In this document: positions 1 through 64,000 of the stretch, piece by piece
Layout of the letters: each line of letters begins with the position of its first letter
How positions within the stretch are numbered: position 1 is the stretch's first letter
DNA from: Lingula anatina
Lineage: Eukaryota; Animalia; Brachiopoda
NCBI GenBank assembly: GCA_051362555.1
Contig: CM120649.1
Coordinates: forward strand, 10,540,001 to 10,604,000
Length of the DNA: 64,000 nucleotides
Direction: 5' to 3'
The notes under the pieces: model-generated
What the model saw: the letters and a program-made list of their open reading frames with translations, nothing else
The model's database searches: none
Told to the model about the DNA's origin: nothing
Program-made: the position numbers and the translations under genes

Positions 1-3000
1 GAGTGAGAATTTATGAAAACAAATATTTCAATATTCCAATAAATCATTTTATCTCAAATAAAACATCAGATGTGATGACTTGTGTTTGTTTGTGTAGGAA
101 GTGGCAAATTACCTATTATTGTCTTCTGAAAAGCAACATATACCCAATCAAGACTTCTCCTTACTACCAATACAAGATGCAGATTCCTCCTAACAGTGGG
201 TTTCTGGAATGAGGCTGTTAGAACACCATTTCACCATGTCCTAGATCTCCCACATATCATGTATTGTACACATGGATGAGACATAGCACTGCTCTTGATG
301 TTGTCCTTCACTGCCTGTTTTTTCTATAGGCATTAACCATGAATAGACAGATAGAGGCCGTCCACCAACAAGCCACCAGGCTGCAAGGAAAGGTTTACCT
401 GCAAAAAGGGCAAAGTCCATGGCGTAAAATATTTAAACGTTAATAATTTTAACAAATCTGGTCCAATGTTTGTGAAATTTGTACAAATGATGCCTAATAA
501 AAATAAAAATCTGACATAATCTAAGCAGTTGACTGTGTGTAATGAAAATGATTTTTCAGACAATATATTCGAGAAACCTCAAAATTACATTGAAAACACT
601 GGCAAATTCAATGGCTTAAAATAGTTAAACGTTAATAATTTTGACAAATCTGGTCACATGTTTGTGAAATTTGTACAAATGATGCCTAATAACAGTAAAA
701 GTCTGAGATAAAATTATCAGTTGACTGTGTGTAATTAAAGTGACTTTTCAGACAATATATTCGAGAAAATAGAAAATGACGTTGAAAACATTGGCAAATT
801 CCAAGGCTTAAAATAGTTAAACGTTAATGATTTTCACAAATCTGGTCATATGTTTGTGAAATTTGTACAAATGATGCCTAATAACAATAAAAATCTGAAA
901 TAAGCTTACCACTTCACTGTTTCTAATTTAAGTGTATTTTATTAGCAATTGATTCCAGAAGAGTGAGAATTTATGAAAACAAATATTTCAATATTCCAAT
1001 AAATCATTTTATCTCAAATAAAACATCAGATGTGATGACTTGTGTTTGTTTGTGTAGGAAGTGGCAAATTACCTATTATTGTCTTCTGAAAAGCAACATA
1101 TACCCAATCAAGACTTCTCCTTACTACTAATACCAGATGCAGATTCCTCCTTACAGTGGCTTTCTGGAATGAGGTTGTTAGCACACCATTTCACCATGTC
1201 CTAGATCTTCCCACATATCATGTATTGTACACATGGATGAGACATAGCACTGCTCTTGATGTTGTCTTTCACTGCCTGTTTTTTCTATAGGCATTAACCA
1301 TGGATAGACAGATTGAGTCCGTCAACCAACAAGCCACCAGGCTGCAAGGAAATGTTTACCTGGAAAAAGGGCAAAGTCCATGGTGTAAAATAGTTATACG
1401 TTAATAATTTTAACAAATCTGGTCCAATGTTTGTGAAATTTGTACAAATGATGCCTAATAACAGTAAAAATCTGAGATAAAATTATCAGTTGACTGTGTG
1501 TAATTAAAGTGATTTTTCAGACAATATATTTGAGAAACCTCAAAATTACGTTGAAAACACTGGCAAATTCAACGGCTTAAAATAGTTAAACGTTAATAAT
1601 TTTGTCAAATATGGTTTAATATTTGTGAAATTTGAAAAAAAAGTGCCTAAGAGCAATAAAAATCTGACATAAGCTTATCAGTTGACTACGTGTAATCAAA
1701 GCAATTTTTTGCATAATATATCCGAGAAAACCGAAAATTACGTTGAAAACATTGGCAAATTCCAAGGCTTAAAATAGTTAAACGTTAATAATTTTGACAA
1801 ATCTGGTCATATGTTTGTGAAATTTGTACAAATGATGCCTAATATCAATAAAAATCTGAAATAAGCTTATCACTTCACTGTTTCTAATTTAAGTGTATTT
1901 TAATAGCAATTGATTCCAGAAGAGTGAGAATTTATGAAAACAAATATTTCAATATTCCAATAAATCATTTTATCTTAAATAAAACATCAGATGTGATGAC
2001 TTGTGTTTGTTTGTGTAGGAAGTGGCAAATTACCTATTATTGTCTTCTGAAAAGCAACATATACCCAATCAAGACTTCTCCTTACTACCAATATCAGATG
2101 CAGATTCCTCCTTACAGTGGCTTTCTGGAATCAGGCTGTTAAAACACCATTTCACCATGTCCTAGATCTCCCACATATCATGTATTGTACACATGGATGA
2201 GACATAGCACTGCTCTTGATGTTGTCCTTCACTGCCTGTTTTTTCTATAGGCATTAACCATGAATAGACAGATAGAGGCCGTCCACCAACAAGCCACCAG
2301 GCTGCAAGGAAAGGTTTACCTGCAAAAAGGGCAAAGTCCATGGCGTAAAATATTTAAACGTTAATAATTTTAACAAATCTGGTCCAATGTTTGTGAAATT
2401 TGTACAAATGATGCCTAATAAAAATAAAAATCTGACATAATCTAAGCAGTTGACTGTGTGTAATGAAAATGATTTTTCAGACAATATATTCGAGAAACCT
2501 CAAAATTACATTGAAAACACTGGCAAATTCAATGGCTTAAAATAGTTAAACGTTAATAATTTTGACAAATCTGGTCACATGTTTGTGAAATTTGTACAAA
2601 TGATGCCTAATAACAGTAAAAGTCTGAGATAAAATTATCAGTTGACTGTGTGTAATTAAAGTGACTTTTCAGACAATATATTCGAGAAAATAGAAAATGA
2701 CGTTGAAAACATTGGCAAATTCCAAGGCTTAAAATAGTTAAACGTTAATGATTTTCACAAATCTGGTCATATGTTTGTGAAATTTGTACAAATGATGCCT
2801 AATAACAATAAAAATCTGAAATAAGCTTACCACTTCACTGTTTCTAATTTAAGTGTATTTTATTAGCAATTGATTCCAGAAGAGTGAGAATTTATGAAAA
2901 CAAATATTTCAATATTCCAATAAATCATTTTATCTCAAATAAAACATCAGATGTGATGACTTGTGTTTGTTTGTGTAGGAAGTGGCAAATTACCTATTAT

Positions 3001-4975
3001 TGTCTTCTGAAAAGCAACATATACCCAATCAAGACTTCTCCTTACTACTAATACCAGATGCAGATTCCTCCTTACAGTGGCTTTCTGGAATGAGGTTGTT
3101 AGCACACCATTTCACCATGTCCTAGATCTTCCCACATATCATGTATTGTACACATGGATGAGACATAGCACTGCTCTTGATGTTGTCTTTCACTGCCTGT
3201 TTTTTCTATAGGCATTAACCATGGATAGACAGATTGAGTCCGTCAACCAACAAGCCACCAGGCTGCAAGGAAATGTTTACCTGGAAAAAGGGCAAAGTCC
3301 ATGGTGTAAAATAGTTATACGTTAATAATTTTAACAAATCTGGTCCAATGTTTGTGAAATTTGTACAAATGATGCCTAATAACAGTAAAAATCTGAGATA
3401 AAATTATCAGTTGACTGTGTGTAATTAAAGTGATTTTTCAGACAATATATTTGAGAAACCTCAAAATTACGTTGAAAACACTGGCAAATTCAACGGCTTA
3501 AAATAGTTAAACGTTAATAATTTTGTCAAATATGGTTTAATATTTGTGAAATTTGAAAAAAAAGTGCCTAAGAGCAATAAAAATCTGACATAAGCTTATC
3601 AGTTGACTACGTGTAATCAAAGCAATTTTTTGCATAATATATCCGAGAAAACCGAAAATTACGTTGAAAACATTGGCAAATTCCAAGGCTTAAAATAGTT
3701 AAACGTTAATAATTTTGACAAATCTGGTCATATGTTTGTGAAATTTGTACAAATGATGCCTAATATCAATAAAAATCTGAAATAAGCTTATCACTTCACT
3801 GTTTCTAATTTAAGTGTATTTTAATAGCAATTGATTCCAGAAGAGTGAGAATTTATGAAAACAAATATTTCAATATTCCAATAAATCATTTTATCTTAAA
3901 TAAAACATCAGATGTGATGACTTGTGTTTGTTTGTGTAGGAAGTGGCAAATTACCTATTATTGTCTTCTGAAAAGCAACATATACCCAATCAAGACTTCT
4001 CCTTACTACCAATATCAGATGCAGATTCCTCCTTACAGTGGCTTTCTGGAATCAGGCTGTTAAAACACCATTTCACCATGGCCTAGATCTTCCCATATAT
4101 CATGTAATTGTACACATGGATGAGACATAGCACTGCTCTTGATGTTGTCTTTCACTGCCCGTTTTTTTTCTACACGCATTAACCATGAATAGACAGATAG
4201 AGTCCGTCAACCAACAAGCCACCAGGCCGCAAGGAAAGTTTTACCTGGAGAAAGGGCAAAGTCCATGGCTTAAAATAGTTAAACGTTAATAATTTTGACA
4301 AATCTGGTCATATGTTTGTGAAATTTGTACAAATGATGCCTAATAACAATAAAAATCTGAAATAAGTTGATCACTTCACTGTTTCTAATTTAAGTGTATT
4401 TTATTACCAATTGATTTTGGAAGAGTGAGAATTAATCAAAAGCAAATATTTCAATATTCCAATAAATCATTTTATCTCAAATAAAACATCAGATGTGATG
4501 ACTTGTGTTTGTTTGTGTAGGAAGTGGCAAATTACCTATTATTGTCTTCTGAAAAGCAACATATACCCAATCAAGACTTCTCCTTACTACCAATACCAGA
4601 TGCAGATTCCTCCTTACAGTGGGTTTCTGGAATCAGGCTGTTAGAACACCACTTCACCATGTCCTAGATCTTCCCACATATCATGTATTGTACACATGGA
4701 TGAGACATGGCACTGCTCTTTTGATGTTGTCTTTCACTGCCCATTTTTTTTTCTATACACATTAGCCATGAATAGACAGATAGAGTCCGTCAACCAACAA
4801 GCCACCAGGCTGCAAGGAAAGGTTTACCTGGAAAAAGGGCAAAGTCCATGGCGTAAAATAGTTAAACGTTAATAATTTTAACAAATATAGTCCATAAAAA
4901 ATCTGTAAAAATCTGAGATAAAATTATCAGCTGACTGTGTGTAATCAAAGTGATTTTTCAGACAATATATTCCAT
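1..4975. repeat. Hierarchical tandem array: ~960-bp monomers (each with up to three ~191-bp subrepeats) arranged as a 1921-bp A/B dimer; runs off the window start
   Basis: GAGTGAGAATT recurs at 1, 961, 1922, 2882, 3843 and 4423. Internal AAATAGTTAAACGTTAATAATTTT subrepeats occur at ~426, ~618 and ~810. Alternate monomers are near-identical (the same short ORFs recur at 333/2254 and 1924/3845). Confidence 0.97.
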
Positions 4976-5937
4976 TTTAGATTGGCACTCTTAACTCAAT
5001 TTTAAAGGACATCTGCTGTAATGTTGCATCTTTAGTTGGCCCAGCATGCTTCAAAATGAGGCACAACACCATACTCAATGCGGGAATGGTGCAGTCCAGA
5101 TGCAACACTGTAATGTGTTGTTATACTTGTATGGCTACATATGAATGAATTCCTAAAATTAGAATGAGCTAGATATAAACACAAGTTTTATCTTCCGAAA
5201 GGTCGTTTTATCCAGAATGTTATACTTTTGAAATTTTTAGATTATTTCTAAAATTAAAGGAAATATCATTTTTTTTTTTTTTTAATATGGATATTAGGGC
5301 AAAAGTGTCCTCTCATTTTTGTTAGAAAGCTGTGATCACTGAGCGCTTTTGTGCCAACTAAAAACATACTTCGCCTTGATCAATTTTCATGGGGTTTGCT
5401 GCATAAGATCACAAATGTTCTATACTTTCACAAAGTATTAACATTTAGGCGTAGAAAATATTTGTACAGGTTGTTAAACGAGGCGCCTCAGTGGTCGCTG
5501 GTCACAGACGGGCTCGTGCTTCTGCAGGGCATGATTGACTGTGGCACCTCTAGAGCATTCTGATATACCTGCCAACAGAATTGCTACAACAAAGTCCTCA
5601 TCCTTCTGTCATCAAGAATGTCTTTGTATGCATTAAAAGGGATGCAGGGGTCGTGGAATGTCCTACAGCTTCAGATCAAACTTTAATGGGTACTCGTAAA
5701 TATATCTTGTCCTTGGTATAACGTTATTTCTTAACGTGTAATGTATCACCGCTCCGCCGAACTATGTAGGTCAAAGAAAACCCGCAGTGAATACTCGGTC
5801 ACATCTCGGTACATCCGGTCACATTTCAGCGCGCTGCAGTTTCACTCTGCGTCCCAAGTTATTATATCTTTTGATTTTTCGTTTAGATATTGATTGATTA
5901 TATAAATTTAACATAAAAAGGTAATTATATTATTATT

Positions 5938-6105
5938 GTTATTACTATTTATTATTTTTATTTATTATTTTATTTATTTTTTTATTTATTATTTGTTTCA
6001 ACTTTTGCTGGATCTCAGCACTGCTAACACAACGCTCAATTTCAAGTTACCAGTTATAATGGAGTATTTCAGGACTTTCACATTTAGAGTAATTACCTTT
6101 AAAAA
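5938..6105 (+). repeat. Dispersed ~170-bp repeat, copy 1 (copy 2 at 29476-29638)
   Basis: CAACTTTTGCTGGATCT(C/T)AGCACTGCTAACACAACGCTCAATTTCAAGTTACCAGT...ATGGAGTATTTCAGGACTTTCACATTTAGAGTAATTACCTTTAAAA is shared almost identically. Confidence 0.85.
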
Positions 6106-7332
6106 TATACTACACGCACTTGAAAATACCCTTTACCTAAATATCCTGCAAAGCTACGAGTACATGCAGGCATACTTAACATTTAGGCCTATAGACTGTG
6201 CTAAAGACTGCACTAAACTGCCCCAGAACTTAGAACTTCTAAGAAAGAAGACTATGAGATTTTGTCCTCAATGATTCCAAGCATATTTTTCACAGTGCCT
6301 GGTAACGCAGGTCTTTCAAATGTTTTTAATGCAGTTTTGTCGTGTTTCGTGTAAAACACATGACTGTTCCCAATCAACATTATCTTCTATCTAAACATGA
6401 GGGTCCCGCTTGGAAGGTGGGTGGGTGGGTGGGGGGGGGGGGGGTGATCACAGTTCACGGCCGCGGGAAATAAAATCATTGAATCACAAATCAAATAAAT
6501 TAATTTTAAAACTTCATTCATATCTCAATGAAAATGCGAGTCCGACGAGCTGAAAATAACTATCACCGAGTACGAAGACTTCGTTTCACTAGGGACGAGG
6601 GAAAAAACCCGCATGAATTCACGAGTCACGGGAATGGGGTGCTTTGAGGATGACGCTTATTAATAAAAACGTTTCGAGCATCTCGTGGGAATGACAAGTG
6701 GCTTTTACGGAAATACCCAATGGGACCTGCAATCATTGTTTTTAAATAAAATGAAGATTTTATTAATGGCTAAAATATATCATAGACATCAAACAACTAA
6801 AATTAATGATTTGCAGCAAAAAGACGCCACGAAGGATTTGGCAGTTTTTAAAAGCCAGGCGATATGCAAAAGTAGCTGCAAGTTATTTATTGCCTTATTT
6901 AAGATATTTTTTGAGATGTTTGTTTCTAATGGAAAATAAGCTAATAGGCGAAAGTGAGATGGTGTTACGAGCGACAGTAACGAAGGTTTAAAACAGTCCG
7001 CATTTTCAAAATATGATTAGCACAGGTGCTGAGCTAACTTATGCAACGATTTTCGTGTGCATCGAAAGATTCAAGAGAGAGCAAGAGAGACAAAGTATTG
7101 TTATTATTATTAATCTACCCAAAGTACCTCTGTGTTGGAAGTTTGACTCCCTTGAGGACTCAGATGATAGCTGTCGTCAATACTAATTTTACATAACGTA
7201 TCAAACGCGGTCGTCCTTTGCGTTCAAATCATAAACAAGAATCTTTCTTTAAAAATTACTAAAGACATCTTTAGATTTTATCTCTGAATATTCGGTTAAA
7301 AATTTGTCTGTGACTCTGGTAGAGTGTAGTAT

Positions 7333-7402
7333 CTCTCTCTCTCTCCGGCTCTCCCCCCTCTCTCTCTCTCTCCGGCTCTTCCCCCTCCCCCTCTCTCTCT
7401 CT
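7333..7402. repeat. (CT)n-rich compound microsatellite
   Basis: CT runs interrupted by a duplicated CCGGCTCT/CCCCC motif. Confidence 0.8.
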
Positions 7403-8127
7403 TTGCGGTTTTCTCTGGCCTCATTCACAACCAGTCAGTCCTCGGACCAGAATCAGAAAACAGACCTCTTTTATGATAATTAACTGTTATGACTGATAAA
7501 TAAAACTACATATTTTTCATTCGACCGCCTCTTCCGTATCTTTACGTAAAAAAAATTACACTAAAAACACATATATACAGGTTAACTATGACCAAAATAA
7601 GAAAAAACAAGCAGACTACTGGGATACGTGACGTGTGCTACAAAAGGGACGGGAAGTTAAAAGTGCGCGATAATAGTTAAAGTCTTGAAGATTCCGTAAC
7701 AATAAAACAAGAATAATATTCGTTGAGATATCCATTAAGTCCTTCTTAAAAGTCTTTGATATTTAAATGACCTTCTGCTCGACAATCCTTCTTTGTCTTG
7801 TGTCGCATATATGTCCTTTTAAAATGGTGACTGTTTATGATGCGGTGGTGCTTTAAGTTTCGAACAGGACGTAAGACAGTTTTTCTATCGTTTATCGCAT
7901 AGCTATCAATTATCTACGCTTGTATTTTTATTACAGATACAAGCAAGGCAAGCAAAAAGTATCTGGCAATGAATCGCAAACTGCTGCTGTTGCAACTCCG
8001 ACATAAAGTAGATATTGCAAACATATATCGGCACATGAACCAATAAGATATCGGACAACTTTCATGGAAAATAAACTGAACTTTAATTAAATCTGGAGAT
8101 TATTTTGTTTATTATCATTTCGAATAT

Positions 8128-8598
8128 AGGGGAGACCGGGGCTAGTTGGACCCCGGAGTATGTTGGCCCCTGTCATTTTATGAAAAAGTAACTACAAAGG
8201 GAAAAAAAAAAATTGGCCACATACTCTTGTAAAGTGACCGTAGCCTACAATGCTAAGGAAGTGTCGGGCGTTAAAGAGTTTTTTTATTAAGCGATGAGTC
8301 CAAATAAACGATTTTTGCACCTAAAAGTAATTTTGTTTAAGAGATTTAAAAATCTATTTTCATAGGCATTTATGTATAGGGCAACAATGGTCTCTAGCTC
8401 TGTTGCGCGCAAAACATTGTGGGTAATATGAGGGTCCAACTTGCCCCGAGTCAAGGGGGCCAACTAGCCCCGGGTGCAAATTTTTTATTTTTAAAAAAAA
8501 TTTGCACCCGGGGCTAGTTGGCCCCCTTGACTCGGGGCAAGTTGGACCCTCATATTACCCACAATGTTTTGCGCGCAACAGAGCTAGAGACCATTGTT
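8128..8598. mobile_element. Non-autonomous DNA transposon remnant whose distal part is folded back as a 216-bp palindrome (8383-8598)
   Basis: Starts TAGGGGAGACCGGGGCTAGTTGGACCCC with repeated GGGG-YAGTTGG-CCCC subterminal motifs. Positions 8383-8486 are mirrored by 8495-8598. Confidence 0.7.
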
Positions 8599-9325
8599 AA
8601 ATAATTACCAGTTTAAAACTGAATATGTTAGTTTATTTTAAAACGAAAATTTATTATTCGTTTTCATAGAAGTTCTCTACTTCTATGATTAAAACAAAAC
8701 AAGTTTTATTCATAGATATGTTGGTTATTGCAACATATAGAGCGTGACGTGCGGAAACCTCAATAAATCTGCCTCATTTGAACTATTTGTTCATCAAAGA
8801 CTCTCGGCACGTTCATCTTCATCATCATCAGTCGCAAGTTTTAACAGTGCATATCCGTATATACATGTAGGAGTGTTAACGTAGGAAATATCGTGCTAGA
8901 CAACGGATTCAAGGCATTCTTGTAAGCAGTATTTATCAAAAATGAAATCTGAACGACAAATACAGCTTCAAGCAAATGAATATAAAACATACAAACCCAT
9001 GATTTTGAAGCCAAACTGACGCGTTGTAATTGATTTTTTTTAATGATATCGGTACCTTGTCAAGACATGGCAGGAATAGGCCTACGTGAAAACGACATGC
9101 ACCCTCCCTACACATACACTAGACACACATACATACGCGCTCACACACACACACGCCGCACACACAGACAGGGAGAGAGAAATAGGGAGAGGGAGAGAGA
9201 GGGAAGGGGAGGGGGTGGCCAAATCCAATGCTTGAAGTACGTCGGTTCACTGTGTGTTCTAGCTAAATCATCATAAAAAACGAATCAGATCAAAATTATA
9301 ATAAAGTACGGAATGTGCAGACCAG

Positions 9326-9471
9326 GGCTCCGTATCTCGAAAGGTTCGCTATGTTGCGCACGTGCGCAAGTGTCTCGATTCCATGGCCCCGTATCTCGAA
9401 ATAGAATCGGTTATGGAATCGAGACACTAACGCTCGTGCGCAACATAGCGAACCTTTCGAGATACGAAGCC
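9326..9471. mobile_element. MITE, PIF/Harbinger-like (CAG target duplication)
   Basis: ~55-bp imperfect TIRs GGCTCCGTATCTCGAAAGGTTCGCTATGTTGCGCACG...CGTGCGCAACATAGCGAACCTTTCGAGATACGAAGCC, flanked by CAG on both sides. Confidence 0.75.
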
Positions 9472-11710
9472 CAGCATAATCAACAACTGTGGCCTTGGTT
9501 ACAAAACTGCGCTTCCCCGTCGCCAACGCTCTCAATTCAGGTCTATCATTTAAAATAAAATGTTTTATTGTATAAAATATAACATGCATAAATCCATAGA
9601 CTTCGGTCGAATAATCAAGCTGTGTGTAATACTGTGCTTGAACCCAAAAATTATGTTATAGAATGAATTCGCCCCCCCTCCCCCGCCCCGCTTTCTACCA
9701 TACAAACTCAGCATGTAGGAGTGCGAAAGCCATTTGAAAGTAGGTCAAAAGCTCGCGGATAGCATGTGCCATGGAAGGGTTCTGAGGGGAGATAGGTTAT
9801 CTCTATTTGCGTTTTTCTATTCTGCCAATTTTGAGTGGAAATATCAACATCTTTCATTGAAATTGGTCAATATAAGTTCAAATAATTCAATTTTCTTTCC
9901 TTTACCAAGTTATTCACCAGATGTTATAAATACAACATTTTCCTAGAAAACCTTTACCCCCTTTTGTGAATCCAATGTGCTATCAGCAGAGCACCTGCGT
10001 CTGACACCACGCTGGATGCTCCGCGCTCCCCGGGAGCTGAACAGTTAACGCGGTCCGCAAATTTTAAGGGAGAGTCAGATGAAATAGAGAAGGACCGAGG
10101 CATCTATAGAGTCCTACATGGTGAAGCTGAAGATGTGGGCTAGTGTTAATCCCTTTTTAAAACTTTGCAATATAATTTGCTTTCAGTAACCCCATGCAAC
10201 CAAAACATTTTGCTAGCACCTTGATACCTCCTTCACCACTGTCTCCCCCCTAAAACGGTCTACACTAAAAAATCAATAATCGTATGGCAATTTTATACAG
10301 GCAATTGACCTACTTTTATACCCATGCAGCTAACATCGAGTTTTATGGGTGTAGAGTGAAAACGTGATACACGTCTGTGATATAAAAGTTATTTCTAATT
10401 ACATAATTTACAAACAGTCCATGTGGATCAAAAGTGTCTCGATTTGTGAGCGAAACGGATCATTACTTTTTGAAAATAATGAAAAAATTGGAGAAAAGCC
10501 AAAAAAAAAAAAATTAATTTTTTCTCTTATATGCAAATTAAGTCCCCTGAAGTAATATATGACTGGCCGGAAGAGATGTTCAAATCAAAGATTTGTAATG
10601 ATAATGATCTTGATGGCCTTGATGATCTTAATGGTGATTTAAAAAAATCTTAGCAAAGTTTTCCGTTGTCATCTGGTGTGAAAGAAATTTTCTGCTCTAA
10701 CACAATCATTCCACAAGTGAAGAATACATAGTAAACGCGTTTCAGAGTTGTGCTGCAGATGACACTTTTGGGTGAAAATCGCATGCCTAGGATATTAGGT
10801 TATAATTATGATATATAGGAATAAATGCGTGTCTAAGGTTTCCATTAAAATTTTGACTGCATTTCTATTTATGTGTTCGACAAGGGTGAATTTTATTGGG
10901 ATATTTTCTCTCTTTCTCCATCTCTCCCTTTTTTAAGCGAAAATTAGGCATAACAGTCAAAATATTCAGAAGTAAAATTATTTCAAAGTTTACAATCTTC
11001 TTGGACACTACAATTCTTCGTCGTGGTGGTTCACGGGGAAATTTTTAAGACAAATTGTAATTGTATAAATTGATAATCATCCGATTACGCGCTTCTGTGA
11101 AAAATGCTTTATCAATGTATCCTGCTTTTTTGCAATTTCCACTGAAATTGAAATCTACCTTTTCCACCTCAAAAATACAAGCTTTTATACGGTTTCATGA
11201 TGTCCATAGCTGTTACTTTGTTGGTGGTATAAAATACCTTGGGTATCGCCCCTAAAATGTATACAAAGCGTCTTAGAAATTGATTTATTCTATTTTCAAT
11301 AAAAAAAGATGTTCCTGCTTAAAGTTCTTTATGTATCTTATGTAGAAAGTGAAAACAAGTATATAAATAATTTTTATTTATTTATTTTTATTTATTTTTT
11401 TATGTTTTGACAACCAGACAGAATTCGCTGGTTAAATAAGCCGCCACTTAGTACAAAGGGAAAGGGTTAAATTCCAATTTAAAAAAAAATCTTACTTTGT
11501 TACATGTTTAGGCCGACAAAATGAGTGATTTTCGTAGATACTTTGGAATAACTAAATACAAAAGAACAGAACAAACTTTGTTATATATCAATCGGAGGTT
11601 TTTCTAATTATGCATGGAAATATATGGAAATGATCAACAATAAATGTAAAACAATAACAATAGAAGTAATCTTAACTCAGCACTGACAGATTGACATACA
11701 TATCATCCTC

Positions 11711-11952
11711 AACTAGAAAAGCACTCCGAGAGCGCAGACCTCCGCTAAGGCAGCAATGTTTTTATTATTATTGATTATTGATTGATTGATTATTGATCCG
11801 GATCACCACCAAAAACTAATCATTTGTTCCTTGGCCCACTTCTGACGGTTCCTGAAAATTTCATCAAAATCGGTCCATAACTTTTTGAGTTATGTTGATG
11901 ACAGACAGACAAACAAACAGGGATGAAAACATAACCTCCTTGGCGGAGGTAA
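11711..11952 (+). mobile_element. DINE-1/HINE-like non-autonomous element (Helentron- or Crypton-associated type), copy 1
   Basis: AACTAGAAAAGCACTCC...CCTCCGCTAAGG 5' end, internal ACAG/ACAA microsatellite, 3' AACCTCCTTGGCGGAGGTAA hairpin/sub-TIR. A highly similar copy lies at 44453-44693. Confidence 0.75.
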
Positions 11953-13394
11953 TTATCTTTGTCCTACTGCTTGCCTCACCAAGCACAATTCTATGACTAC
12001 AGCGTTGCAATCAGGGCCAGACTGCAGGTTATTGCCTCCTAGTCAACCTTTGGTCTTGGTTAGTGAGACTTCTTCTGTTATCTTTTAACAAAATGCTTAA
12101 ATATCTTTTCAAAACATATTGATAAAAAGACCACGTAAGACTGATACCCATTGTTACAAACAAAAACTGCAATTTTTTTGGTAAGCCTAAAAACGTGTAT
12201 CAGCCACGCACGCTTTTTGGCCTTCATTAAAAAACTTTCTCCAGATGTTTGAAAAATTTATTAAGAAGGACCCTCTGCGGGGACCTTTGAACCTGCTTTA
12301 TAACACTAAGACATTTTTGATTATTCATGTTAATGCTTAATTAACTGAAGTAGACTACCTCGTGTACTTTATCTATTCCATATAGCACAAATCAGGGAGG
12401 TACGTCACGTGTGATGTTTTAGAGTGCGACGCACGGGAAGATGTCACATACATGCACACTTTAATGATAATAATATTCATTTATCCATTCGTTTATTTAT
12501 TGATTTAGATGTGCATTCCACTGTGATACATTACCATGCACTCTAAGGGTATATAATATAAAATTTCTAAAAATTACATTAGTAAAATCATACAAACTTA
12601 GTTAAAAGTTGTAAGCTATCTCTAAGTTTTTAGAGAGAGTTTCAGTTTTTTTAATATGAAAAAGGCACATAATTGCATTATTTTGGGTCATAAAATAAAA
12701 TCTTTGCTGACAAGTTCTGCGATTTTATGTTTTACTGACTCTTACACGAAAGGGCAAAACATAACGAATAACAAACACAGTCATATATAAATATATTTCT
12801 ACTTTAAAACAGTTATAAAATAAATAAAAAGGGGATCCATCATCAAACCAGATCTAAAGTTCATCTTTAGTTAGGTCGGTCACTGTCCACGACAAGGTAA
12901 ATCAACGGTGGATCCAGGTACATGAGACACGGCAGGCCACGTGCCTAACCCTTAGCTTTAGAGCCTCCTCCACCTCCCTCCCAGAATACAAGTGAAATCA
13001 GGCGGAGTTAAGCAGTTTTTACATCCCTGTGTTCTATATAAATATCATAATATGAATATAGTGTGTGAAATTACCTTCGTCTCATATTTCAATGTTTGCC
13101 GAATCAAGGAAGTATAATGTGCACTGTAGATACTCAGTGACAAATATGTTGTCCCCCCTTCGCCAAATCCTGTCCCAGTCAGTACTTTACTCATGTATTT
13201 ACTAAAAGTTTTATGATATGCTTAAATTGGCATCTTTGTTTATTTATATTTTAAAAGGGGTTTTATAGATGATTGCACTGACTTGCTGGTGTCGAACTAG
13301 AGCCATTACCTTTTATTAGTGGAAGTTGCCTCTCGATCATTACAAAGATTTCGCTCATAGGTGACACGTGTACTTATGTACTTATGTGGTTTTC

Positions 13395-13507
13395 AAGTGT
13401 GTTGAGAATAAATTCTAATTCATTTTACAAAGTGTGTTGAGAATAAATTCTAATTCATTTTACGAAGTGCGTTGAGAATAAATTCTATTTGTAATTCATT
13501 TTACGAA
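13395..13507. repeat. ~35-bp minisatellite, three copies
   Basis: AAGTGYGTTGAGAATAAATTCTA...ATTCATTTTAC repeated three times. Confidence 0.85.
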
Positions 13508-14422
13508 ATTCTGATAGAAAAATGATAGGAAAAATGTCGGCTGCCTGGGTGTCGTGACTGGCCCATTGCTGTATTGATGGAGGTCCCTTTGATGGTGGTA
13601 TTTTCGCTACCCGTGAAAGGTACCGTTTATTTCCCGAGAAGCGTGCATGTTATTTATCTTGATCCGTGAAGAGCCCAGTCTCGCGACTCGTGAATACGGG
13701 TTATAATTTCTTGATCATTCATGAAATGAAATCATTTTACTCGGTGTTTCGTGATTTTTAACTCGTATTTCATGCAATTTTAAAATGTGAATAAATTTGT
13801 TATAATTTAGGATTGTCATTGTCACTTTCCGACTACAGTGAAGTGTTTACTTCTGAGTGTTGAACTGCCCCCAACTAGGTCAAACTCGCTTAAATCAATA
13901 TCAAAGTTCTGCTCCATGCCATTTGGACCAATGTAAAACTATATGCCGCGCTTGACAGGACTCTATTATGTAGGGCACATAGATGAAAATTTCTTGTCTC
14001 GTTTTGCTTATTATACTATTTTTTATTTCATAACTGTTTTTATGGGAATTAAGTTATACACACGAATTTGTTATTTCCTTAAGAAACTGGATTATACATG
14101 TATTTGGAGTTATGTCTTGCCGTTGGACACAATAAAAAATTACAATGCAAGTAATATTACATTTTTAAGATTAATGCAAAATTTAATACTACAATTCTCT
14201 CAGAAGGATTTTCTATTTGGATCAGTAGATGAGGAAAAAAATGCGAATAGACGTGCATTAAAACCCTTTAACGATATTCTTTAGTAAAAAGAAAGGTAAT
14301 AAATACGTTAAGTTTGGTCAACGGCTTATCACATCTTGCACATTTCCATCAATTCTGTGGTAGACGTCACAAACTCAGGGGTTAGTAGACCTACGGCGTA
14401 TGCGTCTCGAGTTGGTAAGACT

Positions 14423-14888
14423 GGGTTCCCATTCCTAGATGGATCAATCTGGATCGGTCTAACTCCCTGGGGATTCTCACTAAATTGCTATCAACTTAAC
14501 CGGCTTAAATGTCTGTCACGCCTACCGAATCAGCTAGGGGGTAAAGATAATTACCCCCTAACAGCTTTGCTAGGCGTGACAGACATTTAAGCCGGTTAAG
14601 TTGATAGCAACTTAGTGAGAATCCCCAGGGAGATAGATCGATCCAAATATCTGTGGGAATGGTCCCTATTAGACTGCATTCCCACAGAATTTAGATCGAT
14701 CTATCACGTGGGAAGTCTCACTAGATTACTGTCAGCTTAGCCGTCTTAAATGTCTGTCCCGCCTACTAAAAGCTGTAAGGGGGTAATTAACTTCTGTGCG
14801 CACTCGGCTGACAGCAATTTAGCGTGAAACCCCAGGGAGTTAGGTCGATCCAGATGGATCGTTCTAAATCTGTGGGAATGCAGTCTAA
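14423..14888. mobile_element. Two adjacent related fold-back MITEs (14423-14666 and 14669-14888), probably PIF/Harbinger-like
   Basis: First element has long arms CCCTGGGGATTCTCACTAA..CCGGCTTAAATGTCTGTCACGCCTA / TAGGCGTGACAGACATTTAAGCCGG..TTAGTGAGAATCCCCAGGG. Second is bounded by TTAGACTGCATTCCCACAGA...TCTGTGGGAATGCAGTCTAA. A related fragment lies at ~45475-45565. Confidence 0.75.
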
Positions 14889-15741
14889 GAAAATGATATA
14901 CTCGATGTCACGTACGATACTGATGCCAGGCGTAACAGAACCTTAACAGTCAAATGTCTGGTCAGTTGACTTATACACAAAGTAAAAACTAGCGCAAATC
15001 ATTCTAATAAAGCTGTGTACCACCATGGCGATAACGTACTCGAGTGAGAGAAGATATAAATACTTTATGATCTTGCATGTTCATCTGTGTGGAAAAAAGG
15101 CCGATAGATTCTTGATCTCATCAATATCTTATACACTGTAGAACTACATTACATTTTCCACGTGTGTCGTGCGTTAAAATCGTCTACTATTTCCATTTCC
15201 ATTTTTTAACATCGTAGTTGTCTTACTTTTGAACTTGACCAAATGTTAGAGGCTACGGAGACTGGGATCCGTGCGAATTCGTGCAGTCACGTCAAGGAGG
15301 CTGCATGGAAAGGCAGACAGGGCAGAATGGGGGTACGTAGCCACGCACGGCTCTGATAACTGATGACTACAATAAGGGCATGAAAACCAAGTACTGTGTA
15401 ATAACACGGTGGTCATGTGTATGTTGTGTCCAGTAGAACTTTCTTCGTACATTGAAACAAACAAGTATGTTTATTTTCTAGCATAGTCTTTTTGAACGGA
15501 TGAAATAGTAGTTACACCTGCGAAAACTAGAAAATCGACCCCTCCCTAACTCTTAGTGGCAGAGAATTTTGTACGGTCGTCCGAAAAAAAAAACTTACGT
15601 TTATTTTCACTCCTATTTGAGATATACATGTAGAAAGAATAAAAAACATATTTTTAAAATATATAACCAAATAATATGTTTGCACGTACTTTCCAATGCC
15701 AAAGATATTTCATTCGTACAATGAATCTAAAGGGTAGAAAA

Positions 15742-15915
15742 GGGGGCGTCTCGATAGTCCGAAGGTTCATTGGTCCGAAGGTTCATTGGTCCGAAAAGTG
15801 GTAGCATTTTTATCGATTTTTTAATCAAGGGTTCATTGGTCCGAAGGTTCTATAGTGAACATTCGGACCAATGAACCTTCGGACTATTGAACCTTCGGAC
15901 TATCGCTACGGCCCC
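15742..15915. mobile_element. Fold-back MITE with 15-bp tandem subterminal repeats and an 8-bp TSD (MULE/foldback-like)
   Basis: GGTCCGAAGGTTCATT repeats on the left arm, their reverse complement on the right arm; direct repeat GTAGAAAA at 15734-15741 and 15916-15923. Confidence 0.85.
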
Positions 15916-16243
15916 GTAGAAAACACACGTGCCGAACAAGATGGGTGCATGTACTAGTATAACACGGTAGTGTTATACAGTTTGTCTCTGTCCTTAAATC
16001 ACATTCACAATCACGAAAGAGAAACCAAAATTAGAAACAAAAGTCCCGGTTAAGTAATAAATTTAGTTAATTGAAGTTACACCCCTCTTAGATGTCAGGA
16101 ATAGGAAACCGGTGACGACTCTAAAATCGCAGAAATTCCTTGGGCCTCATTTAAGTCATTTCGCTTCTTTGATCTCTTCCACCCAAAACAGTCACTACAG
16201 CTGGGAAAATTTTAGTTGAGGCCAATCCCAGGTCCAAGCGTTA

Positions 16244-16592
16244 TGTAACCTTCCTACGCGGAGAACATATCCGTGTTCAGGGCTACTTTGAAATGTAATA
16301 TAGTCCCTGCATTTACTTTTATCATACTGCCTATTAATCACGTATGTTACATTTAGTTCCTTTATTATTCCTATAAATTACGCACATTTAGTAATAGTTA
16401 TTGGGCACGCAAGACTTAGAACGAGAGTTAGTTAGTGAGACAGAGAGAACCCGGGAGATCGTCGTGACAGTTCCTGCCTGCATGCCAGTTTGTAGCCCGT
16501 CGGTGAATAAAGATCTACATGAGCTACAATTGAAGTCGTTCCGTGTTTTCAAGCTGCTACTCGCTAAGAACTAAGTAACCACCCGGGTTACA
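16244..16592 (+). mobile_element. Probable solo LTR (Gypsy/BEL-type)
   Basis: 349 bp bounded by the inverted termini TGTAACC...GGTTACA, with a TATA-like TATAAAT at ~16372 and AATAAA at ~16506. No TSD could be identified. Confidence 0.6.
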
Positions 16593-17028
16593 CTAGCATT
16601 ATTATTCCCACCATATTCTTTTCTCCATAGCTCATGAAGAAGTTTTCACATTTTATACAATTTGTTTACATATTTAGCTCTACTCTATGTATAATTTATA
16701 AAACGGTCACAGAGAAGAAACCACAATATATTTCAGAACTCAATGAACTAATCAGCGGGGACGCATATTACTACGACTTTATGTTGAACGGGCTTTTATG
16801 ATATTTGCACTAAAGCTCTGGAATAATTTACCTACTGATTTTACAAGAACCGTATATGACTAAGAAAGTTTTAACAAGTTTATTGTAATTAATAAAGCGA
16901 AGTATTGTTGTTTTCGATCTTTTATCCTTTTGGTCATTCTGAATTACCATTTGTTACTCTCAGACTTATGACTTTAACATAAAAAACTATATGATCAACA
17001 TACCTATCGGAAGTATATATGTATTGAG

Positions 17029-17116
17029 ACGTTTTTCTATAGCCTTTTTCTAAAAATGTAAGCCCTACCTTATATAAGGTAGGGCTTACATTTTTCCAGC
17101 TCTATAGAAAAACGTT
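17029..17116. repeat. Palindrome with a perfect 44-bp core (17052-17095)
   Basis: AAAAATGTAAGCCCTACCTTATATAAGGTAGGGCTTACATTTTT, extended by ACGTTTTTCTATAG / CTATAGAAAAACGT. Confidence 0.85.
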
Positions 17117-17139
17117 TTCTACTTACTGAGGGTTATATG

Positions 17140-17470
17140 GCGTTGTGATAGACAGGTATCAATCAAACACATACAGTTTAATTCAATCTTGATGAAAGCT
17201 GTCTCAAAAGCACACTACTGTAATTGGCGGTTTTATAAACAACCGTCAATCACAATCATTACGCTGTTGTTAACCATAGTCGTCAACACGTAAAATTCCA
17301 GCTTCCTATATCCTTTGATTGACATGGTGTCAATCAAATCCATTCAGTTTTGATAGCTGCTGTCAAGTAATAACAGCTTGATTGACGGTTTATATAAACA
17401 AACGTCAATCATCGCGCATATGATTACTATAGCGGAGAAACAGAGAGTACGCCGAAAAGACAGAGCGCTA
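17140..17470 (+). mobile_element. Interspersed repeat with internal ~160-180-bp tandem subunits; inverted copy at 48496-48970
   Basis: The terminus CAGAGAGTACGCCGAAAAGACAGAGCGCTA matches the reverse complement of TAGCGCTCTCTTTCGGCGTACTCACTG at 48496. Both share TTGATAGYTGCTGTCAAGTAATAACAGC subunits. Confidence 0.7.
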
Positions 17471-18589
17471 TCTCAACAAGTCTGTATATAGTTTAAGTTT
17501 AGACAATTAAAGGTAATATGTTTCCCTAAGAGAATACATACAGCTATAGACATACAACCCCCGTTTCTTCTCGTAATGTATAATATAACATGTTAGATTA
17601 TAAATTAAAATACTTTGTTATAGGACGAGTTTAGACAGAAAAATAGTTTAAAATCAAAGGGTCTAGTACAGAAGCAGTAGTATTGCCCACTGAGATAATA
17701 TAAAGGGATGATTGGGATCTGTTTAAGTAGTTTGAACTAATTATTAGTTATTGAACCAGCGCTAGACGTCCTCACACTCTTCCCTGTGCTGCGTTTATTC
17801 GATACCTGCTTGCTGTTGTCGTCTCTAATGCCCATCTTTTTAGGTAACCAAAAGGTACACGAGTAGGTTGTTATGACGTGCAAACATTTTATTAATCATT
17901 CCTTTCAAAGTTTTTCTAAATAACGACCCCTGTCTTAAACTACCAAGTACGTCAGTTTTTAAGCGCAGTTTTAATGTCTAGTATTGTTATATTAAATGCA
18001 TAGTCTTTTTTTTTTTGTGCTCTCCTTCTGTCGCTGGGCTGTCCGTTTCCCGGTCGCCTGTGAACGAATCTTCATGGAGAGCACAGTCAGCCCGCGAAAT
18101 AATGTGAATTATAAATATATGATTTTTTAAACAAAAGGATTAAATTATTTTTCATGGTTACAGTTTTAATATCCGGGTGCCTTCTGTGTGAAGTGTTATG
18201 TTAGAGATACGACGTATGTTATATTTATAAGTGAATATATTTTATATTCCCTCGGTTGCTTATTGCACGTCAAGTGAAAGTAATCAAGACTGCGGGCCAG
18301 ACGAATGCAGACCCTTTTAGTGTAAGTTATCATCTCTCTCTACTTGTACAAGTTTTCTCATAGTAAACTTAACCTATGTCATCAGATACGATATCGATAT
18401 CCCCGGGCAGTACTTGTAGACGTTTTAACCGGCAAAACTTATGGATTTCTCATATATCAATTATAATATATCGGGTTTTTAGTATCTTTTTCTTGTTACC
18501 CCATTAAAACGGGTTCTGGCGTTTGTCTATACTTGTTTTCGTTTTCAAGATTGTATTGATCTATGTAGAGCTGATATATAACTGGTTTA

Positions 18590-19150
18590 AAAGCAATGTA
18601 TCGGCCGATTCATGTGTGGTGCCATTTTTCAACGAGAGCCGATATTGAGATTTAAGAAATTATCAATAAACATCCCCAAATTCGAGCAGACAATAGCCGG
18701 TTAAATGAACATATATATATACAGTTCACAGTAGTGTTGATGTCAACTTTGATAAAAGAATATTAAAAGCACCCCGGGTGCGTTTTTGTGTGTCACAAAT
18801 ACATGTGTTTTGCCGTATTGCAACAAGAACCGATATTGAGGGTAACAAAATATTAATAAGCATCCCCAAATTCGAGAAGACGTTAGCCGGTAAAATGAAC
18901 ATATATATACAGTTCACAAAAGTGTTAATGTCAACTTTAATAAAGGATTTTAAAAGCACCCCGGGTGCGTTTTTGTGTGTCACAAATGCGTGTGTGGTGC
19001 CATATTGCACCGAGAGCCGATACTGAGAGTAAAAAAATATTAATTATCATCCCAAAAATCGCGCATATTTTAGCAAGTAGCATGAATTTATACATAAGGT
19101 ATACAGCAGTGTTGATGTCATATTTATTTAAAAGGTGCATAAAAAATACC
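18590..19150. repeat. ~185-190-bp tandem repeat, about three diverged copies
   Basis: CCGATAYTGAG...CATCCC(C/A)AAA at ~18640, ~18830 and ~19017; AAAAGCACCCCGGGTGCGTTTTTGTGTGTCACAAAT occurs twice. Confidence 0.85.
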
Positions 19151-20380
19151 AGCCTAAAAGAAATGTCAGCGAGCCTAAGAAATCGGAGAGAAATTGCGTC
19201 ATTTGAATTCAAGACACGATTGAAGGTTTCTTTACTGCCGCATCTCAGGCTAATTTGTCACACTGAGAGAAATTTTCGACACTAGAAACATTTTCCTATC
19301 GAATCATAGCTAAAACAAGTATACTACACTACAATTATACAATTTTGAATGCTCATTTTACGGCAACAAACAAGATTGCCTTTACCACATAGGGGATTTT
19401 GCTCCATGAACAAACATGTCAAATTCTCACATAGCTTCCAAATTGATAGAATAAATTGTACTTATACTTAATCTCTATAAGTTTATTGTCTCATCTACCC
19501 GAAGGATTGCCTCACGTTATCGCGAACTACCTGCCCAAATGACACAAAAATTCATCGACATGCTCGCTACCTGAACGGGAGGTCACGTGATCCGAACGCA
19601 CATGGTTTCATGAAGAGCTCGCGCTAAGCCGATTATCCTTTGATCTTAATCCACGTTTCACGTCCTTTCGTTATTATGTCCAAGGTGCACAGATAAGAAA
19701 CTGGACATCAATAACCTTTTTTTCGGACATTTTTTCTGGGGAACAGATATCTGATATACATCATCCCGGACCTCGGACGGTTACATCAGCAGCAGGGCAG
19801 GGTTGATGTTTTTTCAAAAGTAAATTGGTAAAGTTTGCAAGTTGACCTGTCCGTCACCAGTCTAACTCAAAAAGCTATGGATGGATTTTGATGAAATATA
19901 TAGAGACAAGAAATGGGCTAGACTTTGGTGGTGATTAATTAATTAGTCCTCTTCTTTTAATACATACCTGTAAATTGAATTTGAAAAGAAAACCCGCCTT
20001 TTTTTCTTAAAAAAAAGTCTATCAAACTACTCAGCAAATGTAAAGAGAATACAAAAAGTCCATTTTTTTTTGGGGGGGGGGGGGAGGGGAAGGGGCTACA
20101 TCTGTGTAAAAAATAAATGAATTCAGAGTGTTTTATTCCGTATGAGTTTTCAAAGGTACAAAACAGTTAACATACAAAAGCTATCTTTGATTTTTTTTAC
20201 TTTCTATATTATAATTATACTGTGCATACTTATTAATTTGCATGAAAAACAAAATAGAATGGATATTACTGAATATAAGTCAATGATTGTTCTGAAGTCT
20301 GTCTTGTCAAATATTACAAATACATAAAATTAATATGCATAGCAATTGTTCAATATGCATGAAAACAATATATGAGCATA

Positions 20381-23300
20381 TCAAATAATTGGGTTGTGAA
20401 ACTTATTTCTGTGCTGTGGAAACAAGAAGAAATAAAACTGAACACAGAAACACTTGATTGGCTGAAAGATGAAGAAGTCTTCTAGTAAAGACAATCCAAC
20501 AAGCATCAACCAGTGATTAACATGGTCCTCTGGCAGTGACATTCCATAAATGGCAGTGAGGGAAAATGACAGCATGATAGAGCAAAACAGGAAGATGAAT
20601 ACGATGTATTTCACCCAGTGGGGAAAGGACTTCTTGAACTCTCCTTTCACCATTCTTTCCAGATGTAACAGTTCTTTGTCACTCAAAGGTTTGTACTCTT
20701 CATTTGACTGTTCTGCCATCAACTCATTCTCATCTGAATTATCTGGAATAAAATGGATTTTTTTTAAATTTACAAAACCACTAATTAATGGAAGTTAGGC
20801 AGTTAAAATATTATATGTTAATCTTGTCACAGACTGCAACAATATCAAACATTAAAATCAATTCCATTAAAGTTTTACAAAATCATCAAACTAGTCTACA
20901 TGTTTTTGTACATTAATTTCTAAATCCTGGTATGATAAAACAAATATCTTATGTGCCACAGTAAAAAATACTTTGAAGGGTGTCTGTTTGGGAGTTATTT
21001 TGTTTCACCGAAGTGTGACAAATAAATAAATAAATTACCTTCTTCAACTTGAATAACTACATCATAAAGGTTGCCCTGAAGTGAAGAGTCAAGGGCACTT
21101 GTAGGAATGATCTCAGTGGTGCCATATTTATCCTCTGGTAAATCATTTACAATGCTGGCTGACTGTTTACCAGAGTCTTGGACATCAGCCACACTGTCAT
21201 CTACTGAAGCAGAAATGTCACAGCTCTGAATGTCTCTACTGTAAGCAGCATCCAACTCCTCTGTGATGATAGCACTCAGTTCACTGGTAGAACTTGTGGA
21301 GAAAACATTTTCTGTGATGTCATTTGCCAGATCCTGAGTGTCATCCACTGATATCTGTGCTGTAACCTCATTTTCCACCTGATAAGTTGCTGTGACGGGG
21401 GTGGTCATTTCTGCTGGCACAACTTCTGGCACAGGTGCTGTCATACTTTCTGCCATAAGAGCTGCTGTAGTTGCTGACACAGGTGTTGTCATTCTGACTC
21501 CATGTGGCAGAGCTGCTTCAATATCAATATCAACAACATTTGGTGGACATAGTGGAAATGCTGCATTATCTACATTTTTTAAATCTTTCTCTTCTTTGTT
21601 ATCTTCCTTCACTGATACTGTAGACATAACTTCATTCACAAAGTACACAGTTGCAAGAGATGATGGGGTTGTCATATCCATAGCACTGGGTCCTGAGGTT
21701 TCAATGTTACATTCATCATCCTGCACCTCTGGGCTTAGTTCAGCTGTGTTGTTTACTTGGACAACTTGACTATTATCATTGATGTCAACTAAAACAAAAC
21801 ATTCACATTCAATCATTATTGCAGCCATTGCTTGATCACCTTGTGCTGCTTTCTGAACAATAAGATCTAGAATTTAGAGGGATAACAACTTTCATTTTGG
21901 AGCGAAAAACTGCTATAAAACATTTTCAGGGGGTAAACGACAATGTTCCCATAATCCTTTCCAATATTAAGTGTGAATCCATTGTTTTTTCTAAGTGTGT
22001 TTTTATGTTTCAATCTCCTAAGAGATTATTACAGAGGGTAGCCATCTATAAAGATCCATGTGGTACTCTAATGGCAAGCACATAATAATTGCAATAACTT
22101 CAGTTTTGGTGATAAAATTGAATTTCTTATATTTCTTTGTGCTGTTTACAAGGTTTTTATTGTGGAATTTTAAATATCATAAAAAGAGTTGCTTTCCCTT
22201 TGACAAATGAAATTTGTTCACTTTTTTGTAATGTTATGCAAAATTGGAAATTCATAATGCAAAGTGTTTTTCACCATTTTTGATAAATGCATAATTCCAG
22301 ATCAATGTACAGTCAGTAGTAATCAAACAGACATAAAATATTAGGCAGTGATATTTGACAGCTGACACAAAGAAAAAAACATAGAAAGTGATAATTTCAA
22401 ATTTACCTGTCCCTGTAACAAAGTTGTCTTCAAATCTCAGGCTGCTTGAGATATCTGCTCTCAGCTCTCCCCATGTGGGTTGTCCTGGAAACAAAATCAT
22501 ACAGAAATAGGTTTATGGTCTACAGTAAAAGAGTAATAAGTTTCCATTTAGGGCATCAATAATTAAATGTGTATAAGCTGTTTGTTTACGTGCAAGGTCT
22601 AGCGTTGTTGGATAAGCAATTGATTCAGGTTGCTGATTAGATTTTGGTAAGATAAACTCATTATGTAAAGCACTATGTTTATGAACACACACATGTATGT
22701 GTTTGTATTAATATGTAAAAAAACTAAAAAAAGAGACAATGGCATATGCATACTTTTCAGCACTCCCAGATTCTCAAAACTCTTGAAGCAAAGAGTAGAT
22801 GTGCTTCTTAAATTGCACAAAGTGGCCTCACTAGATCCAGGAGGGTTTTTCATTGAATCCAAACTCAGGCTCCTCCTTGGTGACCAACTTTCTGTGGCTC
22901 TTGCACGTCTCTCTAATGACAAATCATACTCTAGATTCCTCAGGTCTTTGAATTCTGAAATATTACAAATAATTGGGTGATTTGTCATGTGGAAAGGATT
23001 AAGGAGTGAAAACATATATTGGTTAAGACACCATTCATTTTTTAAACAATTGCACTTTTGATTAAAATCACAAATCAAATTATAAATACTGCTGAAATAT
23101 CAAAAGTTTATTTCAAAACAATATAAATTAGAATAATTTTAACTGTCTTTTAGTTTGAAGTGCATATTCATTTCTGTGTTTTATGCTGTTTCTTAGCATA
23201 CATTACCTTCCTTAAACTGCACTTTATCAGTAGAGAAAACAGAGGAGTCTGACTGACAACTTATATCTGAACACAGTGCTGATTGCTAAAATGGAAATAA

Positions 23301-26300
23301 AAGGTATAACTTGCTAGCCCTGTTATAAACAATTGGAATTATCTCTGAGTCAGTGAAAAATGTCAGTTTAAAAAAAATCTAAAATGTTTTTAATCAAATG
23401 ACTGACATATTTTAACAAATCATCAAGCTTAATATAAATTTTATATAACACTCAGCCAGCTAGTACTCATTAAAGGAAACAGTCATCTAATGTTTAAAGA
23501 AAAGCATCATACAGAGCCAATTCTTTTACCTTTAACACTGAGGTCGCCACAGATTTTGCCACCATCTTGGCATCATTGACAATGGCTACTTTCAAATCTT
23601 GCTCACCAAGGAATACATCTCCCTCTGCATTCTGAGAGAGCAACCCTATTTGAAAACTGTCAGAGCACTCATCCCAGCTGTAAAGATTATTCAAAGTGAT
23701 TATTTTCCATTATACACATTTGAACTTCTTATACACTAATCAACTCAAAAATATCTGCACTGCTTCTCCTAAAATTTGTTTAATTTTCAATTTTTCTTTT
23801 AAATAACCAACATTTTTTAAGGCTAAAAATGAATTTACAGCTTAGAAAATACAAATATAATACACAAAAATATTTAACTTAACAGTAGCAGAACATTAAC
23901 TAAAATATTTAAATTTTTATCAAAATATAAAATCTCTAATGACAAAATCATATCTCACTTTTCATCATAAAATGTCAAAACATCCTCTTTCAGGAGGTCA
24001 GCAGCTTTGGCAATGACATGCTCCTTATCTGGCCAGTCCAGGTCTTGTGACTTTGATTCAGCACAGTGGAACACAGCAAACTGTGCTCTAATGATGGCAT
24101 TGGAAATCAAGCTATCCACATAGTGGTAGTTAAAAACCTGCAATGTGTTATATAAGTTTATAATTTCTACTGCCGAAAAACATTAAAAAAATTCATGACC
24201 TTAAAGCAAATAAACAAACAAACAAACAAAAACAAAAAATACATGAAAAATATATTCCAAATACAGGGTTCTGCCAAGGTCTCAAAAAAGGGGGGAGAAT
24301 TCTCCCCTCTGAGCATAAAAGTTGGGGAGATTTTGAGAAATAGTGGGAGATCAGGAAAAATGATATTTTACGTAAAAACATACACTGCTAGTCTGGTATT
24401 TTATTAAAGTTCACAAACTGAACTGATTCAACTTTGAAAGTAACTTTACATAGGCAGTATGTATATACAGTTGCAAATGATTTTTTTATAAAGCATCTGC
24501 CTCATTATCATAGCAGAGCCAAGAATAATCTCTTAACCAATCGTGTTGAAATTTCTGTGGCACTACTTTCGGTTTCTTTCTTTCAGGCCCTTTGATGGTA
24601 TTTGGTCTGCAGACCTAAAATTAAAGAAAAGTTAAAATTTTTCCTACTTACAAACTTGTAATTTCTGGAACCAGACACCACAATCCAAAAGAATTTTTAG
24701 GTTTTGATGATTAATCATGACTAAATTAACACTTTTATCAGGAAAAATTGCATAATAGTGTTTGGGAAGGACATTTTTATCTTTGATTTATCAGTTTCAC
24801 AATATTGACTACTTTTTAAAATAAAGGCTAAAGTAAAAAATATAGGTCACACATTTGATTGAGTGCATTCTATGAAAATATCCTTGATTAGGAGGCCCTA
24901 ACTTTTTTTTTTTCAAATTACTAATTAGTATCCTCACACACATATACAGAGGAATAAACATATCAGAAACAGGCCTCCTTACTTCTTCATTAAAGTTAAA
25001 CATTTCCTTTTTTTCAAATTTTTATTCTCACACACACACACACACACACATATATACACTATAGAGTGATAGGAATAAACATATCAAAAACGGGCCTCCT
25101 TACTTTTTTAACTTCTTTTTCATATTATCATACTCACATATAGAGGAATAAACGTATCAAAAACGGGCCTATTACCTTTTTTTTTACTTTCTTTCACATT
25201 TTCAAACGAAGTGTCAAGTGTCCTTCCAAAACGTAAAATAAAAATGCCACGGAATGAACATACCTTTATCGTCAACGAACTGTCATTTTCATCTGGAGTC
25301 GCAACTTCAGAAATTTGTTTCTTCCTTTTCTCAGACTTGTCAGGCGGAGAGACGGATTCATCTGAGGGGGGATTAACAGGAGTCTGACCTGATTTTTCAC
25401 CGCTTGCCGTAGACTTTGGCATAAAGCTTAAAATCGATCTTTGTTTTTTAACTTTCGTTTCGGCGAGGAAGCCGCCATTTTAACCACGCTTCATCAGGCT
25501 GAATATCACTGTCACGCCGTCTATCATTTGGTTGACTATCCCGCGAAATGAGAGAACCGCTCAATCGCTCAACTAACTTTAGTGCAGCGGAGTCACACGA
25601 GGATTGCCGATTGGACTGTAGTCATGAAGAGGTACTATTGATATTACGACAACAAATGACGACGCTGCTTGAAACGATCTCTTACGAGGGTACATCGGAA
25701 ACACACACATGACGACGTTAGCTACACTGTGTTAACAAGTCAATGCAGCGGACGATGCGAAGAAATTTATACCGGTGATGATTATTTAGATAAACAATTT
25801 TAGACGCCACTCTCAATGTGTCTTTTATCATCTCAAGAACAATGATAGCACCCTCACTCGGTTTGTATGCGAGAATTTTCGCATCTTTGGTAATTTTTGT
25901 GCGAGAATTTTATTTTTTTGGCGAGAATCTCGCAGAATCGCGGCCTCGGCAGAACCCTGCAAATACAGTAACTGCCAAATTAAAATTAACTACACTGTGG
26001 TGTCCAAGTTAATGAATTTAAACAATACTGATCATGCAGTGCAACATCCCTCGTACTATGTACCTCTTTGATAAAGGTTGTCTTATCATTCCTGATATCT
26101 TGCATTTCTTGCTTCATCAAGTTGTTAACCTGGTCTACAAGTGTATGTGGATACTGGACCTCTCTATCCATGCATTGTGTAACTTGGCATTCATCCTTTT
26201 CCAGTTCCTGGGAATAAAATTTAATGTATAGATTCAAATATGACAGATAATGAAATATGGAAAAGAATGAAATATGGAATTAAATTTTAATAATTGTAAA

Positions 26301-29300
26301 AAAGAGAAAATTCAGTAAAAATAAATATGCAGAAAATAAAAATTGCAAATGGGTTTAAATACTGTTACAAATACAAGTAAAAAAAGCAAAACATCAAAGA
26401 TATGTTGATAATTTTGGTAACTAGCATATATGTATACATGTAGGAAATACATATGCCAAGTTGACTTACTTTCACTGTGGATCTCTTTGCAGTGCTTTGC
26501 ATGTCATCATTCATCTTAGCAGAAATCAGCTGCACAAGGGTGGCAACCAGTTTCTTTGAGAAGTCTTGCATGGCTTTCTGACTGGCCTCAGTTGCAACAT
26601 CACATACATCATAAAATGATGCAAGTAGGCCATGTGTTGTTCCTAGGGTGAAATCCTTCAAAGTAGCCTCTGTGATCTCTTCTGGAAAGTCTGCTTGATA
26701 CTTGTTTACATGACACACAGCATTCACATCATCTGCAATGATTTTGGCAACAAGTTCACCCAAGGACAGATAGGGACTGGGTCCAAAGGCTGCAGTGAGG
26801 GCCATTTCTTCATCTGAAGCTGTAAATTCTGTGGATGGGTCACTGGTCATATTTGCCCTCAATTTCCCTAATGCTGCATCTTGCCTCTTCTGTACAAGTG
26901 CCAGGTTAACTTGGATGGCCTCCCTGAGGTGGTTGACTGATGTAGTAGAAGATGTCTTTGTCAAATTACGTCCATACACATAGCCAGACTTTTTCTGTTT
27001 TAGCTTCAAATCAAGGAGAGATGTTCCTGTTTGTGCACCAATATCTTGAGTGACCTTCAGTGGCTTGTGCTGGTCTTCAACAAAGTTCTTCTCCAAACTG
27101 TGTAGAGAAACTGTCTGCACAGATGCCTGTACATGATCCTTCAACTGGTACTGCTCACCACTCAGTTGTATGTAGTTGCTCAATTCATCCTCCCACACAT
27201 TCACCAGATAGGACCAGTCTTCTACAACTGGAAACACTGCCATCTTTTGTCTCATTCTTGTGAAGATGGAATTCTTATCTCCAGCACCATTCATTTCTAA
27301 CTGGGCCAAAATGTGTACAGCAACTTCCCCAATCTCATCAAATGGAATGTTTGCATCAAACACATTGCCTGCTCTTCCTGCCTTGGTCTCCTCTCGGCAT
27401 AGTACTGGTGCACTTTGGCGGTTGGTCATGAAGCCCATAACCTTGTTTTGCCAACATAGGATGTTGTCTTTAGTTGGCACCTGCGCTGACTGGTATTCTA
27501 CATGCCTGGTGTTCCCCATCATAACATTGAGCATGTCATGGATGAGTCTACTGATAAATCCTGTGGCTCCTTCCTCAAATTCTGGCAAGGTAACTGCTTT
27601 CATTTCTTCCTTGCCTGATACCTTGTCATCCATGTTGGAGGTTTTTGAAGACATCGCATGAACTAAAGATTTTGCCAATGAAGATTTAAACTTGAGGGCA
27701 GATTTTAGTCCTTGGGTCTTCTTAGCATTTCTGTTCTGCACAAACGCAATATCAGATGGAGCCAAAGATCCCACAAATCCTCTCCTTGCAACCCACTGGG
27801 GACTAATCTTTAAAAGTCTTTTCATCCATGTATTCTGCTCACTCTCTGGTAAATCAGCCAGTTTCTCATCTGGGAACCATGTACTGCTTGAATCATCTTC
27901 TCCATCACTAAAAGATTCCCCTTCCTCAATCATGTACTTTAGTTGTGACTTGGCCACTCCCATATAGACAAATAGCCCTTCCACAATGTCCCTTAGAGTT
28001 GACTCTTGTCCTCTGGCTGGAGGGTGTGTACATTCCAGCTGAACATCTTCCCCATACTTACAATACCAGTGACATAAATAGGGATCTTTAGGTGACATTG
28101 CTCTCTTACACAGAAAACAATCAGGCCGAGCATCCAGCTCTTCTTGACTTAGGTTGGTCATCATCTTCTTACGATACTCTGCACTCAGTCTCCTGTTAAA
28201 CCAATCATGCCATTCCTTGTTCTCCTTCTTATCTCTTCTATTTTCAGGTTTCTTGCCCTCATCGAGTTTCTCCAGGATCCAAGCAGGATTGATCCTCATC
28301 ATTTCCCACAGCCAGTACTCACACTCAACTGGTCTCATTTCATTCATTTTCTTTTGTGGGAATGTTGTACCTTTACCATTCACCAGTGTTGGGTCAGGCA
28401 ACTTCATGAAGCCATAGAGAGATTTAACCTCTTCCTGCAGGGTTGCATCTTGACCAGAGATGGGAGGTGTAGCCAAGCCAATCTCAACAGCACGCTCATA
28501 TTTACACAACCAGTGGTAAGGGTATGGATATTTCATATCTACTGGCCTCTTACATAGAATGCACAAAGGCTTGATACCAGCATCTAGATGTTTCTGCTCC
28601 AGAACTGACATCATTGTTCTTGGACATGTTTGAAGAGGTGCTTTGGCTGAGTTCACATCTGTTCCTTTGGCTCCTTTGCTGTCATCTTCAGTGGCATTTT
28701 CTTGTGGTTTTTGGTTCTTGCCATTCTTTTTGCTAGGTCTTCTGGCATTACGATTGTTCTTATCCTTTTTAGGAAGCTTCTGGCGATTTTTTGGTGGCCT
28801 CTTCGTCTTTGGTTTCTTCCCACTTGAAACCGGTTCCTGGTGATCCAGTGGGATTTCCTGAAAGGCAGTGTCCCCAGAAAGAGGTACCTCACCAAACCAT
28901 TTTCCAGTCATCAAAGGAATGTCACCAAAAATAATGTCATCGGGTGACAGTTGGAGCTCTTTATCCTCTTGGCTTGGCTTGGCCTACAAAGATAACATTT
29001 GATAAATATCAAGCAATTCATCTGCATTGATTTGTTATAAGGTTATAATATAAGAACTAAATGGTTATTCATAAAGCAATATATGTTTAAATTGTAAGGA
29101 TAAAATAAATAAATATCAGTTTTTAACAATCTTTATATTAAAATTATTGGCCAGTCAATATCTGCTCAAATAATCTGGCAAGGAATGGGTTTAATGCATC
29201 CTGCCCATTTCTGTTTCACTTGGTACAAAAGTAATTTACCTCTTTCTCTGCCTTTGCAGCACCTGTGCTACTAGAATAAGATTCAGTTAACAAAATTTAG

Positions 29301-32300
29301 AAAGTGCCATGCAATATCATTCAGTAGTTCCGTAAGATAACTGCATCTAGGTATTTAGGTCTTTACATGGTACTGCCTCAGTTAAACACAAATTATAAAA
29401 TAACTAATTAAACTTGTTACTATTCTATACTCAAACAGTAATATGATGAATGATTATATCTATATATATATATCGTTATTACTATTTATTTTTTTTATTT
29501 TTTTATTTTATTTATTTATTATTTGCATCAACTTTTGCTGGATCTTAGCACTGCTAACACAACGCTCAATTTCAAGTTACCAGTATAAGCAAATGGAGTA
29601 TTTCAGGACTTTCACATTTAGAGTAATTACCTTTAAAACAAAGCATTAATTATTCTAGTAAGAAAAAAATTGGTAAAAGTGATCTTACTTTGTGGCACCT
29701 TGGCCTCCAATTGCACCACCCTGTTCACTATTGCCAGCATCACTTGCATTACTGGCAGCACTGCTACTACAAGAGGCAGTATTGTTGTTGTTTCTATTTC
29801 CACTTAAAATATACACCTCTGAAGAGGATCTTGACCTGTAACATATGCAGTTATATGTCTTTAAAAAAACTGAATCAATTTCTTGCATGGTAAAAATATA
29901 CTACTACAGTTATGAATACTAGATCTTTTAAAAGGGGTAAATTGTGAATTTTACAGATACTTTATTTCTAAAGTCATATTTTCTTTTAATTAGGACATTC
30001 CTATTCAATTGTAGCAACAAGAGTAAAAAGCAGGCTACTATATACTTGGCTATTGTATGCAGTAAAAACACCAAAAATGCTGCATAGAAATATAAATTTT
30101 GTGATTATCAAATTTTGCATCTGAAAGTTTGATCATTTTTGCCCATTGAAAAGATTGAATTATTACCATACTTCAAAAATAAAACAAAAATAAACAAACA
30201 AAAAACATTAAATATATAACTGTTTCTTCTACGAGTCACTCTGACATGTAAACATAATGTTCATTGTAAAATGTAATAATTACCTCTGAATGCTGCCACA
30301 TATCTTTCTTTCATGGTCATAAAAAATTTGACTTCTGCTCTTAGGGGGGAAAATGGATGATTGTTTGGAATCAATGTCAACCCTGCTTTTAAAAGAGCAA
30401 GCACCGGAGTCTTTGGAGTGAACGTGTTGAACTTGGCTAGCACTCCAGGATTGGGCTGAAACAATTTAATTTACATAACCTGAATAAGATTTAAACATTC
30501 AAATTATATTAAATATCTTAGGCATACAATGTAGCATACCAGCAAACCACTACCACCCCTAATAGATTACATTTCTTCAATTCCCAAAATAACATTTCAA
30601 CAAACCTTTTGTCAATTTTTCCATATGGTGGGCCTTTCTTTGATTTCTGTTGGTGACCACCTTGTGCTGAACTAAGGAGGACTTTCCTGTGAAGATATCC
30701 TGGCATAGTTCCTCAGATCTTATGTTGCCCAGGACAATTTCACACAAGCAATTTATAAGGCAGATGATGGTGTTGATCAGAAAGGTGAAGAAGAATATGT
30801 TAGCTGTCAACTCTACAGCAATTTGGCTGCTGATGGTTAGGAGGGCTGTTTCCACTAACATATTTCCAAGTAAAGAATTGCCAACTGCAGAAAACAGCAT
30901 CACAAGAGTGAGTGGCCTGGAAAGTACTTTGTTGGAATCCTGTCCACTTCCAAAAAATGGATAAATCCATCGATGATACTGACGGAAGAAACATAATATG
31001 GAGCTCCAGACCAAACTGAAATGTACATGCAAATACACATAAATGCCCATCATAAATGTGTAAAATAAAATGCACAAAGAATCACGTAAAATAAATTTGC
31101 ATAAAAGTGTTTTCTTTTCAGAAAATTAAATTTAAATTAAATAAAGTGGTTTCTCTTCACTTATCAATACTTCATAATATTAAGACATTCTTGAGTGTAA
31201 AAGACACCACTTGAATTTAGCAAATTTGTTTTTATTAAGATGACATTTTTTACAATTTTTCAGAAGGTATAACATATTTGTGTCACTCCTCAACATCAGT
31301 GACACACATTTTGTGGTCATTTAAAATCATTCAACCCACGGACAGCCCAATCCCCAAGAGCACTGAAATTCCAAAGTGCCCATGCACTTTAATGATGAAA
31401 TATATACTAAACACCAAAGATTCACATTCCTCACTCTAATGGTATAGAACAAGATAGCAGAATAGCAATTTGAAGAAAATTAAGAATTATCCATCAGGGA
31501 CAGCCTAAATCCTAGGCACTCTAAAAATCAAAAGTGCTCATGCACATACTTGATGATAGGTTTATCAATAGGGATATGGGCCTAGTCTAATTTTAATAAC
31601 ACCCTGCGTAAGGTTTTGCCTGTGGTGACCAAGTTTCAGAAATGTTCAGAGGTCAGTAGTCTTTGTTTAATAAAAAAATGACATGTAATGGTAAATTTCT
31701 AAAATTTGCACCTTAATATCTAAAAATTTAAGGTTACCTCTTGTAATAAACAGCCAATACTTATGTTTTTACTTCATCTTCTGTATTCTTTCATATATCA
31801 TGGGGGGGGGGGTTGTCATAGAATCGACTAAGATACTCACTTTTTGGTGGAATGACCCATCTTTTTAAATAAAATTCTTGTTTCAGTGTTAAATTTAATA
31901 CCTTTTGCCCTCATCTTTTCTCCAATAATATGTTCAGATCAACAATGGCAGTTACAGCACTCAAAAAAGTGACTATTAAGTTACTTACCAAAATGTTCTG
32001 CCAGCATCTACCAAGGCCAGGGTATGTGTTGCAGGGCCTTCCTTACTAGTGCGCTGAGGTTTCAGCCATTTATTGCAGGAAAACAGCCACTCTCGATCAG
32101 CTTGAGGGTCTGACACAATGACAGAGTCTAAATGCCTAAAATTATGACAAATAATTATTTGAAATTTGATATAACACCAAATCATAGTTTTAACTTAAAA
32201 AGTGTCAAACATATCTGAAAGAAAGTATGTAGTATTTATATCATTGTTTCACTGATAACTTTTATTCCACCAGCTTTTCACATTTCACCATTTCACCTTA

Positions 32301-33517
32301 CTCTACTAAAGCCATGATCTTCCATGTTTTGTTATATACTTGATGACACATAACAAATATAATCCCCCAAACCATTAAAAAAATGGTATGTATTGATTAT
32401 AAGTTGATTATATCTGTGCTGTAATATAGTATATACCATAAAATACTAGCAAGCAATCTAACACCAATTCCTTTTATCATGCAAGTGAACATACCATTTC
32501 CCTTTGACTCCATGTCCTTCTTGAATTATCAGCACATGGGACAGTTCTCCAAGGGGAACTGAAGTTAAAAATTACACAAAACTTCTGTTCAGGACAGCCT
32601 TATATCAATATTTTTTGTTTAAAAAAATATGTTAATATTAGTCAATTTCAGAAACATTCATTTGCAGTATAATGTACGTATCGCATTTTCACTCATACAT
32701 GAGGCACTTGGATAAAGTCATAAAATTATTACTCACCAGTGCTGTATACTAAAAACATGGTTTCTTTCCCCCTAGAGAAGATATTCTGCTTGGTCCCATG
32801 GTCTTTAAGTAAATATTCTTGTGACTTTAAGTGCTTGGAGCACAGTTCCATTTTGATTTTTGCATTGGTTCCTGCATCTAGTGTTTATAAATAAATATCA
32901 AGTTAATTACATGACTAAAAAACAAGAAGTAACTAGGTCTTTCTCATTCATTCAAAATATTGGCAGATAAAATTTAAAAATTATTGCACATATAATCAAA
33001 CAAAAATATTGTCTCATTTTCATACATAAATAATGTCTAATTCTTATAAATCATGACAAAAATTGCTCAACATACTGCCCTTAAAGAAATGCATGATGAA
33101 TTAACTTTACAAACTTGTTGATGAGATGTAGGGGGAAAACAAATCCATAAAATATTGAATTTTACTTCATTCCATAAAGGACAGAATGTTATGGTTATTT
33201 AAGACATGGAGAAAATTTGGAGATACTAGGGTCGGTTGGACCTACACTACAAGAAACACTGCAGCAGGGCCTCCCAATTCTGAATGAAGTATGAATGAAG
33301 TATTTTAATTCTGTAAATCTATATTTATTGTTACGCACTGTATTTTCACATAAAACTTGCCAGTCCAGAGCACCTGCATTATCAAAAATCTTGCCAGTCC
33401 TCTGGTATTTCAAGCAGTCACCACCTGTCAGATAGGCAGTTTCCGCATGTCTGGCCATTAGCATGGCCTTTACTTATGATAACATAATATATTCTGTAGT
33501 TTTTGCAAGGCCAATTT

Positions 33518-33577
<60 letters not shown>

Positions 33578-34915
33578 GCCTTGCAAAAACCACAGAACAT
33601 TTTATCCATTTGGTTAAAAGGCACTTACTTTTTCTAAGTCCAGTCTTAACGGTGATAATGTATGCATAGTGTCCATGAAGATTAGGGACAGCAATAATTT
33701 TTGACTGGAAAAAAATATATATATGTTTTCTGAGTGTAAATAAAAGAACATCTAGATCTGATGGTTTCTTGATACTGAAATAAAAAGTATATTAATCTGT
33801 CAATCCTAATGAAGGCATCACATTAATTTTATCAATTAAATCTTCAAACAAAACATATAACAAAAGTAAAAAAGAAAAAGCATGGGATGAGAAAGGGGTA
33901 GTTGTAAATACCTTTGTCTTAATACGATGATGAAGTATAGCAAAACACCCAACAAAGAATATAAAGATGATAGCCAGAATGCAATGAATTGTATATCCAA
34001 CTGACTCAAAGCTAGGTGGAGGAATGTGTATGAAGGTGTGCAGTAGCCTTTTATCAACAGCCATTCCCAGCTTGGGAGGACTGAGAACTAAAAGAAGGTA
34101 AAAAATAAAAGTAAATAAACTGAAGAAAATGTTAGTAAGAATAAAAAAAGAAGTTTGTTAGTAAGATTAAATACTAAGAAACATAATTGTAAAAAATTAA
34201 TGTTGGGTGTAGATGTTTGAACTAAGCACCACTGGACGACACTGGATGACACTAGAGCTAGTGAGTCTTACTTTTATGTGATTCAAGATATACCGGAGGC
34301 TTTTTACGTGAAATTTATGACATCACTGATTTAGTTGTCTTACCTCTGGCTTGCAATGGTGGTATTGTGCTGTCATCTATTCTTGGTGGGAAGGTACTTG
34401 ATGTTCTCACACTTCTTGCAGTTCTCACAGAAGAGTAGGACCGAAGAAGTTTCTTCATAATATCAGCCCCATGCTGACCCAAGAAAGATCCAACCCCAGC
34501 ACCAGAGGGTAAGGAAGTTCCTGTGTCAAGAGTTAAATGGTATGTCAATACTAATGACAAGAAAAAAAAAACTCCATTGTCAACTTCATTTTCAGAATTG
34601 TTAAAATTTTACCTTTAGTTCATTAACAATTTAATAGCAGAAATTATACCAATGAAAAAAGACACTATGATAGTTACTGTTAATACAGGTAGCCTATAGT
34701 ACTGAAGCCAGTGAGGTGTGGTTTCCTTAGTAGGGGAATAGCAGGTCTCGTGAGCGTATTTCCAGTCTATGTGAAAAAGAAAGTCAGGCGAACAAACAAG
34801 AAAGTCAGGAGAACATACCAGTTTTGAAAATTCAAAAGTTACCTTCTTGGACTGTAATCGCCAAAACCACAAATGTCAACAAACAGTTGACAACGGTCCG
34901 GCTTATCATCTTCAT
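20381..34915 (-). CDS. Polycystin-1-like (PKD1L/REJ-family) PLAT-domain membrane protein, truncated architecture (SP-TM1-PLAT-TM2/3-giant loop-TM4/5), ~2058 aa, 20 exons
   Basis: GT-AG, phase-consistent exons: 34843-34915, 34344-34550, 33912-34087, 33629-33704, 32737-32877, 32495-32558, 31989-32135, 30606-31015, 30284-30455, 29689-29835, 29240-29270, 26470-28983, 26064-26207, 23959-24137, 23530-23677, 23207-23285, 22754-22954, 22407-22484, 21039-21866, 20381-20742 (sum 6177 nt, divisible by 3). PLAT motifs YAYIITVKTGLRKNAGTNAKI, FSRG, PLGELSHV and WHLDSVIV..WLFSCNKWL. Post-PLAT YHRWIYPF motif. PKD1L-type TM4/5 motif FPHWVKYI..AIYG..HWL..EDFFIFQPIK. AATAAA at ~20132-20137 on the minus strand. 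Confidence 0.85.
24264..25959 (-). mobile_element. Non-autonomous hAT-like DNA transposon (internal deletion derivative with decayed TTF-type zinc-finger transposase 5' exons) in intron 13 of the polycystin-like gene
   Basis: TIRs CAGGGTTCTGCCAAGG / CCTCGGCAGAACCCTG; 6-bp direct repeat CAAATA on both flanks (24258-24263, 25960-25965). Minus-strand exon MAASSPKRKL-(frameshift)-QRSILSFMPKST..LTIK|gt at 25264, then an exon from ~24614 reading ..PQKFQHDWLRDYSWLCYDNEADAL* (ZnF_TTF-like F..W...Y.WL.Y). Confidence 0.85.
26470..28983 (-). CDS. Giant 2514-nt phase 0/0 exon 12 of the polycystin-like gene: basic K/R-rich segment, two C-x2-C-x12-H-x2-C repeats and a helical region
   Basis: Lies in the frame of the 849-aa ORF 26365-28914 and extends it 5'. 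Acceptor ctttgtag|GCC at 28983; donor AAA|gtaagt at 26470. Confidence 0.9.
29476..29638 (+). repeat. Dispersed ~170-bp repeat, copy 2 (intronic)
   Basis: Near-identical to 5938-6105. Confidence 0.85.
31989..33704 (-). CDS. PLAT/LH2 domain exons (4-7) of the polycystin-like gene
   Basis: Translated exons give the PLAT_polycystin-type consensus Y-x-I-T-V-K-T-G..AGT-x-A-x-I..F-x-R-G..P-L-G-E-L..W-x-L-x-x-V-x-V..W-x-F-x-C-x-x-W-L. Confidence 0.9.
33492..33597. repeat. (TA)n microsatellite (33520-33575) enclosed by 20-bp inverted repeats
   Basis: TTCTGTAGTTTTTGCAAGGC ... (TA)~28 ... GCCTTGCAAAAACCACAGAA. Confidence 0.85.
34615..34766 (-). CDS. Putative alternative cassette exon giving a ~74-aa signal peptide plus single-TM microprotein
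   Basis: Acceptor tttctttttcacatag|AC at 34766 is in phase with exon 1. It encodes DWKYAHETC..YRLPVLTVTIIVSFFIGIISAIKLLMN*, and the donor AAG|gtaaaa follows at 34613. Confidence 0.5.
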
Positions 34916-35094
34916 CGCTTTGCTGTATTAAATTCAAAATCCACTTGTTCCACCGAACATCTTATCCAAATGAACAGTTTCCATTCAAACAATTCTCATG
35001 AAGTATCAATAAACGAAGTAAAACTCGATTCAATCGCAGAGTAGTATATCCCGACTGCCGCCGTAACTATCTGATCGAGATGTCTGCTCTTTTA

Positions 35095-35102
35095 TGACGT
35101 CA
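35095..35102. promoter_or_regulatory. Full palindromic CRE site (TGACGTCA) in the CpG-rich presumptive promoter of the polycystin-like gene
   Basis: Exact TGACGTCA ~180 bp upstream of the predicted ATG at 34915, in a locally CpG-rich stretch. Confidence 0.4.
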
Positions 35103-38100
35103 CAATATATATGGCGAAATCGAGGCTAGTTGTGTCTGGGTGTGATGATAAATCTTCTTTTTCTACACAAAAGACGAAATCTCAATCATACTTAGTCTAA
35201 TAATTTAGCTCATTTTAAGCCAGGTACTCTGACTTTCTTTTACATTATGGCTTGTGATATCCACAAAATTAACTAAAAATATGACAATTGCTGATGTACT
35301 GCACCCTATCATACACGAGCGCCTTCTAGCGGCTGAATATGAATTCTTCTTATTTTTAAAAATGATAAAATTCCCATAATCCACAGGACATTTAAATTTG
35401 AAATTTACCTTTGAATCATATATTTCCAGATCGATCAGACCACCATTCCATCTCCAGCCTAGATAGCCTACTAGGCTTACAGATAATATTGGTCCTGGAG
35501 CTTTTAAAACCCGTCAGCGACTTTTTCTTCTTTTTTCGGACCGACATAAAAATAACAATATTACTAATGTACACGTAGGCCTGGATTGCAGAGCTGATGT
35601 AGGACGTTTTTTTTTCATATTTAAAAGATATCTAAAGATAAGGTCGAGATGTGTCCGACCTAATCCATGTTTTAAACTTAAAGAACACTCTATACTGTAG
35701 GCCCTATCAAATATTTTATACACACAATGCATAATCATTATCTTCAGTAGGCCCTACACTGTGGAAATATATGCCTCGAACTACACATTGATGATGAAAA
35801 ACGAATAAATTGACTTTTATAAGATAACCTGCATATTTTGACGAGTATTACACATTGAACTTTGCTGGCAACATCCCACCAGATCACATACGAAGTCCAA
35901 ATTTCACCACAATGCTGTGGAACTAATCAATAGGCCTACCTCAATTTCGTCCAAGTTCAGGGTTTTCTTTCTAGACCGATCCGAAGAATCTTATTAGATC
36001 TCAGCCTTTATATAGGCCTAAATAGGCTAAATAGGTATCCACATGTATATGGTATCTAATTTCTCTTTTCTTCTTTGAAATGACCATTATCATCCTTATC
36101 GCCATGAGCTAACGAGTGCGCGGTATTCCTCTGGTACATGTAGCTATAAGGGCAAAGAATCTAAAAGCACTTTGGATAAGGGGTTTTGTAGTTAAGGAAT
36201 AATCCTTCGTCACTTGCTTTCTAATTTCATTGATGCTTAAAGAATGTATTATTAATCTGGAATACAACCGATGCGCTTTTCTTATTTTCTTTCTTTTTTA
36301 AAATTTCTTTAATTTTTTTTGTCAGATGTCCATTGTACCGCTACTCTGCAATCAGTATAAAATCTCCATTATGCAAGTCTCGTCACATGCAAACTCTGCA
36401 TGTGTTTTGAATAAAGAATAGATCTTTTATTAGGCCGTTGGTTTTGTAAGGCTGCGCTTTCGATTACTTTTGATCCATATCGGCCCCTACACTGTGTGAA
36501 TTTTATTAGAGTGGTGTGACATCTGATATGCGCCATAGTCTACTTAATGGTTCGTTGATTTTAGTGCTTTTTGGAAACCAACGAAATTATTTTTGGGTTG
36601 TTTTTCTGTACAGACGTTCTTTACATAAAAGTGCAACTGATCTATGACGCAGACGGGGAAAAACTACTGGTTTTCAATGTGGTCGGTTGCAGCGAGTGTT
36701 GGACGTTCTACAATGTATTATCCGTTGATAATTTTAATTAAAACACCCAAATCCATTTTAGAGGTGCAAATGAGGTCACAGGCACGCTCTTAAAAATTTA
36801 GTGCACAGATTGCAAACTATATTTGATTATTTTATGGTCCCACATGAAGAGGTTTGTATCAAAGTTTCACTCTCCTGGAACCATGAATAATAACAAATAC
36901 TTAATCGTCTAGCCCCCAAAAAGGAACAAACGTTACTGTCACAAATGCAGAACGTCCAACTGTGAAACGTTTTACTCACTCTGAAAATTCAATCATCACT
37001 GGTTTTGTTCTTTGATTTTTCTCCTACAAGTATAACGTTGTAATCTTCTGTATAGAGCAATTACTTGTTTTTGAGCGACTTTAGTTTGCTTGTCACGGAA
37101 TATTAGAAGAAAAAAAAAACAGGTTAACGTGAACTGTGCGCTTCAGATTTACGATAATACTACGGCCTACGGGCTTATGATTTTCAAAATTTGTCAAAAG
37201 TTACTAGCTTGACATAAAACGTAGCGGCCACGGAGGCCGCCTCCGCTCAGACGCAGCAAGAAAAGGGATTTACGGACAGTGTACGTGCACCGTTAAGAAT
37301 TTGGGTATTTTCTTTTTAAATAACATGCAATGTTAGGAAGTTAACTTTATCTTAAATTAATGTTATTGCCATCACTCGAATTTTAACGGCCTGTACCTCT
37401 TGGGTATAAGCTGATGGCATCAACTGGGCCACTTTCAGAGGGTATCATAATTCCCGGAAGACCACCGAGATCATAATATGGTAAATACATGAACGTGGTC
37501 AAATTACAACGTGCATTATATGTTAATTACCTGTATATGAGAACGTAACAAGATAAAACTAACCTCCTTCTACATGGTCACAAATCGCTAGTTAACACCT
37601 TGTCAAAATGACAGAATTTTTTAAACTGTCGCAAATTTCTTAATAGATAATGTCTGATTTCATACTCTGAACTAACCACTCAACCACCCTCAGGTTGATT
37701 CCCGCCCACTGCCTACACCCTCCCACAGCTGCCCTCCGAAGTGCCAGGTCCTCCAGCCTCCCCTGTAATTAAGTAATTTTTAAAATTATGCTTTCAGTAT
37801 TTATCATAATAAAACTTTTTTCTCTTCTTTTCTCCATAATAAATAGATGTTTATTAGTTAATTGGTTACATTTTTAACTTATCTTAAGATGAGCACATAA
37901 TGCTTAATAGCGATTTGCCATCTTCATGTGTGTATACTATTTATATTTCTCATAAACTAATAAATGTGCTTAAAAATCATAATATAAATTCGTAAGTGTT
38001 ACATGTATCATAGTGGTGATTTCATGGTTAAAATACGTTTCAGAAACTTTTTTATTTTGAACCAATTATGTTTTGGTAAAATGTATTTAGGCGTCAAGGT

Positions 38101-39038
38101 TATAATCATAAAACCAGAATCACCAATGCATATTAGTCACTAGAAAGAACTGCAAAGAAGATCCTTTCAGTATTGAGTTACTTCAATTGTGGCTTTGTCT
38201 CTTAGATAAAGTTAAAATCCGTCGAAGTTTAATTGCCTTATTGTTACAGGTATAGTAAATGTATTCTAATTGGCTACAATATTTCTTGCTACAGAAATTA
38301 ATGTTGATATATTTTGATGTGTATTCGTAGCTTCGTACTCCTAAAAGTGACACCAAAATCTTTCCCATTGGATGTGGAATAAAAAATTCAGTACAATACC
38401 TTAGTATATACTTATTCTATATAATTATTATATATAAGACGACAGCCACTGGATAATTGTAAAGATCAAATAATATTCAATATAGGAATATATATATTTC
38501 TATAGAATTTCATAAATTGGCGGCCATTTTGGATATTTCGACCAAACGGTAAAATTTTTCAAAGGGCTACGACTCTAATTTGATTTAGCATATCTAAAGG
38601 TAACCATATTTTGTATCCGCCGTGTCACGATTTGGCCATTTTTTTACCCTAAGCCACCCCACTAATTTACATTAATGTGCTAATGCACCAAATTCATCAA
38701 TGCGCAAAAATAATGGAGATCTTAACGCGTGCCAGTTGACTAAATACACATGACTAAAGGGTGAAAAAAAGAGAATTAAAACCACAAAAGATAAATAAAC
38801 AAGTCTGTTGTGGATACCTGTCACCCAGAAAGTATATTTAAATAACAAAATAAGAAAAATAATAAAATTTGATAAACCTGGCCACTTTAAACTTTGTAAA
38901 ATATCCTGATAGGACAATTGCCTCCGGACTCAGAACGTGGGCCAAACAAAATGGTGCAACGATGAATCAGAGAGGAAACAAGATTTAAAATAATCGAATT
39001 AATCACAATTTCCAGTGGTGGGCCACGTTTTATTCAAT

Positions 39039-42000
39039 CTAATGGTTTTTCATTATATCTAAATAAGCTGTAACGCAATCAGATACAAATTTCTCCGCAG
39101 CTCTTGCCAATTCTGTCTCCAGATTTTCAAACAAAGTGTCCACAATGGCAGCCTTTTCCTCATCGGTCCGCTGTTGGTCTAGACCACCAATAAAAGTGGC
39201 GTAACTCCAAGCCTTGATGCTATTCACGTATCTCTGTGCGCAGGAACTACCCTTCTCATTATCTGTGTGGAGAATAAAAAGAACTAACTTATTAATGATT
39301 ACTGCCGAAAACCTACAGTGTTCAGCGTGTCAGAGAAATATTCAAAAGGCATTTTCTTCATTTGAGACTTGGGGTTCATTCCCAGTGAAACTATCGTTCT
39401 ACATCAATCGATCCCACTCCGCGGGCACTCGCTGAATGCAGAAAGATTAACAGATAAACACGCCTTCTCCTGGGTAGAAAACAGAAAAGCTGGTGATTAT
39501 ACGAGTGCGTTGGAAGCACGATGAGGCGTGTTTATCTGTTCATCTGATTGCATGTAGCGAGAGTCCCTGCAGAGTTGGATTGATCTACGTAGAACGATAG
39601 TTTCAATGGGAATGGCCCCTAATAAAATGAATGTCCTTTTTATATATGCTTTAAAACAGTCATTTCAAAAATTAATACAAGCTACCGTAATGGTAAAGAA
39701 AGAATTAGTACAACAAAATTATTTAGGGCAGCACAATTTTCCGTATTATTATGTACCATGGTTTCACAAACGGAACCTTAAAAAGTTTACTCATTTGTAT
39801 TTATTTATTTTTTTTTTGTAGGCAAGTAGCTAAATTGTTTTGTAATATACGTACAATGTGGGCTAGTTTTACAAGATCGAGAGCTTTACTTCTCTAATAA
39901 AACACCTTTCTGGCCATTACTTGAGAAAAGTTAAAGTGTGTTCAACCTTGCTGTATCTCACCCTCGTACACTATGGCATAATCCAGTTCTGTTATTTCAG
40001 TTTCGATTGAAATAAGCCTTAATCCCACTTTGGCCACCTCAGAATCGCAACTTCGAAATGGCGCAGCCAATTCCTCTACTGACCGAAAGTATGCGCCACA
40101 GTTCGTGTCATCAAATTCCGCCTACAATTCAAAAAGGTAATGAACATTTGAGACACAAACGAAGCGCCACAGGCGTTTTTTCTTCCCTAGAAGTGCAATA
40201 TATATTGTATTAGATGGTTCTCATTTTTCAAGATGACTGTAAACCTTTTTTCGCACTGTCACACACACACAATCGGTGAAACGAAAATGGACCCAGAAGA
40301 AGAAATCACTGTGATTTTGAAGGGATGACAACTCTTCGTATGAAATTCAAAATTCCACATAAATGCTTTGCAAACAAAACTTAAAAATGTAATGAAAGCA
40401 TTTTACCACCGAAACGGCGCTTAATCGAAATATCTGGATATCTCAATAAACTTATAACGTAGGAACTATTGGTTAGTTTGGAAAAATTGTCGATTACCCA
40501 AGGGAAATACGTATTATGGCACTTTTCCCGCCAAAATGAAGAGTTGTCATCCCTTTAAATTTATCAAAAGGAAAAGGAAATTTAAATTTATCAAAAGGTA
40601 AATGGATAGCCCCTTGCGACAGCTAAAGATAGCACGGTTGGGTTAAGTTATAAAATATAATATGCAATATAAAACACTCAAACTGACCTTGCTTATTATA
40701 CCATCTGCAATGTAGGACCACCACTTGTCTCTTAACCATTGGAAGACATTGGTCTTCAAATGTCTCTTTGTACTGTACATTCGTCCTTTGTTGATGGTAG
40801 GTATCCCAATGATAAGATGTCCACCTTATATGTAAATCATAAATACTTAGTATTAGGTTGGTAAAATGATTAAATAGTGTCAGATGAAACAAAACGTATT
40901 TTCCACCCTTAATCAAAACACACTGATTACATGACCGAATCGTCGATGTGAGATCCTGAATGTGAATGTCATTGGCTTCAATCGTGTGATCAAGGTCTTT
41001 AAATGTGAAGGACCGGAACGCCTTGTTTAATTGGGGAAAACATGTTTTTAAAAATTTTCTTTAGTAAAGATTAACTATTTTACCCTCATTACACAGGACG
41101 CCCTCGCAGTATCAGATTTTTTTAGCAGAAACATCCATAGAATGAACTGGTCTGACTAAATATACTCGTGTGATGTATAAACTACGTATTTTGAGACCTT
41201 ACATTTAACGTCAAGTTAAAACAAAAAAACACGGTACATCTTGTGTTTATACCATACCGAACACAAATTTTTATAGTGATTACCTGATTGGATTATTATG
41301 TATCATACATATGTACCTGGCTTTAACTCTTTGGCCCTGTTCAGTAAAATCGTTTCCCAGTCACTCTTGGCCACTTGTTTATACATTTCTAATTCTTCCT
41401 CACTGGCTCGGGATCCGTGACAAAACACCTCTTGACGAAGCTTGCAGGGTCTATATATTTGAACATTTTGTATTTATGCACGCCATATCGGAAAAAAAAC
41501 TCTATTTTCATGATTGATGTACTTTAAATAATTATCAAGAACACTAAGTACGGCCTCTTTCGTGTTTAAATATCATAGGAAATAAGAAAAAAATTTAGAT
41601 GGACATTAAATGATTAACCATATATGTGATATACGTTACATGTAAAAGCGCTGCATATAAAAGCAATGCATATAAGATTAAACATTCAAAAGTTAGTCAA
41701 TGAAATTTCAAGCTGAACTTCTTTATGATGATTCGTGGCACATTACAAAAGTCAGAAAACATTCACTTGTACAACATCCATCTCGCGCTCAATGCAAAAT
41801 AATAATAATAATAATAATAATAAAATAATAAATCAAAATAAAAAATAAAAATAAATAAATATATAAACAATGCCACACTTATGAGTACATGAATCGTTAA
41901 GCCAATATAATAAGAAATTGTTGCACTGAACTTTCCTCTTGCTCAGCCACTGCATAGCATAATTGGATATGGCCAGGTCCACGTGATTTGGAGGTAGACA

Positions 42001-45000
42001 AGGTCCAAAGAAACTCTTTCCACTTGCCATAATGTACACGTTATCGACCTCGTTGAAGTTTGGTCGATTTCCATACAATCCTGGGGGTGAAAATAATAAT
42101 TTAATAAATAAAGAAGTTAATATGTATAGTATCCTGTAAACAAATAATCCAAACAGCCAAACTCTAGAACTCCTTTCTATTGTGTATTTAATTAATGTAT
42201 TCTCTATTTCGCAAAGTTAATAAAAACGTACTTCTGAGCTGCATAACTTGCGTTTCATCATTTTTTATGAGTAGCTCGCAAATGGAAACCCCAGGAAAGT
42301 TTGCAGCCGACTGAAATGATTTTAGAGTCAAGATTTCGCCTGCTTTAACAGGTCTGGGGAGCATTCAGATACATGTAGATCCATCGTACTACCTGGATCG
42401 GTCCAACTCTGCGGGACTCTGACTAAGTGAAATCAAAGGAATCAGCTTTAATGTTTGACAAGCCTCCTCGAGCAGCTATGGGGTAATTAATTAATTAATT
42501 GATTAATTAAACAGAATCAATTGCTTGGAACTGCCAATATAGATGGAAAAGAATGCATTGACAAAACTTCTCGGGGTTCATTTAAGCAGCAATAACACAG
42601 TTTCAGGCATGTACAATTTTTATCCAGTCTTTAATTGTTTAAAACAATCTTTCCACTCAGTCTCTAACACGTTCAGTAAATGTGAAAAACGTGAAAATGA
42701 ACGCTGGAGACAAAATGCGTGGACCAGTTTATAAGTAAATCTATTATTGTACATCAGATGAAGCATCTATTCAATTCCATCTCAACTTTTGTATTTCACT
42801 ACAAACATGTAACTGAAAACATGCATAATATTCGAAGTAAATTCGACGATAAACTCTGTAAATGTACTTGTGTTCGGAAATCAAATCAAACCACTCACAA
42901 CTTCATTGTAACATGTGTACGAACCTTGGGTGATACAAAACAGCGATTTAAAGTCGTTAAAGGGTTGGTCCTCGTACACTATCACAATCGGTTTTTCTTT
43001 GCCGTACTTTCTTCGCACTGTCTCTGGAAATGCCATGATCATAATATCATTATTCTACCATTAATTTATAAATCCAAGTAAAGTTAATTTTCTTTTCATT
43101 GACATCAGTACATTGTCATGTACACACCTCCATAATATTATTGAAACAAGTATATTCATTTAATGGACATAATGTGAACTAGGGCTTACAGTACTGACGT
43201 GAATGTGAAACACCATTGGCTTTTTTACTCAGTAAAATGGCAAGCCAAAGGCCGAAGTTGGACAATGTTGAAAGAAAACATTTGTATCTTTAAATAAAAA
43301 TAATTACAATTGAATTAGGTAGGAGCTTAAACATAGAAAATATTTGGTTTCTAATACACTTTAAAAGGGACTTAAACTTAAAAAGGCATTAATTTATAAA
43401 AGCGTTCCTAAAGGCTGAATGTTGGCTGTTGGAATTAACAAATGCTATTCCCCATAATTGACCGTATCTTTTATTCAATAAATAAGAATACATAGAAAAA
43501 ATATTATATAGTTTAGACATGATGCTTACATGGATGTTAAATTGTCATATAGTGAAGTTTACGGGCAATTTTTGTGTATATGTATATTCATGCTGATATG
43601 TCATTACCCTCTACCAAGGCCAAAAATTGATTTTTCACTAGATATTCACAGGTATGCCTCTGACTATTTCATGCTACTTTTCTCCACTGTCACCTTGTCA
43701 CGAAATCTATATGTATACTTCCATGGTTGAATAAAGGTGCACATTTTAATCTGCGGTCCTCGTGGAGGGTAGTATGTCAAGACCTTTGTAATTCACACGA
43801 CAGATATTTAAGGTAGCTTTGCGCTTGTCCCTGTCACAACATCTTTGTTCGAATTTGCAGTAGAGTGTCACAGTCCTGGATAATGCCGGAGACTGTTTGT
43901 AATATATGTTACCTGAAATTTGGGTCATCAGTTTCAAAGAAGTTCCGCCATCTCCCGCTCCATAGTCACAAATAACGAAATGCTCTTCCATAGGCTTGCC
44001 AGTCAGGTATTCATCTAAAAAAAGCATCCACATAAAACATGTGCATCGGTGGCGACCGTAGATTAGTACAGTTAAATCTAAACATGCACCGCTTATTATG
44101 CTACTAATGAACTACAAATAACAACTACAATTCCGTTTATAAATGCGTTATGTCGAATGCTATTACGTGAGCCTTATACTTTAGTCATCTCGCTTGTTAG
44201 ACCCCAGAATCAAATAAAAAATTTTGAATGGTTCCACACCTGTTTAATCGGCCACCGTGGTCATTATACAAAGTAGAACTCCTTGGTATAATGAATACAA
44301 TCCACACATTGCCTATCATCCGTTTAATTAGACTACCTGTTTGTAATTAAGAGAGAGAGAGAGAGACTGGGTGATGCAGGTTTATAACATGTAGCTAAAG
44401 GATAAAGTTTACTTAAACTGCTATATACATGTATAAGAATAAACCATGTCGTAACTAGAAAAGCACTCCTAGAGCGCAGACTTCCACCAAGGCAGCAATT
44501 TTTGATTATTATTAATTATTGATTGATTATTGATCCGGATCACCACCAAAAACTAATCATCTGTTCCTTGGCCCACTTCTGACAGTTCCTGAAAATTTCG
44601 TCAAAATCGGTCCATAACTTTTTGAGTTATGTTGATGACAGACAAACAAACAGACAAACAGGGGTGAAAACTTAACCTCCTTGGCGGTGGTAAAAATGCA
44701 AAGTCTTGCCTCATTCGGTATTGTTCATGGTGAGAATTTCACCAAAGAACTCAACAAACCAGCGTGACCTTTTAGATACATGTGAAGCTATGCCAAGGAA
44801 CGTATTTAATTAGCAAGAACCAGTTTCTAACTGGTACCAGACAAATAAAATCCACATTTAAAGCAAAATTGATTTCTCGGGTAACCAAAAAAAAAAAAGG
44901 CTTTCAGGAATGCAACTTTTTCAAATGTAGTCTAATTATTTCCTCTCTAGTCCGTAAAGCACAGACAGTAAGCAGAAAATATCGTTGAAATATCATTTTT

Positions 45001-46923
45001 TGGGAAATAATGTAAGAAAACTCTGTGGTATTTCTTTAAGTTCAAACTAATTGAAACTTTGTGGTGACATTTGGTCCGAATTAACGGCAATAATTTCGCA
45101 TGATCCTCAGCAGGCACTTAATACGCATCTATAAAATCAGGTCATTTCAATCGCCCGGCCTTTGTCCCTGCCGAGACCATCAATTAAAAATAACCGTGAT
45201 TGGAAATAGGCAGGCATACAAATGAAACAAACTAAACAACATTTAAAGCCAAAAGGTACATATATTTATATGTGTAATATAATAGGATTTGCATGAGTGC
45301 ATGGATCCCATTAGTCGGCACACCAACGTGATAACAGGTCATTAGTCTCAGCATGACTTTGTGAAGACGAAAATTATTATCAAAAGTTCATTCGCTCAAA
45401 ACAGTTTAAAGATACCGTAAGCGCAGTGGACAGAGATACCAAATACATTTTGATGAAGAGAAGAAAGTGAATCTTCCATCTGGATCGACCTAACTCCCTG
45501 GAGGTTCACGTGGGACCATTCCCACAGATATTTGGATCGATCTATCTCCCTGGGGAGTCTCACTACATGCATGCATTTATTCATGCTACTAAAGTCGAAT
45601 TTTGTCTCCCCAGAGTATCCAAACTGAAATGACAATGTACCCATCTGATCCTCGGACCGATAACAGATAATACTAACTAATTAAATATTTAATGGTAATA
45701 GTTAATAAGATCCGATAACCTGCCAGGGAATGTCTTTGCACCTTCGGTTAACGAGGTTCTTTTCAATTATATCTCCTTATTCATCCAAATTATTGCTACA
45801 GAAATTACTAAGCGCAACTCGTTAAAAAGTATGTGGGCTACAATTTTGAATCTCAGGATTGTCGATGAATTTGTTAGTTTTTAAGCTATCCCTCTTTTCA
45901 AGGAAGAATCAACTTTGATATCGGCTCTGTCTCACCTAGCGTAAAGACGTACGTATGAGTATAGACTATCTTATGTGACATCGATTATACGCACAACTTT
46001 CAACGTATGAAATCACCCTGTTTCCGGCGTATTAAATTGAAGATACAAGCATCGTATGGAATTGTTTTTAAAATGCTTACAACATTTCTGGGTATGCAAA
46101 CGTACACCAACGTAACCTCCTTTGCCTGCGTATACGACGTACCCATTGCGTATGTCTGCATAAGGGCAATTTTTCTCACACGTTCGTGCTTTACGCCAGG
46201 TGTGACAGTGCCATAAAGCCGGTATAATCAAAAACAAGTCAAGAGAATAATGAGATGCAATACTGTAGTGCTCTTATGGAGCTATATATTGCCGTTAAGA
46301 TAATTTTGATATCCTGATGCCAGAGAACCCCCCCCAAAAAAAATGCAAATGCATCGTCACCCTCAGGGCACTGATTGGACTTACATATATGGGTAATAGA
46401 CGTCACTTCAGTAAATAGAAAATAACACGTTGCATTACTTCTCTGACTTTACTTCTTTCCCCTCTGGACCATAAATTTTAGGAATAACTCCCAGTATATA
46501 CATGTACAATAACAAAAAAAATCTTACTTTAACATTTACCATTGAGTCAATCACTTTGTCACTTGAACACATTAAGTAAGTGTAGACAGTAGCAGTTTCT
46601 TACCAATGACTCTATCGGCTCTTTTCAATACCGCTCCATACAACGTCTCGTAACATAAAGAATTTTTGCTCCAGAACAGTGTCCCATCGACATTGCTTGG
46701 TACATTGTAGGTGGGGTACTGTAATTCGCCCTGCTTGGGATCTGAATTCATATTTTAAACAAGATGACAAAATTACATTTCAGAACACTTTTTAAAAGGC
46801 AAAAACATTTCAATTTATAGATTATGTAAGTTTTAATCACTCAAAGCCATTGCACGTAGTCTTGAGAGGTTTATGAGCATCTGATAACGTACCTTTTGGG
46901 GGAATTGACATATGGATATCCAT
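39039..46923 (-). CDS. SABATH-family (Methyltransf_7, salicylate/benzoate carboxyl methyltransferase-like) SAM-dependent methyltransferase, ~389 aa, 9 exons
   Basis: Exons 46893-46923, 46604-46741, 43913-44014, 42925-43023, 41936-42080, 41317-41450, 40688-40824, 39962-40121, 39039-39262 (1170 nt). Motifs ICDYGAGDGGTS, YEDQPFNDFKSLF, GKSFFGPCLPPNHVDLAISNYAMQWLS, DWETILLNRAKELKPGG and YFRSVEELAAPF. Confidence 0.9.
39371..39619. mobile_element. Fold-back MITE (Harbinger-like) in the last intron of the methyltransferase
   Basis: TIRs GGGGTTCATTCCCAGTGAAACTATCGTTCTAC / GTAGAACGATAGTTTCAATGGGAATGGCCCC, with arms extending to AACAGATAAACACGCCT / AGGCGTGTTTATCTGTT. Confidence 0.8.
40321..40554. mobile_element. 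MITE with 17-bp TIRs and a TTAA-type target (Kolobok-like)
   Basis: AGGGATGACAACTCTTC ... GAAGAGTTGTCATCCCT; flanks are TTGA (left) and TTAA (right). Confidence 0.75.
44453..44693 (+). mobile_element. DINE-1/HINE-like non-autonomous element, copy 2
   Basis: Highly similar to 11711-11952 along its length. Confidence 0.75.
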
Positions 46924-46969
46924 CGCACAGTGCCGCGTCTTCTTTTTTATCGTCATCAGTTTGGTCACA

Positions 46970-47010
46970 GAACAATTTGTCACTAAATGGGGTCAAAGCT
47001 GTATATAGAA
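46970..47010 (-). promoter_or_regulatory. Candidate TATA plus initiator for the methyltransferase gene
   Basis: Minus strand reads CTATATAC (47001-47008) followed ~20 nt later by TTTAGTGAC, ~60-80 nt upstream of the ATG at 46923. Confidence 0.35.
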
Positions 47011-47608
47011 CCGGTAGAAAACGTCTGACCATAGGTAAAAATGAGGTCATACAAAACGCCGCAAATGGCCTTTAGTGGTTTAAAGGGTGTAATTTTTTTC
47101 ACAAAATATCAACCGATACATCAAGAATCCACTTAGATGTTTTTTTTTATTTTCAATGCATGTTTATGTCACATGCCAACAATATAAAGCTGTGCAAGGT
47201 TTGGAATTTCATTAATTAACAAAGACAAATATGTTCAAATTGAAAACTGAGCTAAATTTGGTTTTGAATATATTTGCACAACGAGAATAAGGCAATATTT
47301 GGTATGCGTATGCGTCTATATATCACTGGACCCCACTAATACAAGCCCTGCATATCAGGGTTATGCACAAGAATTTCGAACACCGGTAAATCGTGCAAAT
47401 TCTGTCGGATTATGGAGACCAATCCTGGCGGAAATATTTTTATGAGCATTAATAAGAGGAGAAATATCTGTGAAAAATCTGCTAGCGGGTCGAGTGTCGG
47501 CGTGATGACAAGTTACTTCTGTCACCGATAATGCACCCCCCCCCCCGGGTAAGGCGTATATTAACCATGCTTTACTGTTGCTTCCATATTTGTTCGTGTT
47601 CCCGGTAA

Positions 47609-47915
47609 CATTGGCGGATTAATTGGGGGGGGGGGGGGGGGGTGGGGGGGGGGGGGGCAGGAGGGTCCAGACCCCCCCCCCTTTGGGTTTCTGAAAAATA
47701 TATCACACCAATATTCCCCTTTTGAAATTAAAATTTGGACTAGCTTAACCACAGTTCTAAACCGTACCAAGGGCACTGTTTGCTCTCCAAAACACCATTT
47801 TTTTGTCGGGACCGTTGAGCAGGCCCCAAACCCCACACCAAAGGAGCGATGGTCCGCTTCGCATTCGTGGCCTGTCGTTCCGGACCCCCTTCTAATAATC
47901 CTGGATCCGCCCCTG
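47609..47915. mobile_element. hAT-like MITE of the CAGTGGCGG...GGATCCGCCCCTG family, copy 1 (long G run)
   Basis: Termini CATTGGCGGATT / GGATCCGCCCCTG; internal similarity to 51045-51360 (GGTTTCTGAAAAATA, GACTAGCTTAA, TAATCCTGGATCCGCCCCTG). Confidence 0.75.
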
Positions 47916-48495
47916 CCCTCGCACCTTCATCTAACCCCAGTCGTTGAAGTCTCAAAAACAACAGCATTGTGAGGGCGTTTTGAACTATTTATTCACGGTT
48001 TACTGCAGTAAAACAAACTAACAAAATAGTTACAAGAGCGAATTAGCGGCTTGTTTGTTGAATAGGATAGCAATACTTTTGTTTACAGTTATATTTTTGT
48101 TTCCCATCCACTAATTATCACAGGTCCTTGCTAACATTTAGCCCCGCAAAAATTAAACCACTTAGGCCTACCTCAACCCCACACGAATGTCACCTTTAAT
48201 GAAGATGAATTAGTATCGTTTGACTTTCTTCTTCCACGCTCATACTGGGGCACATAGTTGTACTAATTTTGAAATGACCCATGCGTTATCTCCAGAATAA
48301 CGTCAAATGTCATATTTCTTTACTTGAATCTGTTTTTTTTTTTTTTATTGATTTCTTTTGCTAAATTCTTCTTTTTTACAAAATAGTTTGTAATCTAGAG
48401 TGTGCTGAAGGGTTCAGAAAGAGAACTAGTTTTGGAAACATATTGTATATATTCTTTTGAAATATTTTGCAAGTTAATTACTAACTTCAAATTTT

Positions 48496-48970
48496 AGCGC
48501 TCTCTTTCGGCGTACTCACTGTTTCACAGCGAGAGAAATCACAGTGCGCGATGATTGATGTTTGCTTATGTAACCTGCCAATCATGCTGTTATTACTTGA
48601 CAGCAACTATCAAAACTAACTGAATTTGATTGGCACCTTGTCAATCAAAGGATGTAGGAAGCTTGAACTTAACGTGTTCGACGACTATAGTGATCTACTG
48701 TGTAATGATTGTAATTGAAGTTTGTTTATATAACCTGCCAATCAAGCTGTGATTACTTGACAGCAACTATCAAAACTTATGAACTTGATTGGCATCTTGT
48801 CAATCAACGGATATTGGAGTTTTACATGTTCGGAAAGAAGAGTGTAGTGATTGTATTTGACGTTTGATTAAAAAAACTGTCATTCATAGTCGTGTGCGCT
48901 TGGCAGCTTCCATTAAAGCTGAATTAGCCTGTTTGAATTTGATTCATACCTGACAATACATGGCGCAATA
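48496..48970 (-). mobile_element. Interspersed repeat with about three internal tandem subunits (inverted relative to 17140-17470)
   Basis: TAACCTGCCAATCAWGCTGTKATTACTTGACAGCAACTATCAAAACT repeated at ~48571 and ~48731, with a third degenerate copy. Confidence 0.7.
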
Positions 48971-51044
48971 TTCTGGAGGTAGGGGGCATTTTATTTTTTT
49001 GTTTTGCAGCGCGTTAACAAACGTCGAGTTCTTTATTTCAATCGAAATTCAATCAATCTGAATTCAATCTGAAATTTAACAACGTGAAAGAGTCCCAGGT
49101 TCTTTCACAGGCGTTTTTAATTGTACTGAAAATCAGTTGTCATTCTTTTTATGGACATGATGTAAAATGACTATACTTGAATTAACGTTGCTGTCGATGT
49201 TTGTTGCTCCATAATTCTTTCTTTGGTTCTCGTACGAAATCGGAACTTTGTATACGAACTGAACATATTACCTTATTCCTACTCGTGTTCTTTTACACCC
49301 AATGGATATTTTTGGATCCATTAAAAACGAATGGTATAAAAAGTAAAACCTTGTCATTTTTTTAGCGCTACGGAGAGAAAAAATGCCGAGATAATGATGT
49401 CAGTGGCCATTAAAAGTACCGGTTTTGTTCGTTCCTTATAAAGGACCGGGGCAAAAAGTAGCTGTATATTGACAGGAGCGTGCGTGAAAACTGTTGTTTT
49501 TAAATAAACTGCACAATTAAAACTGTCAAATTTACATTGAAAACAATTTTATGCAATGCGTTAGCAATCTTTCGAGCTTTAATCTGCGATATATTGTTAG
49601 TACTTTATAAATATAAAAAACTCCAGATTTCAATAACGTTTGAAAATTGATAAACTAATAGTGGAATAAGTTGGGCTGGTTTAATCAAAGACTTGAAATT
49701 CTTGGTTTAATTTATTGAAATTGTTCGTTCATAATTTTATACTGTATTTTATCAGACTGGTAAAAAAATATCTTTTCATTATGTATAAAATGGATGCTAC
49801 GCCGTATAAGAATTAATATTTGATCGAACATTTACTTGAAAACATACTTTTATCTAATTTATTTTGTTCTATTTTTAAGTAAAAACAAAATTAAATCAGC
49901 ATTAACAACAGCACCTTTGCTTTGCCTCATCTAGCACCTTCTATTAAATTTTTGTCCGAAGGCATATATTATAATGTAATAGATTTCTTGGCATGCTTTT
50001 TGCAGTTTTAAATAATAAAATATTCTACGTGCAGTATTAATGTTTCATACCGCAAGGGACACTAATAATGAAGGTTTTTTCTCTCGGTATTTTTTCAACT
50101 AATCTATCATAGAGAAACACCTTTAACTTATTTCTATAACCAAGATTAAGTAAAATTCTTCCGTAGTTTTGAGCTCAGGTCGAGAAAAGCCGGTTTGTCA
50201 GCAGGTAAGTCAAAGGGGTTCAAACAGAGGAACCGGGGACGGTAGGCGAGTCTTGACATTCCTCTCTTTTAGTACGTAAACAAAAGAAGTGCACCCAAAA
50301 AATTGTGAACGAGGCAACTTAATATCTTGGCTTCCTATATCCCAATTTTCCCTTAGAAATACCAGGAAGTTGTAAAGAGATAACTTCTTGGAAATACCAA
50401 CAGATACTGAGCTTACTTAGGCCCCGATTTAAGGGTCATTCACAAGTAAACTCCATTCTTATTGTTCAACCTCTCTCTCTTCATTTATTTTAATCTATTT
50501 TAAGCTCTCTCTCTCTATTTTCTGTTGAACTGGGTCTTTTAATGGTAGACAGTAACGCGTCTTCTCATGAACGGGGCAATTTTTGTAGAGAGCAATACTC
50601 CATACGCTGTTTACTATAGAGATTATAGTCCCGCCTAGGTTTGTTAATTTTATTCATACAAGGCAATCAATCTTCCATTTTGAAGACCAATATTTGGCTT
50701 ACATGACAAAATCACAACATCAATGGTTTAATTCAAAATATATTGGGGGAAGGCCCCCTCCTCACACACCTACGGCTGCCCAAGGCATTCGGGGCGCGGA
50801 CTATAAAAAGAATGGTGTTTTAAAAGCCCCCTTTTTTTTCACGTCAACACAGGAAGGGACGGGCTGGTTCTTCTATTCCTCCTTCTTCTTCTTCTTTTTT
50901 TGTGGGAGTGCAGGTCGAAAGTTAACATTTTTGAGACCTTTCCTGCCGTGCGTAAGCAACCAGTACAACGCATGAATTTTGTGCTAGCCGTCACAATGAG
51001 GCCAAGACCGCAGCACTGGCAATTGCAAAACACTGCAGCCTAAG

Positions 51045-51360
51045 CAGTGGCGGGTTTAGGAAGGTGTCTGGGGGTCCGCCCCCCCCCCCCCCCCCCCCCC
51101 CCCCTTCGGTTTCTGAAAAATAAATCACAGCAACACTCCTCTCTTGATATGAGAATTTTGACTAGCTTAATCAGTTCTAGACCGTAGCAATTGGCACCGT
51201 TCGCCCTCTAAAATACCAAAATTTTTCGGTGCCCTTCAGCGGGCTCCGAACCCCACATGAAGGAGGGTGGAGGAGGGGGCGAGGGTCGGATTCGCATCCG
51301 AGGCCTGTCATTCTTTAAAAAAAAAGGACCGCACTCTAAATAATCCTGGATCCGCCCCTG
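51045..51360. mobile_element. hAT-like MITE, same family as 47609-47915, copy 2
   Basis: CAGTGGCGGGTTTAG ... TAATCCTGGATCCGCCCCTG. Confidence 0.75.
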
Positions 51361-52765
51361 GGTAATGTTACAGTGTGAACAAATTCGATGATTTACGAAT
51401 GTACACCACCGTTTGACAGTCGTTGAATTTTCAAAAGGAACAAAATCTCTCCTCTGTGCATCAAATACACATTTTTTTCGCAACTTCCCGTATCGAAATT
51501 GGAATGAAGAAAAACTACAGATGGGAGTGATTTTAACGAATGAAGTGAATGGGGGTATATGGCGATTTTATCTAAAATAATTAACCGATTTTGATCGTTT
51601 TTAAGTTTGATGGTAGATAAATATGGTGCCTTGTAGTCTTAGGTTCATTTACCCGATTTTGAGCCAATCAAGGAGAAAGTCGAAAGTGATTTCAACTATA
51701 ACTTTCGTGCTACGTTGTAGTACATGTACTGTATAGCTGGCCTAATTGGTCAACGAAGACGATCTGAAGAAACATTTGTAAAATATCGGGACATTCAAAT
51801 TAATATACGTTTTATTTTTTTGGTATGTAAATAAAGGTAAACATATGGTTTATCAATAAATATAAACTATACCCCCAATATACTGCTAAAGGTAAAACAT
51901 ATGATACAAGCAAATGATTTTCAAAATGAATGACTAGCATTTTCAGGTAACGGCAGAGGTCAGTAAAGCCTTTTTTATCAGTAAAGCATAAGCAACAAAA
52001 GCACCTCATAGAAAGTATATGTAAATGACACTCAGCACATTATACTTCAGTACAAAAACCACAGAAAAATTATAGCTATGCCAAGTATAATCAAACAATA
52101 CATACCTATAGCCTGTACTGTGCAACCTCGAGAAACCCCACTTCAAGTAAGATGTAAAATAAAATCTAAACTAAAACAAACCAGGCTGTCAACATTTTTC
52201 TGGTATTAGGAGCACAGTATTTTACATTTTAAAGACAAAAAGTAAAACTACGTCCCATGTTATGATTGCAAAATCAATACAACACAACTAAAAATATTAT
52301 TCAAGATTGTTCCTATTCCACAATGAAAGAAATATTACTACAAAATGCACCATAGAAAATCCTATGAAGTACCAATTAATGCAAATATCTGTAATATAAA
52401 AAGCACCCCTATCACAGTTATGAAGTATATGTTACTAAACCCCTATAAAACTGAAAACAAAATAAAATAGAAAGCTGCTCTGTGCATGGAATGTTTAACA
52501 AAGATTGAACATTGCACTGATTTTCAGCATAATAGAATATATAACTGTCTTTAATAATAAATTGCATGTCTGATTTCCATTGACCACATTAAAACATTCT
52601 CCCTGTAGAATACTATAACAATTGTATAAATGCCTAAAGATATGTGACATAAAAACATGTTGCTTTAAATTTGTGCAAACATTAAAACCTGTGACTTACA
52701 TCATTTTGATATACAACCCTCAGAGATAGTTCAAGTCCAGTCACGGCTATGTATTGGCCATACTC

Positions 52766-52939
52766 ACAGCCAGTTGATCTGCTGACTAACTGGTCTGTGG
52801 ATCAAATATGGTGGGACTCATCTGAAAGGATGTTGAAATTGCTCTGCCCCTGCTGGGATAGTGCATGTGGCAGGCAGGAATCCATTGTCAAGTACGTGCC
52901 ACATTTGATCCAAAGTTAGCCTGCTGATCAGCTGGTTGT
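52766..52939. repeat. Old imperfect inverted repeat (MITE relic) in the presumptive TMCO3 3' UTR
   Basis: ACAGCCAGTTGATCTGCTGACTAACT..TGGATCAAATATGG pairs with CCACATTTGATCCAAAGTTAGCCTGCTGATCAGCTGGTTGT. Confidence 0.6.
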
Positions 52940-53806
52940 AAAGGCGACCATATGTGTTCAAAGACCCTGATTTGAATCTTAATACATTTCAAAATCTGCC
53001 ATCAATATAATGGACATGTGCTAAAAAATTCAATAAATTTAACTTACAGAATTTCTTTGAAGCTTACTGTTAAAACTGCATTTTACAAGTAAAACAACGG
53101 CTTAGCTTTACCCAATATTGTCCAATTGTACTTATATGTCGTGTATATGTCAGAGCACTTGCTCTTATATTCATTTAAAAACAGATACAGTAGACTCTCC
53201 ATAAAACAATTTTGGATAAACCAAACACTAGCTTATACTACCCCAGTATAAAATTGCACTGAATTGGGAAGGTCTGCAGTCCTGTTTAATGACACAGTAG
53301 GGTTTATATGTGTAATGGAATATGCAACAGACAAAAATAGTCTGGCACTAACCACAGATATATAGTAAAATAAAACCTCAATGGACAAGTTATCCAACAC
53401 CTGAAAACATTCTCAGACCATTCATCCACGTCATGTTTGCTTGCTCCATCACTTAATTGTCTTTATTTTAAGTAACTGAAATTAAAAAAGTGAGCAAACA
53501 ATTTCTTACTCTTCCTGCAACCTTGCATACAGTTCATTGCTAAATGTGCCATTGTAAAGTTGGTGGCAGTTACATTGTATTGCTGAAGAGCTTTGGGGGT
53601 TCAATGTCTGCCAAAGTTTCCCATAACATACTGTTCACATCCCACATTATATCAGAACAAGATCTGTCACCTTGACATCATCCAAAACTCACTTAATCAC
53701 ATCACCTGTCAAACAGTGATAGATACATGTATCTGTCATTTTGTGAATATATATGTGTTATTATGAACAGCTTATGGAACATATTTATCACCTGGGAAGT
53801 ATAATG

Positions 53807-56800
53807 CTATAAGCTATTCTCATTCCTTTGTATAAAGTTTTCTGAGTTACAAGAAGGCGTATCTAAAACTTCAACCATGTTGGAATTTTTGTCTAATTCA
53901 TTTGAGGAAGTTGCTTCGTTCTCAGACAATTCTGATTCTGAGCTTCTCTGGCCGCTTTTTGTTTTGCCATTTTGCCTCTTCCTAGAAAGGAAAACAAAGA
54001 CAATATTTGCTGTACAGTTTCTGAGAAACTGAATGTGAATAAATTTAACCACAAAATGTTTTAATTCATTAAAAAAATCAGAGCTTATCTTGTGAACAGG
54101 TTTTATTATAAACAGTGGCAAAGGGTGACTTGACAATTTACACAGTTTGTTTTTAATTTGAGAAAATTCATGTGCCAGGTTTGTTAATCATAAAAAAATA
54201 AAATAAAATGAAATATCCATATCTTGATGTTTTATTTTTTTTAAACATAGGTACAAAAACTCATATAAGAACAGAGACATTTAACATGAATCTCAACTGG
54301 TCTGTGACATCTCAGACGTGGGACGTATCAACCCCAAGTCCCTTTAACATGACTACACTGGACCCCAACCACACCCTGACCTCATTAAACATGTAACAAT
54401 ATCTGGACTAGGTTTCCCACAGCTGCCAGAACACACCCCTTTAAGAATTTTTCCAACTAACAAATCACAAACCTTTCAACAAGAGCACTGAAGATTTTTA
54501 TTTCCCTTGCTTAGGACAACACCAAGAAGAAAGCCATACCCTAGAATTATAGATTATTGTGCTGCACATAACAATAACCAAAACATTTGTAGTAAGAAAT
54601 TAAAAATAATCAATGTTAAACAAACATACAAAGTCCTTCCAATCCCCATGAATCATGCTTTTCCCTTACTCCAACCCCCCCCCCTCTCTCTCTCTGTATC
54701 TTCCACCAATTAAAGGAATCACAACTGTTCGTATGAGATTCATATTTCATAATAAATACATCGTAAACAACTCATAGAAATATAAAAAATTCCATTTTAC
54801 CACCAAAAGAGCAGTTTACTCAATTATTCCGTGCTTGCCTTAGACCATGTCAACCTTCATAGATTGCTAACTTTGAATGATGGATAGTCATAAACCATTG
54901 GCAAGTGTGGGGAAACAGTTGTTTTCTGACCAAAACGAACAGTTGCTATCCATTTTAACAGACACACGTATATCATCAACATCAACCATATTGCTCCACT
55001 GTACAAGTAAATAAGCAGACATCATTAAGTTTATTACTTTTAACCAACATAAAACATCACAAATCCAACAGTTAACTCACCAACTGTTAACTATTACTTA
55101 AATTAAAGGAAATAACTGAGTATAAAAATACTGTAATAACCCATAGTAAAGACTTTGTTAAGCTTTTATCCAAAGTAAAATAAGAAAGCAGTGGCTAAGT
55201 ATAAACAAAAAGTTCTGTGACTTTACTCGAAAGTAAGGTGATGATAAAAAGTCCCAGTAGTTATTATAAAGAGCACAAGACGTGGAACCTTTGACAAATA
55301 AAATAATTAATAATATTTATTCAAGTGACTATTGGTAAAACAACTTTTAAATAAAAACAGAACGTTACAAAGTAAATGTAATTAGATGTGAAGTAGATAC
55401 TGTAACGTATATTTCATATAAAGATCTCACTGTTTTTCAAACTGACAACTAAAACAAGCATTGCCCAGTAAAACACTGATTGCCTCACTTGCCTTGTGCA
55501 TCATTTCTAATTTCATACAACATCATATTGAGTACAGGGGCTGCTCTTAAATAATTGATGTATACAAAGGACCAAACAAATGGCAGAGATTTTTCTGGTG
55601 CCAGAGATAAATTTTCTTGAATTCATTTACTTGAAGCAAAAGACCAATAATATACTATCTTTTCATTAAAAAATATAAATGTTAAACAATGTCAAAATTC
55701 ACAAATGAATTTTCAATTAAACAAAGTTTCAATGTTTGGCATTATTATAACAGCCAATTTCAAGTCTAACAACCAAGAAATTGTCATTCTATATCAAAAA
55801 TATATCAATGCTGGAAATACTTAGTAAAGCAGTGTGCAGGATGAAACAATATGATCAACCACTCAAATGTGCTCTTTATAATAATACTCATATTTCAAGA
55901 TATAATTTGAAAAAAAAATTAAATAGAAAATATATAACAATACTTAAAAAATACCTAGCATTCCTGAAAGTGTGCAAGTGCAAAATAAGAAAATATAACA
56001 CAATATTGAACTAAGTAATAAACAGAAGTTAAATTATTAGTGATCTACAAAAGAACATAGGGCCTGGAAGTTGGGAAAACGCACTTCTTTAAACAATGTG
56101 CTATGAGAACCACTGGACAGGACATTCTCACAAACACCTAGAAAATGTGTAAGCCCAACATGCTACATAAAATTCTGATAATAACCTGTATACTAGTAGC
56201 AAGTTTCTACATGTGGACTATGCTCGATAAAGTAGAGCTGGTGAAAGAGAGGCTACCAGGAGGAGAATGGCTACATAGCTGATAAGAAAAAAAAAATTAG
56301 AACAATGAACTAGGATTATAATTAATTTGACTTGGATTTGTAAATAAAACCAATTGCTAGTTGGAAAAAAAATATAGCATTCCAGGATATATTGCCAAAA
56401 TTAACAGTGTGTACTAGTAAGCATTTTTTTACAAGGACATCATATCTAATTAATTACATTAAGTTAGTTAGCAGAAGCAGTATCTGGCAAGATGGGAAAA
56501 GACTAGTTGTTTATTTGGTACAAATGCATTAGAGACACTATACTAGTAGTAAGCAAATACTTGAATCTTATTAACTTTAGCAGTTAGATGTTAATTAAAA
56601 GGTTATGAAAAGAAAGCTGTACTAGAAGTAACAGAAAAATCATAAGAGGTGCAATATTTTAATCTCAAACTAAAATTATTTTGCTAATACACATCATCTG
56701 GAAAACACTAGTATAAAACATACTAGACAGAACATGTAGCACAAAAAATGCATGCATGGGAACTTACGCCGTGCTCTGTCGCAATCTTGACTGCCATACT

Positions 56801-59800
56801 GTGGCTCTCCATAAGATGGGAGCAAACAGTAGACTAAGGGTGGTCACGCTGAGGATCAGCAGGTAAACCTATAGACATGGGGAGAGATAGTTAAACCATA
56901 TGAAGAGAAACTAGAACTTGTTCAAATATCTAAATATCTCACAAATAACATTTTCAGGATATTATAATGATTAGCTGCACGTGAACAATGCATGCAAAAC
57001 ATACATGTACTGCACTTCTTGCACTGCAAGTTGAAAAGACACAACTCAATATCTATTCAACTTTATCTGGCACTTTCAAAAACAGTCTCTCCCATCAAAT
57101 TTTGTAAGTTACAAGTGGTTTGATAAAACTTATTTAAGCATATGACTGTCTGGTTTGTAAATTTTATCACATTAATAGAAAAACATTAATATCTTGGAAA
57201 TTATATGGAAAATTCCATAAATTCAGACAACATACTGGTAAATATATAGTATTTAATTTTTGCAAAACAATAATTTGTCTGACACACTAAAACTTACATG
57301 TATAACAGCCAATTCAAAAGCATTGTCAATGAATGTTTAGTCAGTTTTAAGATAAGTGTAAATTTCACAGTACAATGTCGTGGGCCTATGAAAAAGATAA
57401 ATCTTGAAAAAATTCAAGCACATCAATATTTACAATAATTACCATAAAATTACTGTACAAAACTGAAGCCATAAGCACCTACCTCTCTAGAAATCAATCC
57501 TAATCGTCTGGCTCTGCTTCCTAGGACTAGGGAGAACTCGCTGACTTGAGCAAGGCCTGCAGACACCACCCACTTTGATTTACGAGAGTTGTCTGGCAGT
57601 AACACTGACAGGACGGCAACACTGGAGAAAAACTGAACAAAGAAATGCAAACAGAGCTATTATGACTTTTATTAACTACTGTGAAATAGGTTTCTCATCA
57701 TCTCTAGTGTAAAAATATAAAACAAGGTAGCAAAGTTGTCAAATGTACAGGCACAAAGCAGAAAACAAGTATGCTGACGTACAATAAAGTTATTACATTA
57801 TTTTCAGTAGCATTATCACCACCAATTTTAATTATTTACATAAAAGGCAAATCATTTACAGAGGGACTAGACACTCTTATAAGGCAAACTGTTCTGATGC
57901 TTTTGCAGCTCATATCAGAGTCATTCAATGAAATACAAGGCCCTCTGATAAAAGGTTGACTCATAATGCCTCACACATTAAATCTCTTTAGAAATTACTT
58001 TTTTATTTACTTTTTTTACAGCTTTCAATATCAAAATTGAGAGTAAAATAAGGCACCAGACATTAAAACATTCAATTTGTCTTTGGTCAAATTAAATTAG
58101 CTGAAGCCACTGGCAAATATTTTTTTTAGCAAAAACTGAAGTCTGGTGTAAATTATTATACTGATCACATACCTTGAGGACCACTGTAACAATTTACCTT
58201 AAATCCTACAACTGCTAATGTCAATGTTGTTAGAATGGTCAGTTCATAGACCAAGAATGTGGGGAATATATGAAGACCTGAAACAGAATTTGTGACAAAT
58301 AAAAACTTTATCAAAACAAACCAACAACATTCAATTCATAATAATTTTTGTGAAGTACCATAGCATATCAATATTTTAGTTGATAAAATGCAAAGCAAGA
58401 ATACAGATAACATCCAAAACAAATACTGCTAAAAAATTCCAACTGAAAGGGAAAATGTGAAACATAGCTCATTACAATAAGCTTGAGAATCAGAAATATG
58501 ATAAAATGTCAAAATATTGGTACTTGCCTATAGATGCAAAGAAAATACAGCCAAGAAAATCTTTGATCTGCTGCATGAGTTTTTCTAAATCTCCTGCCAG
58601 CTGTGGTCCCTGTGCACTCAACATTACCCCTGCCAGGAAACAACCCAACTCCATAGAGACTTGCAGATAATTTGTTATCTGTAATATTAAATGCTTGAAT
58701 ATTTTATTTATATCAAAATTTGACAGGGTGGGTTAAACATTGTTAATATAGATGGTAAAAACCGTCTCTGACCACTGAACAAAGCCCCCACATATTCCTA
58801 ATTCCATAATTTCTAATAAAACCTTTAGTGATTTAGAATTGCAGCTGATCAACAGAAAATGTGTTAGTTGTGATATGAACACAATCAGGTGGACCAGTGT
58901 TATTCCTTCAATATCAAATGGTATAAGTAGTAAGAATAAACCTTCCTTGTCCTTCTCATTGTGCCCTGACCTCATCTAACACATTCTGTGGTCTTTCTAT
59001 GTTTTGATACTGAACTGATAAAATTGGTATAAAACACTTTTCACTCATTATCTAACCATCACTCAACAAACACCATACTATTTTCTTTTGGTATAAAAAG
59101 TAAACTTTTGATCAGTGAAACAATTTTTTTACCTATGAGGCATGGCGTTTGGTCACTTCATCAATATGGGTAGAGACAGGGTAAAATGATACATCACAAG
59201 TTTAAAAACATGGGTTTTATTTCCTTAGAAATGGGTTACTTTTTCTACCAATAATCCGTGTCATAGTTTCAGGAAAATTGATACAGCTAACAGTTCATGG
59301 ACTTTTTATTGATCAGAAACACCATTTTGTTAAAACAACTTTTCATACCAGTTTGCCATAATACAATGGGAGTCCCATGAACAATCACCCACAAAAGTGA
59401 GATCCGGGATGTTTGGTTCAATAGGTCTTGACATGCACCATGGTGTAAGTCAGATACACCACTCCTCAACAGGGTACATATACATGTACATGAGACATCC
59501 TATTCATGGTACTCCTCATGACATCTGCTCATGCTTCGTATTCATATATATATCACCTACTCCTCACTGACTCATGGTGTATTTGTTACACAGAGCATAC
59601 TCACAGTTAACATAAGGAAGACCAGGGTTACACTGCCCAGCACCAGAATTTCTCTGGACCCCGACATCACCAGCTGCTTGAAGACAAAGGACACCACGTA
59701 CCGTGCTCCCAACACTGTTACCAGAAGAACTGAGACAAGATCTGGAAATACAAACAACAGGTGCTGGACAAAAAAAATGTGGCTAAAAGCAGTTCAAATT

Positions 59801-61233
59801 AATTCTTTATTAAATTTTTAACGTGCCCCTTACAGAAATTTTCTTTAGACGTATAGAAAATTGGGACAAATCCTTTAGGGTCCTATAAGACATCTGACAG
59901 AATTCCTACAGAGTCCCATAGATTCATGAAGGATTCCAATAGAGTCCCATACAGTCCTATAGCACCTCTTATAGGAAATTTTCTTAAATCAAAAGCAAGT
60001 ACTATTATAATAATGTTAAGCAATTTTGATTACAATTAACTGTGCTCGAGGGAGCAAAGAACACATGGATATAACGCTGTATTTAAGTATGTATCTGAGG
60101 ATGCATGACACCTTTTGTTTGTGCACTGCTTGCTATATACAATCCTAGAATTTACTGAGGAGAGGATGGGTAGAACAAGGGGAAAAGTAATTTCATATTA
60201 CTCTGCATTTTGCAGATTAATGAGGGGGAGGGGAGGAGATATTTTGTTTCTGTAGGGGACATGGCTGGGGGTAAGGGTTGGTAAAGCTAGGTGTGCCACC
60301 TGCCTCTGCGGCCTTCTTCCTGGGGAGGGCAGGGCGGATCCAGGATTATTTGAAAGGGGGGTCCGGGGATGCAAAGCCGACCAGGACCCCCCTGACCACC
60401 CCCCCCTTCTAAATCTGCCACTGGGGGGTTGGAAGGGGACCACCAATCTGTGAATGTTAGTGTGAGCCACAGTGAATGTCAATCATCCTGACTCCACTCA
60501 ATAAATATCATGACACACTCACTTATAACAAGTTCCAATGTGACCCAGGCGTAATGTCTGGCCACTCCCTCCACTGTGCCAGCTCCAGAGGTCCCATGTC
60601 CTGCTAACACAGGTAACAGAGCCATCAGAATCCCCAGCCATACATCCTGCATTATCAACACTCCAAGCAGGATGGTGCCATAGTCGTATTCTGGCCTCGG
60701 TCTGGAGGATGTTGGAACTAATGTATAACAGGGGAAAAAGAGGCTAGTGTTACATATGGCATCTAATGGTCGATCGCTTCAAACATGGACATTTTTGGTC
60801 AAAATGTGGACTTCTGGTAAATAAATGCTTATGATTCATACAACATCATCAGATTCTTGGCGTGCTCTGGCAGATCTTAACTCTAACTGGCTTTTTAATT
60901 AATTCATTGGTACTAGTATCTTTTGTGTATGCGTGTTAATTCAAATACACTCACAATTATAATATAGGACAAATAATGATAAAAATACTGATATCTACAC
61001 ATTATGCAGATTTGAAAAAAGAAAATAAAAGACTCACCTTCCTCTTCCCTCCTATCAAGGTAGCCAGTTTGACTTAAGAACTTCACCACCAGAGGTGTAC
61101 TGGACAGAGACAGACAAGCTGAGACAAAGGCACTCTCATTAATGGTGGACTTTAGCTGCAGGCCCACCACAATACCTGCAATCACCATCACTGACATCAT
61201 CATTGTACAGCCTATAGTGGCAACTTTGAACAC
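53807..61233 (-). CDS. TMCO3: Transmembrane and coiled-coil domain-containing protein 3 (CPA2/KefC-like cation:H+ antiporter), 3' eight exons; 5' part lies beyond the window
   Basis: Exons 61038-61233, 60523-60717, 59605-59741, 58528-58678, 58198-58277, 57483-57632, 56768-56868 and 53807-53981 are phase-consistent. Motifs [106 protein letters not shown]. Confidence 0.93.
60330..60423. mobile_element. Short hAT-like MITE, same family (intronic in TMCO3)
   Basis: CAGGGCGGATCCAGGATTATT ... AAATCTGCCACTG. Confidence 0.65.
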
Positions 61234-62447
61234 CTGGAATGAATCAATAAAAAGATTGATGAATTAATCTCATATCATGTATTTCAATATTGTAAATATA
61301 AGATGAATTAACACTATGTGAAATAGAGTGCCCCTGAAAAGGTCACCTTAAATTCTGGATTCCAGTGTAGTTTCAACCCCATCAAAATATGAGATAACAT
61401 CATGGCTAGCATAATCACTACCCAAGTATATACACCTCAGTGGCAACAATATTTATCTAGATAAAGAAGGCAATATTGAATCTTAAACTACTTGTTCAAA
61501 TGGACACAGGGCTTACAGATATATACAGTAGTGCTCAATAACTGAGTCAATCTTATTTCATAATTTCTCAAAGGCAATTCTAGAAATGGCAAAATCATAA
61601 CTACTGAACAGATTTTCATTCAAAGGTCTAATAAATTTATCCAATAACCTACTTGTAGCTGTCATTACAACAATAACCTTTAGTCATCCTGCAAATTATC
61701 AAACAAGTGTTACTGTGTTAGTGCCATGAAGGTTTAAGAAAACTAACTTCTTAAACATTTAAAGCTTCTATAATGTCAGCTAAATGTGTTACATGTTTTA
61801 ATTTAAACTCTGGACTGGTAGTTGTAACTTGGTATAAATAGATCCAAGATTTCAATGGCCATACATAATAATACTCAGAGCTTATCTCTTAGCCAGTTTC
61901 AATCACATAATTGTTTTATTAACTAAGAGTACATCAGTCAGTCTGGATAATAGCTTGGTCTTGGTTAATTTTTATATTAATAAATTATACAATTATTTCT
62001 CTTTGTACATGTTAACATGCAGTAGTACCTAGTATATATAATAAAAAGTTCATATCTCCAAAGCTTTGATTAAACATGACAGCAAGCTAGTTGACATTTT
62101 ATAGACTGGTTTAAATGGTCGATGCCAAAACCCTTTAACCTACTAATATAACCTAGCAGGAGCAGGCAACCAGAAGGAACAGTGTCCAAAACTGAACAAA
62201 TTTATATTTTATTGGGAAAGGTTCAGTTTTACTTAAGTGCAGGGCCATTGTCCATCTTGTTAACTGTGTTCACTATACATTTTATTGTTGGCATGCTTCT
62301 CCCATTTACTTCAATTTGGAAAATATGGCATAATGTTGCACCTTTAAAAAATCTATACTGATATCATTATATGTTTGAATATGTGAGAAAGCAGTTAACA
62401 TTCAATATAATTATAATGTGTCACTATACTGTTACTAACAGTACTAG

Positions 62448-62590
62448 GTACAAAGTCTTACCAGCAAGAGTGAGATCACTTTAAGAGCATGTTTTGACAA
62501 TTCAGTAGTAATAACACACCCCTAAATTGTGCTTGGTACAAAGTCTGACCAGCAAGAGTTACATCACTTTAAGAGCATGTTTTGACAATG
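62448..62590. repeat. ~87-bp tandem duplication
   Basis: GGTACAAAGTCTKACCAGCAAGAGT...ATCACTTTAAGAGCATGTTTTGACAAT occurs twice. Confidence 0.8.
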
Positions 62591-62959
62591 CAGCAGTGGC
62601 ATCCATCACAACTGGTGACATAAATGTCACTGACATCTAAATTCCCATTGGCTACTAGATGACTAATTTCAGACTATATTCAAAATCAAGTGATATAACA
62701 GCTAGAACCCATCTATTTACATGTGCACAAGGTAAACTTTCAACATGCAAATATACGATCATTCATTTCCATAAGTTCTGGCACCCCATGTTTTAGGCAT
62801 AAGGGTTTGAGACATTGCCAAAAGCAAGCAAACAACTGTCACATCCTCACTGCAGATAGGGAGACAATTCAAGGTAAGATTAATAATGCTTTAACTTAAT
62901 GATTATATCAAACAAAGGAAAATATACAGAAATTTGCAAATAAATAAAATGATAAAATA

Positions 62960-63900
62960 AATACAAGGTAGCAAAGCTGTCAAATGTGCACACAAAAAGA
63001 AAATGATGATGCACAACATAGGTTATTTTGTCAATTTTGATGCAATAATACATTACGCTTAAAAGCAAAGTCAACACCAAATTTTACTTATGCACAGTCC
63101 ACAGGTGACACTGGTGTTAGGAATATGTAAGAAGCACAAGGCTTCAGGCCCATGAGAGTTTAAATTCACCCAATGTGATGTGTGCCACAATGAGAAAAAT
63201 AAAAGTTTCACACTGTATAAATTCAAGAAAAAAAAAAAAAAAAACAATCTAGCTGGTTTTCCTGTTTGAGCTGTTTGTCAACCCTAAGAATCATTCTTGT
63301 AAGTTATAAAATAATAACACAGTTTTCATAGCATTTGTGGTGGCAGCGCACAAAACAGATTTTTTTGTCAATTTTGATGCAATATTACGTATATTAACAG
63401 CATAATCACCACCAATTTTAGTTATCTTATATATTTAACATGGACATTCAGAAAATATAACTAACATACAGCTTTATTCTTATTGAGAGTTCTAATTCCC
63501 ACATTGAAAATGCCAACATGTGAAAAAATGAACATTTCACAAAAACTGCACTTCTTCCAGAAAATTAATCCAGTCAGGCTGGTTTTGCAATTTAAGATGT
63601 ATTTTCAATCCTGTGAATCCTTTCTGTAAGTTTGAGAATCATAAATGACATGGTTTTCATATAATGGTCATTGTGGCAGCAGTGTCCAAAATGCATTTTT
63701 TTTAAAATTTTGATGAAATATTACACAATGCTTAAAAGCACAACCACCACTGTTTAATTATGGGATGCAATGCAGGTAACATTTAAAAAATGTAATTAAC
63801 AAAGGTCTTCAGGCCCATGGAAGTTCAAAGTCATGCCTGAAAATGCCATTATATGTGAAAAATGAAGATCAACATTTCACATAAAAAAAAAAAAAAAAAA
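62960..63900. repeat. Diverged ~335-bp tandem repeat (about three copies) in a TMCO3 intron
   Basis: AATTTTGATGMAATA at ~63033, ~63370 and ~63706; CTTCAGGCCCATG at ~63143 and ~63807; related fragment AAGGTAGCAAAGYTGTCAAATGT at ~57725 and ~62966. Confidence 0.65.
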
Positions 63901-64000
63901 AAAGAAACTTTATGTGTTATCTGGATTGCATATATACTGGAAATAAAAGACAACATTACTTTTGGAAAATGGACTGATCAAGCTGATTTTCAAACTCTAC

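Follow-up and report, generated by a model that had tools for sequence, protein, structure and literature searches.

Polycystin-1 (PC1) is a kidney-disease protein, and its family (human PKD1, PKD1L1-3 and PKDREJ, the 11-helix SpREJ3-6, PDB 6a70 chain B) is the closest described system for the TM1-TM5/PLAT part of the gene reported here. In this family TM1-5 constitute a peripheral domain and TM6-11 the channel, and the surfaces assembling with PKD2-type subunits are located in TM6-11 (PMC7728438, PMC8357825). The role of the five peripheral helices and PLAT is poorly defined, and the PKD1L3 channel works without them (PMC8357825). Channel-less proteins of the PKD1 family were reported in sea urchin, where SpREJ1, 2 and 7-10 are transcribed; SpREJ1, 8 and 9 have one helix, SpREJ2 two, SpREJ7 six and SpREJ10 none (PMC1934368). 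On the helix counts in the available text of that report, SpREJ7 is probably the PLAT-bearing protein among them.

The gene considered here was found in a 64,000-nucleotide stretch of the brachiopod Lingula anatina (the window; contig CM120649.1). With the polycystin-1 family it has in common a signal peptide, TM1 followed by PLAT, TM2-3, a loop, TM4-5 and the (E/Q)P(L/I/V)K kink, but it differs in having no REJ, PKD repeats, GAIN/GPS, TM6-11, TOP or coiled-coil tail. With the channel-less SpREJs it shares PKD1-family origin and loss of the channel half; those proteins, however, keep a full, partial or split REJ, all but SpREJ10 keep GPS, and their bulk is extracellular (PMC1934368, available text), whereas the bulk of the Lingula protein is a predicted cytoplasmic loop. 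Neither the architecture nor the Lingula genes were found described in the literature searched, which consisted mostly of the text of papers free of subscription. A preliminary description of the locus had proposed an undescribed polycystin-derived class, which is too strong, because channel-less SpREJs are known (PMC1934368), RefSeq already lists the family under uncharacterized PLAT proteins and the searches turned up members from Lingula alone. Judged from its sequence, the gene is a real, apparently lineage-restricted variant of channel-less polycystin relatives and likely encodes a membrane-anchored scaffold.

Gene model, paralogs and RNA reads

The gene was rebuilt by hand on the minus strand, from the ATG at 34915 to the TGA at 20381. 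The model has 20 exons, GT-AG at 19 of 19 introns, 6147 nt, a single stop and 2048 aa. The 20 phase-consistent exons reported previously were confirmed and the length of about 2058 aa was corrected, since that value corresponds to an alternative exon-2 acceptor 30 nt upstream, which adds 10 aa. The order of parts is signal peptide, ectodomain of about 90 aa, TM1, PLAT, TM2-3, loop of about 1,570 aa, TM4-5 and stop, as earlier proposed and now found by Pfam (PLAT) and by a Kyte-Doolittle scan (signal-like peak at residues 4-22; TM peaks at 117, 321, 358, 1975 and 2018).

20381..34915, minus strand: whole coding span, 20 exons, 2048 aa (rebuilt model)
34843..34915, minus strand: exon 1, ATG and predicted signal peptide (hydropathy peak 1.98)
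19801..34300, no strand: gene body depleted of CpG (o/e 0.10-0.15 except in the transposon, versus 0.85-1.1 in the flanks)
24264..25959, no strand: CpG-rich DNA-transposon remnant in intron 13 (terminal inverted repeats of 16 nt, with a 6-nt duplication on its flanks)

Searches returned no relatives other than three Lingula anatina RefSeq proteins, all 'uncharacterized' and none named polycystin: XP_013396612.1 (P0003) and, as a pair, XP_013409301.1 and XP_013418741.1 (partial), which are P0001 and P0002. Segment identity to the gene amounts to 83-97% for XP_013409301.1, 91% for XP_013418741.1 and 37-57% for XP_013396612.1, and PLAT is the sole Pfam match above cut-off in the three. The diverged P0003 (1764 aa) has the same part order and stop position, but its ectodomain is longer, at about 300 aa, and it carries a single Cys/His repeat. 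The gene product agrees with it at 51-58% of residues across stalk, TM1, PLAT, TM2-3 and TM4-5; the figure is 38-41% for the repeat and helical core and 26-30% for ectodomain and spacers. All exons but exon 1 align, at least partly, to at least one of the three proteins; the P0003 N-terminus is likewise hydrophobic, without sequence alignment to exon 1.

The model is not a product of chance, because exactly one frame, the one used, is open in 13 of the 19 exons preceding the last, and the exon 12 frame of 838 codons exceeds the maximum of 170 among 300 shuffles. No frameshift or internal stop occurs across the 2048 codons. The gene is intact and one of a small paralog family, and the earlier view that it is not a pseudogene is supported at the family level: TM4-5 is identical to P0002 at 86 of 86 residues and the adjacent acidic loop is 86% identical (318/368), the helical part agreeing at 274/312. 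The upstream neighbour gene ends about 4 kb ahead of the ATG. An Rfam scan gave 0 matches.

CpG depletion spans the gene model and stops just past the TGA, near 20,000. The CpG island at 25.2-26 kb is the intron 13 transposon remnant, which had no Pfam match and which we take to be hAT-like; fusion of two genes over it was rejected, as P0002 and P0003 have the exons from either side joined without a gap, and the element serves this system neither as another promoter nor as another gene. Four RNA runs were chosen by species label and their reads examined from exon 10 on. Minus-strand-type reads, few in number, cover parts of exons 12-19 in two runs, whereas depth is 0 across 20201-20650 in 4/4, leaving the stop uncovered. 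Close copies or alleles account for the majority of the reads, since all residue-changing exonic differences (8/8) match P0001 or P0002; at several sites in run X3 one or two reads lack the sister-copy letter.

It is quite unlikely that the real transcript differs from the model, by skipping exon 3 (hence without signal peptide and TM1) or by a longer 3' end, or that this copy is a recent duplicate no longer in use, silent while its sister is expressed. Such readings draw on the predominance of sister-copy letters, the uncovered stop, the transposon inside intron 13 and the database models, two of three of which (P0001 and P0002) lack exon 3, the signal peptide and TM1, and join exon 2, read in another frame, to exon 4; one also lacks most of exon 12. 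Yet exon 3 is intact and bordered by good splice sites, it shares 54% identity with P0003, and its skipping ends the signal-peptide frame after 7 codons. Also counting against these readings are the 2048 uninterrupted codons, the run X3 reads and the finding of no GT-AG donor-like motif between the QPIK of TM5 and the stop.

Ectodomain, PLAT and homology to polycystin-1

The first membrane helices and PLAT are encoded by exons 3-8, preceded by the ectodomain exon.

34344..34520, minus strand: exon 2, short S/T/P/R-rich ectodomain (one open frame, continuing the signal peptide; 26/59 residues align to P0003)
33912..34087, minus strand: exon 3, conserved juxtamembrane stalk and TM1 (about 33933-33989; 54% identical to P0003, 59/59 residues)
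33629..33704, minus strand: exon 4, PLAT start (gene model, paralog alignment)
32737..32877, minus strand: exon 5, PLAT (Pfam PLAT E 0.0074)
32495..32558, minus strand: exon 6, PLAT (gene model, paralog alignment)
31989..32135, minus strand: exon 7, PLAT end (Pfam PLAT E 0.025)
30606..31015, minus strand: exon 8, post-PLAT helix, TM2 (about 30853-30909) and TM3 (about 30742-30798; 51% identical to P0003)

The ectodomain, previously given as about 100 aa and S/T/G-rich, is indeed S/T-rich (21%), but comprises about 90 aa with G at 8% against P at 12% and K/R at 13%. It contains no cysteines, as had been stated for those of GPS. No GAIN domain with a GPS precedes TM1: besides cysteines, a conserved HL-T/S and a GPS Pfam match are missing and the segment is too short. 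HTFIHIPPPSF had been read as a degenerate post-GPS-like stretch, which is weak, because P0003 carries GSAHLYVPPPSF at the same place. On sequence comparison, the conserved feature before TM1 is a stalk of about 30 aa, not a cleavage motif.

This stalk is conserved like the membrane core, while the remaining ectodomain is not, and one may ask if the protein is a receptor of its own, in which the extracellular stalk, maybe exposed by a convertase cut at a nearby RxxR, senses a ligand or protease and signals via the helix bundle to PLAT and the loop. Basic motifs do lie upstream of the stalk in both proteins (RTARSVR; KRVRLPR), and the PC1 stalk is a tethered agonist (PMC9672506). However, the site of action put forward for the PC1 stalk is the TOP domain (PMC9672506), which the Lingula protein lacks, as it does a GAIN domain and a conserved HL-T motif, and RxxR motifs are frequent by chance; we regard such a receptor as unlikely.

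PLAT follows directly after the first transmembrane helix, as in the polycystin-1 family, according to Pfam, fold match and PC1 alignment. The close copy P0002, identical to the gene over exons 4-7, matches Pfam PLAT at E 6.3e-17, and the predicted PLAT fold resembles the PLAT domains of lipoxygenases and lipases (96-113 aligned at an rmsd of about 3, Z 8.0-8.5). The HDN motif of PC1 PLAT is tied to lipid or calcium binding. It is replaced by QEG or LNG in the Lingula proteins, therefore lipid or calcium binding may differ from that of PC1. Phosphatidylserine, PI4P and beta-arrestin are binding partners of the PC1 PLAT domain (cited in PMC9672506). The TM2-3 exon alone gave no match, so that the TM2-3 assignment follows from position and hydropathy. 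A model of the core without TM4-5 reached pLDDT of about 50-60 in the helices.

Derivation from the TM1-PLAT-TM5 module of polycystin-1, as previously suggested, is borne out by P0003, which aligns to human PC1 with E 1.5e-5 over two stretches, TM1-PLAT and TM4-5, each weak by itself (12.2 and 11.6 bits); exon 20 alone gave E 0.19. Canonical PKD1-like sequences were not returned by the homolog searches. A sensitive search of exon 12 against 1.84 billion representatives yielded 3 matches, all Lingula, and word-based searches retained 0/5080, 2/1947 and 1/16 candidates, with no relative outside Lingula; these negatives are weak, because one word-based search missed the close relative P0002 and the sensitive one used exon 12, not the membrane core. 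In the ESM Atlas, P0003 TM1-PLAT-TM3 lay near PLAT/GPS fragments (0.91) and exon 20 near unnamed, mostly haptophyte clusters (0.94, low recognition), both leads only. Picornavirus VP3 matches to exon 20 (E about 0.008) were taken as chance.

The chain end after TM5

20381..20742, minus strand: exon 20, TM4 (about 20549-20605), a long TM5 through QPIK (about 20420-20512), 12-aa tail and stop (58% identical to P0003, same end; aligns to human PC1 TM4-5)
20132..20137, minus strand: AATAAA, candidate polyadenylation signal (244 nt past the stop)

The preliminary description placed the stop about 20 aa after QPIK, followed by AATAAA; both are present, the exact distance being 23 aa, with about 12 residues after TM5. 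P0003 ends 22 aa beyond its QPVK, and its tail QPVKCLFIHFYFMVF aligns on EPLKVLLEALYFSLV of human PC1. Read-through of an intron as the source of the tail was rejected, for the tail aligns to the PC1 TM5 end and is conserved in P0003. Because the tail is the end of TM5, the protein terminates at the established border that precedes the channel half, and two database paralog models share this end, in line with the true stop claimed earlier.

The scan took in every frame of at least 38 aa from 1-20.4 kb and from 34.9-52 kb, together with five additional ones farther upstream; none of the 122 downstream and 93 upstream minus-strand frames had a channel, polycystin, REJ or GPS Pfam match, which agrees with the earlier report of no channel exons in the 20 kb downstream and with the Pfam outcome then expected (PLAT, without REJ, GPS or PKD_channel). 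TM6-11, TOP/polycystin and PKD_channel are likewise missing from the model (five helices, then stop), P0002 and P0003, and a PKD2-binding coiled coil at the C-terminus is not present. A role as decoy of PKD2, raised before, is unlikely, because the surfaces for PKD2 assembly in TM6-11 are absent, and nothing found here points to the ciliary or sperm scaffold likewise raised.

The chain end coincides with the TM5/TM6 domain boundary, and the PKD1L3 C-terminal half alone makes a working channel with PKD2L1 (PMC8357825), as might be expected if a separate gene encoded the TOP/S1-S6 half and the two chains assembled in trans with PKD2. Such a split polycystin seems quite unlikely, given that TOP/S1-S6 exons were not found in the 20 kb downstream or the 17 kb upstream and that the channel needs no TM1-5 (PMC8357825).

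The loop between TM3 and TM4 and the proposed scaffold

Most of the protein lies between TM3 and TM4.

30284..30455, minus strand: exon 9, polar loop (95% identical to P0002)
29689..29835, minus strand: exon 10, S/N/G-rich loop (100% identical to P0002)
29240..29270, minus strand: exon 11, 31-nt micro-exon, the least secure (11/11 residues align to P0001 at 55%)
26470..28983, minus strand: exon 12, 838 aa, basic stretch, two Cys/His repeats and predicted helical core (open frame, paralog alignment)
28228..28587, minus strand: repeat 1, CxxC-x13-H-W-x-C and helices, candidate zinc site (no Pfam match)
27763..28143, minus strand: repeat 2, 43% identical to the one copy in P0003 (model pLDDT 52.5 without a clear fold match)
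26064..26207, minus strand: exon 13, helical core (38% identical to P0003, 81% to P0002)
23959..24137, minus strand: exon 14, helical core (51% identical to P0003, 100% to P0002)
23530..23677, minus strand: exon 15, helical core (48% identical to P0003)
23207..23285, minus strand: exon 16, acidic/serine-rich loop (81% identical to P0002)
22754..22954, minus strand: exon 17 (exon 17-18 junction in 5 reads bearing close-copy letters)
22407..22484, minus strand: exon 18 (reads, paralog alignment)
21039..21866, minus strand: exon 19, acidic, T/P-rich, likely disordered (86% identical to P0002)

The large loop, put earlier at about 1500 aa, was confirmed at about 1,570 aa, though not as a new insertion: polycystin-1 already has a TM3-TM4 loop there, so that an expansion is concerned. 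Between the first match and TM4 lie 277 residues of the PC1 construct, against 1164 for P0003 and about 1,660 for the gene model. Long helices are predicted for about 570 loop residues. The Cys/His repeat matched no known zinc-finger family in Pfam and no solved structure (low-confidence model, best Z 5.7), nor did the profile of alignment A2 match any solved structure. Outside PLAT the structure models are weak (mean pLDDT 43.2 and 52.5).

The intact gene, we consider, probably uses its TM1-PLAT-TM5 core as a membrane anchor for a predicted cytoplasmic scaffold of about 1,570 residues, not as a channel. The mechanism starts from the exon chain, PLAT, the TM1-PLAT and TM4-5 homology with human PC1 and a stop placed where TM5 ends. 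By PC1 topology, the signal peptide would put the N-terminus of about 90 aa outside, with PLAT and the TM3-TM4 loop inside, and TM4-5 would rejoin TM1-3 as a bundle. By analogy with work on PC1, PLAT may bind inner-leaflet lipids and trafficking adaptors and thereby set protein location. One or two Cys/His repeats, possibly zinc-binding, together with the helical residues could bind partners or self-assemble, the acidic and basic stretches acting as putative flexible spacers. In the light of known structures, the protein would contribute no pore subunit to a PKD2 tetramer, because TM6-11, TOP and the C-terminal coiled coil are absent.

The locus possibly, and quite tentatively, represents a class of animal proteins that use the TM1-PLAT-TM5 core of polycystin-1 as a signalling unit standing on its own, with a short conserved stalk outside and a new Cys/His repeat and helical scaffold inside. 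If true, it would be a receptor-channel turned inside out and a natural experiment on the five peripheral helices without sensor or pore. A natural protein that keeps TM1-PLAT-TM5 under strong constraint, with both neighbours dropped at structural boundaries, would imply that the module is useful alone in an animal. The weight of this point is tempered by a known range confined to Lingula and by the channel-less SpREJs described earlier. TRP and polycystin surveys based on the channel domain would overlook such genes, and the Lingula protein would offer a simple object for tests of folding, lipid binding and trafficking.

Gene model, neighbourhood and expression

The gene under study (the window copy) was rebuilt by hand as 20 minus-strand exons between an ATG at 34915 and a TGA at 20381, with GT-AG borders in 19/19 introns and 2048 aa free of internal stops. 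The uninterrupted frame of the preliminary description was thus recovered, its ~2058 aa corresponding to an alternative exon 2 acceptor 30 nt further upstream. The frame used is the single open one in 13 of the 19 exons preceding the last; in exon 12 it stays open over 838 codons, as compared with a maximum of 170 among 300 shuffles. Hydropathy displays the signal-like N-terminus and five membrane peaks (~117, 321, 358, 1975, and 2018) that had been proposed. The proposed PLAT domain was also found by Pfam, weakly on two single exons (46–48 aa, E 0.007–0.025) and strongly (E 6.3e-17) in P0002, a close database copy that is identical to the window copy over exons 4–7. The observed gene is real.

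Further features of the window are as follows:

24264-25959, intron 13: 1.7-kb DNA-transposon remnant, presumably hAT-like, carrying 16-nt terminal inverted repeats and flanked by a 6-nt duplication; no Pfam match
39042-44111, minus: spliced SAM-dependent carboxyl methyltransferase-like gene (Pfam Methyltransf_7, E 8.3e-6, one exon)
about 52000-64000, minus: gene of the sodium/hydrogen-exchanger family (three exons match Pfam PF00999), which we take to be TMCO3-like
1-4970: tandem satellite built of ~190-nt subunits, with a ~960-nt period and a higher-order period of 1921 nt at 98% identity
8383-8598, 9325-9472, 14447-14793, 39377-39614: several long palindromes or inverted repeats, probably MITE-type elements

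Depletion of CpG, which in invertebrates marks methylated, transcribed gene bodies, extends from about 20,000 to 34,300 outside the intron-13 element (observed/expected 0.10–0.15; flanks 0.85–1.1), and its lower edge just past the AATAAA at 20137 independently supports the proposed 3′ end. A second promoter in the CpG-rich patch at 25.2–26 kb was rejected, since the patch lies within the transposon remnant and the exons on either side are contiguous in two database proteins. CpG is depleted in the exchanger-family gene body (o/e 0.18) and not in the methyltransferase-like gene, whose family is best known from plants.

Four of nine RNA runs matched by species label were compared over 16601-30100, a span that takes in exons 10–20. 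X1 and X3 gave sparse reads (about 0–2.5 fold) on parts of exons 12–19 in the minus-strand RNA direction, five of them spanning intron 17; X4 and X7 gave none on exons within that span, and depth was zero in 4/4 runs over 20201-20650 and also in some exon 12 bins. The deepest signal of X1 and X3 falls on the intron-13 element; it is largely antisense to the host gene, and other copies are its probable source. The exonic read differences listed, which leave aside 42 further differences, affect 12 codons, 8 of them residue-changing, and 8/8 agree with P0001 or P0002 in the residue that results. The gene family is transcribed and spliced, with a predicted transcript for the window copy itself; that this transcript is altered or unused we consider quite unlikely.

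Lingula relatives and the large loop

Exon 12, compared with 1.84 billion cluster representatives, retrieved three proteins, all named as uncharacterized proteins of Lingula anatina. Two of them, P0001 (912 aa, partial) and P0002 (1341 aa), represent alleles or close copies of the window gene; the third, P0003 (1764 aa), is an ancient paralog. Three word-based searches, one of which missed the known close relative P0002, found nothing outside Lingula. In P0003, a hydrophobic N-terminus and an ectodomain devoid of cysteine precede the stalk, TM1, PLAT and TM2-3; then come the long loop and TM4-5, with the stop 22 aa past QPVK. P0003 is 51–58% identical to the window protein in the membrane core; the figure is 38–41% for the repeat and helical core, and 26–30% for the ectodomain and spacers. 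TM4-5 is identical to P0002 at 86/86 residues and the adjoining acidic loop at 318/368, a difference that may serve as a proxy for purifying selection. In the P0001 and P0002 models exon 2, in another frame, is joined straight to exon 4, giving a protein that has neither signal peptide nor TM1; a true isoform or an error of modelling could explain the absence of exon 3. The P0002 model, which also lacks ~570 residues of exon 12, could be chimeric or contain gaps.

The loop contains a basic stretch and two copies of a ~120-aa unit (one in P0003), followed by about 570 residues of predicted long helices and ~400 acidic S/T-rich residues. The unit, with invariant C9, C12, H25, W26, and C28, gave no match in Pfam or among solved structures and no clear one by fold; its C/H spacing suggests that it may bind zinc. 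In exon 17 (22754-22954) close-copy reads differ at 7 places within about 45 nt, changing 5/6 affected codons, which suggests that this part of the loop is under weak constraint or changing fast.

A polycystin-1 core without channel and outer domains

Two stretches of P0003, scoring 12.2 and 11.6 bits, align to human polycystin-1 (6a70_B; E 1.5e-5): one runs from TM1 through PLAT to the helix that follows it, and the other covers TM4-TM5. The P0003 residues past QPVK, the counterpart of the QPIK motif in TM5 of the window protein, align to EPLKVLLEALYFSLV of polycystin-1, which makes the tail the second half of TM5 and rules out intron read-through. In polycystin-1, TM1-5 form a peripheral domain and TM6-11 the channel domain (passages of PMC7728438, PMC8357825), so the window protein stops where these two meet. 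The large loop described as inserted is present, yet it occupies the position of polycystin-1's own TM3-TM4 loop, not a new insertion site. A structure model of P0003 residues 290-1460 (mean pLDDT 43.2) is confident in PLAT only, and this part matches the PLAT domains of lipoxygenases and lipases.

No PKD_channel, polycystin, REJ or GPS match occurred in 122/122 downstream and 93/93 upstream minus-strand frames scanned, where true PLAT exons of 46–48 aa, the sensitivity control, scored E 0.007–0.025, so that short or more diverged exons could escape. This agrees with the reported lack of downstream channel exons and, together with the Pfam matches, with the predicted domain content (PLAT, and no REJ, GPS or PKD_channel). 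That the protein is half of a split polycystin seems very unlikely. There is little room upstream of the ATG, as the methyltransferase-like gene ends near 39,040. The ectodomain contains no cysteine, as noted for the supposed degenerate GPS-like stretch, and no conserved GPS motif. The ~30 residues preceding TM1 are strongly conserved between the window protein and P0003; a stalk-activated receptor is nonetheless unlikely. Lacking REJ, GAIN, channel and coiled coil, the window protein falls outside the canonical polycystin-1 family, from which, by its homology, it is derived.

A putative membrane scaffold

The best reading, held with moderate confidence, is that of a membrane-anchored scaffold. 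The five-helix core would fix the protein in a membrane, PLAT may guide its placement by way of lipids and adaptors, both reported to bind PLAT of polycystin-1 (as cited in a passage of PMC9672506), and the conserved loop modules might bind partners, while the protein would be unable to supply a pore subunit.

This architecture was not found in the literature searched, yet the proposal of an undescribed class goes too far; channel-less members as such were known from sea urchin, where all those described in the relevant part of PMC1934368 keep the REJ sequence that is absent here. The portions of planarian, abalone, crayfish, and Platynereis surveys consulted present channel-bearing forms only. 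Channel-less polycystin-1 family members are thus known already, and what is new is a PLAT-bearing, ectodomain-less, loop-expanded animal form.
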